DNA from: Actinomycetota bacterium
Lineage (GTDB): Bacteria > Actinomycetota > UBA4738 > HRBIN12
Length of the DNA stretch: 64,000 nucleotides
Direction of reading: 5' to 3'
Assembly: GCA_040902745.1 (NCBI GenBank)
Contig: JBBDWR010000011.1
Coordinates: 50,320-114,319, forward strand
Below, piece by piece: positions 1 to 64,000 of the stretch. The notes beneath the pieces are model-generated. The model was not told where the DNA came from. It made no database searches and saw only the letters and a program-made list of their open reading frames with translations. The stretch's first letter is position 1, and the number at the start of each line of letters is the position of its first letter. The translations under genes were made by a program, and so were the position numbers.

Positions 1-2526
1 GGGAGCGATCCGAACGGCGGTGTGCTGGCGGGACGTCGTCGCGCCACCGATCAGCAGCGGCAAGCGCATCTCGCGGCGCTCCATCTCCTTGGCGACGTTG
101 ACCATCTCGTCGAGGGAAGGCGTGATCAAGCCCGACAGCCCCACCGCGTCGCAGCCCTGCTCGATCGCCGTGTCGAGGATGCGATCGGCCGGCACCATCA
201 CGCCGAGGTCGATCACCTCGTAGCTGTTACAGGCCAGCACGACACCGACGATGCTCTTGCCGATGTCGTGGACGTCGCCTTTGACCGTGGCCGTCACGAT
301 CTTGCCCTGACCGGAGGTCACCGCGAGGCCCAACGCTCGCTTCTCTTCTTCCATGAAGGGCTCGAGGTACGCGACGGCCTTCTTCATCGCGCGGGCGCTC
401 TTGACCACCTGTGGCAGGAACATCTTCCCGGAACCGAAGAGGTCGCCGACGATGCGCATCCCGTCCATCAAGGGACCCTCGATCACCTCCAGGGGACGCT
501 CGTAGGCCTGCCGTGCCTCTTCGGTGTCCTCGTCGATGTGATCGATGATGCCGTGCACGAGCGCGTGGGAAAGGCGCTCCTCGACCGTGCCCTCGCGCCA
601 CGAGTCGTCGACGACGCGCTGGGCCCCCTCGCCCTTGAACGACTCGGCGAACTCGACCATCCGCTCGGTGGCGTCTTCGCGGCGGTTGAAGATGATGTCC
701 TCGACGTGCTCGAGCAGGTCCGGCGGGATGTCTTGGTAGACCATCAACTGGCCCGCGTTCACGATCGCCATGTCGAGCCCGGCACGGATCGCGTGGTACA
801 GGAAGGCGGAGTGGATCGCCTGCCGGATCGGGTCGTTGCCCCGGAAGCTGAACGACAGGTTGGAGACGCCGCCCGAGACGTGCGAGCCGCGGCAGCGAAC
901 CTTGATCTCTCGCGTCGCTTCTATGAACGCCTTGGCGAACTCGCTGTGTTCCTCGATGCCGGTCGCGATCGCGAGGATGTTCGGATCGAAGATGATATCG
1001 GCGGGGTCGAACCCCGCGGTGTCGGTGAGCAAGGTGTAGGCGCGCTCGGAGATCTCGACCTTTCGTTGAACGGTGTCGGCCTGCCCCACCTCATCGAAGG
1101 CCATCACGACGACCGCCGCGCCGTAGCGCTTGGCGAGCCGGGCGTGTTCGAGGAACACCTCCTCGCCCTCTTTCAGACTGATGGAGTTCACGACGCCTTT
1201 GCCTTGGATGCACTTGAGGCCGGCCTCGAGGACCTCCCACTTGGAGGAGTCGACCATCACGGGAACCCGCGCGATCTCTGGCTCGGTCGCGATCAGGTTG
1301 AGGAACGTCGTCATCGCGTCGACCCCTTCGAGCAGGTCGGCGTCCATGTTCACGTCGAGCAGGTTCGCGCCGCCGCGGACCTGGTCGAGGGCGACCTCGA
1401 CCGCTCCCTGGAAATCTCCCGACTCGATCAGACGCCGGAACTTCGCGGAGCCTGTGACGTTCTGCCGCTCCCCGACCATGACGAAGCCGGTCTCTGGAGT
1501 GATCGTGAACGGCTCCAGACCGCTGAACGCCGTCATCCGCTCGCCCGGCTGCGGTACCTTGCGAGGCGAAAGGCCGCGAACGGTCTGAGCGATCGCACTG
1601 ATGTGGTCGTCGGTGGTGCCGCAGCAGCCGCCAACGATGTTCAGGAATCCCTCGCGGGCGTACTCGCCGAGCCACCGGCAGGTGATCTCGGGGACCTCGT
1701 CGTAGCCGCCGAAGGCGTTGGGCAAGCCGGCGTTCGGGTGGCAGCTCGTGAACGTGTCCGCAACCCGCGAGAGCGTCTCGACGTAGGGGCGCATCTCCTC
1801 GGCGCCGAGCGCGCAGTTGAGGCCGACGCTGAACGGCTCTGCGTGCATGATCGAGAGCCAGAACGCCTCGATCGTCTGCCCGGAAAGCGTGCGGCCGCTG
1901 CGGTCGGTGATCGTGACCGAGATCATCCGAGGGACATCCGGGGCAACATCGAGTGCGGCGATGATCGCAGCCTTCGCGTTCAGGGTGTCGAAGATCGTCT
2001 CCAATAGGAGGACGTCGACCCCACCGGCCACGAGCCCACGGATCTGCTCTTCGTACGCGGCGCGCATCTCGTCGAACGTTCGGGATCGGTAGGCGGGTTC
2101 ATTCACCCGTGGAGAGATCGACAAGGTCGCATTCGTCGGCCCGACCGAGCCCGCGACGAACCGGTCCGAACCGGCCTGCTCGCAGGCAGCACGCGCGATA
2201 CGTGCCGCGGCGACGTTGATGTCGTACACGGCGCCTTCGAGTCCGTAGTCGGCCTGCGAGATCGCGTTCGCGTTGAAGGTGTTCGTCGAGACGATGTCGG
2301 CACCGGCGGCAAGATGGCCTCGATGGATCGAGCCGATCACATCCGGGCGTGTGATGCTCAACAGGTCGTTGTTGCCCATGAGCTCGGATGGATGGTCGGC
2401 GAAGCGCTCGGTCCGGAAATCTGAGTCGGAGAGGTCGTGGCCTTGGATCGCGGTGGCCATCGCACCGTCGAGCACGAGGATGCGCTCCTTCAGGAGCGCG
2501 TCGAGGCGGTTGCGAACGCCTGCCAC
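1..2526 (-). CDS. metH: Cobalamin-dependent methionine synthase MetH; N-terminal about 840 aa, 3' end runs off the window start
   Basis: The minus-strand translation gives the Hcy-binding N-terminus ([16 protein letters not shown]), the pterin-binding region and the B12-binding domain with the GDVHDIGK motif near 230-330. An in-frame stop lies at 2617-2619. I chose the GTG at 2524-2526 as start (alternative TTG at 2596-2598). The gene is absent from the ORF track because it has no stop inside the window. Confidence 0.88.
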
Positions 2527-2751
2527 GATGTGCAGGCTACCCGGCGCGGACGCACGGCCGGCAGCCGGACGAGCCCCGGTCTCGGGTGCGGTCGGCAACG
2601 GGAATGATCGAGCCGCTCATTGCCAGGCATCCTAGCGGCGGGCCGCGATTTGTGACCAACGGTCAGGCAACGACGCGCGCCCGGCGGCTCGGGCACGGCC
2701 CTGCAGGCGTTTCGCACCGCGTCGGTCGCTTCCGGTAGGCTCGGCTGGGCC

Positions 2752-3249
2752 ATGAGCAAGTCTCCTGTCGACATGGTTGCGACGATCTCCAAAGCCCGGG
2801 CCGACGCGGCGGCGGGTTCGGGCGCCAAGGTGCGCAGGCGCAGCGCGGAGGCGATCGCCCGCGTTCCGCTGTTCGCGGGCTTGAGTCGCCGCCACCTGCA
2901 CCAGGTCGCGGACGCCGCCGACGAGGTGCGCTTCCGGCCGGGGGCTACCGTGGTTAAGGAGGGCGATCTCGGTCAAACCCTCTTCGTGATCATGGAGGGC
3001 CAGGTCAAGGTGACCCGAGGAGGGCGGCGGCTCTCCACGATGGGGCCGGGCGAATTCTTCGGCGAGATCGCTCTGCTCGACCGCGGACCACGCACGGCCA
3101 CCGTGGTGGCGAACACTCCACTGGTCGCGATCCGCCTGTTCCGGCGCTCCTTCCTCAAGCTCGTCGAGAGAGAGCCGAAGATCGGTGAGAAGGTCCTTGC
3201 GACGCTGGCCATGCGCCTGCGGACCGTCGAGAAGAACCTGACGGGCTAG
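2752..3249 (+). CDS. Cyclic-nucleotide-binding domain protein
   Basis: 165 aa with a cNMP-binding fold pattern (FGEIALLD...RTATVVA). Confidence 0.7.
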   Translation: MSKSPVDMVATISKARADAAAGSGAKVRRRSAEAIARVPLFAGLSRRHLHQVADAADEVRFRPGATVVKEGDLGQTLFVIMEGQVKVTRGGRRLSTMGPGEFFGEIALLDRGPRTATVVANTPLVAIRLFRRSFLKLVEREPKIGEKVLATLAMRLRTVEKNLTG

Positions 3250-3426
3250 CCTCCGGCGGCCGATCCGTCGGGCGATCAGGCCCGATCCCAGGCGTTCATG
3301 GCCGCTCGTGGAGATTTCGACGCGGTCGGTCGGGGAAGGCGTACCTGGACGTTATGGTGGGTAGGTACCCCTGCGGAACACGAATCGAAGGAGGCGCCCC
3401 GGCGGTCCCCGCGACCGCCCGGAACG

Positions 3427-5265
3427 ATGTCGAAGGCGGTCGAGCAACGAGAACGCGTGATCATCCGATTCGCCGGCGACTCCGGCGACGGGATGCAACT
3501 CACCGGAGACCGCTTCACGAACGCCACCGCGGTGCTGGGCAACGACCTCGCGACGCTGCCGGATTTCCCGGCGGAGATCCGGGCTCCCGCGGGCACGGTG
3601 CACGGAGTCTCCGCGTTCCAGATCCAGTTCGCCTCTGAGGACATCACCACGCCGGGGGATCATCCCACCGTGCTGGTGGCGATGAATCCCGCTGCGCTGA
3701 AGGCCGACCTGTCCACGATGCGTCGCGGCGGCACCGTGATCGTGAACGAGGACGCGTTCACTCAGCGCAACCTCGACAAGGCCGGGTACGACTCCGACCC
3801 ACTCAGCGACGGCACGTTGGAGGGATTCCAGCTCTACAAGGTGCCGATGACCTCGATCACGCTTCGTGCCACGGAGGAGCTGGGTATCTCCAAGAAGGAG
3901 GCCGAACGGTCGAAGAATATGTTCGCCCTCGGCCTGCTCAGCTGGATGTACGGACGTCCGGTGGAGACGACGCTGAACTGGCTCGAGAAGAAGTTCTCCG
4001 GCAAGGAACAGATCCTCGAGGCGAACGTCGCGGCGTTCAAGGCCGGGTACAACTTCGGCGAGACTACCGAGCTGTTCGCCACCAGCTACCAGGTCAAGGC
4101 CGCGCCCGCCGCGCCGGGCCTGTATCGCAACGTGGCGGGCTCCACCGCTCTGTCGTGGGGACTGGTCGCAGCGAGTCAGCGCAGTGGTGTTCCACTGTTC
4201 TACGCGAGCTATCCGATCACCCCGGCGTCCGAGCTGCTCCACGAGCTGTCGCGCCACAAGAACTTCGGTGTTGTCACGCTCCAGGCCGAGGATGAGATCG
4301 CCGCCGCCAACGTCGCGCTGGGTGCGTCGTTCGCCGGCAAGCTCGGTGTCACCGGGACCAGCGGACCGGGCATGGATCTCAAGGCCGAGACCCTCGGCCT
4401 CGCCGTGATCATGGAGTTGCCGATGGTGATCGTGGACGTGCAGCGAGCGGGGCCGTCCACAGGGATGCCCACGAAGACCGAACAGACCGACCTGTTGCTT
4501 TCGCTGTTCGGGCGCCACGGAGAGTCGCCGATGCCCGTGATCGCCGCCAAGTCGCCGTCGCATTGCTTCGATGCGGCGATCGAAGCCTCGCGGATCGCCG
4601 TCACCTACCGCACGCCGGTGATCCTGCTCTCCGACACGTTCCTCGCCAACTCCTCCGAGCCGTGGCTGATCCCGCAGGTCGAGTCGCTGCCCGAATACGC
4701 GGCCAACTACGCCACCGAGGTGAATCATCCCGACGGATTTTTGCCGTACATGCGCGATGAGCACCTCTCCCGGCCGTGGGCGATCCCGGGAACCGAAGGG
4801 CTCGAGCACCGGATCGGCGGCCTCGAACGCGAGGACGTCACCGGCAACATCAGCTACGAGCCCGAGAACCATGAGGCGATGACGCAGCTGCGCCAACGCA
4901 AGGTCGAGGCGGTCGCCGCGTCGATCCCTCCGCTGCAGGTCGACGGAGACGAGGACGCCGAGCTGCTGGTGCTCGGGTGGGGTTCCACCTGGGGCACGAT
5001 CCGAGCAGCGGTCCGTCGCGCCCGCGCCGACGGCCGCAAGGTCGCGCACGCCCACCTCATCCATCTGAACCCGTTCCCGTCGAACCTCGCCGAGGTCTTG
5101 CGCCGGTATCCGCAGGTGCTCATCCCGGAGATGAACCTCGGGCAGCTGGCCCTGCTGATCCGCGGACGATTCCTGATCGACGCCCACAGCTTCACCAAGG
5201 TGCAGGGGGTGCCGATCTTCGCGGAGGAACTCGAAGCGGAGATCGCGAGGGTGCTCGATGCCTGA
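3427..5265 (+). CDS. korA: 2-oxoglutarate:ferredoxin oxidoreductase alpha subunit (KorA, alpha/gamma fusion)
   Basis: Strong match to actinobacterial KorA (VIIRFAGDSGDGMQLTGDRFT...). The ATG at 3427 gives an N-terminus about 10 aa before the conserved block. The alternative ATG at 3298 would add 43 aa. Confidence 0.85.
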   Translation: MSKAVEQRERVIIRFAGDSGDGMQLTGDRFTNATAVLGNDLATLPDFPAEIRAPAGTVHGVSAFQIQFASEDITTPGDHPTVLVAMNPAALKADLSTMRRGGTVIVNEDAFTQRNLDKAGYDSDPLSDGTLEGFQLYKVPMTSITLRATEELGISKKEAERSKNMFALGLLSWMYGRPVETTLNWLEKKFSGKEQILEANVAAFKAGYNFGETTELFATSYQVKAAPAAPGLYRNVAGSTALSWGLVAASQRSGVPLFYASYPITPASELLHELSRHKNFGVVTLQAEDEIAAANVALGASFAGKLGVTGTSGPGMDLKAETLGLAVIMELPMVIVDVQRAGPSTGMPTKTEQTDLLLSLFGRHGESPMPVIAAKSPSHCFDAAIEASRIAVTYRTPVILLSDTFLANSSEPWLIPQVESLPEYAANYATEVNHPDGFLPYMRDEHLSRPWAIPGTEGLEHRIGGLEREDVTGNISYEPENHEAMTQLRQRKVEAVAASIPPLQVDGDEDAELLVLGWGSTWGTIRAAVRRARADGRKVAHAHLIHLNPFPSNLAEVLRRYPQVLIPEMNLGQLALLIRGRFLIDAHSFTKVQGVPIFAEELEAEIARVLDA

Positions 5266-6346
5266 CGCGAAGGGATCGGCGCAGGCTCCGGAGCGGCCCG
5301 GCGCTTCGGCCGACGGCGCCGCGGTGCCCGCTCCCGCGTCTTCGTTGACGAAGAAGGACTTCACGAGCGACCAAGAGGTCCGTTGGTGCCCCGGGTGCGG
5401 GGACTACGCGATCCTCTCGGCGGTGCAGGGCCTCATGCCCGAACTCGGTATCGAGCCCAAGGACACCGTGTTCGTCTCGGGGATCGGGTGCTCGGGGCGC
5501 TTCACCTACTACATGGACACCTACGGGATGCACGGGATCCACGGCCGCGCGCCCGCGCTGGCGACGGGGATCGCGGTCGCCAATCCCGATCTGTCGGTCT
5601 GGGTCGTCACCGGCGACGGCGACGGACTGTCGATCGGCGGCAACCACCTGATCCACGCGCTCCGGCGCAACGTGAACCTGAAGATCCTGCTGTTCAACAA
5701 CCAGATCTACGGACTCACGAAGGGTCAGTACTCCCCGACGAGCGAAGAGGGCAAGATCACCAAGTCGACCCCGTTCGGCTCCGTCGACCATCCCTTCAAT
5801 CCGATCGCGGTCGCCCTGGGCGCCGAAGCGAGCTTCGTCGCTCGCACCGTCGACAACGACCGTCAACACCTGACCGATGTGTTGCGCAAGGCCGCAGCTC
5901 ATTCCGGTACCTCGTTCATCGAGATCTATCAGAACTGCAACGTGTTCAACGACGGAGCGTTCGACCTGCTCCGCGACAAGGACAGTGGCAAGCGCAACCA
6001 GATCCGCCTGGTGCATGGGGAGCCGATCCTGTTCGACGACGGGGAGCGTGCCGTCGCCGTCGGCGACAACGGACGTCTGCAGATCGTGCAGACCGACGAG
6101 GTCGATGCCGACCGCATCATCGTCCACGACTCGTACGGTGACCCGTCCCTGGCCTTCTCCCTCGCGCACCTGTCGAAGGGACCGACGGAGCCGACGTGCA
6201 TCGGCGTGTTCCATCAGGAGGACCGCCCCGTCTACGGCGAGGCGGTGCGTGCGCAGATCGGCGCCGCCACCGAACGTCTCGGCAAGGGTGATCTCGGCAA
6301 GCTGCTTCGCGGCGGCGACACCTGGGAGGTCAAGCCGCAGTCCTAG
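5258..6346 (+). CDS. korB: 2-oxoglutarate:ferredoxin oxidoreductase beta subunit (KorB, TPP-binding)
   Basis: The WCPGCGD Fe-S/TPP motif is followed by the GDGD TPP-binding region. Its start overlaps the end of korA. Confidence 0.9.
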   Translation: MPDAKGSAQAPERPGASADGAAVPAPASSLTKKDFTSDQEVRWCPGCGDYAILSAVQGLMPELGIEPKDTVFVSGIGCSGRFTYYMDTYGMHGIHGRAPALATGIAVANPDLSVWVVTGDGDGLSIGGNHLIHALRRNVNLKILLFNNQIYGLTKGQYSPTSEEGKITKSTPFGSVDHPFNPIAVALGAEASFVARTVDNDRQHLTDVLRKAAAHSGTSFIEIYQNCNVFNDGAFDLLRDKDSGKRNQIRLVHGEPILFDDGERAVAVGDNGRLQIVQTDEVDADRIIVHDSYGDPSLAFSLAHLSKGPTEPTCIGVFHQEDRPVYGEAVRAQIGAATERLGKGDLGKLLRGGDTWEVKPQS

Positions 6347-6373
6347 GGCGCTGCCGCCGGGGACGATGAGCGA

Positions 6374-7564
6374 TCAGTCGAGCTCGGGAACCCGGAACCG
6401 CGCGAGTGCCTCGGACGAAGACGCCTCGACGCCTTGGAGTTCTTCGACGAGCGACGGCAGAAGGGCCACCAAACGGTCGATGGCCGCCTCCGTCGTGTCG
6501 AATCCGACCGAGAGCGGGAACGATGGCGTTCCCGGAACGCCGATCGCCTCGAGAACGGGGGAGGGGTCCCCGGGTGCTCCCGAGCACAGTGAACCGCCGC
6601 CGATCGCGAATCCCCGGTCGTCCAGCGCCATCATCAGTGTCTCGGGGTCCAAGCCGCCGACCGAGAAGCACGTGATGTGGGGCGTGCGCCGGGAGCGATG
6701 GCCGTGGAGGGCGGCTCGCGGCACGCGTTCAGCGATGCCGGCGCGCAGGCGGTCGCTGAGCGCCCACTGCCGGGCAGCTTCGTCTCCGAGTTCATCGCAC
6801 GCGGCTGAGAGCGCCGCCGTCATCGCGGCGACGCCGGGAAGGTTCTCCATCCCCGCCCTGCGCTTACGTTCGCGGTCGTCGCCACAGGGGTACGCGGAGA
6901 CCCCCACGCCGCGGCGGACGTAGAGCGCGCCGACCCCGGCTGGTCCGCCGAACTTGTGGCCGGACAGCGACAGCAGATCCACGCCGAGCTTGGAGACGTC
7001 GACGGGCAGGCGACCGACCGTCTGGCAGGCGTCGGTATGGAACAAGACCCTAGCCTCGCGGCACAGCCGGGCGGCTTCGGCGATCGGCTGCATCGTGCCG
7101 ACCTCGTGGTTCGCATGCTGCACCGATGCCATCAACGTGTCGGGAAGGCGAACCTGCCGGGCGAACTCGTCCAGGTCGAGTTGCGCGGTGTCGTCGACCG
7201 GCACCCGGATCACTTCGAAGCCATCGGTCTCGAGCGTGTGGCCGACGCCGTACACGGCGGGATGTTCGACGTCGCTCACCACGATCCGGTGGCCGAGCTC
7301 GCGGATCGCGCGCACCGATCCCCAGATCGCGAGCGAAACGGACTCCGTTCCTCCGGAGGTGAAGACGATCTCATCGGGCTGGGCGCCGAGACTCTGGGCG
7401 ATCGAGGCCCGCGAATCCTCCAGGATGCGGCGCGCCTCACGTCCGTAGCGATGGATCCGAAGAGGATCCCCGAACGTGTCGAGGGCTGCGACATAGGCGT
7501 CGCGCGCGGCGTCGTGCAACGGCGTCGCGGACGCGTAGTCGAGGTAGGTACCGGGGTCGCTCAT
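6374..7564 (-). CDS. Cysteine desulfurase (aminotransferase class V, NifS/IscS-like)
   Basis: The C-terminal 397 aa of the 709-aa track ORF match class V PLP enzymes (SGHKFGGP..., catalytic Cys region SLCSGAPG). The real start is the ATG at MSDPGTYLDY. The upstream 313 codons of the track ORF are a high-GC read-through artifact. Confidence 0.8.
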   Translation of the reverse strand: MSDPGTYLDYASATPLHDAARDAYVAALDTFGDPLRIHRYGREARRILEDSRASIAQSLGAQPDEIVFTSGGTESVSLAIWGSVRAIRELGHRIVVSDVEHPAVYGVGHTLETDGFEVIRVPVDDTAQLDLDEFARQVRLPDTLMASVQHANHEVGTMQPIAEAARLCREARVLFHTDACQTVGRLPVDVSKLGVDLLSLSGHKFGGPAGVGALYVRRGVGVSAYPCGDDRERKRRAGMENLPGVAAMTAALSAACDELGDEAARQWALSDRLRAGIAERVPRAALHGHRSRRTPHITCFSVGGLDPETLMMALDDRGFAIGGGSLCSGAPGDPSPVLEAIGVPGTPSFPLSVGFDTTEAAIDRLVALLPSLVEELQGVEASSSEALARFRVPELD

Positions 7565-7674
7565 GATCGTGGGGTCCGCGCCCAGGCTAGCATCGGGTCG
7601 TCGGTAAGCAGGCGTCGGACCGATCGGGGCCCCTCCCGGGACCCCGATCCCTGGTTGCTCGTGTGCGTATCCCG

Positions 7675-8364
7675 CTACGGGGTTGCGGGCTCTCTTGCTC
7701 GCAGGAACACGCCCCAGTAGACGACTCCGGCGATGATGCCACCGGCGATCGGTCCGACCCAGTACACCCACCAGTCGGTCCAGGCCCCCGAGACGAGGGC
7801 GGGGCCCAGCGAACGAGCTGGATTCATCGCCGCGCCGGTGAACGGACCGCCCATCAGGATGTCGAAGGTGAGCACCAAGCCGATCGTCAGTCCGGCCGTC
7901 TTGGAGAAGGGACCGCGGTCGTCGACAGCGGTGCCGTACACGGCGAAGACAAGGAAGAAGGTCAGCACCGCCTCGAGCAGTACGGCCTTGCCTACGCCGA
8001 ACCCGTTGAGGTCGACCACCTGAGGCGTGCCGCCCTTTGCGCCGTCGAAGATCTCGGTCGGGATGATCAGCTTGAGCAGGAACGCTCCTGCGATCGCCCC
8101 CGCCACCTCGGCCACGATGTAGATGACGGTCCGGTGGGTCTCCAGCTTGCCGGTGACCCAGAGCCCGATCGCCACGGCGGGGTTCACAGCGCCACCGGAG
8201 ATGTGCGCCAGGATCGACACCATGATCGCGAGCACGAGGCCGTGGGCAAGCGCGATACCGACGAGTCCTGCCTGGCCACCGACGATCACCGCCCCTGCGC
8301 CGATGAAGATGAGCGTAAAGGTGGCGATGAACTCCGCCACCGCCGCCTTGCCGATGCTCTCCAA
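7675..8364 (-). CDS. MIP-family channel (aquaporin / glycerol facilitator)
   Basis: Two NPA boxes (GGAVNPAVA and AAMNPARS) and six predicted TM helices. Confidence 0.9.
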   Translation of the reverse strand: MESIGKAAVAEFIATFTLIFIGAGAVIVGGQAGLVGIALAHGLVLAIMVSILAHISGGAVNPAVAIGLWVTGKLETHRTVIYIVAEVAGAIAGAFLLKLIIPTEIFDGAKGGTPQVVDLNGFGVGKAVLLEAVLTFFLVFAVYGTAVDDRGPFSKTAGLTIGLVLTFDILMGGPFTGAAMNPARSLGPALVSGAWTDWWVYWVGPIAGGIIAGVVYWGVFLRAREPATP

Positions 8365-8521
8365 GCTTCCCCTCCTTGGTCGCGACGATCACGACCGCGC
8401 GGCCGGTGTGGGCCATCCGGGGAAGGACGGATGCGAGCGCGGCGACCACATCCGGCCCGGACGATAGCGGAGCGACGCGATCGGAGCAAAGGAGTCGGGT
8501 CATTCGGGTAGGATTCCCGCC

Positions 8522-8911
8522 GTGAAGGTGCTGCTCGTTTCGCCTGACCCCAAGTCACGGCAGGTCATGGGCCTCGCCGTGCGCGGCATCGCACGCAAGA
8601 TCGGGGGCCTCCCACCGGTGCTGCTGGAGGCGACCGACGGAGAGCGCGGAATCGCGGTGGCCCGAGGCGAGCAGCCGGACGTGATCGTTGCGGACGAGAT
8701 CGCCTCCCGAGCCGGTGCGTTCGCACTCGCGCACGATCTGCGCAACGATATGGAGCCGTTCCCCGGAGTGATCGTGATCCTGTTGGACCGTCCGCAGGAT
8801 GTATGGCTCGCTAAGTGGTCGCAGGCAGACGCGTGGTTCGTGAAACCCGTCGACCCGTTCGCGTTGGCGGATCGAGTGCTGGAGTTGACCCGAGCGAAGG
8901 AGATCGCGTGA
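8522..8911 (+). CDS. Single-domain response regulator (receiver domain only)
   Basis: CheY-like receiver with an acidic pocket (VIVAD) and the conserved K (WFVKP). It has no output domain and no kinase gene nearby. Confidence 0.65.
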   Translation: MKVLLVSPDPKSRQVMGLAVRGIARKIGGLPPVLLEATDGERGIAVARGEQPDVIVADEIASRAGAFALAHDLRNDMEPFPGVIVILLDRPQDVWLAKWSQADAWFVKPVDPFALADRVLELTRAKEIA

Positions 8912-8916
8912 AGATC

Positions 8917-9189
8917 ATGGCAAGCTCCCGGCGTACGGGGCGAGAGTTCCTCGTCGACCAGGTCGTGGAGAACGGCGGCGACGACCCATGGGACGGCAAA
9001 CCGTTGCAGGCCGACTACGCGGCGACCCTCGTCGAGAGCCTCAAGGCGGCTGAAGAGGCCGGGACGCATCTGCAGGAGGCGCTGGAACGGGTGGCCGATC
9101 TCGGTCCCCACTTCGTTTTCCAGAAGGAGTCGATCCTCGGTCCGCTCCGACGGAGCATGGATCGTCTCGAAGAGGTCCGGGTCGGATGA
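8917..9189 (+). CDS. Hypothetical protein
   Basis: Runs co-directionally straight after the response regulator, with an ATG inside the 124-aa track ORF (MASSRRTGREFL...). No recognizable domain. Confidence 0.4.
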   Translation: MASSRRTGREFLVDQVVENGGDDPWDGKPLQADYAATLVESLKAAEEAGTHLQEALERVADLGPHFVFQKESILGPLRRSMDRLEEVRVG

Positions 9190-9437
9190 CTCCGCCGACG
9201 ATGACCGAACTGGCGTACGACGTGGTCGCCCACGACGAAGCGGGCACGTGGCGGGTCGCGATCGTCGACCCACGCGGCGCCGTCGTCGCCGAGCGCACGT
9301 GCCGTGATGCCGCGGACGCGCGCATCTACGCGTCGACCGTTCGTCAGCACCTGTACTGGCTGTCGCCCGAGCGCTTCCGCGAGTACTACCGCCTGACCGA
9401 TACCGGCGACGAGACGCCGCCCACCGTGGGAGGATGA
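9186..9437 (+). CDS. Hypothetical protein
   Basis: 83 aa. The ATGA start/stop overlap with the previous gene suggests translational coupling. Confidence 0.4.
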   Translation: MTPPTMTELAYDVVAHDEAGTWRVAIVDPRGAVVAERTCRDAADARIYASTVRQHLYWLSPERFREYYRLTDTGDETPPTVGG

Positions 9438-9440
9438 GTC

Positions 9441-9548
9441 GTGGGCTTCAACGCGATGCAGCCGGGCAAGACCAAGCGCGCGGACTACATCATGCTCGGC
9501 GCGGCGATCGTCGTGGTGCTCGCACTGGTGATCTGGGCGATCCGCTAG
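9441..9548 (+). CDS. Candidate 35-aa single-TM membrane peptide (VGFNAMQPGKTKRADYIMLGAAIVVVLALVIWAIR)
   Basis: A GTG start lies 7 nt after a strong SD (GGGAGGA at 9427-9433). It has a hydrophobic helix with a positive C-terminus and high GC3 codon usage, and it fills the gap between two genes. It is too short for the ORF track. Confidence 0.4.
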   Translation: MGFNAMQPGKTKRADYIMLGAAIVVVLALVIWAIR

Positions 9549-9552
9549 GTCC

Positions 9553-9912
9553 GTGGATCTGCAGGAAGCCGCGGCGCTCGACTTCTGCTACCTGACCACG
9601 ACGGGCCGCCGGACCGGTCACCCGCACACGATCGAGATCTGGTTCGGCGTGAACGAGAACCAGGACCGGCTCTTCCTGCTCGCGGGGGGAGGGGACCAAT
9701 CCGACTGGGTGCGCAACCTGATCGCGAATCCGACGGTCGCGCTGCGCCTCGGCGACCACGACATGATCACCAAAGCACATGTCGTGGCCGACCCCGAGGA
9801 GGACGCCGCCGTCCGTCAACTCCTGCTCGAGAAGTACACCCGGCCGTCGGGCGACGATCTGAGCGAGTGGGCGGCGAGTGCGTTGCCGATCGCCGTCGAG
9901 CTGCATCCCTGA
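9553..9912 (+). CDS. Deazaflavin (F420)-dependent nitroreductase-family oxidoreductase (DDN/PPOX class)
   Basis: 119 aa with the family pattern YLTTTGRRTGHPHT...ANPTVALRLGD. GTG start. Confidence 0.7.
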   Translation: MDLQEAAALDFCYLTTTGRRTGHPHTIEIWFGVNENQDRLFLLAGGGDQSDWVRNLIANPTVALRLGDHDMITKAHVVADPEEDAAVRQLLLEKYTRPSGDDLSEWAASALPIAVELHP

Positions 9913-9961
9913 GGGGTCGGTGAGTCGGCGCCGTCGAAGCCGAAAGAGACCGCGCGGAGCA

Positions 9962-11140
9962 TCAAACACGCTCCAGGGCGACGGCCAGCCCCTGGCCGCC
10001 GGAGATGCAGAGGGTGGCGAGACCGAGGGACCTGCCCGTCGCACGAAGCTCGTACGCGAGCGACAGGATGATGCGGGCGCCGCTCATGCCGATCGGGTGC
10101 CCTATCGAGATGCCGCCGCCCTTGACGTTGAGTCGGTCGCGGTCGAACTTCAGTTCCCGCTCGCAGGCGATCACCTGTGCGGCGAAGGCTTCATTGATCT
10201 CGATCAGATCGAAATCGGGAAGCGAGAGGCCGGTCCGCTCGAGGAGCCTCTTCGTCGCAGGGACCGGTCCGATCCCCATGATCGCGGGGTCGACACCCGC
10301 CCAGCTCATGCCGATGATCCGCGCGAGCGGTTCTCTTCCCTCGGCGTGGGCTCGGGACTCGCTCATCAGAATCATCGCGGCCGCCCCGTCGGTGATGCCC
10401 GACGAGTTGCCCGCCGTTACGCTCCCCTCGTCTCGGAACACCGGTCGCAGCGAACCGAGCTTCTCCGCCGTTGTCTCGGGACGCGGATGCTCGTCCTCGA
10501 TGACCTCGATCGTGCCCTTGCCATCGGGGTTGGGTGCGGTGACAGGGAACAGTTCCGCGGCTCGCCGAGGCTTGCCGGTCTCGGCTTTGTGTTGGCTCTC
10601 GAGTGCGAAGGCGTCCTGTTCTTCGCGGGAGATGTCGTAGCGGTCCACGAGGTTCTCGGCGGTCTCACCCATGACCAGGCCGCAGAGTGGATCGAGCAGA
10701 CCGTCGCGATACATCCCGTCATAGGCGGTGGCGTCCCCGATCCGGTAGCCGGTTCGCATCCGGTCCAGCAGGAACGGAACGCGCGTCATGTTCTCCATGC
10801 CGCCCACGAGGACGACCTCCGAGTCGCCCAGCTGGATCTGCTGCGCGCCCAGCTGCGTGGCCTTCATCCCCGACCCGCATGCGATGTTCACGTTGTAGGC
10901 GGAGATCTCCTTGGGAACGCCGGCGCGCATCGACACCTGCCGTCCGGTGTTGGGGCCGTTGCCCGCCTGACGGGCGTGCCCGAAGATCGTCTGGTGCACG
11001 GCGTCGGGGTCGACGCCCGATCGCCGGAGCGCCTCGACCGCAGCGAGCTCCCCGAGCTCGACGGCGGGCACCTCGGTGAACGACCCGAGGAAACGTCCGA
11101 TCGGGGTTCGGGCGCCCTCGAGGATCACCGCGTTGTCCAT
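9962..11140 (-). CDS. Acetyl-CoA C-acetyltransferase (thiolase II)
   Basis: 392 aa with thiolase signatures (NVNIACGSGMKA, active-site Cys, GHPIGMSGARI, CISGGQG). Confidence 0.9.
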   Translation of the reverse strand: MDNAVILEGARTPIGRFLGSFTEVPAVELGELAAVEALRRSGVDPDAVHQTIFGHARQAGNGPNTGRQVSMRAGVPKEISAYNVNIACGSGMKATQLGAQQIQLGDSEVVLVGGMENMTRVPFLLDRMRTGYRIGDATAYDGMYRDGLLDPLCGLVMGETAENLVDRYDISREEQDAFALESQHKAETGKPRRAAELFPVTAPNPDGKGTIEVIEDEHPRPETTAEKLGSLRPVFRDEGSVTAGNSSGITDGAAAMILMSESRAHAEGREPLARIIGMSWAGVDPAIMGIGPVPATKRLLERTGLSLPDFDLIEINEAFAAQVIACERELKFDRDRLNVKGGGISIGHPIGMSGARIILSLAYELRATGRSLGLATLCISGGQGLAVALERV

Positions 11141-11176
11141 ACGGCCCAGTCTACCGAGGGTGCTGAGAACGGCCGC

Positions 11177-12847
11177 TCACGAGCGGGCGGAGTCGCGGGG
11201 ATCGTGGGCGCGGAGACGACCCAGCAGCCGGTCGAGGGCAGCGCCGCCGTCGACGGGCTCAGAGGGGGCCTCGCCGGCGCTCTCGACGAGCGCGACGGTC
11301 GAGCGGCGAAGCCAGCTGCGCACGGCAGCGAGCTCGTCCGCCCGGTCTCGCGGGCACGGGAGAGAGAGTGGCTCGTCGTCGCTTCCGGTGTCGGTCCCGG
11401 CGGTGGACGACCCCGCGAGGAGCGCGCCGTGGCGCAGCCGGATGCGTTCGCCGTCGGCATCCCGCAGGACCAGGCTCGCGCTGCCGACGAGCCAGGCGTC
11501 GGTTCGCGCCCGCGCGAGCGACTCGGCGAGGGCTCGCAATCGATCCCGCGCCAGCGCGGCTTCTTCGAACCGCTCTTCGGCTGCGAGGAGGCCGAGCCGA
11601 TCCTCGAGCGCTCTGAGGAGCCCGCCCGGCGAAGGGAGGGAGGAGAGCAGGGTCCGAACGAGCTCCTCGTAGCGTTCGTGGTCGACGCGACCGTCACACG
11701 GCGCGAGACAGCGGCCGATGTCGGCCAAGGCGCACGGCGCGAATCGCGTCGTCGCTCGCATCGCCTTGGTGCATCGGCGGATCGGGAAGGCTTCCTCCAA
11801 TGCTTCCTTCGCGAGCACGGCCTGAGCGCGGTTGGAGAAGGGACCGAGGAAAACTCCCGGCCCCGTCGTTTCGCGCGCGATCTTGAGACGAGGCCACGCT
11901 TCCGAAGGGTCGATCCGAAGGTAGGCATAGCGCCGCCAGGCCTTGCCGCGTCGATTGAAGCGCGGCTCGTGACGACGGATCAGTCGAGCTTCGACCACGA
12001 GCGCCTCTAGTTCGGTCGAGCAGACGATCCCCTCGACCGACGCGACGTGGCTGAGCAACTGCTCGATCTTCTTACGGCTGTCGCCGTAGAAGTACGACCT
12101 CACGCGTCGGCGCAGATCCTTGGACTTGCCGACGTACAGCGCGGCTCCGTCTCGGCCGCGGAACACATACACGCCGGGTCCGTTCGGCAGGTGCTCGGCG
12201 AGCGCGATCTTGCCGAAGTTGGGACGTCCCCTCGCGCGAACCACCTCGTGAAGATCACCGAGCGTCGCGATCCCCAATCGCGCGCCGAGCCCGAGTAGGC
12301 CGTGAAGCACTTCGGCCGTCGCCTGCGCGTCTTCGAGGGCGCGGTGTTTCGGCCGCACGGAGGTGCGGAAATACTGCGCGAGGGTCTGCAGCTTCACGTT
12401 GGGAACGTCGGGCCAAACGATGCGTCGTGCGAGGCGCGCCGTACACACCGTCGGTGCAGGCAGCGGGGGATAGTCCAGCTCGACCAGCGCGGCGTCCAAG
12501 AAGGCCACGTCGAACCGGGCGTTGTGGGCCACGGGAACCGTGTGCTCGAGGAACTCCACCAGGCTCGGGAGCACGGCATCGATCGGGGGACTGCCGGCGA
12601 CGTCGCCATCGGAGATGCCCGTGAGGTAGGTGATCGACCGAGGGATCGGACGCAGGGGGTCGACGAAGGTGTGGAACGTCCCCAGTCGCTCCCCCCCGCA
12701 CATCTTGACCGCCCCGATCTCGGTGATCGCGCTCTGCGAGGGGGATCCCCCGGTGGTTTCGAGGTCGATCACGCAGAACGTCACCTCGTGCAAGGGGATG
12801 CCATCGTCCAGGGTGGTCTGACGAGCTCGGATCTGCGGCAGCGCCAC
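11177..12847 (-). CDS. DEDDh 3'-5' exonuclease (DnaQ-like) fused to a GIY-YIG nuclease domain; Cho/UvrC-like repair nuclease
   Basis: The N-terminus has FCVIDLETTGG and HNARFDVAFL exonuclease motifs. The middle has the GIY-YIG motif GVYVFRG...LYVGKS. This architecture resembles M. tuberculosis Rv2191. GTG start. Confidence 0.8.
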   Translation of the reverse strand: MALPQIRARQTTLDDGIPLHEVTFCVIDLETTGGSPSQSAITEIGAVKMCGGERLGTFHTFVDPLRPIPRSITYLTGISDGDVAGSPPIDAVLPSLVEFLEHTVPVAHNARFDVAFLDAALVELDYPPLPAPTVCTARLARRIVWPDVPNVKLQTLAQYFRTSVRPKHRALEDAQATAEVLHGLLGLGARLGIATLGDLHEVVRARGRPNFGKIALAEHLPNGPGVYVFRGRDGAALYVGKSKDLRRRVRSYFYGDSRKKIEQLLSHVASVEGIVCSTELEALVVEARLIRRHEPRFNRRGKAWRRYAYLRIDPSEAWPRLKIARETTGPGVFLGPFSNRAQAVLAKEALEEAFPIRRCTKAMRATTRFAPCALADIGRCLAPCDGRVDHERYEELVRTLLSSLPSPGGLLRALEDRLGLLAAEERFEEAALARDRLRALAESLARARTDAWLVGSASLVLRDADGERIRLRHGALLAGSSTAGTDTGSDDEPLSLPCPRDRADELAAVRSWLRRSTVALVESAGEAPSEPVDGGAALDRLLGRLRAHDPRDSARS

Positions 12848-12903
12848 GGCGGCTGGATCCTTCCCGGTCGGGTGGGGGCCGCGCGCGGGAGGGCAGCACT
12901 GTA

Positions 12904-12919
12904 TCGAACAGGTGTTCGA
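12904..12919. promoter_or_regulatory. LexA (SOS) box TCGAACAGGTGTTCGA
   Basis: Perfect match to the Gram-positive/actinobacterial consensus TCGAAC-N4-GTTCGA. It lies 57 nt upstream of the Cho-like nuclease start. Confidence 0.7.
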
Positions 12920-12972
12920 TGGTCAAGTCGCGCTTGGCAGCCGGGCATGACGTGCGCGTCTACCCGGGTGTG

Positions 12973-13350
12973 TCAGGCGACGTTTCGGCTGATCCGCCTG
13001 CGTTGCTGCTCGGTCGTGCCGCCCCAGACGCCGTAGCGCTCGCCGTTCTTGATCGCCCAGGCGAGGCACTCTTCGCGGATGTGACACCCCGAGCAGTGCT
13101 GTAACGCGGGCGCGGCTTCCTCCTCCGTCGTGGGGAAGAACACATCAGGGTCGACCCCGAAGCATGCGGCGGCTTCTTGCCACACGTCGGGTGGGGAAGG
13201 GTTGGCGGGCAGACCACCGACATCGATGTCCCCGAACCGGTTCCGTCTCACCGCATCCCCCTCAGTCTGTGGTGCCGCGATCGATGGCTCGATCGCAGAC
13301 CCCTTTCCTATCACCCCGAGTGGCCCCAACGGAAGGCCCATCCGGTGCAT
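12973..13350 (-). CDS. whiB: WhiB-family transcription factor (WhiB2/WhmD-like)
   Basis: Four-Cys arrangement (C...CSGC...C) within DPDVFFP...HCSGCHIREECLAWAI...GVWGGTTEQQRRR. The full ATG ORF is 125 aa. A shorter internal start is possible. Confidence 0.8.
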   Translation of the reverse strand: MHRMGLPLGPLGVIGKGSAIEPSIAAPQTEGDAVRRNRFGDIDVGGLPANPSPPDVWQEAAACFGVDPDVFFPTTEEEAAPALQHCSGCHIREECLAWAIKNGERYGVWGGTTEQQRRRISRNVA

Positions 13351-13428
13351 CTTTCGCTCCGGTACAGGGTGATACGAGATTCGGTCTTCCGGTCTGTGGG
13401 CCGATCGACGTACGGCGATCCGCGTGGA

Positions 13429-14307
13429 TCACGCGTGACGGAGTGGGACCTGTGCAGCCTTGAGATCCGCATCGCGGGCACCCCACCGGATCCGGACGAT
13501 CAGGGCGCGCCCTCCGGCGGGCAAGGACGCCGAGCTAGTCACGAGGCCGACCTGCTTCTCGCTGTCGTCGACGGGCGTACCCGCATCGACCGCGCCGTCG
13601 GCCCGCATCGCGACGACGGCGCGCTGGGGATGCCCGAAGTTGCGGATCTTAGCCACCGATTCCTGCCCCAGGTAGCAGCCCTTCGTGGCGTCGATCACGC
13701 CGCGGGCGGGATCGTCGAGTCCCGCCTCGGCCGGGAGGGAATCCTCGTCCAGATCGACACCGAAGGTCGGCGTCCCGTGACGGATCCGCCAGATGTCGAC
13801 GGCGAGTTGGGAGATCGGTGTCCGGGAGTGGCCGACGTCCGCGTCGCCTGGGTCTGCCAGGAGGTCGGTGCCGGAGCCGAGGATCGATGGCGCGAACGTG
13901 GACCCATCTTGCAGGCCTTCTGCGCGAGGCGCGCAGATCGGACCGATCGGGCTCGGGGAGAGCTCTACATCCGAAGAGAGCACATAGGGCGCGAGCAGCT
14001 CGTCGATCGCGCGAGGCTGCGCGGGATCTTGCACGATGACGAAGTCGTCCGCGCGCCGGTAGACGTGCACGTCGGCCCGGATCCGGCCCGTCGGCGTCAG
14101 CAAGAGCGATCGGGCTGCACCCTGGATCGGCAGGCCGGCGAGCTCGGCGGTCAGCAGATCGTTCAGCCACCGCTCAGCGTCGCCGCCGTGGACCCGGATG
14201 GCCCGCCACGTCCGCCGGTCGACCACGACGTCGTCCGTGGTGGGGTCGCCCTCGAGTTCCGCGACCTGCCGCTCAAGGTCTTCGAACCGAGATGGCGTCG
14301 AGGACAT
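13429..14307 (-). CDS. ygfZ: YgfZ/CAF17-family folate-binding protein (GcvT-like fold, Fe-S cluster maintenance)
   Basis: The C-terminal about 293 aa of the 495-aa track ORF show a YgfZ-like pattern (FGVDLDEDSLPAEAGL...KGCYLGQE). The upstream 200 codons are a low-complexity artifact. Confidence 0.65.
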   Translation of the reverse strand: MSSTPSRFEDLERQVAELEGDPTTDDVVVDRRTWRAIRVHGGDAERWLNDLLTAELAGLPIQGAARSLLLTPTGRIRADVHVYRRADDFVIVQDPAQPRAIDELLAPYVLSSDVELSPSPIGPICAPRAEGLQDGSTFAPSILGSGTDLLADPGDADVGHSRTPISQLAVDIWRIRHGTPTFGVDLDEDSLPAEAGLDDPARGVIDATKGCYLGQESVAKIRNFGHPQRAVVAMRADGAVDAGTPVDDSEKQVGLVTSSASLPAGGRALIVRIRWGARDADLKAAQVPLRHA

Positions 14308-14437
14308 ACCGCGAGGATACGAGGCGGCGGGATTTTCGTACTCACCGGTGATGAGCCGATGCTGGGGTGATTGCTCGCGGATCGACCGTGCACGTTGAGG
14401 CGACCGGCCCGCACCGCTCGATCCGGCGTAGATCCGG

Positions 14438-15613
14438 ATGCCCGTAGGATTCGCCTGGATGGACGTTCCCAGGACCCTCGTCGTAACCAACGACTTCCCG
14501 CCGAAGCTGGGTGGGGTGCAGACGTTCGTGCATGCCCTGGTCCACGAGCTGCCCGCGGACGCCGTCGCGGTGTTGGCACCTCGGTCCGAGGATTCGGCGG
14601 CGTTCGACGCCGAGGAGCCGTACCGGATCGAGCGCGCGAACGACACGTTCCTGTGGCCCACACGCGCACTCGCCGATCGGGTCGAGGCGCTCGCTCGCGA
14701 CCACGCCGCCGAGGTCGTCTTGTTCGGATCGCCCGTGCCGTTGACGGGGATCGGTCCGACGCTGGCCAAGCGAGGGCTGCCGTACGTCACGCTCGCCCAT
14801 GGGTTGGAGTACTGGATGTCGATCGCCCCCGGTGCACACGCGTTCCTCAGGTACGGGACGTCACGCGCGTCCGCCGTGCTCGTGTGCTCCCGATACATCG
14901 CGAGGGTCGTGCGCACGGCTGTGCCGCGCGGCGTTCCGGTCGCGGCCCTCAGACCGGGCGTGGATCCGCGGCGCTTCCGCCCCGGACTTGTGGTCGACGA
15001 TCTGCGCGAGGAACTCGGTGTTGCCGGGCGACCCGTGGTCGTGTGCGTGAGCAGGCTCGTGCCACGGAAAGGCCAGGACGTGCTGATCCGGGCGATGGGC
15101 CGGATCCGCGACCGCGTCCCGGATGCGGTGCTCGTGCTGGTCGGGGGCGGTACGGACCGGGCCCGACTCGAGGCTCTCGCGGCCTCGGCGCCCGGTGGCT
15201 CCGTGGTATTCGCCGGACAGGTCTCCGAGGAGGAACTGCCGCGTGCCTACGCGATCGGCGATGTCTTCGCGATGCCGTGCCGCGATCGGTTCGCAGGGCT
15301 CGAGGTCGAGGGGTGGGGGATCGTCTTCGTCGAAGCGGCCGCATGCGGACTCCCCGTCGTCGCGGGCACGTCCGGCGGGGCACCCGAGGCGGTGATCGAG
15401 GGCGAGACCGGAGCGCTCGTGGACGGGTCCGATGTGGGTGTGGTCGCCGGGACGGTGGCGGGCCTACTCGCCGATCCGGACCACGCCCGCGCAATGGGGG
15501 CGGCGGGTCGAATGCGCGTCGAGCGCGAATTGTCGTGGGAGCGTTGCGCAGGTTCGTTGGCTCAGTGGCTCCGGCGTGCGGTGTTCACCGATCCGGGAGC
15601 TCCTGGGGGGTAG
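14438..15613 (+). CDS. GT4-family glycosyltransferase, PimB/MgtA-like mannosyltransferase
   Basis: N-terminal GGVQTFV motif and C-terminal EGWGIVFVEAAACGLPVV (E-X7-E region). The alternative ATG at 14459 also fits. In mycobacteria pimB sits near the Rv2191 cho-like gene, consistent with synteny. Confidence 0.8.
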   Translation: MPVGFAWMDVPRTLVVTNDFPPKLGGVQTFVHALVHELPADAVAVLAPRSEDSAAFDAEEPYRIERANDTFLWPTRALADRVEALARDHAAEVVLFGSPVPLTGIGPTLAKRGLPYVTLAHGLEYWMSIAPGAHAFLRYGTSRASAVLVCSRYIARVVRTAVPRGVPVAALRPGVDPRRFRPGLVVDDLREELGVAGRPVVVCVSRLVPRKGQDVLIRAMGRIRDRVPDAVLVLVGGGTDRARLEALAASAPGGSVVFAGQVSEEELPRAYAIGDVFAMPCRDRFAGLEVEGWGIVFVEAAACGLPVVAGTSGGAPEAVIEGETGALVDGSDVGVVAGTVAGLLADPDHARAMGAAGRMRVERELSWERCAGSLAQWLRRAVFTDPGAPGG

Positions 15614-15640
15614 GCTCGCCCACATGGTGCTGCTTGGAGC

Positions 15641-16567
15641 ATGCCGTCCGTGAGTGAGCGCCGGTGCCCGAACTGCGGCGCTCTCGTGGCGGCCGACGCG
15701 CAATGGTGCAGCCTCTGCTTCCACTCGCTCGTCGAGGTACCGCGTGAGCCGGAACCCTCGCCTCCTGCGGCCGATGGCGGCGGTGCTCCACCGCCTCCTC
15801 CCCCCCCTCCCGGGGATCACGTCCTTGAAGGGCCACCGATCGCGGGCGCGACGCCTCCGCCCCCGCCGGTCTTGGGAGCGGAGGTACCTCCGTCCGAGCT
15901 CGCGGATCAGGGCGAGGCGGCGGCCTCTCCAACCTGGACCTGTCCGAATTGCGACGAGGTGAATCCGCTTGCGGAGAACAACTGCCGCGTGTGTGGCACC
16001 ACCTACTTCAGTCTGTTCTCGTCTGTTTCCCGTCCTGAGGTGTCCCGCCGGGAGGCGGTCATGCGATCGCTGTTGTACCCGGGGCTCGGACACGCGCTCG
16101 TTGGTCGTGCCGGCGACGGCGTCGCGCGCGGCGTGCTGTTCGCCTGGGCGCTGGGGACCGTCGCCCTCCTGCTGCTCAGTCGAGGCGACCGGCCCCTCGG
16201 TCCGTTGTTGGGGATGACGGCGGTCTACCTTCTCGTCGCGATCGGGATCTATGTGTTGACCGCATTCGAGGCGGGGCAGCTTGCCGAAGGAGGTGACGTG
16301 ATCATCTCCTCGCGGGGGCTCGCATGGTTCTCCGCGGCGCTCGTGATCATCACGCTGGTCCTCGCCTTCGTGCTGATCAGCGGGTCATCGAACCCGGCCG
16401 ACGACACGGAGCCCCTCCCGGGTGCGTCGGCGGACCAGAGTCCGGCCACCCTTCCGCTCGAGGACCCGACCGCGCAAGCGACCGGGATCCCGACATCGCC
16501 TGCCACCGGCGCGCCGTCGGTGGTTCCGAGGCGGCCGGCCCCGGAGGGTAGGATGCGGCGCGAATGA
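15641..16567 (+). CDS. Double zinc-ribbon membrane protein (hypothetical)
   Basis: Two CxxC...CxxC ribbons (CPNCG...CSLC and CPNCD...CRVC), a Pro-rich linker and C-terminal TM helices. Confidence 0.6.
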   Translation: MPSVSERRCPNCGALVAADAQWCSLCFHSLVEVPREPEPSPPAADGGGAPPPPPPPPGDHVLEGPPIAGATPPPPPVLGAEVPPSELADQGEAAASPTWTCPNCDEVNPLAENNCRVCGTTYFSLFSSVSRPEVSRREAVMRSLLYPGLGHALVGRAGDGVARGVLFAWALGTVALLLLSRGDRPLGPLLGMTAVYLLVAIGIYVLTAFEAGQLAEGGDVIISSRGLAWFSAALVIITLVLAFVLISGSSNPADDTEPLPGASADQSPATLPLEDPTAQATGIPTSPATGAPSVVPRRPAPEGRMRRE

Positions 16568-17004
16568 GCGAGTACGCGGCGGGATCGGTCCAGATCGACG
16601 CAAGTCCGTGGGACGTGATGGAGGTCATCACCGACTACGAGTCTTATCCCGACTGGACCGAGGTGGCGTCCGCCGAGATCCGCGTGCGTGGCCAAGGTGG
16701 CCTTCCCTCAGAGGTCGCCTACGAGGTTGACGTTCCCTTCCTCGGCACCGCGAGCTACACCCTCGCCTATGTCTACGCAGGCGATCAGGCGGTGTCGTGG
16801 TCGACCAAGGAGGCGCGGGGAGCGGTGCGGGACATCCGAGGTGAGTACCTGCTCCGGGAGCTCGACGACGACCGCACCGAGGTCACCTACCGTCTCGCGG
16901 TCGATCTCGGGGTGTTGGTGCCCGGATTCGTTCGGACACAAGGTTCCCAGCGGGTGATCGAGAACGCCCTCGAGAAACTCAAGGCGAGGGTCGAAGGCCG
17001 CTAA
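16564..17004 (+). CDS. SRPBCC (polyketide cyclase/START-like) family protein
   Basis: 146 aa START/Bet v1-like fold pattern. Its start overlaps the stop of the previous gene. Confidence 0.65.
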   Translation: MSEYAAGSVQIDASPWDVMEVITDYESYPDWTEVASAEIRVRGQGGLPSEVAYEVDVPFLGTASYTLAYVYAGDQAVSWSTKEARGAVRDIRGEYLLRELDDDRTEVTYRLAVDLGVLVPGFVRTQGSQRVIENALEKLKARVEGR

Positions 17005-17064
17005 GACTTCGGCGTCGGTGCTCGTCCGGTCCCCGATCTGTGAGGTTCGCCTATCCTGACGGCG

Positions 17065-18267
17065 ATGCGTGTGCTGCTGTTCACCGGCAAGGGCGGGGTC
17101 GGGAAGACGACCGTCGCCGCAGCGACCGCCGTACGGGCGGCTCGTTCGGGGCTCAAGACGATGGTGATGAGCACCGACCCGGCGCACTCGTTGGCCGATT
17201 CGTTCGACCTGCCTCTCGAGTCGGATGCCACGCAGATCGAGGATCGCCTGTGGGCCGAACAGATCGACTCGCAGGAGCGCCTGGAAACCAACTGGCGCGA
17301 CATCCAGGAGTACTTCATCCAGTTGATGAACTGGGCGGGTGTCGAGGCGGTCCAAGCCGAAGAACTGTCGGTGATCCCGGGCCTCGATGAGATCTTCAGC
17401 CTGATCGACGTCAAGCGTCACGTGGAGTCTGGGAACTACGACCTGCTGGTCGTCGACTGCGCTCCGACCGCCGAGACGCTCCGGTTGCTCTCGCTGCCCG
17501 AGGTCATGAACTGGTACATCGAGAGGATCTTCCCGGTCGAGAAGCGGATCGTGAAGACCGTGCGTCCGCTCGTATCGCGGATGACATCGCTCCCGATCGC
17601 GGGTGACCAGTTCTTCGCCGCGATCGAACAACTGCACGGCAACCTCGACGCTGTTCGTCGGATCCTCACCGACGAGAAGGTCTCGACCGTGCGCTTGGTG
17701 ATGAACCCGGAGAAGATGGTCATCTCCGAAGCGCGCCGGACCTATACGTACTTGTCGCTGTTCGGGTACCGGGTCGACGCGGTCGTCGTGAATCGCATCT
17801 TCCCCGAGGACGTCACCGATCCATACTTCGGCAAGTGGAAGGACATCCAGGCGGAACACCTCGCGACCGTGCGGGAGTCCTTCGAGCCCGTACCGATCCT
17901 GACCGCGAAGCTGTTCGATCGCGAGATGGTCGGAGCCACGCTCCTCGGAGACATGGGTCAGGAGGTCTACGGCGAACTCGACGCAGCGTCGATCCTCTTC
18001 CACGATGAGCCCGTGCGTGTGCGCAAACGAGGCGAGGCGTACGTGTTGTCGATGCGCTTGCCGTTCGTCTCGCGCGACGATATGGACATCCACCGCCGCG
18101 GTGAGGAGCTGTACGTTCGTGTCGGCACCTACAAGCGGAACCTGATCTTGCCTCAGACCCTGCAACGCCTCGTCGTTCGCGAGGCGAACTTCCGCGGGGA
18201 GCACCTCGAGATACTCTTCGGCCGATCGGGATCCTCGACGGCCGCCGGTCCGGGAGGGAGCGCGTAG
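17065..18267 (+). CDS. ArsA/Get3-family ATPase
   Basis: Deviant Walker A GKGGVGKTT, ArsA signature DTAPTAETL-like (DCAPTAETLRLL) and a 400-aa length. Confidence 0.85.
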   Translation: MRVLLFTGKGGVGKTTVAAATAVRAARSGLKTMVMSTDPAHSLADSFDLPLESDATQIEDRLWAEQIDSQERLETNWRDIQEYFIQLMNWAGVEAVQAEELSVIPGLDEIFSLIDVKRHVESGNYDLLVVDCAPTAETLRLLSLPEVMNWYIERIFPVEKRIVKTVRPLVSRMTSLPIAGDQFFAAIEQLHGNLDAVRRILTDEKVSTVRLVMNPEKMVISEARRTYTYLSLFGYRVDAVVVNRIFPEDVTDPYFGKWKDIQAEHLATVRESFEPVPILTAKLFDREMVGATLLGDMGQEVYGELDAASILFHDEPVRVRKRGEAYVLSMRLPFVSRDDMDIHRRGEELYVRVGTYKRNLILPQTLQRLVVREANFRGEHLEILFGRSGSSTAAGPGGSA

Positions 18268-18615
18268 ATGACCACCACGAGGCACGACGGCACACATCCG
18301 TCGGCGGCGCAGCCGAACGGACATGAGACGACCGACGCGGACGGCGTGGTGTCCGGATCCGAGCCGACCCAGAGCGGGACATCCGACGCCGGTACCGACG
18401 CGCCGTCGGACGCCGCGGAAAGCCACGTCTGTCCCGTGGGGTTCTGCCCGATCGGGATGGCCGTCAACTCCGCAGGCCAGGTGAAACCCGAGGCGATCGG
18501 ACACCTACTCGTCGCGGGACGTGAACTACTCCTGGCGGCGAAAGCCGTCGTGGAGGCTCGGTCGGACGAAGTCGACGAGGCCGTCACGCGTTTCCAGAAG
18601 ATCGACATCGGCTGA
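18268..18615 (+). CDS. Hypothetical acidic protein with CPVGFCPIG motif
   Basis: Its ATG comes immediately after the ArsA stop. It has a low-complexity acidic N-terminus and a conserved-looking Cys motif. Confidence 0.5.
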   Translation: MTTTRHDGTHPSAAQPNGHETTDADGVVSGSEPTQSGTSDAGTDAPSDAAESHVCPVGFCPIGMAVNSAGQVKPEAIGHLLVAGRELLLAAKAVVEARSDEVDEAVTRFQKIDIG

Positions 18616-18632
18616 AGCCGGACATCGGTGCC

Positions 18633-19604
18633 GTGAGTCCGTTCCCGTTCGCCGATCCTGCTGCGCAGGCCGTCGGCATCGATGTCGGAGGAACGAAGAT
18701 CGCCGGATATCGGATCTCGGGAGCGGGGGAGATCCTCGCCCATGCCGAGGTCCCGTCGCCCGCCGACGATGCGGACGCCCTCGTCGCGGCCATCGTGGGG
18801 ATCGCGCGGGGGCTGGCGAGGGACGAGGTGCGATGCGTCGGAGTCGGCGCGGCGGGGATGGTCGACCACGCGGGCACGATCCGGTTCTCACCGAACCTCG
18901 CATGGCGCGAGACGGAGCTGCGCAGCCGGATCGCGGACGCCGTCGCACTTCCCACGCACGTCGACAACGACGGGAACGTCGCCGCGTGGGGGGAATTCCG
19001 CGTCGGCGCCGGCCGGGATATCGATCACATGTTGCTGGTCGCACTCGGAACGGGGATCGGGGGAGGCATCGTGATCGACGGTCGCCTGATCCGTGGCGCG
19101 CACGGATTCGCGGGGGAGGTTGGCCACGTCATCGTCGACCCGGACGGTCCCCTGTGCGGCTGTGGCAATCATGGATGCTGGGAACAGATGGCCTCCGGAA
19201 CGGCGATCCAGCGGGCAGGACGGCGAGCGGCTCGAGAGCATCCGCGCAGCCTGCTCGCCGGTCTGGGCGCCGGCGATCCCGAGGCGATCACCGGGCACGA
19301 TGTAACGCGTGCAGCGCGTGAGGGCGATGGGATCGCGCGCAGCGTTCTCGCGAAAGTCGGCCGACATCTCGGGGAAGGACTCGCGGGGTTGGTGAACATC
19401 CTCGATCCGCAACTCATCGTGATCGGTGGCGGCGCCGTCGAGTCGGGTGACCTGCTCCTTGCTCCTGCCCGAGCTGCCTTCCGCGACACGGTGGAGGCGC
19501 CGCAGCACCGGCCGCGACTACCGTCGATCGTGCCCGCGGCGCTGGGGAACGACGCGGGCGGGGTGGGCGCGGGGTTGCTGGCCCTCGAGGAGCTGGCATC
19601 GTGA
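18633..19604 (+). CDS. ROK-family glucokinase
   Basis: ROK signature: DVGGTK N-terminus and the Zn-binding motif CGCGNHGCWE. Confidence 0.85.
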   Translation: MSPFPFADPAAQAVGIDVGGTKIAGYRISGAGEILAHAEVPSPADDADALVAAIVGIARGLARDEVRCVGVGAAGMVDHAGTIRFSPNLAWRETELRSRIADAVALPTHVDNDGNVAAWGEFRVGAGRDIDHMLLVALGTGIGGGIVIDGRLIRGAHGFAGEVGHVIVDPDGPLCGCGNHGCWEQMASGTAIQRAGRRAAREHPRSLLAGLGAGDPEAITGHDVTRAAREGDGIARSVLAKVGRHLGEGLAGLVNILDPQLIVIGGGAVESGDLLLAPARAAFRDTVEAPQHRPRLPSIVPAALGNDAGGVGAGLLALEELAS

Positions 19605-20509
19605 AGCTGGGATTGCTCCTACCCTTGTTCACGGGCGATCCGGGCCGGGTGCGCGAGGCTGCCCAGCGTGCCGAGGAACTCGGGTTCGACGGCGGGTTCG
19701 GGTTCGACCATCTCTTTCCTCCATGGGCGGACGTGCAGCGCCCCTCGCTCGAGGTGTTCACCACTCTCGCCAACGTCGCCGCATCGACGTCGCGGCTCGC
19801 CCTCGGGACGTTGGTCGCTCGCGTGACGATCCGGCCGCCGGGGGTGCTCGCGAAACAGGCCGCCGCGCTCGATCAGCTCACCGATGGGCGGTTCGTGCTG
19901 GCCCTCGGAACCGGTGACGCCGAACGGGATCCCGAAGCTTCCACCTTTGGGTTCCCTTCTCCCACCGCCGCGGAACGCCGGACGCTCCTCGAGGAGACGG
20001 TGGGCGCGTGCCGAGCTCTGTTCGCGGGGGAGCAGTGGCCGGGCGGCGAACAGGTGCCGGCGATCTCGGGACCCCTCGCTCCACCCCCGGCCGGCCCCAC
20101 AGGTCCGCCGATCTGGATCGGGGGAACCTCACCCGCGGCGATCCGGATCGCAGCCAGGCTCGGTGACGCGTGGAACGGTTGGGGGCTGCACGCAGGCGGG
20201 TTCGGGGAGCGCGCGAAACGTCTCGCGAAGCAGACCGCCAGGTTCGGCCGTGTGGTCCCGCCGACATGGGCCGGACTCGCACTCGTGGGCAAGGACGAGG
20301 AGGAGCTTGCGCGGTTGCGCGCCAATCGGGACGAGCGAGGTGCGCCGGGACAGGGCGTCTGGACCGGCACGACGGACGCGTTCGCCGACGAACTCCGCTC
20401 GATCCGCGACGCAGGTGCTTCGTGGGCGATCGTGATGGCCGCCGGTCCCGCCGACCGGGTCGACGTGATCGCTGAGGCAGCTCGTCGCGCCGGCGTTCTC
20501 GGGAGGTGA
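19601..20509 (+). CDS. LLM-class (luciferase-like) F420-dependent oxidoreductase
   Basis: TIM-barrel LLM pattern (FGFDHLF...RLALGTGD...PPIWIGG). Confidence 0.75.
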   Translation: MKLGLLLPLFTGDPGRVREAAQRAEELGFDGGFGFDHLFPPWADVQRPSLEVFTTLANVAASTSRLALGTLVARVTIRPPGVLAKQAAALDQLTDGRFVLALGTGDAERDPEASTFGFPSPTAAERRTLLEETVGACRALFAGEQWPGGEQVPAISGPLAPPPAGPTGPPIWIGGTSPAAIRIAARLGDAWNGWGLHAGGFGERAKRLAKQTARFGRVVPPTWAGLALVGKDEEELARLRANRDERGAPGQGVWTGTTDAFADELRSIRDAGASWAIVMAAGPADRVDVIAEAARRAGVLGR

Positions 20510-20512
20510 GCG

Positions 20513-21118
20513 GTGGACGCGTTGTCATCGGGAGAGCTGAAGCGGCACAAGCGACGGATCCGGGAGGAGATCGTGCGACGGCGGGACGCCGTGCCGGCGC
20601 CCGATCGCGATGCGGCAGCCTTGCGGGTCACCGATCTCGTGGCGAGGATCCTGTCCGATCACAGCGCCCGCATCGTGATGGTGTTCTGGTCGTTCGGCTC
20701 TGAGCTCCCGACGGAAGGGTTGATCGAGCGGCTCGCGGATGAAGGTCGGACGGTCTGCCTGCCGCGCCTCGCGAAGGGGCAGATGCGTGCCCGGACCTAT
20801 CGTCCGGGCGATCCGGTGGTCGAGACGTCGTTCGGGGCCTACGAACCCGCGGATGGCGCGATCGTCGAGGCGGCAGACCTCGATGCCGTGCTCGTGCCGG
20901 CCGTCGCGTTCGATCGCCTGGGTTTCCGGGTCGGCTACGGGGGCGGATTCTACGACCGCTTCCTCCGGGGGGTTCGGCCCGACGCTCTTCGCATCGGAAT
21001 CGGGCTCGCGGCCCAGCGCGTCGAACAGGTCCCCCGAGGGCACTTCGACCTGCCCGTTGACCTCGTCGTTACCGAATACGGGGTCGACGATGTCGGTGGG
21101 CGGCGCTCTTCGACTTGA
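20513..21118 (+). CDS. 5-formyltetrahydrofolate cyclo-ligase (MTHFS)
   Basis: 201 aa with the C-terminal GYGGGFYDR motif typical of MTHFS. Confidence 0.8.
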   Translation: MDALSSGELKRHKRRIREEIVRRRDAVPAPDRDAAALRVTDLVARILSDHSARIVMVFWSFGSELPTEGLIERLADEGRTVCLPRLAKGQMRARTYRPGDPVVETSFGAYEPADGAIVEAADLDAVLVPAVAFDRLGFRVGYGGGFYDRFLRGVRPDALRIGIGLAAQRVEQVPRGHFDLPVDLVVTEYGVDDVGGRRSST

Positions 21119-21194
21119 ACCGCCAGTCAAATCCCTGGTAGAACCCGTGTGCATCACGTCCCCACCCACCGCTGCACGAGGAGGCCGATCCGCG

Positions 21195-22295
21195 ATGGTC
21201 GACGAGCACGAGTCCCCCTTCTACGCGATCCAAGAGTCCTTGGGCGCCACCTTCGTTCCGGAGGGTGGTTGGTTCTGGACGGATACCTTCGGCGACACCG
21301 ACGCCGAGTACAAGGCGCCGCGTGAAGGTGTCGGCATGTGGGATCTGGCTCCCTTGAACAAGTGGGAGTTCACCGGGAAGGATGCGACGGCCGCGATCCA
21401 GCGCATGAACTCCAACGACATCGTGGGGATGCGCCCGGGCAGGGTTCGCTACGGCGCGTTCCTCGATGCCGATGGCCGCATGATCGATGACGGAACCGTG
21501 TACAAGTTCAACGACGAGCGCTATTGGGTGATGACCAACGGGATGGAACGGCGCGAGTACTTCGCCGAGAACACCCAGGGTCTGGACGTGAACATCGAGT
21601 ACCGCTCGTTCGAGCTGCCGAACCTCCAGGTCCAGGGACCGCGTTCCCGGGACCTGTTGGGTTCGCTCACCGACGTCGACCTCGCAGCACTGAAATACTT
21701 CTCGTTCCTCCCCGAGCAGGTGGCGGTCGGCGGCGTTCCGGTGACGCTCTCGCGCACGGGGTTCTCCGGCGAGCTCGGGTTCGAGCTGTTCGTCGCTGCG
21801 GAGAACGCCGATGCCCTGTGGAAGGCTGTGCACGGTGCCGGAGCGCAGCCCTACGGCGTCGGCGTGATCGAGCCGATCCGCATCGAAACAGGCATGATCG
21901 TGACGGACTACGACTACGAACCGAACGCGCGAACGCCTTTCGACTTCAGCATGGACCGGCTCGTCGCGACCGACGTCGCAGGCGCCGAGTTCAACGGCAA
22001 GGCGAAACTCACGGAGATCGCGAAGAACCCGCCGAACCGGTTCAAGACGGTGAAGTGGGACGGCGACGTCACTCCAGAGTACGGCTCGGCGATCACCAAG
22101 GACGGCGAAGAGGTCGGGGTCTGCACGAGCCCCTGTCAGAGCCCGAAGTTCGGCGGCATCGGGCTGGCGATCCTTCGATCGGATGTCGCGATCGACGGCG
22201 AGAAGATCGAGGTCGCACACGAGGACGGAACGCTTCCCGCGACGATCGATGTGCTCGCGATCTACGACCCCGACAAGCGCAAGCCTCGAAGCTGA
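21195..22295 (+). CDS. GcvT-family aminomethyltransferase-like protein (THF-dependent C1 transferase/demethylase-like), paralog 1
   Basis: 366 aa from the internal ATG (MVDEHESPFY...) show glycine-cleavage T-protein family architecture. The upstream 150 codons of the track ORF are an artifact. Confidence 0.8.
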   Translation: MVDEHESPFYAIQESLGATFVPEGGWFWTDTFGDTDAEYKAPREGVGMWDLAPLNKWEFTGKDATAAIQRMNSNDIVGMRPGRVRYGAFLDADGRMIDDGTVYKFNDERYWVMTNGMERREYFAENTQGLDVNIEYRSFELPNLQVQGPRSRDLLGSLTDVDLAALKYFSFLPEQVAVGGVPVTLSRTGFSGELGFELFVAAENADALWKAVHGAGAQPYGVGVIEPIRIETGMIVTDYDYEPNARTPFDFSMDRLVATDVAGAEFNGKAKLTEIAKNPPNRFKTVKWDGDVTPEYGSAITKDGEEVGVCTSPCQSPKFGGIGLAILRSDVAIDGEKIEVAHEDGTLPATIDVLAIYDPDKRKPRS

Positions 22296-22334
22296 GCGCG
22301 TTCGTATCGGCGAGACGAACGAAGGGAAACCCAG

Positions 22335-23438
22335 ATGGCTGATCCGGTGAAGTCCCCGCTCTACGACGTGCAGGCCCAAGCCGGGGCGGAGTTCGAGGAT
22401 TTCGACGGCTTTTTGTGGACGGCACACCTCGGCGACGTGATGGGGGAGTACGAGACTGTTCGCACGGGTGCCGGTCTGTGGGATGTGTATCCGCTGGTGA
22501 AATGGGACTTCTCCGGCACCGACGCGCTTCGGGCGGCACAGCGCGTGTTCACCAATGACGTGGTGCACTTGCAGACGGGCCAAGTCCGCTACGGCGCTTT
22601 CGTCGACGACACGGGCAACATGGTGGACGACGGCACGATCTACAAGCTCACCGACGATCACTGCTGGGTCATGACTAACCTTCCCGGCTACGACGCATAC
22701 TTCGCCGGCGCGATGCAGGGGTTGGACGTGAAGATCGAGGATCGCACCTACGACATGCCGTTGATCTCGCTGCAGGGCCCCGACTCGCGGGCCGTGTTGT
22801 CGAAGGTGACCGACGCAGATCTGTCCGAGCTCCGGTACTTCCGGTTCTGGCCCGAGCGCGTTCAAGTCGCCGGTATCCCCGCGTGGGTGCTTCGCACCGG
22901 ATTCTCAGGCGAGGTCGGCTACGAGTTGATCCCCGATCGCGACCGCGCGGTCGAGCTGTGGAACGCGCTCCAAGCGGCCGGGGCGCGGCCGTTCGGTACC
23001 CACGCGATCGAGATCGCGCGCATCGAGGCGGGCCTGATCGTCGCAGGGGTCGAGTACGAGCCCGGAGTGCGCTCGCCCTATGACCTCTCGCTCGACCGGA
23101 TGGTCGCGATCGACGATCCGGCGTGCGATTTCCTGGGCAAGGACCGACTCACGCAGATCGCCGCCGACCCACCCAACCGTTTCAAGACGCTGCGCATCAA
23201 GGGCACCGCCGTGCCAGGGTACGGAACCGCGGTGATGCTGGGCGGCGAGGAGGAAGTCGGCACACTCACGAGCGCGATCGACAGCCCTCCGTTCGGCGTG
23301 ATCGGACTCGCGGTACTCCGGAGCGATCAGTCCGTCGACGGCACTCAGCTCCAGGTTGCTGTGGAGGGCGGCGCGGCCGAGGCAACGGTGGCGCCCTTGT
23401 CGATCTACGATCCGCAGAAGCGCAAGCCCCGCGGCTGA
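22335..23438 (+). CDS. GcvT-family aminomethyltransferase-like protein, paralog 2
   Basis: 367 aa, about 50% identical to paralog 1 (RYGAFVDDTGNMVDDGTIYK..., both ending IYDPDKRKPR). Confidence 0.85.
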   Translation: MADPVKSPLYDVQAQAGAEFEDFDGFLWTAHLGDVMGEYETVRTGAGLWDVYPLVKWDFSGTDALRAAQRVFTNDVVHLQTGQVRYGAFVDDTGNMVDDGTIYKLTDDHCWVMTNLPGYDAYFAGAMQGLDVKIEDRTYDMPLISLQGPDSRAVLSKVTDADLSELRYFRFWPERVQVAGIPAWVLRTGFSGEVGYELIPDRDRAVELWNALQAAGARPFGTHAIEIARIEAGLIVAGVEYEPGVRSPYDLSLDRMVAIDDPACDFLGKDRLTQIAADPPNRFKTLRIKGTAVPGYGTAVMLGGEEEVGTLTSAIDSPPFGVIGLAVLRSDQSVDGTQLQVAVEGGAAEATVAPLSIYDPQKRKPRG

Positions 23439-23489
23439 TCCGAGCGGCGGTCGTCAGGATCAGGTCGCCCGGATCCGGTGAGCGGAGCC

Positions 23490-25160
23490 TCAGAACAAGC
23501 CAACCGTGCGGCCGTCGGTGTCGATGTCGACCTTCTGGAACGCGGGGGTTCTGCCGAGCCCCGGCATCCGCTGCATGTCGCCGCAGAGCACCACCACGAA
23601 TCCCGCACCGGCACTGGGAACCACGGATCGCACCGGGAGCCAAAAGCCCCGTGGGCGGTTGAGCAGGGTCGGGTCATGCGAGAGGGACAGGTGGGTTTTG
23701 GCCATACAGACGGGGAAGGTCCCGAATCCGAGAGCGTCCATCCGCACGATGTCCTTGCGGGCCTGGGGAAGGAGATCCACGCCCTGTGCTCCGTAGAGCT
23801 GGGTTGCGATCGCCTCGATCTGCTCGGTGATCGGCGTTCCGTTCGGCGTGAGGTGCGAGAAGGTGTTCGGCTGTTCGCACGCCTCGACGACCGCGTTCGC
23901 GAGGGTCACCGCACCGTCTCCGCCGTCGGCGAATCCCTCGTTGACGACGACGGTCTGTGCTCCGGCGGCGGTTGCGAGCCGTTCGATCAGTTCGATCTCC
24001 GCGGGCGTGTCGGTCGGGAACCGGTTGATCGACACCACGCACGGGAGTCCATAGCGCTTCACGATCTCGATGTGGGCGGTCAGGTTGTCCATGCCGTCGC
24101 GCAGCGCGTTCAGATCCTCCGTGCCGAGGTCTTCGAAGCGCTTGCCACCGTGAGACTTCGTGGCGCGCACCGTCGTCACCAGCACCGCGGCGCTCGGCGC
24201 GAATCCGCCGACTCGGCACACGATGTCGCAGAACTTCTGGAACCCGAGATCTGATGCGAAGCCCGCCTCCGTGACCACGTAGTCCGCGAGCTTGAGGGCG
24301 ATGCGATCCTCGATGATGGAGTTGTTCGCGTGGGCGATGTTGCCGAACGGGCCGGCGTGTAGCAGCACGGGCTGGTGTTCAAGCGTCTGCACGAGGTTGG
24401 GCTTTATCGCGTCCTTCATGACCACGGTCATCGCCCCGGCGGCCTGAAGATCCTCCGCGGTGACCGGCTTGCCGTCGCGCGTCTCGGCGACCACGATCCT
24501 GCCGAGTCGGTCCCGCAGATCCCGCAGATCGTTCGCGAGGGCGAGGATCGCCATGATCTCCGATGCCGCAGTGATCACGAAGGAGTTTTCGCGGGGAACC
24601 CCGTGCGTCTTGCCCCCGAGACCGACGACCGTGTTACGCAGCTCGCGGTCGTTCATGTCCATCGCGCGCGGCCAAGTGATCGTTGCCGGATCGATGTCGA
24701 GCAGGTTGCCGTGGTACAGCGACGCGTCGAGGGCCGCGGCAAGGAGATTGTGTGCGGCCGTGACCGCGTGGAAGTCCCCGTTGAAGTGGAGATTGATCTC
24801 CTCCATCGGGACCACCTGTGCGAATCCACCGCCGGTGCCACCGCCTTTGATTCCGAAGACGGGGCCCATGCTCGGCTCGCGCAGGCAGAGCATCACGTCC
24901 TTGCCGATCTTCCCGAGGCCCTGAGTGAGCGATACGGACGTGGTCGTCTTGCCTTCTCCGGCCTTCGTAGGGGTGATCGCCGTCGTGATGACGAGTTTGC
25001 CGTCGGGGCGGTCGGCCAGGCGTTCGAGCGCGGAGAGTTGGATCTTGGCCCTGGAGGCGCCGTAGGGCTCGACCTCGTCGGGGAGCAGTCCCGCTTCCCG
25101 GGCAACGTCGGTGATGGGGCGAAGCTCCGCCTCCTGCGCGATCTCCAGTCCGCTCTTCAT
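23490..25160 (-). CDS. fhs: Formate-tetrahydrofolate ligase (10-formyl-THF synthetase)
   Basis: 556 aa from MKSGLEIAQ with the FTHFS signatures PTKAGEGKTTT and the GGGFAQVVPM region. The upstream 62 codons of the track ORF are an artifact. Confidence 0.9.
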   Translation of the reverse strand: MKSGLEIAQEAELRPITDVAREAGLLPDEVEPYGASRAKIQLSALERLADRPDGKLVITTAITPTKAGEGKTTTSVSLTQGLGKIGKDVMLCLREPSMGPVFGIKGGGTGGGFAQVVPMEEINLHFNGDFHAVTAAHNLLAAALDASLYHGNLLDIDPATITWPRAMDMNDRELRNTVVGLGGKTHGVPRENSFVITAASEIMAILALANDLRDLRDRLGRIVVAETRDGKPVTAEDLQAAGAMTVVMKDAIKPNLVQTLEHQPVLLHAGPFGNIAHANNSIIEDRIALKLADYVVTEAGFASDLGFQKFCDIVCRVGGFAPSAAVLVTTVRATKSHGGKRFEDLGTEDLNALRDGMDNLTAHIEIVKRYGLPCVVSINRFPTDTPAEIELIERLATAAGAQTVVVNEGFADGGDGAVTLANAVVEACEQPNTFSHLTPNGTPITEQIEAIATQLYGAQGVDLLPQARKDIVRMDALGFGTFPVCMAKTHLSLSHDPTLLNRPRGFWLPVRSVVPSAGAGFVVVLCGDMQRMPGLGRTPAFQKVDIDTDGRTVGLF

Positions 25161-25323
25161 GCTTGGCGGTCCCCTTCGTCTGAATGGCCGTTCAACTGGT
25201 TCGGACGATACAACCCTGGCGGAATGGCTCCAAACGTGACACCCGTGAGAACGACCGTGGGTCAGGCCGCCGCGCAGGCAGGGGCGGGCGCGGCCTGCGG
25301 CCGGGGTAGACCCCGAGCGGCGT

Positions 25324-26205
25324 ATGGACCCTCGCGGTTGCCGCACCTACCCTGGAGAGATGGCCGCCACCGAACCGCTGCGCAGGAACGTTGCACGCAC
25401 CAAGATCGTCGCCGTCAACGCAGGCGTGCGGTCGGAGCGGCCCGACACGCTCGCGGCCGAAGAGCCGATGGAGATCCGCGCGGGCGGTCCCGGCCAGGAC
25501 ACCGGTTCGGTTGCCGTCACGATGCGCACGCCCGGTGGCGATTTCGAACTCGCCGTCGGGTTCCTGTTCACCGAGGGCCTGATCCGCGGGCGCGACGAGA
25601 TCGATCGGGTCGCATATTGCGACGACGTCGGACCGGACGAACAGCGCTACAACATCGTGACCGTTCGGCTCGCCCATGCCTTCGACACCGAGTCGGTCCG
25701 CAGGAACTTCTACGCCTCGTCGAGTTGCGGTGTCTGTGGCAAGGCATCGATCGACGACATCCAGGTGCGCTGCGCTCCGGTCGCACCGGGACCGCAGGTC
25801 GAGGGCTCGATCATCGCCGGACTCCCCGATGCGCTCCGCCGGGCACAGCCGGTGTTCGACAAGACCGGTGGCTTGCATGCTGCGGGGTTGTTCGGCGTCG
25901 ACGGCGGCCTGATCAGTCTGCGCGAGGATGTCGGGCGGCACAACGCGGTCGACAAGGTCATCGGTGAGCAGCTGCTGGCCGGCACGGTACCGCTGGCCGA
26001 GCGCATCCTTCAGGTTTCGGGTCGAGTCAGCTTCGAGATCGTGCAGAAGGCCGCGGTTGCCGGGATCCCGGTGATCTCGGCGGTGAGTGCGCCGTCGAGC
26101 CTGGCGGTCGAGGCCGCCGAGGGCTTCGGCATGACCGTCGTTGGCTTCGTGCGCGACGATCGGTTCAATGTCTACTCTCACCCCGAACGCATCGGGACCA
26201 CCTGA
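25324..26205 (+). CDS. fdhD: Formate dehydrogenase accessory sulfurtransferase FdhD
   Basis: FdhD family (SSCGVCGK active-site Cys motif, GRHNAVDK). The alternative start ATG at 25360 has an adjacent GGAGAG. Confidence 0.8.
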   Translation: MDPRGCRTYPGEMAATEPLRRNVARTKIVAVNAGVRSERPDTLAAEEPMEIRAGGPGQDTGSVAVTMRTPGGDFELAVGFLFTEGLIRGRDEIDRVAYCDDVGPDEQRYNIVTVRLAHAFDTESVRRNFYASSSCGVCGKASIDDIQVRCAPVAPGPQVEGSIIAGLPDALRRAQPVFDKTGGLHAAGLFGVDGGLISLREDVGRHNAVDKVIGEQLLAGTVPLAERILQVSGRVSFEIVQKAAVAGIPVISAVSAPSSLAVEAAEGFGMTVVGFVRDDRFNVYSHPERIGTT

Positions 26206-26350
26206 GGTCTCTGGGCGGTCATACGGTCGACCCCCGCCCGGCGGGGTGCGACCAAGGGTCATGGCCGAGGTCCGGATCCCATTTGAACGGGGGTTTAGAA
26301 TCGTGGAGCAACCGGCCGATGCCGGTTGGACATCTCGGAAAGGAGCGCCG

Positions 26351-28282
26351 ATGCCGAACGGGCTCGCGCGACTCACGGAGCCGATGGTTCGCGAGAACGG
26401 CGAGCTGCGCGTCGTCCCCTGGGAGGTGGCCCTGGACCGGGCCGCCGAGGGGCTGCGCGCGGCGACCGATGCGAACGGCGGGGACGGAGTCGGCCTGTTC
26501 AGCTGCTCGAAGGCCACCAACGAGATGAACTTCGTTGCTCAGAAGTTCATCCGCCAGGCCCTTCGCAGCAACAACATCGATAGCTGTAACCGCACCTGAC
26601 ACGCACCTTCGGTCGTCGGTCTGGCGACCGTGTTCGGGGCAGGTGGTGGCACAAGTTCATACGAGGAGGTCGAACACACGGACCTCGTGATCCTCTGGGG
26701 ATCGAATGCGCGAGAGACGCACCCGATCTTCTTCCATCACGTCCTCGCCGGGATCCACAACGGTGCGCGGCTGTTCGCCGTGGATCCTCGGCGCACCTCC
26801 TCGGCCGAATGGGCCGATCTCTGGCTGGGGATCGACGTCGGTACCGACGTCGCGTTGTCGAACACGATGGCGAGGGAGATCATCGCGAGCGACTTGCACG
26901 ACAAGACGTTCATCTCGCGGGCGACCAGCGGGTTCGCCGCGTACGAGAAGAGCGTCGAGGACTGGACGCTCGACCGAGGGGCGGCCGTTACCGGCGTCCC
27001 GGCGGAGGTGATCCGGGAGGCCGCCCACGCGTACGCACGCGCGGACCGCGCGATGATCTGCTGGACGCTCGGGATCACCGAGCACCACAACGCGGTCGAC
27101 AACGTGCTCGCGTTGATCAACCTCGGCCTGCTGACCGGTCACGTCGGCACCTACGGCAGCGGACTCAATCCGCTTCGCGGACAGAACAACGTTCAGGGCG
27201 GTGGAGACATGGGCGCGATCCCGAACAAGCTCCCCGGGTTCCAGGACCTCGAGCGAGATCCGGCCGCGCGCGAGCGGTTCGAGCGCGCGTGGGGGGTTCC
27301 GATCGCTCCGAAGTATGGCTGGCACCTGACGCAGATGTTCGAGGCGATGGAGCGTGGCGAACTGACGGCTGTTTACGTGATCGGGGAGAATCCCGCGAGT
27401 TCAGAGGCCGACATGCATCGGGCCCGCAAGCTGCTGTCCAACCTCGACACCCTGATCGTGCAAGACATCTTCATGACGAAGACGGCGGAGATGGCTGATG
27501 TGGTGCTGCCCGCCTCAGCCTCGTGGGCCGAGACCGAGGGGACGGTGACCAACTCAGAGCGCCGGGTGCAGCGTGTTCGCAAGGCGCTCGACCCTCCCGG
27601 GAACGCACGCGACGACGTCTGGATCATCAACCAGCTCGCGAACCGGCTCGGACTGAGCTGGGGTGAGGTGACGCCGCATGCCGCGTGGGACGAACTCCGC
27701 ACCCTGAGCCCGATGCACGGCGGGATGAGCTGGAAGCGGCTCGAGGAGGAGGGCGGGCTCCAGTGGCCCTGCCCGGACGAAGAGCATCCCGGGACCCTCT
27801 TCCTGCACGAACGGCTCTGGGAGGAGGATCCCGCTGCGCGAGGCGAGCCCGCACCGTTCAGCATCACGATCGACTCCGCGCCCGTCGACGAGCTGACAGA
27901 TGAGTATCCGCTGCGGCTGACGACGGGACGGCGCCTGACCGACTACAACACGGGCGTGCAGACGGGTGGATTCTCCTCACCCCTGCGTCGGCAGGAGTCC
28001 GTCGACATCTCGCCCGAGGATGCGCGAGACCTCGGTGTGGCCGAGGGGGAGATCGTTCGCGTGACCTCTCGGCGGGGGACGGTCGACGCGCCGATCCGGA
28101 TCGACACGGTCCTGCGGCCGGGGCTGATCTTCATGACGTTCCACTTCCCCGAAGAGGTGGAGACGAACAAGCTCACCATCGACGCCACCGATCCCAAGTC
28201 CGGAACCGCCGAGTTCAAGGCGGCGGCGGTGCGGATCGACAAGTTGCCGGACGTGGTTGCCGCCGGCGGGGGCGGATCGTAG
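26351..28282 (+). CDS. fdhA: Formate dehydrogenase Mo-bisPGD catalytic subunit; probable selenocysteine at an in-frame TGA (26597-26599); lacks the N-terminal Fe4S4 domain
   Basis: The ATG is preceded by the RBS GGAAAGGAG. The translation across the TGA reads CNRT-U-HAPSVVGL, which aligns with E. coli FdhF CARV-U-HGPSVAGL. The downstream frame continues as molybdopterin oxidoreductase domains to 28282. The ORF track splits this gene into 26141..26599 and 26630..28282. Confidence 0.8.
26597..26599 (+). other. In-frame UGA, predicted selenocysteine codon
   Basis: Its position corresponds to the Sec/Cys active-site residue of FDH-alpha. Confidence 0.65.
26610..26630 (+). other. SECIS-like hairpin (CGGUCG-UCGGUCUGG-CGACCG)
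   Basis: A 6-bp stem with a 9-nt loop containing GGUC starts 11 nt after the UGA. This is the usual place for a bacterial SECIS. Confidence 0.45.
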
Positions 28283-28301
28283 TGCCCGAGCGGCAGGGGG
28301 C

Positions 28302-30236
28302 GTGTTGGACCTCCAGCTGACCGACGCGCGCGCCACCGTGGAGGAGCGCGCGGCAGTCGACGCGCTGCTCGGACCGCCCGAAACGCCGTGGGACGGCGGC
28401 GAGCGCGATGCGTACGGCGTCCGTGTTTCTCGAACCGGCCGCGAAGCGAGGGAACAACGCCACCTCCTGCTCCCCGCTCTGCACGCCGTGCAGGATCGGA
28501 TCGGGTGGATCAGCGAAGGCGCGTTGAACTACGTCTCGATCCGGCTGACCGTTCCTCCCGCCGAGACGTTCGGAGTCGCCAGCTTCTACGCGCTGTTCGC
28601 TCTGCAGGAGCGCCCGCCGACCGTGGTCCACATCTGCGACGACATCGCCTGTGGATCTTCGGGAGCGGAGCGTCTCTGCGGAGAGATGGAGCGGCTGATC
28701 GGTCCCGCAGGCACACCCACCACCGACGGGGGCACGACCTGGCAGCGCAGCCCGTGTCTCGGCCTATGCGAGCAGGCCCCCGCCGCGCTGGTGCAGCGAG
28801 CGGGGATCGGCGTGACCGACCGGTCGATCGGCTGCGCGCGCGCCGAGGACGTCGTTGCGGCGATCACGTCCCGAGCCGACGAGATCGGCCTCGGTGCCGA
28901 CGTCGCGACGATCGCGCCGCAGACCGCAGACGAGAGCAGGTCCGAACTTCGGCTGCTGCGCCGGGTGGGTGTCGTCGACCCCGGATCCCTCGACAGCTAC
29001 CGAGCCGAAGGAGGGTACGAAGCCCTTCGGATGGCGGTCGAGATGGGCCCGGGCGGCGTCATCCGAGAGCTCAAGGACGCGAGGCTGATGGGCCGCGGCG
29101 GGGCTGCGTTCCCGACGGGGGTCAAGTGGGAGGCCGTGGCGTCGCAGGCGAGTCGCCCGCACTACTTCATCTGCAACGCGGACGAGTCCGAGCCCGGAAC
29201 CTTCAAGGACCGTGTCCTGATGGAGCACGATCCGTTCGCATTGATCGAGTCGCTCACGATCGCCGGATACACCACGGCGTCGGAGCACGGGTCGATCTAC
29301 ATCCGAGGGGAGTATCCGCTCGCCCAGGCGCGACTGCGCCATGCGATCGATGAAGCACGTGAACGCGGGTATCTCGGTGACGACGTGATGGGGGAAGGGT
29401 TCACCTTCGACATCGAGGTGCGCCGCGGAGCCGGCGCCTACATCTGCGGCGAGGAAACGGCATTGCTGAACTCGATCGAAGGCAAGCGCGGCGAACCTCG
29501 AAGCAAGCCACCGTTCCCGGTTTCCCGCGGCCTGTTCGGCAAGCCCACAGGGATCAACAACGTCGAGACGCTCGTCAACGTACTGGAGATCCTCCGGATC
29601 GGAGGCCCGGCATACGCGCAGATCGGCACAGAAGGATCCACCGGCCCGCGGCTGTTCTGCCTGTCGGGCACGGTGGAACGACCCGGACTGTACGAGGTCC
29701 CGTTCGGTGCCACGCTCCGCGACCTGATCGAGCTCGCCGGCGGGGTGTCCGGCGGGCGGCCACTGAAGGCGGTTCTGCTGGGCGGTGCTGCCGGAGCGTT
29801 CGTCCGTCCGCAGGACCTGGATCTGAAGCTGACGTTCGAAGACACTCGGGCGGCGGGGGTCACCCTGGGGTCGGGCGTCGTGATGGCGTTCGACGACACG
29901 GTGTCGCTCCCGGAGGTGCTGCTGCGGATCGCGGCGTTCTTCCGCGACGAATCCTGCGGGCAATGTGTACCGTGCCGTGTGGGAACGGTGCGCCAGGAGG
30001 AGGCGCTCCAACGGATCGTCCGCGGCGCCCAGATCGGCTCGCGGGACGAGGAGCTCGCGCTTCTGGGCGAGATCGCGCAGGTGATGCGCGACGCCTCGAT
30101 CTGCGGGCTCGGTCAGACAGCAGCAAACGCGGTGGTCTCGGCGATCGAGCAGCTCGGTGTGTTCGAAGGCGCGGACACGTCGAACGGGAGTCAGGATCGC
30201 TCCGTCCCCACTCGTACCGAAGAACAGGAGTCCTAG
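28302..30236 (+). CDS. NAD(H)-binding formate dehydrogenase diaphorase subunit, NuoE-like/NuoF-like fusion (FdsG-FdsB)
   Basis: The N-terminus is a thioredoxin-like 2Fe-2S domain (CDDIACGSSG...C). It is followed by NuoF motifs (GRGGAAFPTG FMN site, GAGAYICGEETAL NADH site, ESCGQCVPCR 4Fe-4S). The GTG at 28302 follows AGGGGG. The alternative TTG at 28257 overlaps the previous gene. Confidence 0.85.
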   Translation: MLDLQLTDARATVEERAAVDALLGPPETPWDGGERDAYGVRVSRTGREAREQRHLLLPALHAVQDRIGWISEGALNYVSIRLTVPPAETFGVASFYALFALQERPPTVVHICDDIACGSSGAERLCGEMERLIGPAGTPTTDGGTTWQRSPCLGLCEQAPAALVQRAGIGVTDRSIGCARAEDVVAAITSRADEIGLGADVATIAPQTADESRSELRLLRRVGVVDPGSLDSYRAEGGYEALRMAVEMGPGGVIRELKDARLMGRGGAAFPTGVKWEAVASQASRPHYFICNADESEPGTFKDRVLMEHDPFALIESLTIAGYTTASEHGSIYIRGEYPLAQARLRHAIDEARERGYLGDDVMGEGFTFDIEVRRGAGAYICGEETALLNSIEGKRGEPRSKPPFPVSRGLFGKPTGINNVETLVNVLEILRIGGPAYAQIGTEGSTGPRLFCLSGTVERPGLYEVPFGATLRDLIELAGGVSGGRPLKAVLLGGAAGAFVRPQDLDLKLTFEDTRAAGVTLGSGVVMAFDDTVSLPEVLLRIAAFFRDESCGQCVPCRVGTVRQEEALQRIVRGAQIGSRDEELALLGEIAQVMRDASICGLGQTAANAVVSAIEQLGVFEGADTSNGSQDRSVPTRTEEQES

Positions 30237-30239
30237 ACG

Positions 30240-31286
30240 ATGTCCAGGGTGATGCTGGCTCCGCCCAAGCGACTGATCGACATCGAGGTCGACGGTGCGA
30301 CGGTCCGCGTGCCCGAGGGCTCCACGCTGCTGGATGCGCTGCGCACCGAGGGGGTGGACACGCCCACGCTGTGTTACCTCGAGAACCTGACACCGGTGAA
30401 TGCGTGTCGCGTATGTGTTGTCGAGGTGGAGGGTGCTCGCACCCTGGTCCCTTCGTGCGCCCGCCAGGCTGAGGCGGGGATGAAGGTTCGAACCGATTCC
30501 GAGCGCGTGCGGACGAGCCGCAGGATGGTCTTCGAGTTTCTGGCCTCCAGCGTGGACCTCTCCCTCGCGGGGGAACAGGTCCAGGGGTGGATGTCCGCCT
30601 ACGGCGTGGAGCCGGACCGCTACGGCCCGAGCGCCGAGCCGGCTCCGCTGGGCGAACGCGAGGCCCGCATCCCCGGGCACCACCACGGGTCCGAGGGGGA
30701 AGCGGCCGAGACCGTCGCACAGCCGATCAAGGTGGACAACGATCTGTACGTCCGGGAGTACTCGCGGTGCATCCTCTGCTACAAGTGCGTCGAGGCGTGC
30801 GGTGTCGACGCACAGAACACGTTCGCGATCGCGGTCGCCGGCCGGGGCTTCGATGCGCGGATCTCCACCGAGTTCGACGTCACGCTGCCCGACTCCGCGT
30901 GTGTGTACTGCGGCAATTGCATCGGCGTCTGCCCCACTGGAGCCCTGATGTTCAAGTCCGAGTACGACATGCGCGAAGCCGGCACCTGGGACGAGCAGGA
31001 ACAGACCGTGACCGAGACGATCTGCCCGTATTGCGGCGTCGGCTGTGATCTGTCGCTGCACGTCCAGGACAACGAGATCGTCAAGGTCACGAGCCCGCTC
31101 GACAACTCGGTCACACACGGGCATCTGTGCATCAAGGGCAGGTTCGGGTTCCAGTTCGTGCAGAACAGAGGCCCCAAGGACGCCGACGCCGGCGCCCGCG
31201 GAGTCGGACTCGTGGAGGGCCCCGCCGATCGGATCGCGCGTCAAGCCGGTACCGGAGACGACGCCCCGGAGACGACGCGAAGGTGA
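30240..31286 (+). CDS. Fe-S subunit corresponding to the N-terminal (NuoG-like) part of FDH-alpha: 2Fe-2S, two 4Fe-4S ferredoxin clusters and a molybdopterin-oxidoreductase Fe4S4 domain
   Basis: Cys motifs CYLENLTPVNACRVC, CILCYKCVEACG, CVYCGNCIGVCP and CPYCGVGCDLSLH. Confidence 0.85.
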   Translation: MSRVMLAPPKRLIDIEVDGATVRVPEGSTLLDALRTEGVDTPTLCYLENLTPVNACRVCVVEVEGARTLVPSCARQAEAGMKVRTDSERVRTSRRMVFEFLASSVDLSLAGEQVQGWMSAYGVEPDRYGPSAEPAPLGEREARIPGHHHGSEGEAAETVAQPIKVDNDLYVREYSRCILCYKCVEACGVDAQNTFAIAVAGRGFDARISTEFDVTLPDSACVYCGNCIGVCPTGALMFKSEYDMREAGTWDEQEQTVTETICPYCGVGCDLSLHVQDNEIVKVTSPLDNSVTHGHLCIKGRFGFQFVQNRGPKDADAGARGVGLVEGPADRIARQAGTGDDAPETTRR

Positions 31287-31324
31287 TCCGATGGAGGTTC
31301 TCGCCGCGCTGATCGCAACGATCG

Positions 31325-31921
31325 ATGCCTCCAGTCCTTGACACCACCGGGGTGGTTCTGGCCGGCGGACGATCCACCCGCTTCGGCTCCGACAAGCTCG
31401 TGGCGACCTACCGAGGGATGCCGTTGCTTCACCACGCCGTCCTTCGCCTGATCGAGGTGTGCTCCGAGGTCGTGGTAGTGCTCGCTCCGGAAGGTGCGGA
31501 CCCGACGCTCCCGCCCGGGATCCCCGCGCGGTTCGCGCGCGACGCGACCGAGGGCCAGGGACCGTTGGCCGGGGTGCTTGCCGGACTGCAAGCGACGACG
31601 ACGGATGTGGCACTGGTCGTCGGCGGGGACATGCCCGAGATCTCGACTCCGGTTGTGTTGGAGATGCTCGAGGTCGCGGCGCAGTCGTCCGTTGATGCGG
31701 TCGTCCTCGGCGACGGGGACACGTTCCGCCCGCTTCCGGTGCTGGTACGCGCTGATCGAGGGCGTGAGGTCGCCCACGCGCTACTCCACGACGAGGAACG
31801 CCGGTTGCGAGCCTTCGTCCAAGCACTGCGCGTCGCCGTGATCGACGCGGAGACGTGGCGGCTTCTGGACCCTGCGGGGGCGACCCTGCGCGACATCGAC
31901 ACCCCCGGTGACCTCGGGTGA
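31325..31921 (+). CDS. mobA: Molybdenum cofactor guanylyltransferase MobA
   Basis: LAGGRSTRFG N-terminal NTP-transferase motif and about 198 aa. It is located directly after the FDH genes. Confidence 0.75.
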   Translation: MPPVLDTTGVVLAGGRSTRFGSDKLVATYRGMPLLHHAVLRLIEVCSEVVVVLAPEGADPTLPPGIPARFARDATEGQGPLAGVLAGLQATTTDVALVVGGDMPEISTPVVLEMLEVAAQSSVDAVVLGDGDTFRPLPVLVRADRGREVAHALLHDEERRLRAFVQALRVAVIDAETWRLLDPAGATLRDIDTPGDLG

Positions 31922-31964
31922 GCGTCGGCTATCCTCGGACCCTTCCCCGATCCCTGGAGGCCTG

Positions 31965-32915
31965 ATGGAGCGCGTTGTGGTGGCCCTCGGCGGCAACGCC
32001 TTGCTCCGACGGGGCGCGGATGACACCTTCGAGGAGCTGTACCGGTCCGCGCGTGGCGCTGCGGAGAAGGTCGCCGACATCGCGGCCTCCGGTTGGGAGG
32101 TCGTGCTCACCCACGGTAACGGACCACAGGTGGGTCGGATACTCATGCAGCAAGAGGCAGCGCGCGGCTGGGTGCACCCGATGCCGCTGGACGTCTGCGG
32201 CGCCGAGAGCCAGGGGCAGATCGGCTACCTGCTCCAGGTCACGATCGGCGACGTGTTCTTCGAACGCGGTATGCAGCGTCCGGTTGTCACGATCCTCACG
32301 CTCACCCGCGTTCCTCCCGACGATCCCGCCTTCGAAGATCCGACCAAGCCGGTCGGCCCGTTCTTCGAGGAGGAGGAGGCGCAACGCCTCGCGGACGAGC
32401 AGGGGTGGACCGTTAAGCCTGACAGCCACGGCGGATGGAGGCGCGTCGTTCCCTCGCCCGTGCCGTATTCGATCGTGGAGACCCCGGTGATCGCGAACCT
32501 CGTCGGGGACGGTGCGATCGTCATCGCGGCGGGAGGAGGAGGGGTTCCGGTGATCGAGCAGGGGCCCAGGCTGATCGGCGTCGAGGGCGTTGTGGACAAG
32601 GACCTCGCGGGCGCGATCCTCGCATCCGAGGTGGACGCGTCGACGTTGTTGATCCTCACGGACGTGAAGTCCGTACAGACCGGGTTCGGGACCGACCACG
32701 CCGAAGAGGTCCACGGGCTCTCCTTGGACGAGGCGCGCCACCTGCTGGGCGAAGGGGAGTTCGGGGCGGGATCGATGGGACCCAAGGTCCGCGCCGCGGT
32801 GAACTTCGTGGAGGGCGGGAGTCGGCGCACCGCGGTCATCGCCGACCTGGAGGACGCGTTGGCGGCGCTCACCGGTGGTGCCGGAACCACGATCGGCCGG
32901 TCGGTCCCGACGTAG
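31965..32915 (+). CDS. arcC: Carbamate kinase
   Basis: Strong ArcC pattern (VVALGGNAL...THGNGPQVG...AAGGGGVPV). Internal ATG of the track ORF. Confidence 0.85.
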   Translation: MERVVVALGGNALLRRGADDTFEELYRSARGAAEKVADIAASGWEVVLTHGNGPQVGRILMQQEAARGWVHPMPLDVCGAESQGQIGYLLQVTIGDVFFERGMQRPVVTILTLTRVPPDDPAFEDPTKPVGPFFEEEEAQRLADEQGWTVKPDSHGGWRRVVPSPVPYSIVETPVIANLVGDGAIVIAAGGGGVPVIEQGPRLIGVEGVVDKDLAGAILASEVDASTLLILTDVKSVQTGFGTDHAEEVHGLSLDEARHLLGEGEFGAGSMGPKVRAAVNFVEGGSRRTAVIADLEDALAALTGGAGTTIGRSVPT

Positions 32916-32924
32916 GGTTTCGCC

Positions 32925-33590
32925 GTGCGGCTGGTCGTCTACAACCTCAAGGGCTTCCGGCTCGGTCGAGAGCCGATCGCGCAGGTGCTGGACGAACTGC
33001 GTCCGGACCTTGCCCTGCTCCAGGAGACGGGCCCCAGGAGGCAGCTCCGGGCCCTCGCCGGGCAGCTGGGGATGCGGGTCGCAGCCGATCCGTGGGCCTT
33101 CCCGCGTCGGAGGGTCAAGAACGCGGTGCTCGTGCGCCCGCCGCTCGAGCTGCTCGGCCAGCGGTTGCACCGATTCCCCGGTACCGAGCGCCTGCATCCA
33201 CGCGGGGTGATGGTCGCCGAGGTACGCGCAGGAAGGCGCGAGCTCTGGACGCTCTCGGCCCATCTCGGCCTGGTTCCGCGGGAACGAACGAAGCACGCGA
33301 GATTGCTCGCGGGTCTCGCCTCGGCGCTCGATGGTCCCGTCGTGCTGGGAGCGGACCTCAACGAGCTGCCCGGGCGGACGACACCGGCGGTGATCGAAAG
33401 GTCGTTGCGTGACGCGTGGTCGTTGGTTGGGGTCGGTGGCGGCGAGACGTTCCCGTCCGATGGACCCTCTACGCGGATCGACTACCTGTTCGTGTCCGTG
33501 GGGGTGGAGATGGCCGGGATACGCGTCGGGAGCGAGGCGGGGATGGCATCGGATCACCTGCCGGTGATCGCGGAGGTCGAGATCGCCTGA
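32925..33590 (+). CDS. Endonuclease/exonuclease/phosphatase (EEP) family protein
   Basis: 221 aa ending with the SDH catalytic motif typical of EEP enzymes. Confidence 0.65.
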   Translation: MRLVVYNLKGFRLGREPIAQVLDELRPDLALLQETGPRRQLRALAGQLGMRVAADPWAFPRRRVKNAVLVRPPLELLGQRLHRFPGTERLHPRGVMVAEVRAGRRELWTLSAHLGLVPRERTKHARLLAGLASALDGPVVLGADLNELPGRTTPAVIERSLRDAWSLVGVGGGETFPSDGPSTRIDYLFVSVGVEMAGIRVGSEAGMASDHLPVIAEVEIA

Positions 33591-33599
33591 TCTGCGAGA

Positions 33600-33749
33600 T
33601 CAGATCCGGCGGCGAGCTCCGCGCGCCGGGTTGCGGAACAGCTGGATCACGACGAACACGCCGAACAGGCCCGCGGCCCCGACGAGACCGACGAGCAGGA
33701 CCGCGAAGAACCACTCCAGGAAACCACTGATCGCGAGGTAGGCGGTCAT
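33600..33749 (-). CDS. Candidate 49-aa hydrophobic peptide (MTAYLAISGFLEWFFAVLLVGLVGAAGLFGVFVVIQLFRNPARGARRRI)
   Basis: It sits in the 190-nt gap between the EEP gene and pfk. It has one TM helix with a positive C-tail and high GC3, but no clear SD. Confidence 0.3.
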   Translation of the reverse strand: MTAYLAISGFLEWFFAVLLVGLVGAAGLFGVFVVIQLFRNPARGARRRI

Positions 33750-33789
33750 CGGGCGGAGATGCTACCGCACGCGGCATAAGATGGAGCTC

Positions 33790-34818
33790 ATGCGACTGGG
33801 GCTCCTGACGGGTGGCGGCGACTGCCCCGGATTGAACGCCGTGATCCGCGCCGTCGTTCGCGACGGCGCCGGCCGCCGCGGCGCCGAGATCGTGGCCTTC
33901 CGAGACGGCTGGCATGGCGTCCTCGAGAACCGATCGGAGGAGCTCGTCGTGGGCTCCGTTCGCGGCATCATCCATCGGGGCGGCACGATCATCGGCTCCT
34001 CCGGGACCAATCCGTTCAACCACGAGCGGGGAGAGGAGCGGATCGCAGAGACCTTCGCCGCCCAGCGGCTGGACGGACTGATCGCAGTCGGCGGAGAAGG
34101 AACGTTGACCGCGGCATCCCGGCTCGCGGATCGCGGCCTCAAGATCGTCGGCGTTCCCAAGACGATCGACAACGATCTGTCCGCGAACGACTTCACGATC
34201 GGCTTCCATACCGCCGTAGGGACGGCGACCGATGCGATCGACCGGCTCCACAGCACGGCGGAGAGCCACAACCGCGTGATGGTAGTGGAGGTGATGGGGC
34301 GCAACGCGGGGTGGATCGCGATGTACTCGGGGATTGCCGGTGGCGCGGACGCTGTCCTGATCCCGGAGCGGTCCTTCGACCTGGACGAGATCTGTGCACG
34401 TCTGCGCAAGCGCCACCTGCAGCGCTCCTCGTTTTCGATCGTAGTCGTGGCGGAGGGAGCGACGCCGATCGAGGGGTCGATGAACCTTCCCTCTTACGAG
34501 CTCGACGAGAACGGGTTCGAACGGCTGGGAGGGATCTCGACCCTCCTCGGGCCCGAGCTCCAAGCGCGGACCGGTTTCGAGACGCGCGTCACGATCCTGG
34601 GACACACGCAACGCGGCGGCTCGCCGGTGCCGTTCGACCGGGTCTTGGGGACCCGGCTCGGGATCGCCGCAGTGGGTCTCGCCGAGGCGGGCGGTTGGGG
34701 ACGCATGGCGGCGTTGCAGGGTGGGGAGATCGTCGACGTGGCCCTGGCCGACGCGGTCGCCGAGCGCAAGGTGGTTCCCGATCCGCTGATCGCCACGAGC
34801 GAGGTCTTCTGCAGTTGA
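33790..34818 (+). CDS. pfkA: 6-phosphofructokinase
   Basis: MRLGLLTGGGDCPGLNAVIR N-terminus and the GGEGTL, PKTIDND and MGR motifs. Confidence 0.9.
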   Translation: MRLGLLTGGGDCPGLNAVIRAVVRDGAGRRGAEIVAFRDGWHGVLENRSEELVVGSVRGIIHRGGTIIGSSGTNPFNHERGEERIAETFAAQRLDGLIAVGGEGTLTAASRLADRGLKIVGVPKTIDNDLSANDFTIGFHTAVGTATDAIDRLHSTAESHNRVMVVEVMGRNAGWIAMYSGIAGGADAVLIPERSFDLDEICARLRKRHLQRSSFSIVVVAEGATPIEGSMNLPSYELDENGFERLGGISTLLGPELQARTGFETRVTILGHTQRGGSPVPFDRVLGTRLGIAAVGLAEAGGWGRMAALQGGEIVDVALADAVAERKVVPDPLIATSEVFCS

Positions 34819-34839
34819 AGCGGTCCATATACTGAATCG

Positions 34840-35909
34840 GTGCGCTCCTACCGCGTGGATCTGCGCTCGGATACGGTCACCCGCCCCTCCGACGAGATGC
34901 GTCGGGCGATGGCGGGCGCCGAGGTGGGCGACGCGTGGTACGGCGACGACCCCAGCGTGAACCGACTGCAGGACCGCGCGGCCGAGGTCGTCGGCACCGA
35001 GGCCGCGCTCTACGTGCCGACCGGAACGATGGCCAACCAGATCGCGTTGCGTCTGCACGCTCGGGGCTCGGGTCATCTCGTGGCGTGCGAACGACGCGCG
35101 CATGTCGCATCGACGGAGGTCGCCAGCTCCGCGGTGCTGTCCGGGATCGCGTACCGACGTCTGGACGGCGTCGATCGAGGACACCTGACCGCCGAGTCGG
35201 TCACCGAGGGACTGGAGCCCGACACCTATTTCGACGTCGAGGTCGTGGATCTGGTCGCGATCGAGAACACCGCCGGATACGCGGGCGGGACGTGCATGCG
35301 GTTGCGGGAACTGGAGGCGATCCGGCGCGTCGCACGGTCCCGCGGTATCCCGGTTCACCTCGACGGCGCTCGGCTGTTCAATGCGACGGCGGCGACCGAT
35401 ACCGACCCCGCTGACTACGGGCGCCAGGTGGACACCCTCATGTTCTGCACGTCCAAGGGACTCGGCGGTCCGATCGGCTCCCTGCTGTGCGGCCCGGTGG
35501 AGCTGATGCCCGAGGCCCGGCGGGTGCAGATCCTGTTCGGTGGAGCCTGGCGTCAGGCCGGAGCATGGCGGCGGCGGGACTCGTTGCCCTCGAGAACGGC
35601 CCGAAGCGCCTCCACGAGGACCATGAGCGGGCAAAGCGACTCGCCGCAGGTGTTTCCGACGTGCTCGAGGGATCGCTCGACGCGGCCGCGGTCGAGACGA
35701 ACATGGTGTTCGTCGACGTCCGGGCCACGAAACTCGACACGGGAACCGTGATCGAGCGGCTCCGCGACGCAGGTGTGGGGGCCACCCCGACCGATCGCGG
35801 GGACGTTCGCATGGTCACCCACGCGGACGTCGACGACGACGGCATCGACGTGGCCCTGGAGGCCTGGAGGGAGATCGCCCCATCTGGGTCGGGAAGGAGC
35901 GAGGCGTAG
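34840..35909 (+). pseudogene. ltaE: Low-specificity threonine aldolase, interrupted by a 1-nt frameshift near 35563-35564
   Basis: Track ORF 34840..35751 carries homology up to ...ILFGGAWRQAG. Homology continues in the +1 frame from ATG 35565 (MAAAGLVALENG...) to 35909. Only 2 nt separate the two frames. Confidence 0.6.
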
Positions 35910-36533
35910 ATGGCGCTGTTCTCGAAGAAACTTCCGGACGATGTCGCTCGTCGCGTGCCTCCGGGGCAACGCCTCGTCAAGACGTGGCCCGTGCTTCACG
36001 TTGGCTCGATCCCTGCATTCGATTTCTCCACGTGGGATCTGCGGCTCTACGGTGAGGTCGAGGACGAGGTGCGCCTGACCTACGAGGAGCTCAAGGCCCT
36101 GCCGAACACGACCGTGCCCGCGGATATGCATTGCGTGACCGGGTGGACCACGCTGGACAACGCATGGACGGGCGTTGCGTTCTCGACACTTCGTGATCTC
36201 TGCCGGCCCACGGGCGAGGCGGGTTGGGTGATCACCCACTGCGAACAGGGCTACACGTCCGACCTGTCGCTCCAGGTGATGAACGGCGACGACGTCCTGG
36301 TGGCCTGGGCGCATGGGGGGGCGGACCTCGCGCCGGAACATGGATATCCGCTGCGACTCGTGGTTCCCAAGCGTTACGCATGGAAGAGCGCGAAATGGCT
36401 ACGGGGATTGGAGTTCAGCACTCGCAACAAGCGCGGCTACTGGGAGGAGCGGGGGTATCACGTGCACGCGGACCCCTGGCCCGAGGAGCGCTACTCCTAC
36501 TCCGAGCACGCGCGAGCCGACCTCGAGTCCTGA
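35910..36533 (+). CDS. Sulfite-oxidase-family molybdopterin-binding oxidoreductase domain protein (YedY/MsrP-like, no signal peptide)
   Basis: Oxidoreductase molybdopterin-binding domain pattern (HCVTGWT...WTGV...PKRYAWKSAKWL). Confidence 0.65.
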   Translation: MALFSKKLPDDVARRVPPGQRLVKTWPVLHVGSIPAFDFSTWDLRLYGEVEDEVRLTYEELKALPNTTVPADMHCVTGWTTLDNAWTGVAFSTLRDLCRPTGEAGWVITHCEQGYTSDLSLQVMNGDDVLVAWAHGGADLAPEHGYPLRLVVPKRYAWKSAKWLRGLEFSTRNKRGYWEERGYHVHADPWPEERYSYSEHARADLES

Positions 36534-36647
36534 GCGGCTCGGAGGCCGCCGGAACCTGCTTCGGTCGTTCTCGCGCGGACAGGTATCCTGCCCGCTCCTC
36601 AAGGCTGCGATTCCCACCGCCGATGCTGCCTGTGGGGGATACCCACC

Positions 36648-37838
36648 ATGGCTACGACCACAACCGCTCTCGTGATCCGACGTCGGGCGAGCCTCGCGCT
36701 CGCCTCGGCGCTCGTCCTGCTGCTCATCGTGCCGGCGCTCGCCGCGGCGGCCGAGCCGTCGAACCAGGACCTCGATCGCAAGGAGGAACACACCGACATC
36801 GCGATCGGTGACGTGCAGGATCGTCTCACCGCACTCAGCGACCAGATCGCCGCTCAGCAGCAGGCCGCGGTGCGGCTCCAGGCCGAGATCGCCGGATCCG
36901 TACGGGAGCTCGGCGCTGCGCAGCGAGCCTTCGATGACACGCAACAGAGCCTTATGGAGGTCCGCGCCCGGCTCGCTACCGTCGAGGCGGAGCACGCGCA
37001 GATCCAGGAACGGCTTTCGGACCGGGCGGTCGCTGCGGTCCGGATCTCACAGGGGTCGAGTCTCGAGTTCGTCCTGGATTCCAGCTCGCTGACCGAGGTG
37101 GGCGACCGCATGGAGTTCTTGACCCAGTTGCAGGTCGCGGACGAGTCCCTCGCCGGCGAGGCTGTCTCGTCGGCCGCGACGCTCGAAGCGGCCCGAGCCA
37201 GTGAGGAGGCGCAACTTGCGCGGCACGTCGACCTCGTGAACCAGCTCGACACCGAGAAGGAGGAGCTGGCCAAGGCGCTCGTCGACCAACAGTGGCGTCT
37301 CGACGCGATCGCCGATGCGAAAGCGGAGGCGCGCTCCTTGCTCGCCCAGCTCAACGCGCGTGCCGAGAAGATCGCCGAGCAGCGCTTCTCGGTTGGCGCG
37401 GCGGGTGGGGGAGCGACGTTCGGTGCGTGGGCGAAAGCGTTCCTGACTTACATCGACGCGCCCACCTGTACCGATAACCTCGTCATCATGGTGACCTGGC
37501 AGGTCTCCGAGTACACGGAAGCGAGATGGAACCCCCTCGCGACCACGCTCGATATGCCCGGCGCCACGATGTTCAATTCCGTGGGCGTCAAGAACTACGC
37601 CTCCCTCGAGCAGGGCCTCGAAGCGACCGAGATGACCCTTGTGAACGGGTCCGAGACCTACGGGTACGGGTCCGTGCTTCAAGGATTGCATCGGTGTGCA
37701 GATCGCATGGTGACCGCGACCGCGATCCGGAACTCTTCTTGGTGCGCCGGCTGCGCCGGGGGCGCCTACGTCACCGGCCTGGTCCCGATCGTCGAGCGGT
37801 ATTGGGACCGCTACGCGAACGAGTCCGCCTGGGCCTGA
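36648..37838 (+). CDS. Secreted coiled-coil protein with a C-terminal Cys-containing domain (hypothetical)
   Basis: Signal peptide (LVLLLIVPALAAAAEP), about 230 aa of heptad-like coiled coil, then a roughly 150-aa globular domain. Confidence 0.55.
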   Translation: MATTTTALVIRRRASLALASALVLLLIVPALAAAAEPSNQDLDRKEEHTDIAIGDVQDRLTALSDQIAAQQQAAVRLQAEIAGSVRELGAAQRAFDDTQQSLMEVRARLATVEAEHAQIQERLSDRAVAAVRISQGSSLEFVLDSSSLTEVGDRMEFLTQLQVADESLAGEAVSSAATLEAARASEEAQLARHVDLVNQLDTEKEELAKALVDQQWRLDAIADAKAEARSLLAQLNARAEKIAEQRFSVGAAGGGATFGAWAKAFLTYIDAPTCTDNLVIMVTWQVSEYTEARWNPLATTLDMPGATMFNSVGVKNYASLEQGLEATEMTLVNGSETYGYGSVLQGLHRCADRMVTATAIRNSSWCAGCAGGAYVTGLVPIVERYWDRYANESAWA

Positions 37839-37848
37839 TCCGAACGGG

Positions 37849-39780
37849 TCACGCCACGAAGATCGTGATCGACTGTCCCGCTCGCACGGTCGTACCCGGC
37901 TTCGGCTCCTGACCGCGGACGCGATCGTCGACCGATCCCGGGACCCGCTCCACACGCGCGACGAGTCCGTCTTGCTCGATCGCCGCGACGGCCTCGGCTT
38001 CGCTCATCCCGATGTAGCTGGCAACCTCGAACCGTTCCGGACCTTTGGAGACCGTAAGCGTCACCGCTGACCCGTAGGCGCGTTCGATGCCACCCTCGGG
38101 TGTCTGCCCCATGACGGTGTCGCGTGTGGCGGTCTCAGAGAACCGCTCTTCGATCTGCACCTCGAACCCCTCGGCCTGGAGCGCCGCGACCGCCGCCGCC
38201 TCGCTCTGACCCACGACGGCTGGGATCGGCCGCGGCGGCGGTCCCTTGCTGATCACCAGGTCGATGTCGCTTCCTCGCGGCGCCTCCTTCTTGTTCGGCT
38301 GCTGCGAGACGACGTCGCCGTCGCGAACGCGCTCGGAGAACTCCGAAGTGACCTTGCCGATCGCGAATCCCGCCTGGGTGAGCTTGCGCTCGGCGATCGC
38401 CTGCGAGCGGCCGGTCACATCGGGCACGGGGATCGGCGGCGGACCGAGGGACGGGACCAGCGTCACCGTCTGGCCCTCTTCGAGCCGGGTTCCGGCCGCC
38501 GGATCGATCCGTAGCACGGCGCCCTGATCGACCTGGGCCGAGAACGCACCGTCGTCTTCGACGACGACGTACCCGAGTCCGATCAGCTCATTGCGAGCCT
38601 GTTTCATCGGCGAACCGAGCAACTGCGGAACGTCGTGATAGTGGGGGATCAGGAACTCCCACACGGCGTAGCCGCCGCCGACGAGCACCGCCGCCATCAG
38701 AAGTGCCCCGAGGAGCTGGCGGAGCCAACGGCGCTTCGGTGCTTGGGGATCGGGATCGGCGCGGGGGATCGTGACCGTCTCCGCCCGCTCTGGGTCGGAC
38801 GCCTCGGGGAGTACGATCGGGGTGTCGTCGACCAGCGTGGCGAGCGCTGGAGCGACCGGCAGCAACTTGGCTTCACGCGAAAGGTCGCGTCGCATCTCCT
38901 CCGCGGACTCCGGCCGGAGCTCGCGATCGCGTTCGGTCGCCGACGCGACGAATCCATCGACGCCCTTCGGGACTCCGGGAACGAGCGTTGAGGGCTTTGG
39001 CACCCTGTTCGACAGATGCTTGTAGGCGATCGCCATCGCGGTCTCGCCGGTGTAGGGGAGCCTGCCGGTCAGCAGCTCGAAGCTCACGATGCCCAACGAA
39101 TAGAGATCTGTTCGCGGATCGGCAGGTTCGCCACGGATCTGCTCGGGCGCGAGGTACTGCACCGTTCCCGTAACGGTACCCGTCGACGTCTGTCGGCCCT
39201 CCGCGTACGCGCGTGCGAGGCCGAAGTCTGCGACCTTCGCCACACCGTCGGGGGTGATCATGATGTTCTCCGGCTTGATGTCGCGATGGACGATGCCCTG
39301 GCGGTGCGCATGCCCGAGCGCGGACAGCACTTGGTCGAGAACCTCTGCCGTCTGTACGGGTGCGAGCTTGCCGTGTGCGTTGAGGATCTCCCGCAGGCTC
39401 TGGCCGCGGATGTGCTCCATGACCATGAAGTAGATGCCGTCGACCGCACCCCAGTCGTACACCGCGACGATGTTCGCGTGATTGATCCCGGCCGCGGCCC
39501 GAGCCTCGCGGCGGAACCGCTCGATGAACCCCGGATCTCCGGCCAGTGACCGGTGGAGCACCTTGATGGCGACCTCGCGGTCGAGGACGGTGTCGTGCGC
39601 CAGGAAGACCTCACCCATGCCGCCCGCGGCGATCCGTTCGACGATCCGATAGCGACCGTCGAGGGTGGTCAGGCGTATCCCGGCCGTGGCCGTGGCTGCG
39701 ACCGGCTTGGGGGAAGTGCTCTGCTGTGCCGTCGTAGACCCTCCCGCAGGTGGGGCCGCGCGATGGGTCCGGCCCATCAT
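37849..39780 (-). CDS. pknB: Ser/Thr protein kinase with three C-terminal PASTA domains (PknB-like)
   Basis: Kinase motifs GGMGEVF, VAIK, HRDIKPEN, DFG and APE. It has a single TM and three PASTA repeats. The start is the internal ATG (MMGRT...). Confidence 0.85.
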   Translation of the reverse strand: MMGRTHRAAPPAGGSTTAQQSTSPKPVAATATAGIRLTTLDGRYRIVERIAAGGMGEVFLAHDTVLDREVAIKVLHRSLAGDPGFIERFRREARAAAGINHANIVAVYDWGAVDGIYFMVMEHIRGQSLREILNAHGKLAPVQTAEVLDQVLSALGHAHRQGIVHRDIKPENIMITPDGVAKVADFGLARAYAEGRQTSTGTVTGTVQYLAPEQIRGEPADPRTDLYSLGIVSFELLTGRLPYTGETAMAIAYKHLSNRVPKPSTLVPGVPKGVDGFVASATERDRELRPESAEEMRRDLSREAKLLPVAPALATLVDDTPIVLPEASDPERAETVTIPRADPDPQAPKRRWLRQLLGALLMAAVLVGGGYAVWEFLIPHYHDVPQLLGSPMKQARNELIGLGYVVVEDDGAFSAQVDQGAVLRIDPAAGTRLEEGQTVTLVPSLGPPPIPVPDVTGRSQAIAERKLTQAGFAIGKVTSEFSERVRDGDVVSQQPNKKEAPRGSDIDLVISKGPPPRPIPAVVGQSEAAAVAALQAEGFEVQIEERFSETATRDTVMGQTPEGGIERAYGSAVTLTVSKGPERFEVASYIGMSEAEAVAAIEQDGLVARVERVPGSVDDRVRGQEPKPGTTVRAGQSITIFVA

Positions 39781-39988
39781 AGGGCTCGCGACCCGTGGAA
39801 TCCCGCAAGCAGGACACCGGACCCCTGCGTGTGACCAGCACCGGAACCCCGTCGCCACCGGGGGATCTCCGTCGCAAGGCGAGCAGCTTCGGCTATCATC
39901 CGAGCCGACACGGGGAGCTCGGGCGTCACCGGGCTGAGAGGTCGGCTGCATCCCAGGCGCCGGCGACCCGACGAACCTGCACCGGGTA

Positions 39989-40666
39989 ATGCCGGCGGAG
40001 GGACGATTGCGCGAGCAGCTACGACTCGACGTCTATGTGCTGACGTCTGCCGATCTCGTCGTCGGTCGCGACCATCTCGACGTCGCGCGGGCCGCGATCG
40101 CCGGAGGCGCCACGATGCTGCAGCTCCGGGCGCCCGAGGTTTCACAGGAGCGACTGCTGCCGATGGCGAGATCGTTCGTCGCCCTCTGCAAGCAAGCCGG
40201 AGTGCCGGGGATCGTGAACGATCGCATCGACGTCGCGATCGCCTGCGATGCCGCGGGGGTGCACCTCGGTCAGGATGATCGACCCGAGGGGGCCCGGGAG
40301 GCGCTGGGACCCGATCGGATCCTCGGCGCCAGCATCGACAACCCCGCCCAAGCCCGGGAGGCGGAGGTGCTCGGCGCCGACTACCTCGGCGTGGTCGTGT
40401 GGTCCACGGGGACCAAACCCGCGGCGCGCCCCGTGGGACTCCACGGTCTGCAGGCGATCGCGCGGACGACGGCGCTGCCGATCGTCGCGATCGGGGGGAT
40501 CGACACGTCGACCGCGGGTGAGGTGCTCGACGCCGGAGCATCGGGGGTCGCGGTCGTGTCGGCGGTGGGCGCGTCCTTCGATCCCGTTGCGGCGACGCGA
40601 TCCCTGGTGCGCGTGGTCGCTGCTCGCCGCGGGCGTATCGCCGCGCCGCAGGAGCACCGCGGGTGA
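39989..40666 (+). CDS. thiE: Thiamine-phosphate synthase
   Basis: ThiE pattern (LYVLTSADL...MLQLRAPE...GIVNDRIDVA...VAIGGI). Confidence 0.85.
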   Translation: MPAEGRLREQLRLDVYVLTSADLVVGRDHLDVARAAIAGGATMLQLRAPEVSQERLLPMARSFVALCKQAGVPGIVNDRIDVAIACDAAGVHLGQDDRPEGAREALGPDRILGASIDNPAQAREAEVLGADYLGVVVWSTGTKPAARPVGLHGLQAIARTTALPIVAIGGIDTSTAGEVLDAGASGVAVVSAVGASFDPVAATRSLVRVVAARRGRIAAPQEHRG

Positions 40667-41733
40667 GCACGGGGCAGCGCACCGGCAAGGCCACACCGGA
40701 GTTGTTCCGCCAGGTGATCCTGCGGCGCCTCGGAGCCACGGATCCCGATGTACTCGTCGGACCGCGTCATGGCGTCGACGTCGGAGTCGTTCGGGTTGCC
40801 GAGGGCGTGGCGATGGCGCTGACGGCCGATCCGGTGTTCGTGGTGCCCGCGTACGGGTGGAAACGCGCGGCCTGGTTCGCCGTACACATCCTCGCATCGG
40901 ACGCGTCCACGAGCGGCTTACCGCTGCGGTGGATGTCTGTCGACCTCAACCTTCCTCCCGACACCTCAGACGAAGATCTGACGGCGTTGTGGGACGCCTT
41001 TCACCGCACGTGCGCCGATCTCGGCCTTGCCGTCGTGACCGGACATACGGCGCGATACGACGGCTGCGCGTGGCCGATGGTGGGAGGCGCGACCTGCGCG
41101 GCGCTCGGTTCCGAGGACGGCTTCGTGACGCCGACGATGGCGCGCCCCGGGGATCGCATCGTCGTCACCAAGGGCGCCGCGATCGAGGCGACAGCGCTGT
41201 TCGCTGCAACCTTTCCCGACCGGCTCGCAGCGGCGATCGGCGCAGAACAGACCCGACATGCCGACGCACTGTTCGAACGGATGACGGTGGTTCCCGAGGC
41301 GCGTGTCGCAGCGGCGTTCGGATTGCGCGATCGCGGCGTCACTTCGATGCACGACGCGACCGAGGGAGGGGTTCTCGGCGGGCTTCTCGAGGTTGCCGAC
41401 GCATCGGGGAACGGCATCCGGGTCGAGCTTGCGGCGATCCCTGTTCGGCCGGAGGTGCGCGCGGTCTGCGAACACGTTGGTATCGACCCGATGGTCTCGA
41501 TCTCGGAGGGAACGCTCATCGCAACCGTGGTGCCCGAACGGGCAGACGCGTTCGTTGAGGCACTGGCGGGGGAGGGGATCGAAGCCGCAGTGGTCGGGAC
41601 CATCCTGGCGCCGGAGCAGGGACGGATCCTCGTCACGAGCGACGGACAGCGGCCCCTGACCCATGTCGGGCTCGACCCCTTCTGGGGGGCGTTCGGGCGG
41701 TGGGCGGCAGAAGCCGAGCGAACGACCGGATAG
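40663..41733 (+). CDS. AIR-synthase-related (PurM-superfamily) protein, ThiL/HypE-like, function unclear
   Basis: PurM N- and C-domain pattern, but the GDDAA motif of ThiL is replaced (GPRHGVDVGVV). GTG start overlaps the thiE stop. Confidence 0.6.
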   Translation: MSTGQRTGKATPELFRQVILRRLGATDPDVLVGPRHGVDVGVVRVAEGVAMALTADPVFVVPAYGWKRAAWFAVHILASDASTSGLPLRWMSVDLNLPPDTSDEDLTALWDAFHRTCADLGLAVVTGHTARYDGCAWPMVGGATCAALGSEDGFVTPTMARPGDRIVVTKGAAIEATALFAATFPDRLAAAIGAEQTRHADALFERMTVVPEARVAAAFGLRDRGVTSMHDATEGGVLGGLLEVADASGNGIRVELAAIPVRPEVRAVCEHVGIDPMVSISEGTLIATVVPERADAFVEALAGEGIEAAVVGTILAPEQGRILVTSDGQRPLTHVGLDPFWGAFGRWAAEAERTTG

Positions 41734-41842
41734 CGTCACGGAACGAGCGCGAACAACACAAACCGCCGAATGCCCCATCTATGGGTCCAACGGCCTACGG
41801 AACTTGCTTGACCCTCGCGGGGTCTGTCCGTACCCTTCCTAG

Positions 41843-44224
41843 ATGCGACGCCCGCCTCTTGCTGCTCTGCTTGTCCTTGCGATCGGTGCTTTTGCGCTCG
41901 CGATCCCCCAGGCGTTCGGAGGCACGGGGACCTGCAAGACCAGCTCACCTCCGAGCTCGAGCGCCACGGTCGAAGTCTGCATCGCCCAACCCTCCGGGCT
42001 CGATCCCCTCGCGGACACCGTGCCGGTTGTCGTCACTGTGGACGTCTCGAACGGCCGGCCGGTGGACTCGGTCAACCTCCTGCTTGACGGAACGAAGACC
42101 GCGCAGGACGACCAGTCGCCGTACAGGTTCTTCATCCCCACGGACCTGTACGTCGATGGCCCTCACACGATCCAGGTGAATGCAAGCGTGCAGTTCGCGG
42201 TGCCCTTCACCACGCCGAAGACGCGCCTCCCGGTGACCTTCGACAACGGGAACGCGTCACCTCCTCCGCCGCGTACGGGGTTCGTGGCTCCCGGAGTCGC
42301 CGGGATGCAGCCGGCGATCGTCGGTGCCACCGGAGACGGAGCCGACGGCGGGGTACGGGCGGACGCTGTGATCGACGAGATCGTCTCGTGGGATCCTGAT
42401 CTGTTCTTGTACCTCGGCGACGTCTATGACAACGGGACGAACGAGGAGATGGCGAGCTGGTACGGGCAGCCCGGGCAGCGTTGGGCGACGATGCGAGATA
42501 TCACCGCCCCGACGATCGGAAACCACGAATACATCACTGCGAGCGGCCGGCCGTATTTCGACTACTGGGACGGGGTGCCGCACTTCTATGCCTTCAACGC
42601 GGGGGCGTGGCGGGTGATCGTGCTTGACACGATGAAGGCATTCAACGGCTACGCGGTCGGCTCCCCGCAGTACGAGTGGCTGGCCGACGAACTGATCGAC
42701 GACGAGCACGAGTGCACGCTCGTCAGCTTCCACCATCCTCGGTTCTCCGTGGGCAAGTACGAGGGGTCGCCCTGGCTGCAACCGCTGTGGGCGCTGATGG
42801 CCGACAACGGCGTGGACATCGCCGTCACCGGTCACGACCACAACTACCAACGCTGGAAGCCGCTCCGGGCCTCGGGGAACTTCGATAGCAAAGGCACGCG
42901 GCAATTCGTTGCGGGAACAGGCGGCCACGAGTCTTACGCGATCCAGCGCGACGACAGTCGCGTGGTGGAAGCAGTGGGGATGGTGGACGGCGCGATCCGG
43001 TTCGAGCTGGAGCCGGGCAGGGCGGAGTTCTCTTTCGTCACGTCCAACGGCCAGCAATTGGACTCCGGTCAGTTCTCCTGCTCGCCCACGATCGACCGGC
43101 AGCCTCCGACCGCCCCGGCGATGCTCGCGGCCACCGCCGTGGCGCCGGATCGCATCGACCTGGAGTGGGACGCGGCGTCCGACGATCGCGGTGTGACGGG
43201 ATACGAGGTCTTCCGTGATGGTGTCCTGTTGGACACCACCGATGGAGCGACGACGACCTACGCGGATACGGGCGTGTCCGCGGACCAGACCTACCACTAC
43301 CGCGTCCGCGCGTTCGACGAGGCAGGCAACCGTGGCGAGCGCTCACCGCAAGCTGAAGCGACGACGCCCGCCGGTGACGTCGACCCTCCGAGCGTGCCGA
43401 CCGGGGTCACTGCCGATGCTCCGACCCCCTTCCGCGTCGATCTGTCGTGGAACGCGTCGAACGACGACGTCGGTGTCGACGCCTACGACGTGTATCGCAA
43501 CGGGACGCTCGTTGCCGGCGACCTTCCTCCGATCCCCGATCCGGTGTGGTCCGACGACGATGTCACACCCGGTGCGACCTACGACTACACCGTGGTCGCG
43601 CGCGATCAAGCGGGTAACGCGTCGGCGCCGGGAGGACCAGCCACCGTCACGTTGTCGGCCGGGCTGTTCTCCGACGGGTTCGAGAGCGGAACACTGTCCG
43701 CCTGGACCAACAGTGACCACGCCTCCGTGGTTGACGGGATCGGCCTGCGCGGGACCCACGGCGTGGCACTGGTCTCGACGGGTACCACCCGCGCGTACGT
43801 GTACAAGACTCTCCCGACTCCCAGGAAGAACACGTATACGAAGGTGTCGTTCGAGGTGGAGGAGCAGGGCCCGCACACGATCGACCTGCTTGCGATCCGT
43901 ACCGCCGCGGGGGCTGGGATCGTCACGGCGATCGCTCGCGCCGACGGGACGCTCGCGCTCTTGGACGAACGCACTTCCACCGTGATCGGGTCCGCCAGAC
44001 AGGTGGGGACGGGGGTCCATGACCTACAGGTGCGCACATCGGTGGCCGGCTCGGAGTCGAAGCTCGTCGTGTGGCTCGACGGGCAGAAGGTCAACGCCCT
44101 GAGTCAGCCACGCCCGCTTGGGACGACATTCGCCGGCCGCGTCCGGCTCGGAGACGCGACCATCGGGCGGACCCTGGAACTCGTGATGGACGAGGTACAG
44201 GTGCGAACCAAACAGATCCCGTGA
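41843..44224 (+). CDS. Secreted calcineurin-like metallophosphoesterase with two fibronectin type III domains and a C-terminal beta-sandwich domain
   Basis: Signal peptide, the phosphoesterase motifs GDVYDNGT, GNHEY and GHDHNYQR, then two FN3 repeats (DLEWDAASDDRGVTGYEVFRDG and DLSWNASNDDVGVDAYDVYRNG). Confidence 0.75.
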   Translation: MRRPPLAALLVLAIGAFALAIPQAFGGTGTCKTSSPPSSSATVEVCIAQPSGLDPLADTVPVVVTVDVSNGRPVDSVNLLLDGTKTAQDDQSPYRFFIPTDLYVDGPHTIQVNASVQFAVPFTTPKTRLPVTFDNGNASPPPPRTGFVAPGVAGMQPAIVGATGDGADGGVRADAVIDEIVSWDPDLFLYLGDVYDNGTNEEMASWYGQPGQRWATMRDITAPTIGNHEYITASGRPYFDYWDGVPHFYAFNAGAWRVIVLDTMKAFNGYAVGSPQYEWLADELIDDEHECTLVSFHHPRFSVGKYEGSPWLQPLWALMADNGVDIAVTGHDHNYQRWKPLRASGNFDSKGTRQFVAGTGGHESYAIQRDDSRVVEAVGMVDGAIRFELEPGRAEFSFVTSNGQQLDSGQFSCSPTIDRQPPTAPAMLAATAVAPDRIDLEWDAASDDRGVTGYEVFRDGVLLDTTDGATTTYADTGVSADQTYHYRVRAFDEAGNRGERSPQAEATTPAGDVDPPSVPTGVTADAPTPFRVDLSWNASNDDVGVDAYDVYRNGTLVAGDLPPIPDPVWSDDDVTPGATYDYTVVARDQAGNASAPGGPATVTLSAGLFSDGFESGTLSAWTNSDHASVVDGIGLRGTHGVALVSTGTTRAYVYKTLPTPRKNTYTKVSFEVEEQGPHTIDLLAIRTAAGAGIVTAIARADGTLALLDERTSTVIGSARQVGTGVHDLQVRTSVAGSESKLVVWLDGQKVNALSQPRPLGTTFAGRVRLGDATIGRTLELVMDEVQVRTKQIP

Positions 44225-44246
44225 GCGAGACCCCCTCGACGATCCG

Positions 44247-45293
44247 TCAGCGCAGCCAGGTCTGCATGATCGCCTTGCCGAAGTGGTAGCCGTACTTGAG
44301 CGATTTCGGCTTTTTGGATTTTCCTCCCTTGCGAGCCTCGATCGTGACCGGGACCTCGACGATCTTGGCGCGATGACGCAGCGCCTCGATCAGCACCTCG
44401 CTGGTCCAGAACTGATCCTGTTCGAGGACGAGTTTGCGCAGCAGCTCGGTGGTCGCGGCGCGGTACCCGGAGGAGATGTCGGTGATCCGCTGCCCCGTGA
44501 GGATCGTGGTCAGCCACGAGAAGAAGTGCACGCCGACGTGACGGATTGCACTCTCCTTCTCGAACTCGCCCAGCAGCCGGGACCCGTTCACGTAGTCCGC
44601 CCGACCCGACAGGATCGGCTCGATCATGACCGGTAACTCCTCGGGCATGTGCTGACCGTCGGCATCGATCGTGACGACGATGTCCGCGCCGAGCTTGATC
44701 GCGATGTCGTATCCGACGCGCAGCGCCAACCCGCCTCCGCGCCGGATCGGATTGCTAGCGACGAGCGCGCCCCCCGCCCGCGCGACCTCGGCTGTGTCGT
44801 CCTCGGAGCCGTCGTCGACCACGATCGAGATCACCCGGTACCCGCTGAGATCACGGGGGATCCTGCGCAGGACCTCGGCGATGTTCTCCGCCTCGTTCAG
44901 TGCGGGCGAGACCGTCACAATCTTCTTGCCGGACGGCAGGGCGTTCGCACTCGCCCAATCGAACTCCCGTTGCGCGAGGGCCTCGACGAGCAACCGGATG
45001 CTGCGTTCGTTCGAATCGGCGGTCGCTTGCGTGCGTAGCAGCAACGCGAACAGGATCGCGACCGCCACGAACAGCACCGCGTCGAGCCGACGCCCGTTGC
45101 CCGGCCGGAAGTTGAAGGCGTCGAAGAGGAAATTGAACAGGTTGGGATCGAGGGCGAGGATCACGACTCCAGTCGCGATCGCCCAGCCGATGATCAAGCT
45201 GAGTCGAGAGATCTGGCGGCGGCGGTAGCGGACGACGGCCGCCGCGAAGATCGCGACCGCGAAGATCGCGCCGAGGATCCGAAGCGCGCTCAT
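44247..45293 (-). CDS. Membrane-anchored GT2 glycosyltransferase (Dpm1/polyprenyl-phosphate glycosyltransferase-like)
   Basis: N-terminal TM helices, then a GT-A domain with VVDDGSEDDT and TIDADGQ (DxD). It starts 13 nt downstream of sqdB. Confidence 0.8.
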   Translation of the reverse strand: MSALRILGAIFAVAIFAAAVVRYRRRQISRLSLIIGWAIATGVVILALDPNLFNFLFDAFNFRPGNGRRLDAVLFVAVAILFALLLRTQATADSNERSIRLLVEALAQREFDWASANALPSGKKIVTVSPALNEAENIAEVLRRIPRDLSGYRVISIVVDDGSEDDTAEVARAGGALVASNPIRRGGGLALRVGYDIAIKLGADIVVTIDADGQHMPEELPVMIEPILSGRADYVNGSRLLGEFEKESAIRHVGVHFFSWLTTILTGQRITDISSGYRAATTELLRKLVLEQDQFWTSEVLIEALRHRAKIVEVPVTIEARKGGKSKKPKSLKYGYHFGKAIMQTWLR

Positions 45294-45306
45294 CGGGCCA
45301 GGTCGG

Positions 45307-46488
45307 TTAGCCGGCCGGCTGCGCCGACGGCGCCGGCGGCTTCCAGCGCGTCTTCGGATCGATCCGGCCGGGGATCACGCGCTCCTTGTAGGCCGCCATC
45401 ACGTCGAACATGTGCTCGATCAACGAGTCCGAGAGGAGACGCGGCTTCAGCCCGAGGTCCAGCAGCTTGGTGTGCGTGGGGTTGTAGTAGTGCTCTTCCA
45501 TCTCGACACGGGGATTCTCCGTGTGTTCGACGACGACCTCGAGCCCGTGCTCTTTGCCGGCTTGCTGAACGAGATGGGCGAGTTCGCCCACCGAGAACTG
45601 CTCGGTGAACTGGTTGAACACCCGGAATTCGCCGGCTTCAGCCGGGTTCACCGTTGCCAGCTCCACGCACTGCAGCGTGTCGACGATGTTGAGGTAGCCC
45701 CTCGTCTGACCACCGGCGCCGTAGACGGTCAAGGGATGGCCGATCACCGCCTGGAGACAGAAGCGGTTGAGCGCCGTGCCGAAGACTTCGTCGTAGTCGA
45801 AGCGCGTGAGCAGGCGGTCGTCGAGCTTGGTCTCGTCGGTCTCGATGCCGTAGACGACCCCCTGATTCAGATCGGTTGCGCGCAATCCCCAGATCCGGCA
45901 GGCGAAATGTACGTTGTGCGAGTCGTGCACCTTCGACAGGTGGTACATCGAACCCGGGAGCTTGGGGAAGGGGAGGGTGTCGGTGCGACCGTTGTGGTCG
46001 ATCTCGATGAAACCTTCCTCGATGTCGATGTTGGGGGTGCCGTACTCGCCCATAGTGCCGAGCTTCACGAGGTGCGCGTCCGGCGTGATGTCGCGCATCG
46101 CCCACAGGATGTTGAGGGTGTTGACGACGTTGTTCGTCTGCGTGAAGACGGCGTGTTCGCGGTCGATCATGGAGTAGGGGGCACTCGGCATCTCACCGTA
46201 GTGAACGATCGCCTCAGGTCGGAAGTCGGTGAACAGCTGCTCAACCACCGGCCACTCGGTCAGGTCTCCCTCCGTCGCCCCAACCGTGTAGCCGGAGACC
46301 GCTTGCCAGGAGTCAACCCGTTCGGGCAAGGAGGCACCGATCGGCGTGAGCGAGTCCGTCCCGGCCTCGGTATGGGCTCGACGGCGCAGGTAGTTGTCCA
46401 CCACGTGCACCTCGTGTCCGCGGGCAGAGAAGTGCATCGCCGTGGGCCACCCCAGGTAGCCATCTCCTCCGAGGATCAAGATCCGCAT
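45307..46488 (-). CDS. sqdB: UDP-sulfoquinovose synthase
   Basis: About 60% identity by eye to plant SQD1 across the whole length (ILGGDGYLGW, HYGEMPSAPYSMIDR, LGTMGEYGTPNIDIEEG, HLSKVHDSHN, GQTRGYLNI, FRVFNQFTEQFSV, PRVEMEEHYYNP). Confidence 0.85.
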   Translation of the reverse strand: MRILILGGDGYLGWPTAMHFSARGHEVHVVDNYLRRRAHTEAGTDSLTPIGASLPERVDSWQAVSGYTVGATEGDLTEWPVVEQLFTDFRPEAIVHYGEMPSAPYSMIDREHAVFTQTNNVVNTLNILWAMRDITPDAHLVKLGTMGEYGTPNIDIEEGFIEIDHNGRTDTLPFPKLPGSMYHLSKVHDSHNVHFACRIWGLRATDLNQGVVYGIETDETKLDDRLLTRFDYDEVFGTALNRFCLQAVIGHPLTVYGAGGQTRGYLNIVDTLQCVELATVNPAEAGEFRVFNQFTEQFSVGELAHLVQQAGKEHGLEVVVEHTENPRVEMEEHYYNPTHTKLLDLGLKPRLLSDSLIEHMFDVMAAYKERVIPGRIDPKTRWKPPAPSAQPAG

Positions 46489-46633
46489 GTCTTGGTTGTC
46501 CTTTCGCGCTTGCTCGAGAGGAAGTGGCCGTATGGTAGCAAGCCACCTGGCTCGTTCGTGCAGGTGGCGCAGCGGTTCCGTGTGACCCTCGCGCCTCGCC
46601 GGCCTCGGGCGCCGCCGGGCCGCGGCAGAGCGG

Positions 46634-46667
46634 AAAAAAGAAGGACCGCCCCGCAGGACGGTCCTTC
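46634..46667 (-). terminator. Rho-independent terminator
   Basis: A perfect 9-bp stem GAAGGACCG/CGGTCCTTC with a 10-nt loop. On the minus strand it is followed by TTTTTT, 60 nt downstream of the stop of the 46727..47518 gene. Confidence 0.65.
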
Positions 46668-46726
46668 GATCGGTCGCGACGCCCGGCGTCGGGGCCTTCT
46701 TACGTCGCTGCTGGGGCCGAGGGTGG

Positions 46727-47518
46727 TCAGCGGCGGTACGCGCGAGTGTCGTCGCCGCTCATCGGCGTCCGGTCTGTGCCATCCACGGCGCCTTCGTGCT
46801 CCACACGTGCGCGCTCGACGAGGTACCGGTCAGCCTTGCGGTGGTAGCGCTCGCCCCACAGAGCCCCGAGCATCCCTCCGATGAACGCCACGACGATCGC
46901 GACGATGCCGCTGATCACGGCGCCGGCGGTGACCTGGTCGGTCGTGAACCAGCGATCGAACCAGTTGGGAAGATCGGCCTGCACGAGCACGTTGTACTCG
47001 GCCGCGGCCCAAGCGCCCAGGGCCGTGAGGATCGCGCCCAGGGCGAGGAACCAGACGGCGACCATCGCGCCGTTCCGGAGTCCGTCATACCGCGCGATCC
47101 GACCGGCGACCCATCCGCCGATCGCGAACGCGAGGAACAAGACGGCGATCCCCGCGATCACGCTGCCGATCGTCAACTCGTTGCCGGCGGCATCTTCGAC
47201 GCCGGTTTCATAGGCGATGCCGCCGATCGCCGCTCCGACCAGGCCGCCGAGTACCAGCGTCGCGGCTAGCGCCGTGAGCATCCCGGCGAGTGAGCCTCCG
47301 AATGAGATCCCACCGAAGCGGCTGCGCGCCTCGAGACGCACCACGCGCTCATCTCGGGCGCTCGGGCGCTCGGTTACGGGTCGGTCGCTGCGGGTGGGTG
47401 CTGGGTTCGGCGGATAGCTCGACGCCGCCGGGTCTGTGCGGTAGCTCACCTCGCCGGTCGTGGGGTCGCGGTAGGTCTCGGTGGATACGCCATCGTTGCG
47501 CGGCTCCATAGCGATCAC
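46727..47518 (-). CDS. Membrane protein (hypothetical)
   Basis: Disordered N-terminal region followed by 4-5 predicted TM helices rich in G and A. Confidence 0.5.
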   Translation of the reverse strand: MIAMEPRNDGVSTETYRDPTTGEVSYRTDPAASSYPPNPAPTRSDRPVTERPSARDERVVRLEARSRFGGISFGGSLAGMLTALAATLVLGGLVGAAIGGIAYETGVEDAAGNELTIGSVIAGIAVLFLAFAIGGWVAGRIARYDGLRNGAMVAVWFLALGAILTALGAWAAAEYNVLVQADLPNWFDRWFTTDQVTAGAVISGIVAIVVAFIGGMLGALWGERYHRKADRYLVERARVEHEGAVDGTDRTPMSGDDTRAYRR

Positions 47519-47612
47519 TCCCTCCGGTCATGCGTCCCTCGAACGGGATCGCTCGTCTCATCGCGGGGTACCCGGTCGGTCGGCGCGGGAAACGCGCAGG
47601 CTGTGGCGCGGT

Positions 47613-48866
47613 TCAGGTGAGGAGTGAGAGCTCGTCGAGGATTCGGTCGACCTCGCTGGCACTCGTGTAGTGACACAGTCCGATCCGGACGCAACCGCCC
47701 GCCTCCGGCCACAGGCCGAGGCGCTGCATCAGCTCGATCGCGTAGTAGTGACCGTCCCACGTGAAGATGCCGCGCTCGCCCAGCGATCTTGTGGTTTCGA
47801 TCGGGAGCTGCTCGCCGACACGGATCGCGAAGGTCGGGACGCGCTCCTCAAGGCGTGCCGGGTCGCCGATCCCGTACAGGCGGACGTGATCCATCGCTGC
47901 GATCCCCGCAAGGAACCGCTGGGCCAGGATCCGCTCGTACGCGCCGATCGCTTCGAATGCCGCGAGGATGCGCGAGCGTCGATCGGGAGTTCCGCCGGCT
48001 CCGCCGTATGTGGCGCCGATCTGTGCGAGGTAGTCCACGGCAGCGACGAAGCCCGCCAGCCCCTCGTGGTTCGCGGTTCCCGTCTCCCAGCGATCGGGCG
48101 TGGCGTCGGATGCGGGACGGACCTTGTACGGGGTCCAGACCTCGAGCAGTTCGCGGCGGGCCCAGAGCACGCCGAGGTGAGGCCCGAAGAACTTGTACGG
48201 CGAGCACACAGCCAGGTCCGCGCCGATCGCACGGACGTCGTAGGCACGGTGAGGAGCGAACTGCACGCCGTCGACGCACACGAGCGCCTCGGTCGCGCGC
48301 GCCCTGCGAACGAGATCGGTGGCGGGCGTGATCGTGCCGACGGCGTTGGATGCGAGCGTGAAGGCGACCACCTTCGTGCGCTCGGTCAACGCCGCGTCGA
48401 ACGATCCCGGGTCGATCGTGAGGTCGTCATCCCGGACGTCGACCCAACGGATCGTCGCGCCGGCATCCTGTGCCGCCATCACCCACGGTCGGATGTTGCC
48501 GTCGTGGTCGAGCCTGGTCACGACCACCTCGTCTCCGGGTCCGAGCGTGCGCCCGATCGAGCGGGAGATCGCGAACAGCAGCGACGTCGAGTTCGGTCCG
48601 AAGACGATCTCACCGGGCTCGGCGTTGAGCAGATCCGCGGCCGCACGACGCGCCCCGGCGATCAGTTCGTCCGTTTCACGACTGGTCGCAAAGGTCCCGT
48701 GGGTGTTCGAGTTGGATCGCACGAGGTATCCCTGCATCGCTTGGAGCACCGTGTCGGGCACTTGCGACCCTCCCGGGGCGTCTGCGAACACACACGGGCG
48801 GCCGTCGAGTTCGCGCGCAAGTGCCGGGAACCTGGGGCGCAATGCGGAGAGATCGGCGACGTCCAC
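47613..48866 (-). CDS. Aminotransferase class V / cysteine desulfurase-like PLP enzyme (SufS/CsdA-like)
   Basis: The PLP-enzyme fold class V pattern starts near the LRPRFPAL N-terminus. I chose the GTG start (VDVADL). The longer track ORF extends to 49010. Confidence 0.7.
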   Translation of the reverse strand: MDVADLSALRPRFPALARELDGRPCVFADAPGGSQVPDTVLQAMQGYLVRSNSNTHGTFATSRETDELIAGARRAAADLLNAEPGEIVFGPNSTSLLFAISRSIGRTLGPGDEVVVTRLDHDGNIRPWVMAAQDAGATIRWVDVRDDDLTIDPGSFDAALTERTKVVAFTLASNAVGTITPATDLVRRARATEALVCVDGVQFAPHRAYDVRAIGADLAVCSPYKFFGPHLGVLWARRELLEVWTPYKVRPASDATPDRWETGTANHEGLAGFVAAVDYLAQIGATYGGAGGTPDRRSRILAAFEAIGAYERILAQRFLAGIAAMDHVRLYGIGDPARLEERVPTFAIRVGEQLPIETTRSLGERGIFTWDGHYYAIELMQRLGLWPEAGGCVRIGLCHYTSASEVDRILDELSLLT

Positions 48867-48940
48867 GGCTTCAGGGTGACCGAACCGAACCCAGCGTGGC
48901 AACTGCAGCGAGGCAGCTCCGGAGGTCCTAGGCTCTCGCC

Positions 48941-49750
48941 ATGAGCGCTCCGAAGGTGCAGAACCGCTCCGCCCGCCCGCCTGATGGCTCCGGCCGAGGT
49001 TTCGCGGCAACGACCCGGCACGTCATCGACGTGCTGCGAGGCCAGGACAGCTACTCGCTCGTCCTGCTGATGACCGTCGTCACGATCGCGTTCCTCGCCG
49101 GGACCAGCGACAGCGGATGGGAGTGGATCGTCGGCATCGCGCTGTTATGCGGGACGCTCCTCGTCGCACTGCACACCTCGGATGCCCGGCCCCGTACGTT
49201 CCGCTTCGCGGTGGGGATGACGGTGCTCGCGATCGCGCTGGCCGTGGTCGCATCCTCGACGGAGGGGCGTCCCGCGACGACGACCGTGGCGGCGATCGGA
49301 GCGGTGCTCGTTCTGCTGACGCCGATCGCGATGCTTCGGCGCGTGGCGCGCCATCCGGTCGTCAGCCTGCAGACCGTCCTTGCCGGGATCTCGATCTACC
49401 TGTTGGTGGGTCTGTTCTTCTCCTTCGTGTTCATGGTGGTCGCGAGGTCGAGTGTCGGGGGGTTCTTCGAGACGACCGGTTCGGGTGCGGTCGGGGACGG
49501 CACGACGGCGGACTACCTGTTCTTCAGCTTCGTCACGCTGACGACGCTCGGATACGGCAATCTCGTGCCCACGGGCGACCTCGGGAGGATGCTGGCGGTG
49601 CTGGAGGCGCTCCTGGGTCAGATCTACCTCGTGACGGTCGTGGCGCTACTCGTCGGAGGATTCGCGGGGGAGTTCCAGGCACGTCGGATCGCTCGGGTGG
49701 GATCGGGTGAGGATGCAGCCGACGTCGGGATGAAGTCCGTGCAGGAGTAG
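48941..49750 (+). CDS. Potassium channel family protein (2TM/P-loop)
   Basis: Selectivity filter TTLGYGN is flanked by TM helices. Confidence 0.75.
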   Translation: MSAPKVQNRSARPPDGSGRGFAATTRHVIDVLRGQDSYSLVLLMTVVTIAFLAGTSDSGWEWIVGIALLCGTLLVALHTSDARPRTFRFAVGMTVLAIALAVVASSTEGRPATTTVAAIGAVLVLLTPIAMLRRVARHPVVSLQTVLAGISIYLLVGLFFSFVFMVVARSSVGGFFETTGSGAVGDGTTADYLFFSFVTLTTLGYGNLVPTGDLGRMLAVLEALLGQIYLVTVVALLVGGFAGEFQARRIARVGSGEDAADVGMKSVQE

Positions 49751-49825
49751 CGTCACCCGACGCTTGCGTGACGCGCTGGCGCGGGGGATGCTCGCCAAGG
49801 GACGGCGTGCCCGGCTCGACCGGAG

Positions 49826-50341
49826 GTGGAGTTCGTGGGAAGTATGGAAACGAAGGTCCGGATCGATGCCGGGCGGCTGTGGGCGGCGGGCGTCGCAACG
49901 TCGATGATCGCCGCAGTCGCGGCGCTGGTCGTCTACCTGTTCGCCGAAGGCGTGTTCGACGTCGACCTCCGGGTGGAAGATCTCGGCGGCGGAGGCCGGA
50001 CGGATCTGACCTGGGTTCCGGTCGTAGGGGTGTCGTTTTTGGCAGGGATCCTCGCGACCGCGGTGCTGCACGCGTTCCTGTTATTCGTCCCCAGGCCAAC
50101 GGTGTTCTTTGGCTGGCTCGCCGTGCTCGCAACAGCCGCGGCATGTCTGGTTCCGCTCACGATGGACGTGAGCAACGAGGTGATGTATTGGCTGCTCGGC
50201 ATGTACGTCGTGGTCGGAGTGGTCGTGATCTCCCTGCTGCTGGCGATCACCCGTTGGGTCGTGGTCGAGGAACCTCGTCTGACCGAACCGGCTGCTCCGT
50301 CGCAGGCACCTCCACCCCCTCCGACGCAACCGATCGCGTAG
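49826..50341 (+). CDS. Membrane protein (hypothetical)
   Basis: Four predicted TM helices and a Pro-rich C-terminus. The start could be the GTG at 49826 or the ATG at 49844. Confidence 0.45.
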   Translation: MEFVGSMETKVRIDAGRLWAAGVATSMIAAVAALVVYLFAEGVFDVDLRVEDLGGGGRTDLTWVPVVGVSFLAGILATAVLHAFLLFVPRPTVFFGWLAVLATAAACLVPLTMDVSNEVMYWLLGMYVVVGVVVISLLLAITRWVVVEEPRLTEPAAPSQAPPPPPTQPIA

Positions 50342-50449
50342 TCGGCGAGGGTTCTCGCACCCGCCACCTTCGCGGGCTAGGCTCGGCAGGTAGGCATAGG
50401 CCCCGGATCCGAGGCGGTTTCTCGGTTCGGTGCGAGGGAAGGAGCAGTC

Positions 50450-51058
50450 ATGCAGACCACCGAGCAGGTACAACCAGCGACGCGCGCGGAGTTCCGGCAG
50501 GTGATGGCGGAGGCGGCCGATCGCTGGTGGTTGTTCTTAGTCACCGGGATCGCCTGGGTGATCTTCGCGTTCCTGGTGTTCCAGTTCGATATCGCATCCG
50601 TCTCGGCGATCGCGATCTTCACCGGGGTGGCGTTCATCGCGGCGGGGTTCAACGAGTTCTTGATGATCCCGATGGTCAGCGGGTGGAAGTGGCTCCACGC
50701 GGTCATGGGCGTGATCTTCATCGGCGCGGGGATCTTGGCGCTCGCCTGGCCGGACACCACCTTCTTCATCCTTGCGTCGATCATCGGATGGTTCTTCGCC
50801 TTCAAGGGCATCTTCGACATCATCCTTGCGATCGGCACTCGCAAGGACTTCGAGCTGTGGTGGCTCCGGCTGATCTCGGGTGTGATCGAGTTGCTGATCG
50901 GTCTGTGGGCCGTTTCGTACCCCGGTCGCTCGATGGTGCTGTTGATCCTGTGGGTCGGCATCTCTGCCTTGATGCGCGGCATCACGGAGATCATCTTCGC
51001 GTTCGAGCTCCACGGCGCAGGCAAGGAGTTGCGGTCCGACACGACCGGCGCCGTGTGA
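50450..51058 (+). CDS. HdeD/DUF308-family membrane protein
   Basis: Six-TM repeat pattern typical of HdeD-like proteins. The RBS GAAGGAG sits just upstream. Confidence 0.65.
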   Translation: MQTTEQVQPATRAEFRQVMAEAADRWWLFLVTGIAWVIFAFLVFQFDIASVSAIAIFTGVAFIAAGFNEFLMIPMVSGWKWLHAVMGVIFIGAGILALAWPDTTFFILASIIGWFFAFKGIFDIILAIGTRKDFELWWLRLISGVIELLIGLWAVSYPGRSMVLLILWVGISALMRGITEIIFAFELHGAGKELRSDTTGAV

Positions 51059-51059
51059 G

Positions 51060-51875
51060 GTGCGGTTCGGCCTTGACACCGCGCAACATCAGCTGAGCTG
51101 GAACGAACTCCTCGGCCGGGTCCGCCTGGCCGAGGAGTTCGGCTTCGACGGCGCCTGGGTATTCGATCACTTCAAGCCGCTCTATGCCGACCCGTCGGGG
51201 CCGTGCTTGGAAGCCTGGACGCTGCTTGCGGGGTTGGCCGCCGAAACCGAACGGATCCGCCTCGGTCCGTTGGTCACCGGCATGACGTACCGCCACCCCT
51301 CGGTGCTGGCCGCGGAGGCGCTCACCGTCGATCACATCTCCGGAGGACGGCTCGAGTTGGCGGTTGGGGCCGCATGGTTCGAGCAAGAACATCGCGAGCT
51401 CGGTATCGAGTTTCCATCGGTCTCCGAGAGGATCGACCGGCTGGACGAGGGCGTGCAGGTGCTGCGTTTGCTGCTGACGCAGGACGACGCCACCTTCGAC
51501 GGTGCCCACTTCCGCCTCGAGACAGCCACGCTCCATCCGCGGCCGGTGCAGTCCCCTCACCCGCCGATCTGGATCGGGGGGAGCGGCGAGCGGCGCATGT
51601 TGCCGCTGATCGGTCGCCTCGCAGATGTCTGGCACGGATTCGGCTCGGCCGAAGAGCTGGTCGGCAAGTCGCGGATCGTAGATCGAGCAGCCACCGACGC
51701 GGGGCGCCGCCCAGGCGACATCGTGCGGTCGACGTCGCTCTCGATCGAGGATCTCGACCAGGCTCGTGCACGGGTCGATGCGGTGTCGGAGGCGGGGTTC
51801 TCCTACCTGACGGTCGGTTGGCCGTCCCAGGGTCGGTCCCGTGTCGAGGAGTTCGTCGCGGCCTTCCTCCGATAG
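51060..51875 (+). CDS. LLM-class F420-dependent oxidoreductase
   Basis: Luciferase-like monooxygenase pattern (FGFDGAWVFDHF...PPIWIGGSG). Confidence 0.75.
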   Translation: MRFGLDTAQHQLSWNELLGRVRLAEEFGFDGAWVFDHFKPLYADPSGPCLEAWTLLAGLAAETERIRLGPLVTGMTYRHPSVLAAEALTVDHISGGRLELAVGAAWFEQEHRELGIEFPSVSERIDRLDEGVQVLRLLLTQDDATFDGAHFRLETATLHPRPVQSPHPPIWIGGSGERRMLPLIGRLADVWHGFGSAEELVGKSRIVDRAATDAGRRPGDIVRSTSLSIEDLDQARARVDAVSEAGFSYLTVGWPSQGRSRVEEFVAAFLR

Positions 51876-52065
51876 GGAGAACGCCCCGCGATGCGGAACT
51901 CGTGTATCGGTCCCTCGACGTAGTCGACCCCTTGTTCACCAGGTTCCGTCGCCCATCGCGACCCGAGCCGATCGACGATGCCTTCCAGGGCAATGTGCCG
52001 TGAAGGGTTCCTCCTCTTGGTGGCAATAGGGATAGAAGCCCCGCGTCAGGAGAGGAAGAGGGAGG

Positions 52066-52335
52066 GTGGTGGCGGTCCGCGAACGCACGCTGTTCTACGT
52101 GAAGCTCGACGACGGACGATGGCGACTGAGTGACGAGGAGGGAGGATTCTTCGGCCGATTCGGGTCGCTCGAGTCCGCCGTGACGGCTGCCCGATTCCTG
52201 GCCCGGCAAGCTGCCCCGAGCGCGATCCTGGGGCAGGACGCGAGCGGAGCATGGGAGGTCTACGAGTCGTTCGAACACGAGGCCCCCGCCGCGGATCGGC
52301 CTGATGACCGATCCAACGGAAGATCGACCGCGTGA
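52066..52335 (+). CDS. Hypothetical small protein
   Basis: 89 aa. Its stop overlaps the next gene's start. Confidence 0.4.
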   Translation: MVAVRERTLFYVKLDDGRWRLSDEEGGFFGRFGSLESAVTAARFLARQAAPSAILGQDASGAWEVYESFEHEAPAADRPDDRSNGRSTA

Positions 52336-52919
52336 AGGCGCTCGGACCTCCGGACGTGCGAGACGGACACCGGGAAGACACCTTGGTCCTCGGTTCGTCC
52401 GGCACCCCCACAGTGGTCCTCGTCGGTGAACGGGCCCTGCCGACGGCCGCGGAGTTCCTCCGGCTCGGTGCGGTCGTGGTGATCGCCCCCGACAAAGACA
52501 CTCTCCGCGCGTGGCAGCAGGAACACGAAGGATGTGGCAGCGGCGACGGCAACGCGACCTCTGCCACCCGTGATGAACGGCTTGACGTCGATCTGCGATC
52601 CCACAGGATCCGCTGGCGCGGCGCGTCATTGGAGCTGACGGAGTTGGAGTTCCGTGTCCTGGCGGCGCTCGCGATCGAGCCGGGACGTGCCTGGTCGTTC
52701 CGCGACCTTCGCGCGGCCGGATGGGACCCTGCCGCGCCGACCGCGGACGATCTGCACACCGTCCGATCCGTGGTGCAACGGCTGCGGCGCAAGCTGGAAG
52801 CCGCCGGTGCGCTCGTGTGCATCGAGGCGATCCGCGGCTTCGGCTACCGGATCGAGCTACGGCCCGCCCCACCTCGAAGTGTTCCCGACCTGCGGCATCC
52901 TGAACTGCTCACATCCTGA
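52332..52919 (+). CDS. OmpR/PhoB-type winged-helix DNA-binding protein with an atypical N-terminal domain
   Basis: C-terminal trans_reg_C pattern (LTELEFRVLAALA...VQRLRRKLE...IEAIRGFGYRI). The N-terminus lacks clear receiver motifs. Confidence 0.5.
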   Translation: MKALGPPDVRDGHREDTLVLGSSGTPTVVLVGERALPTAAEFLRLGAVVVIAPDKDTLRAWQQEHEGCGSGDGNATSATRDERLDVDLRSHRIRWRGASLELTELEFRVLAALAIEPGRAWSFRDLRAAGWDPAAPTADDLHTVRSVVQRLRRKLEAAGALVCIEAIRGFGYRIELRPAPPRSVPDLRHPELLTS

Positions 52920-53012
52920 TGAGCGCTCGCACTCGACCCCGCGCGAATGTGTTGCATACGTTCGCACCCGACGTGGCCGTCGCACCGACGACGCACGCCG
53001 GAGGAGCGACCG

Positions 53013-53603
53013 ATGAACCGACGACGCACGAGCACCGCGATCGGTGTGGGCCTGCTGACCATGTTCCTGGCGATCCCCGCTGTAGCCGAGCAAGAGGCGC
53101 CCGAGCACTGCGCGGTGTTCCTCGATCGGTCGGTCGACGACGCGGATACGAAGCCGGTGGAAACCGCGCCGATCGACATCGGCTGTTTCGACACCCTGAG
53201 CGAGGCACTCGTCGCCGGTTCCGCGGGAACCTTGCATCCCACTCCGTTCGTGAGCCTGCGAACGCTGACGGACCGATCCCTCGACGAGGGGGGCGGCTCG
53301 ACGATGGATGTCGAGGACCCCGAGAAGACCTTCCTGATCGGTATCGAATACGACTTGATCACCTTCGACGGCGGCACCCGGTCGTATTACTTCGATCGTG
53401 CCTGCAACGCCAACCCGATCGAGGTGAACGTCGGCGACACATGGGACGATCGATTCGAGTCCGGCAAGGGGTTCGCTGGTTGCGGCAGCAACAAGAAGTT
53501 CGCCGGCCAGAATCAGAACGGCGATGTGCATCTCTGCACGCCCAGCTGCGGCAGCTACAACGATCTGCGGAATCGCGTCTCGTCGTTGCGCTGGAAGGAA
53601 TAG
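53013..53603 (+). CDS. Secreted Cys-containing protein (hypothetical)
   Basis: The internal ATG is preceded by GGAGGAG. A signal peptide (LLTMFLAIPAVA) is followed by a 170-aa domain with six Cys. Confidence 0.55.
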   Translation: MNRRRTSTAIGVGLLTMFLAIPAVAEQEAPEHCAVFLDRSVDDADTKPVETAPIDIGCFDTLSEALVAGSAGTLHPTPFVSLRTLTDRSLDEGGGSTMDVEDPEKTFLIGIEYDLITFDGGTRSYYFDRACNANPIEVNVGDTWDDRFESGKGFAGCGSNKKFAGQNQNGDVHLCTPSCGSYNDLRNRVSSLRWKE

Positions 53604-53653
53604 CGCAAACGCCGGACTATCGGGCCGAGGCTCGGCCGAGGCAGGATAGCAAC

Positions 53654-54259
53654 GTGCCCGAACCCGCCGGTTCCACCGACGCGGACCTGATTGGGGCTTC
53701 GCTCGAGGAGCCTCGGCTGTTCGAGACCGTGTTCGAGCGTCACTACGACGCGATCCGCCGCTACCTGCATCGCAGGGTCGGAAGGGAGACGGGCGATGAT
53801 CTCGCGGCAGAGACCTTCGCCCAGGCGTTCACGACGCGGCGACGGTACGATGTCTCGAGGCACGACGCCAGGCCGTGGCTGTACGGGATCGCGAGTAACC
53901 TGCTGCGCCACGAACTGCGCTCGGAGCGAGCGCAGTTCGCCGCGTACGCTCGGCAGGCAGGCACCCTCGAGGCGATCGTCGAGCCCAGGTTCGAGGAGCA
54001 CGCCGATATCGCCCGGATCGTTCCCCACGTTGCCAACGCCTTGCGAGGACTGCAGCCGCGCGATCGCGACGTGCTCTTGCTCATCGGCTGGGCGGATCTC
54101 ACGTACGCGGAGGTTGCCGTGGCCCTCGGGATCCCGGAGGGCACGGTGGGATCTCGCTTCAACAGAGCGCGCAGGCAGGTGCGTGAAGCGTTGGAGCCGC
54201 TGGCGGCAATACAGGGGTGGAGGGTGAGCTGGATGGAGACCTCGGAAGGAGAGTCGTGA
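53654..54259 (+). CDS. ECF-type RNA polymerase sigma-70 family sigma factor
   Basis: Sigma region 2 (YDAIRRYLHRRVG...DLAAETF) and region 4 (DLTYAEVAVALGIPEGTVGSR). The GTG start lies inside the 446-aa track ORF. Confidence 0.8.
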   Translation: MPEPAGSTDADLIGASLEEPRLFETVFERHYDAIRRYLHRRVGRETGDDLAAETFAQAFTTRRRYDVSRHDARPWLYGIASNLLRHELRSERAQFAAYARQAGTLEAIVEPRFEEHADIARIVPHVANALRGLQPRDRDVLLLIGWADLTYAEVAVALGIPEGTVGSRFNRARRQVREALEPLAAIQGWRVSWMETSEGES

Positions 54260-55152
54260 ACGATCTCGATCTGGTGCGTCTCCTGGGGGCCGAAGTCCCG
54301 ATTACCGACGACCTCGCGCGGCTGCAGGCCCGGAGCCGATTGCGAACGCTCATCGATCGTGAGACGCGAGTTGGCACGGCCCGGAGCACCGAACGCCGCA
54401 GGCGAAGGCGTGCGTCGACCCTCTTCACCGCGGCGGCTGCGCTTATGCTCGTCGCCGTGTTTGCGGTCCTTCCTCGCGGCGCGGACTACGCAACAGCAGA
54501 CGAACTGTTCTCTGACCTCAGCAGCGTGGCCGAGAGGGGGAGCGCTGACCCGGAAAGCACGGGCGAGTTCTTCTACACGAAGTCGGAGCGAGCAACGGAA
54601 CAGGGGGAAGGGGCAGGCTCGATCCTGGTCGAAGGCGTCCGCGAGATCTGGATCGCCCGGGACGGCTCGGGCCGGATCCGAGACCAGTCGGGAGACGAGG
54701 TGTTCCAACCCGGCGAGCTCCCCTTCATCGACACGGACAACCTTCCGGCCGACGCGGACGCGCTCCTTCGCATGCTTCGCGGGGGCGAGGTGTTCGGCGG
54801 TGCTCCGCCTTCCGATGTCGACCTTCTGGCCGACATCGGCTCCCTCCTCGCCGAGACCCACCCCAGACCCGAGCTGCGGGCCTCCCTCCTCGACGCAGCG
54901 GGGCGCATCCCGGGGGTCGAACTCGTCGGCGATCGTACGGACGCCGCTGGCAGGGCTGGGATCGCGGTGGCATCGGCCGATCCGACGCGGCGCATCGAGC
55001 TCATCTTCGATCCCGAGTCCGCAGCTCTCCTCGAGCGCTCGGCGGTCCGTGCGGGCGACGGGGAAGGTCAGCCCGACCGACTCGAGTACCGCATCACCTA
55101 CGAGGAATCGGGCGTGGTCGAAACGGTCGACGAACGACCGGTGGTTCCGTAG
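54256..55152 (+). CDS. Putative membrane-anchored anti-sigma factor
   Basis: Its start overlaps the sigma-factor stop. A single TM (LFTAAAALMLVAVFAVL) is followed by an extracytoplasmic domain. Confidence 0.5.
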   Translation: MNDLDLVRLLGAEVPITDDLARLQARSRLRTLIDRETRVGTARSTERRRRRRASTLFTAAAALMLVAVFAVLPRGADYATADELFSDLSSVAERGSADPESTGEFFYTKSERATEQGEGAGSILVEGVREIWIARDGSGRIRDQSGDEVFQPGELPFIDTDNLPADADALLRMLRGGEVFGGAPPSDVDLLADIGSLLAETHPRPELRASLLDAAGRIPGVELVGDRTDAAGRAGIAVASADPTRRIELIFDPESAALLERSAVRAGDGEGQPDRLEYRITYEESGVVETVDERPVVP

Positions 55153-55191
55153 CGCGGACAGAGGACATGTCGAGGCGGGACGCTGCCTCCC

Positions 55192-55950
55192 TTATGCGTT
55201 GGGAAGCAGGCGTTCGTACTCGTCGCTCACGACGTCGTAGCACTCGCAGGATGCCTCGGCGAGTCGGTCGCGGCGCACGACGTGGATGCTTCCGCGCCGG
55301 GTCGTGATCGCTCCTCGGTTCTGCAGCTCGTGGATCGCCGCGGTGATCGACGCGCGCCTGACTCCCAGGATCTCCGAGAGGAACTGCTGGGTCAGCTCCA
55401 GTTCGTCATTGGCAACGCGGTCGGTGGTCTGCAGCATCCACCGCGCCAGCCGTTCGCGGACGGTGTGGGACGTCGCGCAGGCGACACCTTGGCCGAATTG
55501 AAGGAGTAGGGCTCGTGTGTAGGCGAACAGGAACTGCCGGAGCGTCGGATTTTCCGTCACCTCGACCCCGAAGTCGGCCGCGTCCATCCTGAGAGCTTCG
55601 CCCCGTAGCTGAACGACACCTCGTGAGTTGGGTACCTGATCGTCGCCCAGGAAGATCGCGACACCGACCATGCCTTCACGGCCAACGGTCGCGGTTTCTA
55701 CGCCCGTTCCGTCGTTCAACGTCGTCAACAACGAGACGATCGCGGTGATGGGGAACCATACAGCCTTGATGCGCTGTCCCGCTTCGTACAGCGGCTCCTC
55801 CGACTGGAGTCCTCGCACCTCCATCTTCGCCACGAGGGCGTCGCGCTCTGCGAGGGGAAGGGCGTCGAGCAGGCGGTTGCCCGTGTGGTCGATCCCGGGC
55901 AGGACGCGGACGGGCGCCTTCGCCTGCTCACCCGCTCCTGTCGACACCAT
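55192..55950 (-). CDS. Crp/Fnr-family transcriptional regulator
   Basis: cNMP-binding domain plus a C-terminal HTH (ELELTQQFLSEILGVRRASITAAIHELQ). The internal ATG (MVSTGAGEQ) gives 252 aa. Confidence 0.8.
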   Translation of the reverse strand: MVSTGAGEQAKAPVRVLPGIDHTGNRLLDALPLAERDALVAKMEVRGLQSEEPLYEAGQRIKAVWFPITAIVSLLTTLNDGTGVETATVGREGMVGVAIFLGDDQVPNSRGVVQLRGEALRMDAADFGVEVTENPTLRQFLFAYTRALLLQFGQGVACATSHTVRERLARWMLQTTDRVANDELELTQQFLSEILGVRRASITAAIHELQNRGAITTRRGSIHVVRRDRLAEASCECYDVVSDEYERLLPNA

Positions 55951-56094
55951 GTGCGGGGAGCCTACCCCTTCGTGAGAGGCGCGATCCGTCCGGTTGCGTA
56001 CCCACGGGTAAGCCAGTTGGTACGGTCGCGGACCGACGCAGCGGTCCCGGTGCACATAGGTTCCCCCCGAGCCCCTCGGGAGGTGGGTCGGGCC

Positions 56095-56448
56095 ATGGGA
56101 TTCGGGATCGTGTGCCAACAGGATGCGCGGCATGTTCGGCTGGTGGGGGAGCTCGACCTTGCCACCGCGTCTCACGTGCTCGAGCGACTCCAACCGCTGA
56201 CCGACGAGGGGGGCGACATCGTCGTCGATCTGTCGGAGTTGACCTTCATGGACGCGACGGGATTGCAGGCGCTGGCGACGGTCGCGCGATCGCTCCGGGG
56301 ACTCGGGCAACTGGTGTTAGATCGACCGTCCGCGCAGGTCCGGCGCCTCTTTACACTGTGCGCCCCGATGCTCCAGGACGAGCCTGCGCTCGTCGTGGAA
56401 GGCGACGACGAAAGTCATTCGCGTCGCGCGCCGTACGAAGTCGGGTAG
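56095..56448 (+). CDS. STAS-domain anti-sigma-factor antagonist (SpoIIAA-like)
   Basis: 117 aa with the DLSELTFMDATGL pattern. Confidence 0.65.
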   Translation: MGFGIVCQQDARHVRLVGELDLATASHVLERLQPLTDEGGDIVVDLSELTFMDATGLQALATVARSLRGLGQLVLDRPSAQVRRLFTLCAPMLQDEPALVVEGDDESHSRRAPYEVG

Positions 56449-57288
56449 CTACCCGCCCTCGTTCTGCTGCAGGAACCGCTCGATCTCCGCCGCGAGTTCG
56501 TCGCCGGAGGGGACGCGATCGTCATCGTCGGAAACCGACTCCAGTTGCTCGACGTACTCACGCGTCTCGGGGCGGTCTGCGAGGAGCTCGTCGAGTCGGA
56601 CACGCTCCGAGGCAGCCTCCTCGGCCAGTCCGTCGATCGGGATCCGCACGCCCAGGTGATCGCCGAGTTTTTCCAGCAGCACGATCGTTGCAGCCGTGTA
56701 GTCGCCCCCGATGTAGTGGGGCACCTGCGCGTAGAAGCCGGTCGAAGGGATCCCGCTCGCACTCACCGCCATCTCCACGACGCTGAGCGCCGCCGCGGGC
56801 ACGCGAAGGAGTCCTTCCGTGCGCGGTTCGTCACCCTTGAGGAGTCCCGGGCGCGATTCGGTCGCGATCAGCCCTGTCGGCCGCGTGTGCGGGACGGCTT
56901 GGGGGATCGAGCCGATGCTGATCCATTCGACGACCCCGAGGCGCATGCACAGCTCGAGTGCCGCATCGGCCACCGACCGCCACCGGTAGTCGGGTTCTGC
57001 TCCGGACAGCACGAGCAGATCGCGTCCCGAGTGCTTGACACGGCGGACGCCGAGTTCTGGCCAGCTAAGTTCATGCAGCGTGCCGTCCACGATGTCGAGG
57101 ACTGGTCGCCGGGAGCGGAAGTCGTAGAGCTGATCGGGATCGAACCGGGCGACAAGCTCCCCCTCGCCGGCGAGCTGCGCGGCCGCTGCCGTCGCCGCAC
57201 CCGCGGCGTCGACCCACCCGTCGAACGAGGCGACCAGCGCCGGTTCGGTGAGCGGGTGCTCGGAGAGCAGCTCGTAGAGGGGTGCCAT
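56449..57288 (-). CDS. PAC2-family protein
   Basis: Strong match to the actinobacterial PAC2 family (SFDGWVDAAGAA..., AEPDYRWRS, C-terminal FLQQNEGG). Confidence 0.8.
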   Translation of the reverse strand: MAPLYELLSEHPLTEPALVASFDGWVDAAGAATAAAAQLAGEGELVARFDPDQLYDFRSRRPVLDIVDGTLHELSWPELGVRRVKHSGRDLLVLSGAEPDYRWRSVADAALELCMRLGVVEWISIGSIPQAVPHTRPTGLIATESRPGLLKGDEPRTEGLLRVPAAALSVVEMAVSASGIPSTGFYAQVPHYIGGDYTAATIVLLEKLGDHLGVRIPIDGLAEEAASERVRLDELLADRPETREYVEQLESVSDDDDRVPSGDELAAEIERFLQQNEGG

Positions 57289-57324
57289 CTCGCCAGCTTA
57301 GCCGCGCTCGCGACGAGCGCCGAG

Positions 57325-58458
57325 TCAGGTACGCAGCGCGTCCAGCGTCCCATCGACGCGGGCAAGGCCCTGCATCGTGTGCTCGATGTCGTAGCCGAAG
57401 CCGAACCGGATGCCGTCGCCGATCCCGAACACCTCTCCGGGCACCAGCAGGACGCTCTGCTCCTCGCGGATCCGGTCGATCAGGGCGCGTGAGCGCACCG
57501 GCAGATCGTAGACCGCGTACGCGATCGCTCCCGCCTTCGGCCGCGCGTATCGGAAGACGTCGTCACGAGCGAGGATCCATTCCTCCAGACGGGGGAGTTG
57601 GCGACGGATGATCTCCCGTGTACGAGCGAGGATGCGCTCGCGGGTGACCGGTTCCATCGCGATCGCGCAGAGGCGATCGCTCACCATGCTCGGGGTGAGG
57701 GTCGTGTAGTCGTGGTGCGCCCAGAAGTCGTTGATGAACGCAACCGGCCCGACCGCCCATCCGATCCGCAGTCCCGGCATCCCGAACGCCTTCGACAGGC
57801 CGCTGGTGCAGACCACCCGGTCGGAGCGTCCCCAGAACGTGGGAGAGGCCTCGTCGGTCTCGACTTCTGCTCCCCGATAGATCTCGTCGGCAACGATCCA
57901 AGCACCGACTCGGTCGGCGGCCGCCACGATCACATCCATCTCGCCTTCGGTGAGGACGTGCCCGGTAGGGTTGTTCGGGTTGCACACCATAACGACACGG
58001 GTGCGGTCGGTAACCGCGGCGGCCAGTTCGTCGGCGTCGAGGAACCAGCGGCCGGCGTCGTCGGAGAGGCGTAGCGAGAACGTGTCGGTGCCGTCGGCGA
58101 AGAAGCGGCCGAGTCCCCAGCCCTCCATGTAGTTCGGCACCATGAAGGCCAGCCGAAACCCACGATCCAGCAGGGTCCACAACGACAGGAAGTTGGCCTC
58201 GGATCCACCGTTGACGACCGTCACGTTGGCGATCTCGGCGCCCGGGTACCACGCTGCGATCGCCGCGCGCGTCGCGTCCGAGCCCTCTGATAGCGGGTAG
58301 CCCAGCTCGGTCTGCAGAAAGGTCTCCGGGTCGAGTGCGGTGCCGTCGAGCAGCTCCGCGATGCGCAACGGTGTGACGCCGGATTCCGAGAGGTCGTACT
58401 CGACCCGATGCCAGTAGAGCGATTGCATGCGCTCCATCTCGAACGGGTCGATCGGCAT
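57325..58458 (-). CDS. Aminotransferase class I/II PLP-dependent enzyme
   Basis: Fold-type I pattern with CNPNNPTG and the SKAFGMPGLRIGW lysine region. Confidence 0.8.
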   Translation of the reverse strand: MPIDPFEMERMQSLYWHRVEYDLSESGVTPLRIAELLDGTALDPETFLQTELGYPLSEGSDATRAAIAAWYPGAEIANVTVVNGGSEANFLSLWTLLDRGFRLAFMVPNYMEGWGLGRFFADGTDTFSLRLSDDAGRWFLDADELAAAVTDRTRVVMVCNPNNPTGHVLTEGEMDVIVAAADRVGAWIVADEIYRGAEVETDEASPTFWGRSDRVVCTSGLSKAFGMPGLRIGWAVGPVAFINDFWAHHDYTTLTPSMVSDRLCAIAMEPVTRERILARTREIIRRQLPRLEEWILARDDVFRYARPKAGAIAYAVYDLPVRSRALIDRIREEQSVLLVPGEVFGIGDGIRFGFGYDIEHTMQGLARVDGTLDALRT

Positions 58459-58547
58459 GGCTCCTCCGCGCGGTCAGGTCCTCGCGGACCGTAGCATCAC
58501 CCGGCGCCCCGACGGGCTCGTCGACTGACCGCGGGTCGCAAACGCAG

Positions 58548-58775
58548 TCAGTTCACATAGCCCTCGACGGTATTCGGATCGCGCACCTGCGCCTCTTCCG
58601 GATCGAGTCCGGCAAAACGACGCGCCCGACGCTGGTGGAGCAGGTCCCAGCACTGGTCAAGCGCCACTTGCAACTCCTTGAGCCGGGCGCGATCAGCGTC
58701 TGATGCTTCGCCGCGCGATTCCTTGCCGAAGAGGGCGTGCTCCTCTTCCGCCAGTTCATTGATGGTGCCGATCAC
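58548..58775 (-). CDS. DUF2630-like small protein
   Basis: The C-terminal 75 aa of the track ORF (VIGTINELAEEEHALFGKE...) are the conserved part. The upstream portion is Arg/Gly low-complexity. Confidence 0.45.
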   Translation of the reverse strand: MIGTINELAEEEHALFGKESRGEASDADRARLKELQVALDQCWDLLHQRRARRFAGLDPEEAQVRDPNTVEGYVN

Positions 58776-58834
58776 GGTCTCGTCCGACCACCGTATCCCC
58801 TGACGAGACGGCGTATCGGCCGGGGGTGCCCTCC

Positions 58835-59089
58835 CTAGTCCTCGTCGACCTCGAGATCGCCGACGCCCAGGTCTTCGAACAGGGCTCGGGCTTCGGCCTC
58901 GCGGGTCGACGGCACCCACAGCTGGACCGTCCCTGCGGGCAACATCCCACCGAACTCCTTCTCGATCACCGGGATCCCTTCGGCTTCGAGACGGTTCTTC
59001 GCGATCTCGCCCTCGCCCTGAGAGGGCGTGTCGAAGACGTGGACGAACTCGACTTCGTCCTGATGTTCGGTCTCGGTCGTGTCGGTCAT
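58835..59089 (-). CDS. Small acidic protein (DUF2007-like putative signal-transducing protein)
   Basis: 84 aa with the IPVIEKE...QLWVP pattern. Confidence 0.4.
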   Translation of the reverse strand: MTDTTETEHQDEVEFVHVFDTPSQGEGEIAKNRLEAEGIPVIEKEFGGMLPAGTVQLWVPSTREAEARALFEDLGVGDLEVDED

Positions 59090-59129
59090 GTCGTCAGTCC
59101 TCTCCGGTCGACGGGAACGTTCCCCGGTG

Positions 59130-60467
59130 TCAGTTCAGCAACGCGGTGAGCAGCTCCCGATAGGCGGCGACGTAGCGTGTGACGTCCTCCTCTGTGCAGG
59201 GGACGCCGACCGTCGGTCCGGCGCCGACGATCGCCTCCCACACCCCACGGTTGGCGAACCAGCGCCGGAACAATCGTGAGAGTTCGAGATCGGCCATCGA
59301 GCGAGAGTCCTCGGCATCGGAGGGCATCCGCGGGCCGAAGGTCGTGCCGCTACGCGCCCACAACCGGTGGATCGTCCAATCGAGCCCGGCCTCGTGCACG
59401 GCCGCCTCGAGCCCGTCGGCCAGCTTGGCTCCGAGGGTCGCCGTGCGGTCGTACGCGTCGTCGGTGAGGATCTCGGTCAGAGCTGCTTTCGCAGCAGCCA
59501 TCTGCAGCGGATTGCCGAACAACGTGCCCCCCGTTGCGAGGTCGTGGCGCGACGGGTCGTAGAGATCCGCGAGTTCTTCGGTCATGCCGTATGCGCCCAT
59601 CGGAACGCCACCGGCGATCGACTTGCCTGCGGTGACGATGTCCGGGTCCAATCCCCAGTGGTGCACCAGCCCTCCCGGCCCGGTGACGAGCGTGTGGGTT
59701 TCGTCGAAGGCCAGGAGCGTCCCGGTCGCACGCGTGATCTCCCGGAGTTGGTCGTGCCATCCGTCCGCCGGCAGGAGCAACCCGACGTTGTTCGTCAGTG
59801 CGGGCTCGGTGAGCACGATCGCCACATCGCCCGGTTCCAGCGCGCGCGCGAGTCCTTCCGCGTCGTTCCACGCGATCACCTTCGACCGGTCGGGGTTGTG
59901 GCTGGGCAGACCCTCCTGCTCGTTCACCACGTGGCCGTCGTCGAGACGCACGAGCGCGTCGTCGAAGTGTCCGTGGTACTTGCCGTCGAACCACAAGACC
60001 TTGTCCCGGCCCGTGGCGACGCGGGCCAGCCGGATCGCCTCGACGTTCGCCTGCGATGCCGAGAGCGTGAACTGCCACTTCGGCACCGGCCAGCGCCGCG
60101 CGAGGTCCGTCGCCACGTCCACGGCGTCTGCCGAGGGCAGGAGGAACTGCGGCCCCTGTGCCATCCGCTCTGCCACCGCCCGCACGATCGGTGCCGGGCC
60201 GTAGCCGCAGAACATGCTCATGTCGGCGACGTTGAAGTCGACGTACTCGTGGCCGTCGAGATCGGTGAAGCGCATCCCCGATCCCTGGGCGACGTAGACG
60301 GGAGGGTCGTTGTCGAGCGCGTGCCAGATCATCGGCACGCCGTTCGGCATCACGGTGCGGGCTCTGGCGACAAGCTCCGCCGTGCGCGGGCGAGCGGCCA
60401 CGAAGCGCTGCTTCTCCAGGTCGAGCAGTTCGGAAACGCGACCGTGGTCGATCAGTGTCGTCGTCAT
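59130..60467 (-). CDS. Aminotransferase class III (glutamate-1-semialdehyde aminomutase-like)
   Basis: 445 aa, class III PLP pattern (FDETHTL...TAGKSIAGG). Confidence 0.8.
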   Translation of the reverse strand: MTTTLIDHGRVSELLDLEKQRFVAARPRTAELVARARTVMPNGVPMIWHALDNDPPVYVAQGSGMRFTDLDGHEYVDFNVADMSMFCGYGPAPIVRAVAERMAQGPQFLLPSADAVDVATDLARRWPVPKWQFTLSASQANVEAIRLARVATGRDKVLWFDGKYHGHFDDALVRLDDGHVVNEQEGLPSHNPDRSKVIAWNDAEGLARALEPGDVAIVLTEPALTNNVGLLLPADGWHDQLREITRATGTLLAFDETHTLVTGPGGLVHHWGLDPDIVTAGKSIAGGVPMGAYGMTEELADLYDPSRHDLATGGTLFGNPLQMAAAKAALTEILTDDAYDRTATLGAKLADGLEAAVHEAGLDWTIHRLWARSGTTFGPRMPSDAEDSRSMADLELSRLFRRWFANRGVWEAIVGAGPTVGVPCTEEDVTRYVAAYRELLTALLN

Positions 60468-60517
60468 GTCAGAGATGCTCGCCGCCACGCGCGATCACGT
60501 CAAACCTCGCCCGAACG

Positions 60518-60555
60518 CAAGAACCCGCCCCGGACGTTCCCGGGACGGGTTCTTG
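60518..60555 (-). terminator. GC-rich stem-loop, possible terminator or attenuator
   Basis: CAAGAACCCGCCCCGG-ACGTT-CCCGGGACGGGTTCTTG, a roughly 15-bp near-perfect stem just downstream of the 60569 stop. There is no U-tract. Confidence 0.35.
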
Positions 60556-60568
60556 TGAGCAGGAACCG

Positions 60569-61402
60569 CTATGCAGCGCTTCGTTGCATGTCGCTTTGGA
60601 GTGTGGCGACGTTCAGTTGCTCCTTCTTCACGCGCAGATTCAGGTACATGATCACGTACACGAGTGCGGAGAAGGGGAGCACGATGATCGCGCCGATCGA
60701 TGCGCCGATCCCGGCGAGGAACCAGTTGGATCCGAACGGCGCCGCGATGATCCCCTGCACGATCCCCACGAGGATCGCGGTGACGATGACAACCCCCAGG
60801 ACGTGCCAGAAGTAGCCCTTCGTCAGGTTCCAGGAGCGGGACAGGGCCTCGGTGCCACGCTTGTTCTCTACCACGAGCGATTGCACGGAGACCGAGAGTT
60901 TCACCATCACGATGATGCCGGGGATGATCAACAGGATGAAGCCACCGATCGTCGCAAGTCCGACGAGGATGCTCACCCAGATGATCGCCCCGAGCCGCGA
61001 GAGCCCGAACTTGTACACGCCCTCCGCGGTGATCGGCTCACCGATCGCTGCGCCCGCTGCTGCGCGCGCGATCGCCCCGCTCAGGATCGCCTGCACGATG
61101 ACGCCGATGAAGATCGTCACGAGCCAGATCGCCCACCACGCACCGATGCCGGTCGTGTTCACCTCGAAAGTGTCGGGGTCGACCGTGACCTCACGCACGA
61201 AGACCTGATCGGTCAGCAGGTACTGGATCAGCGTGAGTGGGACGACGACGATCGCGACGATGCCGACCAGTTTCACGAAGTGAGTCTTGTAGAGCTCGAA
61301 CGCGGTGCTGAAGATGTCCCCGAAGGATCGCGCGGGGATAGCGCCGGCGCCGGGTGTCACGCCGCCGCCTGCGGGCGGCGGCGGAGGTGGGGGTGTGGCC
61401 AT
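60569..61402 (-). CDS. Polytopic membrane protein (hypothetical)
   Basis: ATG preceded by AGGGAGG, a poly-Pro N-terminus, then about six TM helices. Confidence 0.55.
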   Translation of the reverse strand: MATPPPPPPPAGGGVTPGAGAIPARSFGDIFSTAFELYKTHFVKLVGIVAIVVVPLTLIQYLLTDQVFVREVTVDPDTFEVNTTGIGAWWAIWLVTIFIGVIVQAILSGAIARAAAGAAIGEPITAEGVYKFGLSRLGAIIWVSILVGLATIGGFILLIIPGIIVMVKLSVSVQSLVVENKRGTEALSRSWNLTKGYFWHVLGVVIVTAILVGIVQGIIAAPFGSNWFLAGIGASIGAIIVLPFSALVYVIMYLNLRVKKEQLNVATLQSDMQRSAA

Positions 61403-61563
61403 GGGACCTCCCTTTGTTGTTCCCTGGACTATCTCCCGCACCCTAGACCCGGCCGGGGACCGTTTCCAGCACCCGTCGGCGCAGGTGGCGACCAAGGATC
61501 TGGCTCCCGCAAACTCGGGCCCGGGGGGAAACGGCGGGCTGAAGGGCGAGCTAGGCTTCGCTC

Positions 61564-62559
61564 ATGCCGCGAGAAGTGTTGCTGTTGCGCCGTGATGAGG
61601 TCCGGCAGGTGCTCGACATGGCCTCATGTATCGACGCCGTCGAGCGTGCCTTCATCGCGTATTCCACCGGGCAGGCGGAACTGCCGGCGGTGATCCATCT
61701 CGAGGTTCCCGAGCATCGGGGGGAGATCCACGTCAAGGCGGGGCATCTGCACGGCGGCGCGCACTACGCGGTGAAGGTCGCCTCCGGGTTTTCCGACTCC
61801 ACACCGCCGACGATCGACGGCATGGTGCTGGTATTCGACGCGAGGACGGGCGCGCCGGCCGCGTTGCTTCTCGACGACGGATTGATCACCGATGTGCGGA
61901 CCGGCGCTGCGGGAGGAGTGGCGGCCCGGGCGCTGGCGCCGGAGGCCGTTCGCACCGTCGGGGTGCTCGGGACGGGGCTCCAGGCTCGCCACCAGATCGA
62001 GGCGCTCGCATGCGTCCGTCCCGGCTTCGGCCAGGTGCGGGTCTGGGGTCGCTCCGAAGAGCGTGCGCAAGCGTGCGCGAACGACCTCCGTGCACATCCT
62101 TCCACTCCGGCCGGGTGCGACGTCCGCACCGTCGAGTCCGCGCAGGCAGCGGTCGAGGGTGCCGACGTCGTGATCACCTGCACCGCGAGCAGGGAGCCGA
62201 TCGTGCGAGCGACGTGGCTCGCTCCCGGGTCCCACGTCACCGCCGTCGGTTCCGACGGGGCAGACAAGCAGGAGCTGGACATCGACGTGCTGACGTCGGC
62301 GGATCTCGTGGCGGTGGACTCCCGCCGACAGACCGCATCGATCGGCGAGCTGCATCACGCGGTAGATGCGGGCGCGCTCCTGCCGGAAGACGTAGCGGAG
62401 TTAGGCGAGATCGCCTCCGGGGCTCGTCCCGGCCGGATCTCACAGCGCTGGCGCACGGTGTGCGATCTCACCGGTGTCGGTGTGCAGGATGTCGTTGCCG
62501 CCGAGCTGGTCCTGGAACGAGCCGTCAGCAGCGGCCTCGGGCAGCGCATCGCCCTATAG
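61564..62559 (+). CDS. Ornithine cyclodeaminase / mu-crystallin family protein
   Basis: Rossmann motif VGVLGTGLQA and OCD family architecture. Confidence 0.85.
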   Translation: MPREVLLLRRDEVRQVLDMASCIDAVERAFIAYSTGQAELPAVIHLEVPEHRGEIHVKAGHLHGGAHYAVKVASGFSDSTPPTIDGMVLVFDARTGAPAALLLDDGLITDVRTGAAGGVAARALAPEAVRTVGVLGTGLQARHQIEALACVRPGFGQVRVWGRSEERAQACANDLRAHPSTPAGCDVRTVESAQAAVEGADVVITCTASREPIVRATWLAPGSHVTAVGSDGADKQELDIDVLTSADLVAVDSRRQTASIGELHHAVDAGALLPEDVAELGEIASGARPGRISQRWRTVCDLTGVGVQDVVAAELVLERAVSSGLGQRIAL

Positions 62560-62615
62560 ACGGATCCTCATCTTGACGCGTGTCACACCCCGGGCGTACC
62601 GTGAGCTCTCTCACA

Positions 62616-62631
62616 TCGAACGTATGTTCGA
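62616..62631. promoter_or_regulatory. LexA (SOS) box TCGAACGTATGTTCGA within a 28-bp perfect palindrome (62610-62637)
   Basis: Perfect consensus. It lies 87 nt upstream of the 62718 GTG. Confidence 0.75.
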
Positions 62632-62717
62632 TGTGAGCAGCCCGCTCGGTCTGGGGTCCATGGGGAAGGGGTCCCGGGCCGGGTCGGCGACTCCCGCCGC
62701 CGCGGGGAGGTCCTCAG

Positions 62718-62987
62718 GTGCTCGTGACCAGGCAGGCAGAGATGTCCAAGAGGTACGACGAACAGGTCCGGGTCGAGCGCGAAGCGGGCATGCCTTCGGT
62801 CTTCTTCTGGCGGCACCGTCGCTACGAGGTTGTCGACGTGATCGGCCGGTGGAAGATCGAGGGACGGTGGTGGTCCGATGGCCGAGACCGTGAGTACTGG
62901 CGTGTCGAGGCACGGGGCGGATCCGTCTGGGACCTCTACTTGGACAAGGTTCGTGATCGATGGCACATGGAGCGGCTCTGGGACTGA
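62718..62987 (+). CDS. Small conserved Trp/Arg-rich protein, predicted LexA-regulated (uncharacterized)
   Basis: GTG start 7 nt after GGGGAGG, 89 aa, directly upstream of dnaE2. Confidence 0.55.
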   Translation: MLVTRQAEMSKRYDEQVRVEREAGMPSVFFWRHRRYEVVDVIGRWKIEGRWWSDGRDREYWRVEARGGSVWDLYLDKVRDRWHMERLWD

Positions 62988-63130
62988 TCCGGACGCCCGA
63001 CCCGGGCCGTCCTCCAACTCCTGCATCCCGTCTCTCACGGAGGGTTTCGTTGAGAGAGCCCCTCGCGCTTGGAACAATCCGAACGTCCCGGCCTTGACCG
63101 GTCGCGCGTCACCGGGCTACGGTGCGCCGT

Positions 63131-64000
63131 ATGTCCTCGAACATACGTTCGATTCCTTCCTCGTTCGTCCATCTCGACGTTCGTTCCTTCTTCTCCCTGA
63201 AGGAGGGCGCCTTCTCGCCCGAGCAGCTTGCGAGCCGTGCGGCGGCGCTCGGTATGCCGTCGGCAGTCCTCACCGACCGAGACGGTCTGTACGGGGCCGC
63301 GCGGTTCGTCGCCGCGTGTGCGCGCGAAGGAGTGCGTCCGATCCTCGGGGCATCGGTGACCCTGCAAGAGCCGGGGCACTCCGATCCCGGGTCGCTCGTC
63401 CTGCTCGCCGCCGACGAGATCGGGTACGCGAACCTGTGCCGACTGCTGACCGACGCCCATATGACGGAGGAACGCGGTGCGCCGGAGCTCGTTCCGGCCC
63501 AGGTCTGCGCACATGCCGGTGGATTGGTGGCACTCGCCGGTCCGCGGTCCGCGGCCGGCAGGCTCGCCGCGAACGGACGCCTCGCCGCCGCTCGCCGCGA
63601 GCTCGGCCCGCTGCGCGAGGCGTTCGGCCGTGACCGGCTGTTCATCGCGGCAGAACACCGGTTGGAGCGTGATTCGGACACGGAGATCCGCGCGTTACTG
63701 CGGCTTGCCGACATCGCCGAGGTGCGGGCCGTCGCGGCGAACCCGGTGCGCTACCTCGTCGAGGACGACGCGTTCCTCGCCGATGTACTCGAATGTATGC
63801 GCGAGATCGTGCCACTCGCCGCCCACAACGTATCGCGGCGCAACGCTGAAGGTTGGTTGAAGCCTGCGGTTGCGATGCGTGGTCTGTTCGCGGAGCGTCC
63901 GGATCTGTGCGACGCGACGCTCGAGGTGGCAGACGCGTGTCGGTTCGACCTCGGTCTACGACGATTGCACTTCCCGGAGTTCCCGACGCCGCAGGGGCGC
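63131..64000 (+). CDS. dnaE2: Error-prone DNA polymerase (DnaE2, PHP domain N-terminus); partial, continues beyond the window end
   Basis: The open frame runs from ATG 63131 to the window end with no stop. The PHP-domain pattern HLDVRSFFSLKEGAFSPEQLASRAAALGMPSAVLTDRDGLYGAARF matches the DnaE2 N-terminus. The gene is not in the ORF track because it has no stop codon inside the window. Confidence 0.8.
   Translation, partial: MSSNIRSIPSSFVHLDVRSFFSLKEGAFSPEQLASRAAALGMPSAVLTDRDGLYGAARFVAACAREGVRPILGASVTLQEPGHSDPGSLVLLAADEIGYANLCRLLTDAHMTEERGAPELVPAQVCAHAGGLVALAGPRSAAGRLAANGRLAAARRELGPLREAFGRDRLFIAAEHRLERDSDTEIRALLRLADIAEVRAVAANPVRYLVEDDAFLADVLECMREIVPLAAHNVSRRNAEGWLKPAVAMRGLFAERPDLCDATLEVADACRFDLGLRRLHFPEFPTPQGR
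63137..63152. promoter_or_regulatory. LexA (SOS) box TCGAACATACGTTCGA
   Basis: Perfect consensus beginning 6 nt into the annotated dnaE2 ATG. Confidence 0.7.

Follow-up and report, generated by a model that had tools for sequence, protein, structure and literature searches.

INTRODUCTION

In Escherichia coli, Cho is a homologue of the N-terminal half of UvrC that makes the 3' incision only and belongs to the SOS regulon. Its gene, also called ydjQ, is reportedly regulated by LexA. Among the UvrC/Cho GIY-YIG nucleases, an Actinobacteria-specific subfamily named Cho-like+Exo, which includes Rv2191 of Mycobacterium tuberculosis, has been described with the architecture ExoIII + GIY-YIG + C4 + UvrB-binding domain (Dunin-Horkawicz et al. 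2006; PMC1564403). The same paper relays a proposal made in 2002 in which the exonuclease starts at the GIY-YIG nick and digests back through the lesion. Furthermore, a GIY-YIG exonuclease was predicted in 2021, by comparative genomics, to be a member of the SOS response in Bacteroidetes (PMC8565304).

For Rv2191, the supplement of a mitomycin C study in M. tuberculosis lists the gene as a "PafBC_candidate" with a log2 induction of about 3, and the motif TGTCAGTGCAGGGGCCTAACGT overlaps its start (PMC8151990). Rv2191 is absent from the main text of the LexA ChIP-seq paper on M. tuberculosis, and that of the Streptomyces venezuelae LexA regulon paper includes no exonuclease or UvrC-like gene. 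In the literature searched, we found no report that actinobacterial Rv2191-type genes are under LexA control.

Here, we analyzed a 64-kb stretch of DNA from an Actinomycetota bacterium (contig JBBDWR010000011.1; referred to below as the window) in which a gene for such a fusion nuclease lies downstream of an exact LexA box. Earlier work has described the architecture, the incise-then-resect proposal, and SOS control of Cho-type nucleases, and the locus is not a new type of system. We argue that the gene is probably repressed by LexA as a member of the SOS regulon and that it would encode an actinobacterial nucleotide excision repair nuclease of the Cho-like+Exo type.

RESULTS

The window encodes a DEDDh exonuclease fused to UvrC-type nuclease domains

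An epsilon-like DEDDh exonuclease fused to a UvrC-type GIY-YIG nuclease had been predicted at this locus from the DNA letters, and the domain searches agreed (Table 1). Pfam models for RNase_T, GIY-YIG, and UVR all matched the protein, whose score of 528.5 bits with NCBIfam model NF005907 ("DEDD exonuclease domain-containing protein"; the PRK07883 group) exceeds the cutoff of 454. The predicted Rv2191-like architecture was correct. The GTG at 12847 is the sole plausible start of the 556-amino-acid open reading frame, and alignment with homologues agrees with this start codon within a margin of three residues. A 100% identical protein is present in an NCBI metagenome-assembled genome labelled "Actinomycetota bacterium." At E values of 1e-10 or lower, the family numbers about 7,300 proteins.

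We then used an alignment of the window protein with 24 homologues of 66 to 72% identity. Across these 25 sequences, the exonuclease residues D28, E30, D113, H168, and D173, the GIY-YIG residues Y227, Y238, R248, E286, and N298, and the four cysteines of the C4 region are invariant. [quoted passage not shown] The UVR domain call lies just over the Pfam threshold (23.0 versus 21.5 bits).

Residues 220 to 446 of the window protein are 34% identical to residues 14 to 246 of Tsukamurella UvrC; the four-cysteine regions of the two proteins align, and the alignment ends at the UVR domain. On the UvrC model TIGR00194, the window protein scored 172 to 174 bits, below the cutoff of 285, and it covered only model positions 6 to 229 of 574; therefore, it is not a UvrC. 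Similarly, the score of 65.4 bits on the orthodox Cho model PRK10545 is below the cutoff of 367 and a UVR domain is present, so the protein is not an orthodox Cho. The earlier description of the protein as Cho-like is thus apt as an analogy but is not borne out by score or by the retained UVR domain. No Pfam family matched the C-terminal 112 amino acids. We considered whether this region is a remnant of the UvrC RNase H-like domain and found no support for that idea. The homology to UvrC stops at UvrC residue 246.

Table 1. Positions of the predicted features in the window
Feature	Position	Strand	Basis or remark
Nuclease CDS, 556 aa, GTG start, stop included	11177-12847	minus	ORF, Pfam, NCBIfam, alignment
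DEDDh 3'-5' exonuclease domain, aa 26-181	12305-12772	minus	Pfam RNase_T, E 2e-30
GIY-YIG nuclease domain, aa 225-296	11960-12175	minus	PF01541
UvrC-type C4 region, C359/C372/C380/C384	11696-11773	minus	Alignment
UVR (UvrB-binding) helical domain, aa 410-441	11525-11620	minus	PF02151, 23.0 bits vs cutoff 21.5
Conserved C-terminal region, aa 445-556	11180-11515	minus	Invariant P497, C498, R500, D504, E505, R510, W512, E530, G535
LexA (SOS) box TCGAACAGGTGTTCGA	12904-12919	.	Perfect match to actinobacterial consensus TCGAAC-N4-GTTCGA
-35 hexamer TTGACC, nuclease promoter	12921-12926	minus	Promoter scan
-10 hexamer TACAGT, nuclease promoter	12898-12903	minus	Promoter scan
-10-to-start-codon region	12848-12897	minus	Read from sequence
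Shine-Dalgarno GGGAAGGA	12858-12865	minus	Read from sequence
Second exact LexA box	62616-62631	.	About 100 nt upstream of DUF6504 ORF
DUF6504 ORF, 89 aa	62718-62987		
Third exact LexA box	63137-63152	.	Start of dnaE2-type polymerase gene (N-terminal PHP domain)

A proposed incise-and-resect activity

The homology to UvrC residues 14 to 246, together with the published proposal, suggests how the protein might act. Its UVR domain would dock on the UvrB-DNA preincision complex, and the GIY-YIG domain would then nick 3' of the lesion. A 5'-incision domain is missing from the protein, so by this proposal its fused DEDDh exonuclease would degrade the nicked strand 3' to 5' through the lesion. Such resection would substitute for a 5' incision and leave a 3'-OH gap for repair synthesis. 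Within the regulatory model developed below, we consider the case for this incise-and-resect activity to be about evenly balanced.

A different activity under the same LexA regulation has to be weighed here. The protein could serve as an SOS proofreader in trans or an end-processing exonuclease, for example, with DnaE2, or it could be a structure-specific nuclease acting at stalled forks or crosslinks. Such a role would fit the co-regulation expected with the dnaE2 locus of the window and the nature of the N-terminal domain, whose nearest counterparts are proofreading exonucleases (PolC, DinG, and epsilon). A 2024 paper calls Rv2191 a "second potential DnaQ homolog" (PMC11348249), and in the literature searched we found neither biochemical data on the Cho-like+Exo subfamily nor a demonstrated enzymatic activity for it. 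However, the family shows no variation in its GIY-YIG catalytic residues, 4-Cys region, or UvrB-binding domain, and such constancy is hard to explain without a role in UvrB-coupled incision. We regard a function apart from UvrAB as unlikely, albeit one to be taken seriously. The main uncertainty is the real substrate of the enzyme more than its regulation.

A LexA box fills the spacer of the nuclease promoter

In a consensus scan of the intergenic region, we found one promoter-like site on the nuclease strand, TTGACC-17 nt-TACAGT, which is of the sigma-70/SigA type. The LexA box, defined by the consensus used for both M. tuberculosis and S. venezuelae, takes up 16 of the 17 spacer nucleotides and leaves one base over. 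In silico, the box is therefore inside the promoter spacer and is placed to interfere with the promoter. The gap between the box and the GTG is 56 nt, which corresponds to the 57 nt given in the original prediction when the distance is counted from base to base. The transcript is predicted to start near 12890, which would give it a leader some 44 nt long.

In the classical arrangement, a LexA dimer on this box would exclude RNA polymerase from the promoter. Upon DNA damage, RecA-single-stranded-DNA filaments would form and LexA would cleave itself, allowing the nuclease gene to be transcribed. Derepression would extend to the dnaE2 locus, which also lies in the window. A motif scan detected neither lexA nor recA in the window, and a LexA regulator is presumed present because of the operators.

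We also examined whether the leader could fold into a hairpin that sequesters the Shine-Dalgarno sequence, as a recurring CCTCC...CGGCCCC...GGAGG pattern would allow. This idea was not supported. The folding z-score had a mean of -0.28 over 46 leaders and was -1.33 for the window leader, and a covariance model built from one leader subgroup recovered that subgroup plus weak matches only. For this hairpin, covariation was not above that of shuffles and there was no Rfam match.

The box-in-spacer arrangement is conserved in two deep clades

To determine how far the arrangement extends, we compared 80 orthologous loci, taking one genome per species. About 54 of these, at 57 to 70% identity, are from uncultured soil Actinomycetota (some of the records are labelled class Actinomycetes), and the other 26, at 42 to 49% identity, are mostly from Acidimicrobiia. 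The box is absent from three loci, one of which (L030) is cut by a contig end, leaving 79 that could be evaluated. A box with the CGAAC-N4-GTTCG core occupies the same place in 77 of the 79: 35 copies are exact, 25 differ at one position, and 17 differ at two. Elsewhere in the loci, over 534 kb of sequence, there are no exact LexA-type sites, 14 sites with one mismatch, and 129 sites with two.

The promoter elements on either side of the box recur too. In 59 of 79 box-bearing sequences, an exact TTGAC stands 0 to 2 nt away from the box on its 5' side, and in 71 of them a TAnnnT begins 0 to 2 nt 3' of it. Under the strict definition, with both elements present and a spacer of 16 to 18 nt, 54 of these 79 sequences qualify, and most of the others are near-matches. 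The unit formed by a LexA box within a promoter spacer is thus conserved upstream of the orthologues in two deep clades. In the window's clade, the leaders are 36 to 60 nt long and carry a GGAGG-type ribosome-binding site. In the Acidimicrobiia, the start codon comes 7 to 12 nt after the -10 element, and this short distance suggests that their transcripts are leaderless.

Orthologues in other lineages carry PafBC-type promoters

The Cho-like+Exo genes of M. tuberculosis (Rv2191), Tsukamurella, and Nonomuraea are arranged differently. In each, the RecA-NDp/PafBC motif TGTCRGTG-N8-TAnnnT is directly before a leaderless start, at a distance of 6 to 8 nt, and there is no LexA box. The Tsukamurella promoter reads TGTCGGTG-N8-TACGGT, followed after 6 nt by ATG, and the Nonomuraea promoter reads TGTCGGTC-N8-TATGGT, followed after 8 nt by GTG. 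In 562 kb of loci, the core TGTCRG-N10-TAnnnT occurs in four places only (L030, L038, L081, and L082), and all four sites are 6 to 8 nt before an in-frame start (those of Tsukamurella, Nonomuraea, L030, and L038). At L038, the two promoters stand in tandem, a LexA box with its -10 element and then a RecA-NDp-type promoter 28 nt downstream. L037 has a degenerate form of this tandem arrangement.

Given these orthologues, a PafBC-type activator of the mycobacterial kind might induce the window gene upon damage, with the LexA box playing a minor part; L038, with both promoter types, and L030, with the PafBC type, lend this some support from within the set of loci. However, TGTCRGTG-N8-TAnnnT is found nowhere in the window, even with one mismatch allowed, nor is it upstream of 76 other loci. 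The window promoter also has a canonical -35 element, which PafBC-dependent promoters do not. Control of the window gene mainly by PafBC is therefore very unlikely. In L019 to L026 and L051, PafBC-like motifs that stand 60 nt upstream of the box proved spurious: they are the start of a divergent oxidoreductase gene in reverse complement.

By lineage, the putative LexA repression is found in the soil clade and the Acidimicrobiia, and the putative PafBC-type activation is found in the Mycobacteriales and Streptosporangiales. Because the cultured Actinomycetes that we checked have a PafBC-type promoter and the loci described here have a LexA box, the regulation is lineage specific. Judged by these promoters, the nuclease gene appears to be damage regulated throughout the phylum, with a regulator that differs by lineage. 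We tentatively suggest, at a confidence a little short of even, that a single damage-response nuclease gene has passed between LexA and PafBC regulation within the Actinomycetota and that L038 and L037 are living intermediates.

The box very probably belongs to the nuclease gene

A WhiB-like gene (12973 to 13350) lies directly upstream of the nuclease gene on the same strand. The box could conceivably serve this neighbor, as a roadblock to read-through from the WhiB-like gene, or it could be the operator of a divergent gene, given that L020 and some other relatives have an oxidoreductase gene that diverges from the promoter region. In most relatives, however, the WhiB-like gene is 2 to 3 kb away or missing, but the distance from the box to the nuclease start is kept. 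The Acidimicrobiia loci have other neighbors, none in common with the window, and yet the box is present. Furthermore, the window has no open reading frame that would be transcribed divergently from the box-bearing intergenic region. The operator thus travels with the nuclease gene while the neighbors change, and a purpose tied to a neighboring gene is highly improbable.

Across the whole window, exact matches to TCGAAC-N4-GTTCGA occur at 12904, 62616, and 63137, compared with none in 100 dinucleotide-preserving shuffles. The prior claim of three SOS operators in the window is therefore correct. With up to two mismatches allowed, the window has 16 sites where 5.6 are expected. A one-mismatch site at 45404, inside an NAD-epimerase gene, is probably irrelevant.

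It is scarcely credible that the box is a chance or nonregulatory palindrome, for example, a remnant or structural repeat lying downstream of whiB, in front of a constitutive nuclease gene: although the case for the operator is drawn from sequence and the coding regions of the window also contain sites with one or two mismatches, such as the one in the epimerase gene, no shuffle produced an exact match, the box holds a fixed position inside the promoter in 77 of 79 loci, and no terminator-type T-run was seen after it.

Taken together, these results support the SOS regulon membership that had been proposed for the gene. The box fills the promoter spacer, is conserved in nearly all evaluable loci, and stays with the gene as the neighbors change, and no PafBC-type motif competes with it in the window. 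By these in silico measures, membership is well supported.

DISCUSSION

This analysis adds a computationally well-supported SOS member for the uncultured soil Actinomycetota and for the Acidimicrobiia, groups without an experimentally defined regulon. The damage inducibility of an exonuclease fused to half of UvrC would be kept phylum-wide, with LexA as the regulator in the loci described here, PafBC as that of mycobacteria, and the two combined in at least one lineage. The gene is therefore useful for asking how two actinobacterial DNA damage responses split their targets. If LexA control is ancestral, the locus would provide a natural series in which the PafBC regulon takes over SOS genes. 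The promoters also mark the enzyme, proposed in 2002 to carry out a one-protein "nick and chew back" excision, as what appears to be a consistently damage-regulated repair factor that merits biochemistry.

Compared with UvrC, the window protein likewise has GIY-YIG, 4-Cys, and UVR domains, but it has neither the HhH domain nor the 5'-incision domain of the EndoV/RNase H-like type. It also carries an exonuclease at its N terminus and about 110 amino acids of unrelated sequence at its C terminus. E. coli Cho resembles the window protein in being a homologue of the N-terminal half of UvrC without a 5'-incision domain. It differs in having no exonuclease domain and in carrying a Cho-specific C-terminal domain in place of the UvrB-binding domain (PMC1564403).

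The GIY-YIG exonuclease of Bacteroidetes is alike by description, since it too is an exonuclease/GIY-YIG fusion with inferred LexA control (PMC8565304). However, it belongs to another phylum with noncanonical LexA proteins and different operator motifs. Upstream of a Cho+Exo gene from Cupriavidus, inspection by eye showed no E. coli-type SOS box.

The closest relatives are the Cho-like+Exo proteins themselves, to which the window protein is identical in architecture, with an N-terminal ExoIII/DEDDh domain and no EndoV-HhH region; the annotated Tsukamurella orthologue is 43% identical to it over 503 amino acids. What sets the window gene apart from its counterparts in M. tuberculosis, Tsukamurella, and Nonomuraea is the promoter. 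Where those genes have a PafBC-type motif just before a leaderless start, the window gene has a -35/-10 promoter that houses a LexA box and is predicted to give its transcript a short leader.

Genes sharing the nuclease promoter region

Downstream of the exonuclease/GIY-YIG fusion nuclease gene, a thiolase gene follows on the same strand, and this order is kept in 50 of the 54 close-clade loci. The gap between the two genes holds no terminator-like site. It does contain a TAGACT at 11148-11153, 7 nt upstream of the thiolase ATG, which could be a leaderless promoter of the thiolase gene's own. On the other side, also on the same strand, 53 nt separate the nuclease LexA box from the end of the WhiB-family gene upstream; the two genes are neighbours in some relatives only. 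In the orthologous locus L020 (2860-2990), and also in L019, L021, L024, L026, and L051, the LexA-box promoter region is common to the nuclease gene and a divergent gene, whose product, as read from its translation, looks like a luciferase-like oxidoreductase. In this subgroup, the LexA box could affect both genes.

Features of the window, with positions and strands
Feature	Position	Strand	Remarks
Thiolase gene	9962-11140	-	36 nt after nuclease gene (gap 11141-11176)
Conserved C-terminal region of nuclease, aa 445-556	11180-11515	-	
WhiB-family regulator gene, 125 aa	12973-13350	-	Pfam Whib, E 1e-21
NAD-dependent epimerase gene	45307-46488	-	
LexA-like site, one mismatch	45404-45419		TCGAACATGTGCTCGA; within 3' part of epimerase gene
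Longer inverted repeat with 12-nt arms, holding the second LexA box	62610-62637		CTCACATCGAAC-GTAT-GTTCGATGTGAG
DUF6504 ORF, 89 aa	62718-62987	+	~100 nt downstream of second LexA box
Third exact LexA box	63137-63152		Own box of dnaE2-type gene

Other LexA boxes and the nuclease C terminus

The dnaE2-type gene comes directly after the DUF6504 ORF. Because each has its own box, they form two separately boxed units in tandem. No imuA or imuB could be seen in the window's final 5 kb. The one-mismatch site within the epimerase gene is probably nonfunctional.

In the nuclease itself, the conserved C-terminal region has the invariant residues P497, C498, R500, D504, E505, R510, W512, E530, and G535. 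It matched no Pfam family and no known structure, and it goes unmentioned in the 2006 subfamily classification (PMC1564403).

Leaders and tandem promoters

The close-clade leaders of the nuclease gene (12848-12897 on the minus strand and its equivalents in L001 to L052) have in common a CCTCC stretch rich in C, a CGGCCCC that hardly varies, and a GGAGG. From these elements, a hairpin covering the ribosome-binding site can be drawn; stability, covariation, covariance-model, and Rfam tests did not support it. In the Acidimicrobiia orthologues (L053 to L080), the -10 element abuts the LexA box and the start codon lies just 7 to 12 nt past it, and therefore the SOS-regulated transcript is predicted to be leaderless in those loci, unlike in the window's clade.

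Some relatives carry the PafBC/RecA-NDp-type promoter. In L030 (33-63), a RecA-NDp-type promoter lies 32 nt from the contig end upstream of it. In L038 (2916-3010), the LexA-box promoter is followed 28 nt on by a PafBC/RecA-NDp-type promoter, TGTCAGCG-N8-TACCGT, and, after 7 nt, the ATG; in L037 this layout recurs in degenerate form. The recA gene of M. tuberculosis has dual promoters, which the tandem arrangement in L038 resembles.

Follow-up and report, generated by a model that had tools for sequence, protein, structure and literature searches.

Stand-alone GcvT-fold proteins of a conserved folate/formate gene cluster in uncultured soil Actinomycetota as candidate C1-capturing enzymes

The tandem genes TA and TB belong to a conserved folate/formate cluster of uncultured soil Actinomycetota and, to judge from their sequences, do not encode bona fide GcvT, the glycine-cleavage T-protein. 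Our best reading is that they represent a so far uncharacterised branch within the superfamily of THF-dependent C1 transferases with GcvT fold and would function like the T-domains of TMAO demethylase (Tdm), heterotetrameric sarcosine oxidase subunit alpha (SoxA) and dimethylglycine oxidase/dehydrogenase (DMGO/DMGDH). We give about an even chance to the proposal to which this reading belongs, namely that both are stand-alone T-domain enzymes which load formaldehyde-level C1 units onto THF as 5,10-methylene-THF (CH2-THF) and feed their oxidation to formate and CO2.

A preliminary description of the 64-kb stretch of DNA analyzed here (the window) had reported an MTHFS gene, two genes for about 50% identical GcvT-fold proteins and a convergent Fhs gene, and all four were found in these positions. 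MTHFS (5-formyl-THF cyclo-ligase; 20513-21118, plus strand; PF01812, 124 bits; TIGR02727, 149.7 bits versus a cut-off of 84.9) is followed after 76 nt by the clade A protein TA (21195-22295, plus strand; 366 aa; MEX2274536.1) and, after another 39 nt, by the clade B protein TB (22335-23438, plus strand; 367 aa; MEX2274537.1). Both match PF01571 (190 bits) and PF08669, are preceded by Shine-Dalgarno-like sequences (GAGGAGG for TA, GAAGGGA for TB) and are identical in 184 of 366 residues (50% over the full length, E=5e-132). Their PGAP names are generic, that of TA being 'aminomethyltransferase family protein'. Fhs (formate--tetrahydrofolate ligase; 23490-25160, minus strand; PF01268, 818 bits; NF010030, 783 bits versus a cut-off of 652) is convergent with TB. 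Directly 5' of MTHFS, separated by 3 nt, lies a gene for a luciferase-like LLM oxidoreductase of the F420-dependent type (19601-20509, plus strand; PF00296, 136 bits). Its top NCBIfam matches, the F420-dependent subfamilies TIGR03619 and TIGR03560, do not reach their cut-offs (129 and 127 bits, respectively), and it might conceivably have a part in the T-protein module.

Formate dehydrogenase (FDH) genes are located downstream on the plus strand. FdhD, an FDH sulfurtransferase/accessory protein (25324-26205; PF02634, 234 bits), adjoins Fhs in related loci as well. The catalytic molybdopterin subunit (26351-28282) matches positions 141-672 of the Fdh-alpha model TIGR01591 with 530 bits and contains an in-frame TGA (selenocysteine) at 26597-26599, within the motif CNRT-TGA-HAPSV, that was kept in 31 out of 31 loci. 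A NuoE-NuoF-like fusion (28257-30236; PF01257, PF01512, PF10589; NuoF family 457 bits, NuoE/FDH-gamma 72-75 bits) constitutes the NAD-linked diaphorase part. The Fe-S subunit (30240-31286; PF13510, PF12838, PF04879) combines NuoG-like 2Fe-2S/4Fe-4S domains with a molybdopterin 4Fe-4S domain and corresponds to an N-terminal part that has become separate from FDH alpha, its residues 260-309 matching positions 1-50 of the Fdh-alpha model. A MobA-like molybdenum cofactor guanylyltransferase (31313-31921; PF12804, 112 bits) is also encoded.

Neither GcvH, GcvP, DAO, FolD nor MetF was detected among 43 window ORFs, picked by codon-position GC and scanned with Pfam, and no DUF1989 gene was seen near TA and TB in the same scan. 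Searches by tblastn with GcvH, GcvP and GlyA of E. coli and Rhodococcus gave no match to gcvH, gcvP or glyA, either in the window itself or across the 1.43 Mb that surround 84 related loci, which extends the earlier remark that glycine-cleavage partners are absent nearby. Genes for an FAD oxidase, SoxB, SoxD or SoxG were not found in the window, and an oxidase/oxygenase partner is encoded neither there nor, in loci of the main synteny type, beside the T genes. The cluster also lacks a methylene-THF dehydrogenase (FolD or MtdA) that would connect CH2-THF with the methenyl- and formyl-level enzymes.

The gene order LLM-MTHFS-T-(T)-(FtcD-FchA-like-glyoxalase)-Fhs-FdhD-FDH was found in about 80 independent MAG loci; hence, the arrangement is neither a product of chance nor strain-specific. 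LLM-MTHFS-T occurs in nearly all related loci, and Fhs is located 3' of the T genes in most of them. The T-proteins fall into three paralogous clades, often with two per genome. Clade A supplies the conserved core copy, which takes the first position in all related loci. The second position holds a clade B protein (as in the window) or a clade C protein, and this points to either a second specificity for the donor or assembly into a hetero-oligomer. Orthologs of TB (59-90% identity) occupy the same tandem slot or follow a DAO oxidase gene immediately. Relatives keep the folate neighbourhood and add to it FtcD and an FchA-like cyclohydrolase/cyclodeaminase gene, both gained or lost exactly at the T-Fhs junction. 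A 15-kb backbone, YgfZ-GT4-Zn ribbon-SRPBCC-ArsA-ROK-LLM-MTHFS-T, is kept as well, and the YgfZ-GT4-ArsA-ROK-LLM-MTHFS-T synteny is largely a vertically inherited chromosomal backbone. Since it takes in unrelated housekeeping genes (GT4, an ArsA-like ATPase, a ROK kinase), part of the conservation reflects vertical inheritance, and gene adjacency alone is weaker evidence than it appears.

Both proteins scored below the cut-offs of the GcvT models, with 204 (TA) and 212 bits (TB) versus 300 for NF001567 and 161 and 167 bits versus 236 for TIGR00528. Their identity to our four reference GcvTs, from E. coli, Rhodococcus, B. subtilis (1yx2) and T. maritima (1woo), is 22-32%. In the family alignment of 349 sequences from the three clades (196, 109 and 44), the catalytic Asp and the residues contacting THF vary little or not at all: Y84, D97, N113 and E195 are retained in clades A, B and C, and in TA and TB also Y101. 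In contrast, the GcvT-specific H50-M51, R223 and R292, kept in all four references, are replaced by P-L or S-T, I/V and E/D/A/G, respectively. Thus, TA carries the signature PL/D/N/E/I/E versus HM/D/N/E/R/R in GcvT, and TB has Ile instead of R223, Gly instead of R292 and the C-terminal tail YDPQKRKPRG. Arg292 reportedly occurs in every T-protein and is required for the T-H complex to assemble. R223 (R233 in the human protein) was described as a GcvT-specific THF contact that is lost in Tdm (PMC9551070, PMC12560246). In a distance-based NJ tree, which contained no DmdA or DMGO sequences, clades A, B and C formed one group (bootstrap 100), and the GcvT references stood apart (bootstrap 100). Among 1.84 billion representatives searched exhaustively, the first match with a full GcvT signature came at rank 48 (33% identity). 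The non-GcvT nature of the pair, as proposed preliminarily, agrees with these low scores, the loss of H-protein-binding residues and the separate clade; nor is the tandem a single-strain duplication devoid of folate neighbours.

In the PDB, TA is matched best by the Tdm C-domain from Paracoccus (9q5a; 2.9e-43), and the top plasmid tblastn matches are DUF1989-GcvT fusions with 30-32% identity. Several Pfam-scanned multi-domain proteins from the exhaustive search carry a T-domain fused to SO_alpha_A3 (SoxA-type) or DUF1989 (Tdm-type). The C-terminal tail YDPxK(R/K)PR of TA and TB recurs in the formaldehyde-capturing domain of TMAO demethylase. The Tdm T-domain binds THF and turns channelled formaldehyde into methylene-THF (PMC13619132). 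AlphaFold models (pLDDT 94 for TA and 95 for TB) resemble GcvT, DMGDH, SoxA and DMGO with a TM of about 0.9 (0.86-0.90 for the latter three).

Further hints come from six other loci in which a family member (five of clade B, one of clade A) has as neighbours a DMGO-like FAD oxidase and a Rieske oxygenase resembling GbcA. In five loci a clade B protein with 59-61% identity to TB is encoded 0-8 nt behind the DAO oxidase, whose closest solved homologs are the FAD halves of DMGDH and DMGO and 1y56_B from P. horikoshii, which was deposited as a sarcosine oxidase. The clade A protein adjoins the same gene set in locus L060, and SoxA-like and DAO genes adjoin Fhs in locus L005. The pairs of clade B protein and DAO oxidase look like a split DMGO/DMGDH. 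As T-domain relatives capture C1 units and oxidase neighbours occur in other genomes, the 'demethylation module' of the preliminary description may hold if taken broadly, for the salvage of C1 units arising in N-methyl oxidation. The T-proteins would then be the C1-capturing half and not the demethylase itself.

In the proposed mechanism, THF is probably bound in the conserved cloverleaf cavity, where sequence and model show that the residues for pterin stacking and hydrogen bonding and the catalytic Asp are kept. A formaldehyde-level C1 unit would then react with THF to 5,10-methylene-THF. Its donor may be formaldehyde, either free or channelled, or else an iminium or carbinolamine formed when a separate oxidase or oxygenase oxidises an N-methyl or comparable group; the window encodes neither the donor nor the partner enzyme. 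From the gene content, the C1 unit would join the folate pool, with MTHFS recycling 5-formyl-THF and, in relatives, FtcD and the FchA-like cyclodeaminase/cyclohydrolase also serving this pool. Fhs would free formate with formation of ATP, and the adjoining NAD-linked selenocysteine FDH would take formate to CO2.

The preliminary description had favoured the analogy to the DMSP demethylase DmdA and the aryl O-demethylases LigM/DesA, according to which THF would receive an intact methyl group from an S-, O- or N-methylated compound and become 5-methyl-THF. Such direct transfer is less likely than capture at the formaldehyde level, and we consider it unlikely, although TA and TB, with about 365 aa each, stand alone as DmdA does, have no fused or adjacent oxidase in the window, and do match the DmdA model (132-138 bits) and structure (TM 0.87). 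The conserved LLM protein shares its Pfam family with the F420-dependent methylene-H4MPT reductase Mer (NF002619, 49.5 bits) and could in principle stand in for MetF. However, the DmdA scores are far below the cut-off of 410, those for LigM/DesA reach only 29-40 bits versus 580-800, and LigM exceeds TA and TB by about 90 aa and is less similar in structure (TM 0.77). The scanned window ORFs include no MetF, and the neighbouring folate enzymes all work at the formyl, methenyl or formimino level. The analogy also conflicts with the closest relatives and the common C-terminal motif, which are of the Tdm/SoxA type, and with the DMGO-like oxidases paired with relatives, whose product is an iminium or formaldehyde and not a methyl cation.

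Somewhat more doubtful still is that TA, and perhaps TB, is the real, divergent GcvT of this lineage, with GcvH, GcvP and Lpd encoded elsewhere. It would act in the cleavage direction (e.g. fed by a formiminotransferase) or, together with FDH and Fhs, in the reductive-glycine direction. Glycine formiminotransferase belongs to the FtcD family, and FDH, Fhs and T-protein make up the gene set of the reductive glycine pathway. Size, domain layout and the retained D97, N113, Y84, Y101 and E195 fit such a role; a GcvT subfamily model is the top NCBIfam match by a small margin, the top Foldseek matches are GcvTs, and E. coli has ygfZ and gcvTHP within a 14-kb stretch, with its MTHFS gene ygfA presumably just outside. 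Against it stand the scores under both cut-offs, the substitution of Arg292 in 349 of 349 family members, the loss of R223 and the SHM motif, the canonical signatures starting only at rank 48, the paralogous clades, the missing gcvH, gcvP and glyA, and the DAO oxidases next to clade B.

That TA and TB bind folate in a non-catalytic role (regulators, chaperones or YgfZ/Iba57-like Fe-S assembly factors), or that folate clustering is inherited synteny only, is improbable: the conserved backbone with its folate-unrelated genes, a weak sub-threshold match to the CAF17 C-terminal barrel and the lack of demethylase activity of the isolated Tdm T-domain (PMC12560246) are outweighed by the nearly invariant catalytic Asp and THF contacts, a separate genuine YgfZ/CAF17 ortholog 7 kb upstream (TIGR03317, 63.7 versus a cut-off of 49), six folate/formate genes in a row, not expected of a random backbone, and the coming and going of FtcD and the FchA-like gene exactly between T and Fhs.

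Among known systems, GcvT (TIGR00528, NF001567) shares with TA and TB the free-standing form, length, three-domain fold (TM about 0.9) and Asp97, Asn113, Tyr84 and Glu195, but differs in H50-M51, R223 and R292, whereas TA and TB lack a gcvH/gcvP neighbour and form a separate clade. DmdA (NF009133; PDB 3TFH) and LigM/DesA (NF047885, NF047633) are likewise stand-alone GcvT-fold proteins using THF without H-protein, but they move the methyl group directly to THF, making 5-methyl-THF, and depend on MetF, and LigM has about 460 aa. The T-domains of DMGO (1PJ5), DMGDH (4PAB) and SoxA (2GAG/1VRQ) have the same fold and have also lost the GcvT-specific Arg residues, and sampled SoxA proteins end in a DPxxK-type tail. 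With 24-29% identity to these domains, TA and TB are, in contrast, free proteins in tandem duplicate in a window without an FAD oxidase. Tdm is their best or near-best sequence match in PDB and NCBIfam and resembles them in the cloverleaf T-fold, a hydrophobic residue at the position of R223, the absence of R292 and the SHM motif, and the tail YDPxK(E/R)RPR. However, no more than about 30% of the residues are identical, Tdm has about 790 aa and joins its T-domain to DUF1989 and a Zn catalytic core, and position 113 is Asn in TA and TB, as in GcvT, but Gly in Tdm and G or T in the sampled Tdm/SoxA domains. Both Tdm and SoxA/DMGO-type T-domains accept formaldehyde or an iminium that arises at a different active site, converting it to 5,10-methylene-THF.

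The candidate folate cluster opens with a 5-formyl-THF cyclo-ligase gene (MTHFS; 20513-21118, plus strand; TIGR02727, 149.7 bits, cut-off 84.9). It is followed on the same strand by the genes for two GcvT-fold proteins, TA (21195-22295, 366 aa) and TB (22335-23438, 367 aa), and by a convergent formate--THF ligase gene (Fhs; 23490-25160, minus strand; NF010030, 783 bits, cut-off 652), all at the positions that the preliminary description had assigned to them. TA and TB share the PF01571 plus PF08669 architecture and 50% identity over their full length. Shine-Dalgarno-like sequences were found for both genes, with upstream spacers of 76 and 39 nt, respectively. A 7-bp inverted repeat (CGTTCGT...ACGAACG, 9-nt loop, 22299-22321) lies within the 39-nt spacer between them. 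Proteins identical to TA, TB and Fhs are held at NCBI (MEX2274536.1, MEX2274537.1 and MEX2274538.1; 125,869-bp Actinomycetota MAG contig), where both T-proteins carry the PGAP name 'aminomethyltransferase family protein'.

The claim that no glycine-cleavage partner accompanies this tandem was borne out by tblastn and Pfam scans of the window. GcvH, GcvP and GlyA of E. coli and Rhodococcus gave no tblastn match in the window, and Pfam detected no GcvH, GcvP, DAO, FolD or MetF in 43 window ORFs, which were picked by codon-position GC (window GC content 65-70%). Across the window together with 1.43 Mb of related loci, neither gcvH nor gcvP was detected, and DAO, SoxB and SO_alpha_A3 domains were not found in the window. 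At gathering thresholds, Rfam models yielded no riboswitch (glycine, THF, ZTP) and no other family across the whole window, and scanning 18000-26800 for promoter and terminator consensus sequences returned nothing exceeding shuffled sequences.

Upstream, a luciferase-like oxidoreductase gene of the F420 type (LLM; 19601-20509, plus strand) ends 3 nt before the MTHFS start. The relatives show a 4-nt overlap of the two genes, and LLM precedes MTHFS and the T gene in nearly every locus. The LLM Pfam family also includes Mer, the methylene-H4MPT reductase, and a folate-linked role of this oxidoreductase is conceivable. Downstream of Fhs follow FdhD and formate dehydrogenase (FDH) genes, so that TA and TB are placed between folate-recycling and formate-oxidising genes. 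Further upstream, a YgfZ/CAF17-type gene (13429-14400, minus strand; TIGR03317, 63.7 bits, cut-off 49) of the Fe-S assembly/folate-binding type represents a third GcvT-fold gene of the window. Nearly all related loci keep it at this place, with WhiB and a GT4 glycosyltransferase as neighbours, and from it towards LLM lie the GT4 glycosyltransferase, a zinc-ribbon, an SRPBCC, an ArsA-like ATPase and a ROK glucokinase-like gene. A GntG-family/low-specificity threonine aldolase-like PLP enzyme (34819-35751, plus strand; 241.6 bits, cut-off 230) is encoded 10 kb downstream; enzymes of this type produce glycine. A protein at the right edge of the window matches only a 7-kb Logan contig with DnaE2/ImuB genes.

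The FDH catalytic subunit gene (26351-28282) contains an in-frame TGA (26597-26599) inside the motif CNRT-U-HAPSV, which identifies its product as a selenocysteine enzyme. This TGA is kept in all 31 sequences reaching the gene (30 related loci and the window), and ORF callers break the subunit into pieces of 82 and 550 aa. A candidate SECIS hairpin 3' of the TGA was rejected, since it folded no better than shuffled sequence (z = -0.16). The region 26351-31286 is unusual in split and order: the catalytic Mo-pterin subunit, which lacks the N-terminal Fe-S part, is followed by a NuoE-NuoF fusion (28257-30236), a separate Fe-S subunit carrying the detached 2Fe-2S, 4Fe-4S and Mo-pterin 4Fe-4S domains (30240-31286), and MobA. 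The same FDH gene order was found in three loci of related MAGs (L077, L080 and L088).

TA and TB are members of the GcvT-fold superfamily, scoring 190.6 and 190.2 bits with PF01571 (cut-off 25.6) and 35.1 and 37.0 bits with PF08669 (gathering score 25.9). No curated functional NCBIfam model was reached by either protein. The preliminary description had compared the tandem to THF-dependent demethylases, namely DmdA acting on DMSP and LigM/DesA acting on aryl-O-methyl groups. The DmdA equivalog model NF009133 gave 131.6 bits for TA and 137.6 bits for TB (cut-off 410), and the LigM/DesA models NF047885 and NF047633 gave only partial matches of 28.8-40.2 bits (cut-offs 580 and 800). Of the preliminary interpretation, a folate-linked C1 module distinct from GcvT is supported, but the DmdA/LigM analogy is not. 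Confident AlphaFold models were available for both proteins (pLDDT 94 for TA and 95 for TB). The TA model, the only one searched, aligned with GcvT, DMGDH, SoxA, DMGO and DmdA at TM 0.85-0.91 throughout, so that fold comparison does not tell these families apart, and in Foldseek fitted LigM (TM 0.77) and YgfZ (TM 0.67) more poorly. To solved T-proteins the TM was about 0.9. Although the structural match to DmdA would suit direct methyl transfer by TA and TB as in DmdA or LigM, the scores far under the cut-offs make such a mechanism unlikely.

That TA and TB are divergent true GcvTs would be in line with the shared fold and with residues kept in all three clades of the family, Y84, D97, N113 and E195 (numbered as in mature E. 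coli GcvT). All THF-using T-folds share D97 as their catalytic aspartate. Asp97, Y84 and E195 are conserved in TA, TB and nearly all 349 family members, and they are common to all THF-using T-fold enzymes, hence do not discriminate between families. The positions specific to GcvT are replaced: H50-M51 of the FDVSHM motif is Pro-Leu in TA and TB (P-L or S-T across the clades), R223 is Ile in both (I/V across the family), and Arg292 is Glu in TA and Gly in TB (mostly E or A in clade A, mostly E or D in clade B, D or E in clade C). Four reference GcvTs keep HM, R223 and R292 and lack the C-terminal tail YDPxK(R/K)RPR of the TA/TB family, which is common to Tdm, the TMAO demethylase, and looser in sampled SoxA proteins. 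Arg292 is said, in work by Okamura-Ikeda et al. 2010, to be invariant and essential for assembly of the T-H (lipoyl-H-protein) complex. R233 of the human protein, equivalent to E. coli R223, has been described as a GcvT-specific THF contact (PMC9551070) and has also been lost in Tdm (PMC12560246).

TA and TB remained below the cut-offs of the GcvT model TIGR00528 (161.1 and 166.6 bits, cut-off 235.85) and of the GcvT subfamily model NF001567 (203.6 and 211.8 bits, cut-off 300). Among 1.84 billion representatives at 50% identity that were searched with phmmer, only a few full-length ones exceeded 40% identity, and the complete GcvT signature first appeared at rank 48 with 33% identity. We clustered 360 sequences, comprising family members from loci and protein searches, 4 GcvTs, 3 Tdm C-domains and 2 SoxA-type C-domains. 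The family was resolved into clade A (196 sequences, with TA and every first-position copy), clade B (109 sequences, with TB) and clade C (44 sequences, the second copy in most MAGs). In the bootstrapped NJ tree, clades A and C and the group of all three were each supported at 100 and A plus B at 70, and the GcvT references separated at 100. The THF-binding and catalytic residues are retained, the GcvT-specific ones are lost and the family forms a clade of its own; by scores, residues and clade, TA and TB appear to lie outside bona fide GcvT, and we consider it distinctly improbable that they are divergent members of it.

Our survey of related loci, with one genome per GTDB species, yielded 71 loci, all from uncultured Actinomycetota MAGs and mostly from soil; look-ups of individual homologs added 13. 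The arrangement of the window, LLM-MTHFS-TA-TB-Fhs(-)-FdhD-FDH, recurs in 7 further loci, including its nearest relatives (L077-L079, 83% identity). The conservation of the MTHFS-T-T-Fhs order in related genomes is thereby confirmed, and the tandem is neither strain-specific nor recent, contrary to a duplication limited to one strain without the folate neighbours. Consistently, TB was rejected as a recent local duplicate of TA, because the two are only 50% identical and TB orthologs with 59-90% identity exist, some in a different genomic context. Nor is TB orthologous to the second copy of most related MAGs, which is a clade-C protein (TC) with the S-T motif. About 45 loci have the order LLM-MTHFS-TA-TC-FtcD-FchA-like-(glyoxalase)-Fhs(-)-(FdhD), and about 17 share it but have a single T gene.

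Relatives therefore show a broader folate theme than the preliminary description had recorded. In most related MAGs (L001-L071), FtcD, FchA-like and glyoxalase-fold genes are located between the T genes and Fhs (e.g. L051, 12285-14276), none of which was found anywhere in the 64 kb of the window. FtcD of the relatives exceeds the glutamate formimidoyltransferase cut-off (310 vs 221), and the gene after it encodes an FchA-like cyclodeaminase/cyclohydrolase (178 vs a cut-off of 275). As unrelated housekeeping genes, too, lie within the conserved block, the conservation partly reflects an inherited chromosomal backbone rather than operon selection. In some related lineages an inserted baeRF (bacterial eRF1-like) gene, absent from the window, separates the ArsA-like ATPase/AF_1253 genes from ROK (L080, 2560-3690; L088, 1590-2711).

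Besides this conserved folate/formate clustering, family members adjoin amine oxidase genes in other genomes. In five loci (L082, L084, L085, L086 and L089) a clade-B protein with 59-61% identity to TB is encoded 0-8 nt downstream of a DAO-family FAD oxidase, with genes for a Rieske oxygenase, an acyl-CoA dehydrogenase and a TANGO2-family protein close by (e.g. L084, 3275-8926). The best model for the Rieske oxygenase was GbcA, glycine betaine monooxygenase (194 bits, below cut-off). The closest solved homologs of the DAO protein are 1y56_B (deposited as sarcosine oxidase from P. horikoshii), the FAD halves of DMGDH/DMGO, glycine oxidase and SoxB; with the adjoining T gene, the pair therefore looks like a split dimethylglycine-oxidase-type enzyme. 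A clade-A protein lies beside the same Rieske and DAO set in L060 (6034-11077). In L005, whose MAG has a clade-A T-protein only, a SoxA-family gene (686 bits, cut-off 1164) and a DAO gene are found immediately beyond Fhs (15915-18851).

We propose, with confidence and doubt in about equal measure, that TA and TB act as stand-alone T-domains, binding THF and trapping formaldehyde-level C1 units on it as 5,10-methylene-THF. The product would thus be CH2-THF and not CH3-THF. MTHFS and Fhs would process the folate-bound carbon, joined by FtcD and the FchA-like enzyme in genomes that have them, and the selenocysteine FDH would carry out the final oxidation. This direction of flux and an unlinked partner are presumed, and the TA-TB tandem may reflect two specificities or a hetero-oligomer. 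Against C1 trapping speak the GcvT-like N113, the lack of FolD/MtdA in the cluster and of a partner encoded in the window.

A further-reaching scenario, which taken as a whole is a long shot, regards the T-proteins as a THF-specific formaldehyde-activating system and an entry to a C1-oxidation route, not recognised before, of abundant uncultured soil Actinomycetota. Formaldehyde or iminium from several unlinked oxidases would be captured by TA/TB or TA/TC hetero-oligomers, the conserved, abutting F420-type LLM might act Mer-like on methylene-THF, and the C1 unit would be oxidised via Fhs, with ATP formation, and the NAD-linked selenocysteine FDH. Fae belongs to the H4MPT pathway, and the T-proteins would be its folate counterpart. 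The least probable reading, that TA and TB are non-catalytic or their synteny meaningless, could draw on the inherited backbone but faces the conserved catalytic aspartate and THF-contact residues.

Both proteins are already on public record, generically named, and their fold and general chemistry are well known. New is that a compact subfamily of three clades is delineated by a diagnostic signature, together with its organisation as stand-alone tandem genes and its constant position within a folate/formate cluster of uncultured Actinomycetota. The signature (H50-M51 to P-L/S-T, R223 to I/V, R292 to an acidic residue, and the tail YDPxKxRPR) is directly usable for annotation. JGI already labels some family members 'glycine cleavage T-protein'; since the signature separates them from true GcvT, they would no longer be counted as such in metabolic reconstructions. 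If C1 trapping holds true, a new subfamily of three clades with a clear sequence signature would be defined, and a dedicated operon would trap toxic formaldehyde-level carbon on folate and oxidise it to CO2, gaining ATP and NADH. Its carriers would be widespread uncultured soil Actinomycetota, a group whose dozens of species-level MAGs in this survey come from soils of Denmark, the US and elsewhere, and this would be relevant to how methylated amines and osmolytes are turned over in soil.

Compared with known systems, TA and TB are smaller than LigM/DesA, which have about 450-470 aa and an extended fold. TIGR03317 (YgfZ/CAF17) matched neither protein, and a PF25455 match stayed below cut-off. 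In SoxA, DMGO and DMGDH the T-domain is coupled, through fusion or complex formation, to an FAD amine oxidase module, whereas the window lacks such an oxidase. At N113 the family resembles GcvT. The best PDB sequence matches were the Paracoccus Tdm C-domain (9q5a) and B. subtilis GcvT, the best plasmid-borne relatives were DUF1989-GcvT fusions with 30-32% identity, and several SoxA-type (SO_alpha_A3) or Tdm-type (DUF1989) fusions occurred among the Pfam-scanned multi-domain proteins in the top 150 phmmer matches. The Tdm model NF053776 aligned with TA (202 bits) and TB (210 bits) in its C-terminal T-domain only (model positions 386-762), its cut-off of 1100 referring to the full length. The Tdm C-domain is the closest experimentally characterised relative of TA and TB. 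It has a Kd for THF of about 149 nM and forms methylene-THF from formaldehyde that is channelled to it from a remote catalytic site (PMC13619132). In Tdm this T-domain is fused to an N-terminal DUF1989/Zn catalytic module, whereas TA and TB stand alone, and Pfam found no DUF1989 in them or in neighbouring genes.

Follow-up and report, generated by a model that had tools for sequence, protein, structure and literature searches.

Genes predicted to charge folate with one-carbon units adjoin genes predicted to yield formate and CO2 in an uncultured soil actinobacterium

Introduction

SAR11 (Ca. Pelagibacter ubique) has been shown by 14C labelling to oxidise methyl groups to CO2 while gaining ATP; in it, gcvT-like aminomethyltransferases, the N-methylglutamate pathway and sarcosine-oxidase paralogues lead to methylene-THF, and folD, fhs and an NAD-type formate dehydrogenase (FDH; fdhF/fdsB) with fdhD and mobA finish the route (PMC3160333). 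The one-carbon (C1) clusters of Gram-positive methylotrophs have been read as a linear dissimilatory route via formate; a cluster in Arthrobacter sp. 31Y holds FolD, Mch, PurU, an aminomethyltransferase and a Mo oxidoreductase, and N-methylglutamate genes are found in Mycobacterium (PMC5023230). The C-terminal THF domain of the TMAO demethylase Tdm has been shown to turn channelled HCHO into methylene-THF (PMC13619132). Tdm is a 790-aa fusion, and its DUF1989/Zn demethylase core feeds HCHO to that domain by a tunnel.

In Sphingobium sp. SYK-6 the ligM-metF-ligH cluster joins the gene of a GcvT-family demethylase to one for a formyl-THF synthetase, and purine-fermenting clostridia use, anaerobically, a formimino-THF route in which Fhs runs in reverse to give formate and ATP before a selenocysteine (Sec) FDH acts.

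Here we describe a locus of an uncultured soil actinobacterium in which genes predicted to load C1 units onto folate adjoin genes predicted to make formate and CO2, within a 64 kb stretch of DNA that we call the window. Its logic and gene set resemble SAR11 "methylovory" (PMC3160333), from which it differs in phylum and habitat (soil Actinomycetota), in the physical adjacency of its folate genes and FDH, in the subfamily of its GcvT-like proteins, and in an FDH that, by its sequence, is a selenoprotein and has its alpha subunit divided between two genes; profile annotation also finds no folD, metF or purU in the 64 kb window. Like the Arthrobacter sp. 31Y cluster, it is actinobacterial and combines an aminomethyltransferase and folate-linked C1 transfer genes with a molybdoenzyme. 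That cluster has FolD and relies on PurU, an irreversible enzyme that gives no ATP, whereas the window has Fhs and neither of these, and the organisms of PMC5023230 are cultured methylotrophs.

Results

Gene inventory and transcription units

Pfam and NCBIfam profile scores recovered every gene named in the initial annotation, each in its place (Table 1), and showed neither a transporter nor a substrate-specific oxidase in the 64 kb window. The strand of fhs, which that annotation left unsaid, is the minus strand, making the gene convergent with the second GcvT-like gene and divergent from fdhD. We do not retain metH and ygfZ as members of the folate module; YgfZ is, by family assignment, an Fe-S repair factor. 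Also absent from the window are selA, selB, selC and selD, for Sec insertion.

Table 1. Features of the locus and its context, with window coordinates.
Feature	Coordinates	Strand	Basis
metH	1-2598	-	gene cut by window edge
ygfZ	13429-14307	-	confirmed
MTHFS (5-formyl-THF cyclo-ligase)	20513..21118	+	PF01812 124 bits; TIGR02727 equivalog 149.7 vs cut-off 84.9
GcvT-like paralogue 1, folate-dependent C1 transferase, 366 aa	21195..22295	+	PF01571 + PF08669
GcvT-like paralogue 2, folate-dependent C1 transferase, 367 aa	22335..23438	+	Pfam/NCBIfam profiles
Fhs (formate--tetrahydrofolate ligase)	23490..25160	-	PF01268 818 bits; NF010030 782.9 vs 652
fhs/fdhD divergent intergenic region	25161..25359		two conserved promoter-like boxes
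FdhD, FDH accessory sulfurtransferase	25360..26205	+	PF02634 234 bits; NF001943 315 vs 269
FDH catalytic Mo/W-bisPGD part, 643 aa	26351..28282	+	PF00384 + PF01568; TIGR01591 637.6, model positions 52-672
SECIS-like hairpin	26603..26640	+	RNAalifold, 24 loci
NuoE-NuoF fusion; FDH [2Fe-2S], FMN, NAD(H) module	~28302-30236	+	PF01257, PF01512, PF10531, PF10589
NuoG-N-like iron-sulfur protein, 347 aa	30243..31286	+	PF13510, PF12838, PF22117, PF04879
MobA-like NTP transferase	31325..31921	+	PF12804 (NTP_transf_3) 112 bits, passes

The region had been described as an integrated island. "Island" is the wrong word, because neither GC content nor skew departs from that of the flanks and no tRNA, integrase or repeat boundary is found at the region; comparison with relatives shows the entire 13-36 kb stretch to be conserved chromosome backbone. 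Nor is it integrated as one unit. MTHFS starts 3 nt past the stop of the upstream LLM oxidoreductase gene and, judged by gene junctions, is translationally coupled to the ROK kinase and LLM oxidoreductase genes; Fhs is on the opposite strand; and the GcvT pair, fhs and fdhD are separate transcription units by their promoter-like boxes and gene junctions, so that the region comprises at least three transcription units.

The boxes emerged from an alignment of 25 intergenic regions with the window sequence, and we infer that the two conserved ones between fhs and fdhD are promoters. Read on the fhs strand, GGACGATACAACCC at 25203-25216 gives the -10-like box TATCGT. The other, TACCCT (25348-25353), ends 6 nt ahead of the fdhD ATG, and therefore suggests fdhD as a candidate for a leaderless mRNA.

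GcvT-like paralogues

The two GcvT-like proteins share 50% identity and are ancient paralogues: in a neighbour-joining tree, 45 second-position genes, including paralogue 2, form a separate, ancient clade, and a second paralogue is present in 50/73 relatives. Both fall under the NCBIfam cut-offs for GcvT, DmdA, LigM and DesA, scoring 203.6/211.8 against 300 for NF001567 and 161/167 against 235.85 for TIGR00528. Against LigM and DesA the scores are a long way under the cut-offs (28-40 bits against 580-800). By the criteria applied here, namely these scores and the lack of gcvH, gcvP or a glycine riboswitch near the locus, they are not canonical T-proteins, though they could still be divergent T-proteins of this lineage. 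The best 120 homologues of paralogue 1 are each at least 61% identical to it and come from Actinomycetota MAGs or unnamed metagenome sequences; among these best 120 matches listed, the subfamily is so far seen only in uncultured Actinomycetota.

Paralogue 1 has the GcvT fold (TM ~0.75), and its invariant Asp pair, D98/D99, aligns with the DD pair at residues 95-96 of T. maritima GcvT, which we take to be the catalytic position. Among solved structures, the Tdm THF domain (9q5a/9q59; ~31-33% identity) is the nearest relative of both paralogues or close to it, and its scores (9q5a, 151.6 bits for paralogue 1 and 131.4 bits for paralogue 2) are about those of Bacillus GcvT. A C-terminal tail, YDPxK(R/E)(K/R)PR, is common to Tdm and both paralogues, and a DY(D/E)(Y/F) motif to Tdm and paralogue 1, at a position where canonical GcvT has LYGQ(E/D)(L/M) and paralogue 2 has GVEY. 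In contrast to Tdm, the window's proteins are free-standing, at 366 aa, with no fused or adjacent partner.

Formate dehydrogenase

The NAD-dependent Mo/W FDHs of Rhodobacter capsulatus (FdsABG(D), 6tg9) and Methylobacterium extorquens (Fdh1AB, 7vw6/7e5z) have the same domain set as the window FDH, comprising NuoE-like, NuoF-like, NuoG-N-like Fe-S, Mo-bisPGD and FdhD/FdsC components; no FdsD-like gene was recognised at the window FDH locus. The initial annotation called the enzyme a complete NAD-type Sec-FDH, and its components and selenoprotein character stand, with the amendment that two genes, one on each side of the NuoEF gene, share the alpha subunit between them, giving the permuted order catalytic, NuoEF, NuoG-N.

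The catalytic subunit, preceded by the Shine-Dalgarno sequence GGAAAGGAG ahead of its ATG, is without the N-terminal Fe4S4 domain and aligns with residues 308-931 of FdsA (6tg9_A). The NuoG-N-like protein, whose C-terminal end is a Molybdop_Fe4S4 domain, aligns over its residues 12-307/309 with FdsA residues 25-304/306 (6tg9_A, 9wxb_B), and its best 120 homologues (310-392 aa) have an identical domain set; on this alignment it is the N-terminal third of an FdsA-type alpha subunit that has come apart, exactly at FdsA residue 306/308, to give two genes with the catalytic piece first. For that piece FdsA scores 407 bits, and FdhF-type enzymes are nearer (7qv7, 503 bits; 1aa6, 457 bits). The NuoE-NuoF fusion, which probably starts at GTG 28302 to judge from L002 and the junction sequence, matches the FDH beta subunits 6vw7_B, 7e5z_B and 6tg9_B as well as HydB/HoxF-type proteins; the fusion is similar to Fdh1B, and the solved beta chain of the latter, 7e5z_B, aligns across the NuoF part.

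The active-site residue of FdsA is Cys, whereas that of the window FDH is read as selenocysteine, from an in-frame TGA at 26597-26599. Relatives have the identical start and TGA, and at this codon TGA is found in 29/29 loci and a Cys codon in none. The inner stem of the SECIS-like hairpin (GUCGUC/GGCGAC, 26612-26628, loop GGUCU) begins 15 nt past the U of the UGA; RNAalifold on 24 loci gives 11 pairs, with a compensatory G-C to C-G swap in 10/24 sequences at synonymous codon positions. The catalytic Sec-His (…SCNRT-U-HAPSV) is present, as is the Arg in LNPLRGQNNVQG. Judged from sequence, the enzyme is a real selenoprotein, and it looks functional and under selection because of the conserved TGA, the covarying hairpin and these catalytic residues.

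The MobA-like protein scores 94.4 against TIGR02665, under the cut-off of 151.85, and is a probable molybdenum cofactor guanylyltransferase; its gene also comes after the FDH genes in L002, L006, L042, L086 and L087.

Comparison of related loci

Across 80 species-representative loci (L006-L085), the MTHFS-GcvT-...-Fhs order is kept in nearly all; MTHFS lies immediately upstream of GcvT1 in 69/71 relatives, and Fhs is on the minus strand and at most 8 kb from GcvT1 in 49/52. Synteny alone is weak evidence here because the unrelated neighbours ArsA, ROK and PFK are just as conserved, and the adjacency of the C1 genes may come in part from shared ancestry.

Stronger evidence comes from the variable slots of the backbone, which are filled again and again by other genes of C1 metabolism. 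The formiminotransferase FtcD is no more than 3.3 kb away in 58/66 loci, which parallels the clostridial purine route, although the clostridial genes are arranged differently. Divergent from fhs stands FdhD/FDH in 27/54 loci; in 12 others this slot holds genes of the N-methylglutamate methylamine pathway, a GmaS-like gene followed by MgsA (MgsABC is complete in 10 and cut by the locus end in two), and in one it holds SoxA/SoxB-family genes, which belong to the sarcosine-oxidase family. In a further locus (L088), SoxA-family, SoxG-like and DAO genes stand immediately upstream of fdhD and a split FDH, and in L020 and L034 GcvT1-type paralogues adjoin Amino_oxidase, DAO, Oxidored_FMN and MttB-family genes. 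The sub-clade to which the window belongs has lost the FtcD genes, and neither N-methylglutamate nor Sox genes lie near its locus. The repeated filling of variable slots supports oxidation of a folate-linked C1 unit via formate to CO2, and the oxidative demethylation route suggested by the initial annotation gains partial backing, in its tie to methyl oxidation, from the GmaS-like/MgsABC or SoxA/SoxB genes at the FDH slot, from L088 and from the paralogues beside amine oxidases.

Discussion

In the route we propose, the two GcvT-fold proteins, which are free-standing and belong to a new subfamily, would load a C1 unit onto THF to give 5,10-methylene-THF, the unit being perhaps an aminomethyl or iminium group, or HCHO from amine or N-methyl oxidases encoded elsewhere. 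MTHFS, by its family assignment, would convert 5-formyl-THF to 5,10-methenyl-THF, and in most relatives FtcD and cyclodeaminase would supply formimino units at an equal oxidation level. A FolD-type enzyme from outside the window would take methylene-THF to 10-formyl-THF, from which Fhs, if it runs in this direction, would release formate with a gain of ATP. A soluble NAD(P)-linked Sec Mo/W FDH, assembled from the catalytic piece, the NuoE-NuoF fusion and the separate NuoG-N/Fe4S4 piece and matured by FdhD and the MobA-like protein, would then oxidise formate to CO2. The fhs and FDH genes would be transcribed from separate, divergent promoters, and the locus would therefore be a neighbourhood of cooperating units, not a single operon or a mobile island.

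It is a real possibility, though hardly a probable one, that these are neighbouring but independent housekeeping units. MTHFS would then serve upkeep of the folate pool, the GcvT-like proteins would be divergent glycine-cleavage T-proteins, Fhs would consume ATP in assimilating formate for purines and fMet, and the FDH would separately scavenge environmental formate for NADH. Such independence fits a conserved 13-36 kb backbone that mixes in unrelated genes, the separate promoters and opposed strands, the coupling of MTHFS to ROK and LLM genes, the GcvT-like fold and aligned Asp pair, and a window with no partner oxidase, as it fits the half of relatives (27/54) that are without the FDH module. 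It accords poorly with GcvT-like scores under the GcvT cut-offs and with no gcvH, gcvP or glycine riboswitch nearby, and two ancient paralogues kept adjacent are unusual for a T-protein. It also leaves unexplained why it is precisely at this locus that insertions of FtcD/cyclodeaminase, N-methylglutamate and Sox-family genes recur, and why GcvT1-type paralogues stand beside amine oxidases.

We consider it improbable that the genes operate reductively, in the manner of the reductive glycine pathway's first half, with FDH turning CO2 into formate, Fhs activating it, reduction giving methylene-THF and the GcvT-like proteins condensing this to glycine. FDH, Fhs and GcvT-family genes are indeed the signature set of that pathway and are all in the inventory, and Mo/W NAD-linked FDHs are reversible in vitro. 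Yet gcvH, gcvP, lpd, folD, glycine reductase and serine-branch genes are not nearby, the neighbours in relatives are catabolic (N-methylglutamate pathway, Sox-family, amine oxidases, FtcD), the GcvT-like proteins score equally against HCHO-capturing domains and T-proteins, and a literature search returned no report for this lineage. That the region is a genomic island gained by horizontal transfer, or a chance juxtaposition, is very improbable: the FDH module occurs in only about half of relatives and its position relative to fdhD shifts through small insertions, but composition equals that of the flanks, island hallmarks (tRNA, integrase, repeat boundary) are missing, and the gene order is common to ~80 genomes at species level, even where GcvT1 identity is down to 56%.

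The type of pathway to which these genes would belong is already known, and two of its enzymes are unusual variants. Tentatively, and a little short of calling it probable, we read the locus as a chromosomal hub for formate and THF-bound C1 units that is conserved in an uncultured soil lineage of Actinomycetota.

Gene content and transcription units

Since the window has a GC content of about 67%, genes were mapped through their third-position GC content and then checked by Pfam and NCBIfam. Every gene named in the initial annotation of the region was recovered in this way, and these genes are listed with the other features discussed here in the following table.

Features of the C1 region and of the remainder of the window (window coordinates)
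Feature	Position	Strand	Remark
2-oxoacid:ferredoxin oxidoreductase	3298-6346		two subunits
LLM-class oxidoreductase	19601-20509		
MTHFS	20513-21118	+	exceeds equivalog cut-off
GcvT-like 1 (GcvT-1)	21195-22295	+	366 aa
Inverted repeat, GcvT-1/GcvT-2 gap	22299-22321		CGTTCGT...ACGAACG
GcvT-like 2 (GcvT-2)	22335-23438	+	367 aa; 50% identity to paralogue 1
Fhs	23490-25160	-	818 bits
fdhD box	25348-25362		TACCCT, ending 6 nt ahead of the ATG; interval runs through the ATG
FdhD	25360-26205	+	exceeds equivalog cut-off
Inverted repeat past fdhD stop	26226-26253		
FDH catalytic (Mo/Sec) gene	26351-28282	+	TGA in frame at 26597-26599
NuoE-NuoF fusion	about 28302-30236	+	Pfam domain set
NuoG-N-like Fe-S protein (with Fe4S4)	30243-31286	+	Pfam domain set
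MobA-like protein	31325-31921	+	Pfam alone
Carbamate kinase	31965-32915		TIGR00746, 377 against 358
Small sulfite-oxidase-family molybdoenzyme	35910-36533		207 aa
Pfam-less ORF	36648-37838		
AIRS-family gene	40663-41733		adjoins thiE
Pfam-less ORF	46727-47518		
Local GC dip	49000-51100		GC 0.65, AT skew -0.24 to -0.20
DUF308 membrane-protein gene	50450-51058		
Pfam-less ORF	52947-53603		
Pfam-less ORF	54217-55152		
Pfam-less ORF	60569-61495		

Fhs is convergent with GcvT-2 across a 51-nt gap and divergent from fdhD across a 199-nt gap, while only 3 nt separate the stop of the LLM-class oxidoreductase gene from the start of MTHFS, and the LLM gene in turn shares 4 nt with a ROK kinase gene. The strand of Fhs and these gene junctions together imply that the region is divided into at least three transcription units.

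Two separate conserved boxes emerge when 25 fhs/fdhD intergenic regions are aligned. One, TATCGT, we infer to be a -10-like element for fhs; the other, a TAnnnT box ending 6 nt upstream of the fdhD ATG, suggests a leaderless fdhD mRNA, and the window carries its own version of it. Short GC-rich inverted repeats lie in the gap between the two GcvT genes and directly past the fdhD stop, and a TAGAAT box precedes the FDH catalytic gene; all of these could act in internal processing or attenuation, or as promoters. A consensus promoter scan of the window returned no promoters, and terminators occurred at the level of shuffled sequence; such a scan thus carries no information in this high-GC actinobacterium. 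Neither a riboswitch (glycine, THF or ZTP) nor RNA of any other kind came out of Rfam searches of the whole window at the gathering threshold and of 20.3-26.7 kb at E ≤ 1.

A selenocysteine formate dehydrogenase with a split alpha subunit

The catalytic gene of the formate dehydrogenase (FDH) encodes a Mo-bisPGD domain (PF00384 and PF01568) with the U-H and RGQNNVQG motifs, and its in-frame TGA sits in the motif SCNRT-U-HAPSV. TGA occupies the active-site codon in all 29 of the homologous loci that carry the gene, and a Cys codon in none. Fifteen nucleotides downstream of the TGA lies a hairpin, GUSGUC-GGUCU-GGCSAC, whose GGUCU loop we take to resemble that of the E. coli fdhF SECIS element, and in which a G-C pair is swapped to C-G in 10 of 24 sequences, at synonymous codon positions. 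The invariant TGA and the covarying SECIS-like hairpin bear out the earlier assignment of the enzyme as a selenocysteine FDH.

The enzyme had also been described as a complete NAD-type FDH. Catalytic, NuoE, NuoF and NuoG-N parts are indeed all present, but the alpha subunit is split between two genes, which the initial annotation had missed. A strong ribosome-binding site precedes the catalytic gene, whose product begins MPNGLARL. The Fe4S4 domain is absent from it and instead forms the C-terminus of the third FDH gene; against TIGR01591 (cut-off 666) the catalytic piece scores 637.6 bits and the detached Fe4S4 domain 52.6 bits. Between the two, NuoE- and NuoF-like parts form a single fusion of 644-659 aa (PF01257, PF01512, PF10589) that matches FDH beta subunits (6vw7_B, 7e5z_B, 6tg9_B), so that the order is permuted to catalytic gene, NuoE-NuoF fusion, NuoG-N/Fe4S4 gene. 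When compared with FdsA, the FDH alpha subunit of R. capsulatus, the NuoG-N piece corresponds to residues 25-304 and the catalytic one to residues 308-931; the alpha subunit has therefore been cut cleanly (306/308), with its gene order permuted. In FdsABG/Fdh1AB-type enzymes, by contrast, alpha is one polypeptide.

Split, start and gene order are conserved in relatives, and lengths among the 120 closest homologues of the NuoG-N piece range from 310 to 392 aa. One related locus (L088) has NuoE and NuoF as separate genes. The extra DNA between fdhD and FDH in some relatives was considered as a possible unsplit alpha subunit and consists of unrelated variable ORFs, one recurrent family of which matches the RDD membrane-protein family; the split persists in these loci. 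A search of the NuoG-N piece against 1.84 billion representative proteins returned mostly metagenome fragments; at about 40% identity, some forms are short (362-378 aa) and others fused (838-976 aa). In the literature that could be searched, we found no description of such a split actinobacterial Sec-FDH arrangement.

The GcvT-like pair

Neither GcvT-1 nor GcvT-2 reaches the family cut-offs for T-proteins: they score 203.6 and 211.8 against NF001567 (cut-off 300) and 161.1 and 166.6 against TIGR00528 (cut-off 235.85), respectively. Together with the absence of gcvH, gcvP and a glycine riboswitch from the 64 kb window and from about 20 kb around more than 80 related loci, this indicates that, by these criteria, they are not canonical glycine-cleavage T-proteins, while the superfamily fold is shared. 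They may nonetheless be divergent T-proteins: actinobacterial gcv genes can be dispersed, so the absence of gcvH and gcvP nearby is not decisive. The AlphaFold model of GcvT-1 (pLDDT 80) has the three-domain GcvT fold, with Foldseek TM of about 0.75 to 1yx2, 1woo and 3a8i; DMGDH, SoxA, DMGO and DmdA give the same score, and the fold therefore fixes the superfamily only. Alignment of GcvT-1 with the E. coli T-protein stops at residue 276 in the C-terminal domain, a weak hint as to whether activity depends on aminomethyl-lipoyl H-protein.

Several more specific identities do not fit. For DmdA the scores are 131.6 and 137.6 bits against a cut-off of 410 (NF009133), with 94.5 bits to 3tfh. Matches to LigM and DesA are partial alignments of 28.8-40.2 bits (cut-offs 580 for NF047885 and 800 for NF047633) with a Foldseek TM of 0.63, and those proteins are about 450 aa long as against 366-367 aa here. 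The TMAO demethylase Tdm (about 760-790 aa) has a DUF1989/Zn demethylase core that both proteins lack, and the match to it is confined to model positions 386-762, chain residues 419-787. Among 72,556 plasmids of cultured bacteria, a tblastn search with GcvT-1 found nothing closer than about 31% identity, the best hits being Tdm or proteins labelled "aminomethyltransferase family".

The best solved relatives are the C-terminal THF domain of Tdm (9q5a) and, with equal scores, Bacillus subtilis GcvT. A C-terminal tail, YDPxK(R/E)(K/R)PR, is common to Tdm and both paralogues, and paralogue 1 and Tdm further share DY(D/E)(Y/F) in place of the LYGQ(E/D)(L/M) of canonical T-proteins; paralogue 2 has GVEY there. 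D98/D99 is invariant and aligns with the DD pair at residues 95-96 of the T. maritima protein, presumably the position of the catalytic Asp. In a tree, paralogues 1 and 2 form clean, ancient clades. The two proteins resemble the Tdm THF domain yet are not Tdm. By analogy with that domain, which converts channelled formaldehyde to methylene-THF (PMC13619132), we propose that the pair accepts aminomethyl, iminium or formaldehyde units in a folate-dependent manner.

A conserved backbone with variable slots

The initial annotation had framed 20513-31921 as an "integrated C1 island", and this framing does not hold. GC lies between 0.64 and 0.70 throughout the window, with GC and skew flat across the C1 region; a tRNA scan that included tRNA-Sec found none in the window, no integrase, transposase or mobility gene is among its annotated genes, and the core order is kept in about 80 genomes. 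A mobile island is thus unlikely, the FDH module being the sole variable part in this test. Gene order was compared by tblastn in 80 species-representative loci (L006-L085), with counts limited to loci that have enough flank. MTHFS lies directly upstream of GcvT-1 in 69 of 71 loci and the LLM gene upstream of GcvT-1 in 59 of 63; a second GcvT paralogue is adjacent in 50 of 73, and Fhs lies on the opposite strand within 8 kb in 49 of 52. Unrelated neighbours are equally conserved (ygfZ, ArsA and ROK upstream; carbamate kinase, EEP nuclease, PFK and aldolase downstream), and the synteny by itself therefore reflects conservation of the chromosomal backbone and not functional coupling. The closest relatives are soil-survey MAGs labelled Actinomycetota or Actinomycetes, occurring in the Microflora Danica and SMAG sets, and an identical GcvT-1 protein is present on one 6.7 kb Logan contig.

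More telling is what fills the variable positions of this backbone. Between the GcvT genes and fhs, most relatives carry FtcD (glutamate formimidoyltransferase; 58 of 66 loci, scoring 317.9 against a TIGR02024 cut-off of 221) and a cyclodeaminase, with a Glyoxalase_6 gene usually next to follow (for example L004/L005, 12225-13817, and most of L006-L085); the window lacks FtcD and cyclodeaminase, as do its nearest relatives (L002, L003, L006). In the position divergent from fhs, 27 of 54 loci have fdhD/FDH and 9 have a DUF294 nucleotidyltransferase. In 12 loci a GS-like gene followed by MgsA-like genes takes this position, with all of MgsA/B/C in 10; together, the GS-like and MgsA/B/C-like genes form the N-methylglutamate route for methylamine. 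Such loci (L017, L024, L031, L035, L044, L045, L047, L051, L063, L070, L078; genes at about 16-20 kb in 21 kb loci) fall in a sister sub-clade that mostly lacks GcvT-2. SoxA/SoxB-family genes occupy the same slot in L022 (15915-20685), and SoxA-family, SoxG-like and DAO genes lie immediately upstream of fdhD and FDH in L088. A GcvT-1-type paralogue also occurs outside the backbone in L020 and L034, as a sister clade in the tree, flanked by a flavin amine oxidase and accompanied by an MttB-family methyltransferase and an Oxidored_FMN protein in L020 (2284-6941) or by two DAO flavoproteins and an amidohydrolase in L034 (3215-12742). A functional link is therefore likely, and this repeated recruitment of C1 genes is the strongest indication that C1 units released from methylated amines or formimino compounds are processed at the locus.

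Some relatives have a RidA-family (Ribonuc_L-PSP) gene between the GcvT genes and fhs (L086, 2866-3255; L087, 3110-3502). RidA proteins quench reactive imines, and their presence would fit imine-forming amine oxidation nearby.

An oxidative C1 route and its alternatives

In the proposed route, GcvT-1 and GcvT-2 would convert a C1 donor to 5,10-methylene-THF, FolD encoded elsewhere would carry this to 10-formyl-THF, Fhs would release formate and ATP, and the Sec-FDH would oxidise formate to CO2 with formation of NAD(P)H; MTHFS, and in relatives FtcD with cyclodeaminase, would enter at the methenyl level. We infer this chain from the established enzymology of the families. A folD gene was found neither in the 64 kb window nor in the 20 kb related loci, and the window likewise contains no purU, metF or glyA. 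The oxidative route as first put forward is partly supported: its genes are present and the variable slots of the backbone hold C1 genes in relatives, but its setting is not an island and spans several transcription units. There is an experimentally supported precedent in SAR11, which has the same components as the proposed route: fhs, fdhF/fdsB/fdhD/mobA, gcvT-like, N-methylglutamate and sox genes (PMC3160333). Gram-positive methylotrophs have comparable C1 clusters (PMC5023230).

The main rival holds that these are neighbouring, independent housekeeping units in which Fhs runs toward formyl-THF; the division into separate transcription units and the equally conserved unrelated neighbours speak for it, and the recurrent filling of slots with C1 genes speaks for the oxidative route. 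Operation in the reductive, glycine-forming direction is unlikely, and we found no report in the literature of a reductive glycine pathway in this lineage.

A more ambitious version of the oxidative route, which we rate as improbable, would have GcvT-1 and GcvT-2 act as free-standing enzymes for the condensation of formaldehyde or iminium, either free or delivered by a protein, with THF to 5,10-methylene-THF, a folate counterpart of the formaldehyde-activating enzyme Fae serving several amine or N-methyl oxidases in trans. In these abundant soil Actinomycetota the locus would then serve generally to dispose of formaldehyde as CO2 and to draw energy from it, with the catalytic piece of the Sec-FDH, a polypeptide of its own, docking onto an independent NuoG-N/NuoEF electron module.

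Other genes of the window

The remaining genes are ordinary, comprising metH (partial, minus strand), thiolase, ygfZ, a glycosyltransferase, an ArsA-like ATPase, PFK, a threonine-aldolase-like lyase, a PASTA kinase, and thiE with the ThiL-like AIRS-family gene, as well as the 2-oxoacid:ferredoxin oxidoreductase and carbamate kinase. The latter directly follows the MobA-like gene, as it does in L002, L087 and L088, and neither arginine deiminase nor ornithine carbamoyltransferase was seen near it. The LLM-class oxidoreductase, translationally coupled to MTHFS, is probably F420-dependent; it falls under every specific NCBIfam cut-off, including those for F420-dependent glucose-6-phosphate dehydrogenase and Mer, and has weak similarity to methylene-H4MPT reductase. 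The AIRS-family gene is below the SelD cut-off and scores best for ThiL (85 bits, also under that cut-off). The FDH-bearing window also holds the two-subunit 2-oxoacid:ferredoxin oxidoreductase and the small sulfite-oxidase-family molybdoenzyme. A local GC dip surrounds the DUF308 membrane-protein gene, and five candidate ORFs have no Pfam match at E ≤ 1e-5, most of them with strong coding-like third-position GC.

Biological significance

If the housekeeping reading is true, the locus is ordinary. If the oxidative reading is true, widespread uncultured soil Actinomycetota burn methyl and formimino groups via folate to formate and CO2, with a yield of ATP and NADH, and the "methylovory" known from marine SAR11 reaches soils, with a bearing on the turnover of methylated amines and formate. 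Enzymatic condensation of formaldehyde with THF is a sought-after step for synthetic C1 assimilation, and a GcvT-fold protein that stands alone and is related to Tdm's formaldehyde-capturing domain is a useful component in itself. So is a naturally split FDH alpha subunit, with the break at the boundary between its Fe4S4 and Mo domains, which bears on the modularity of electron-transfer and catalytic parts in CO2/formate catalysts.
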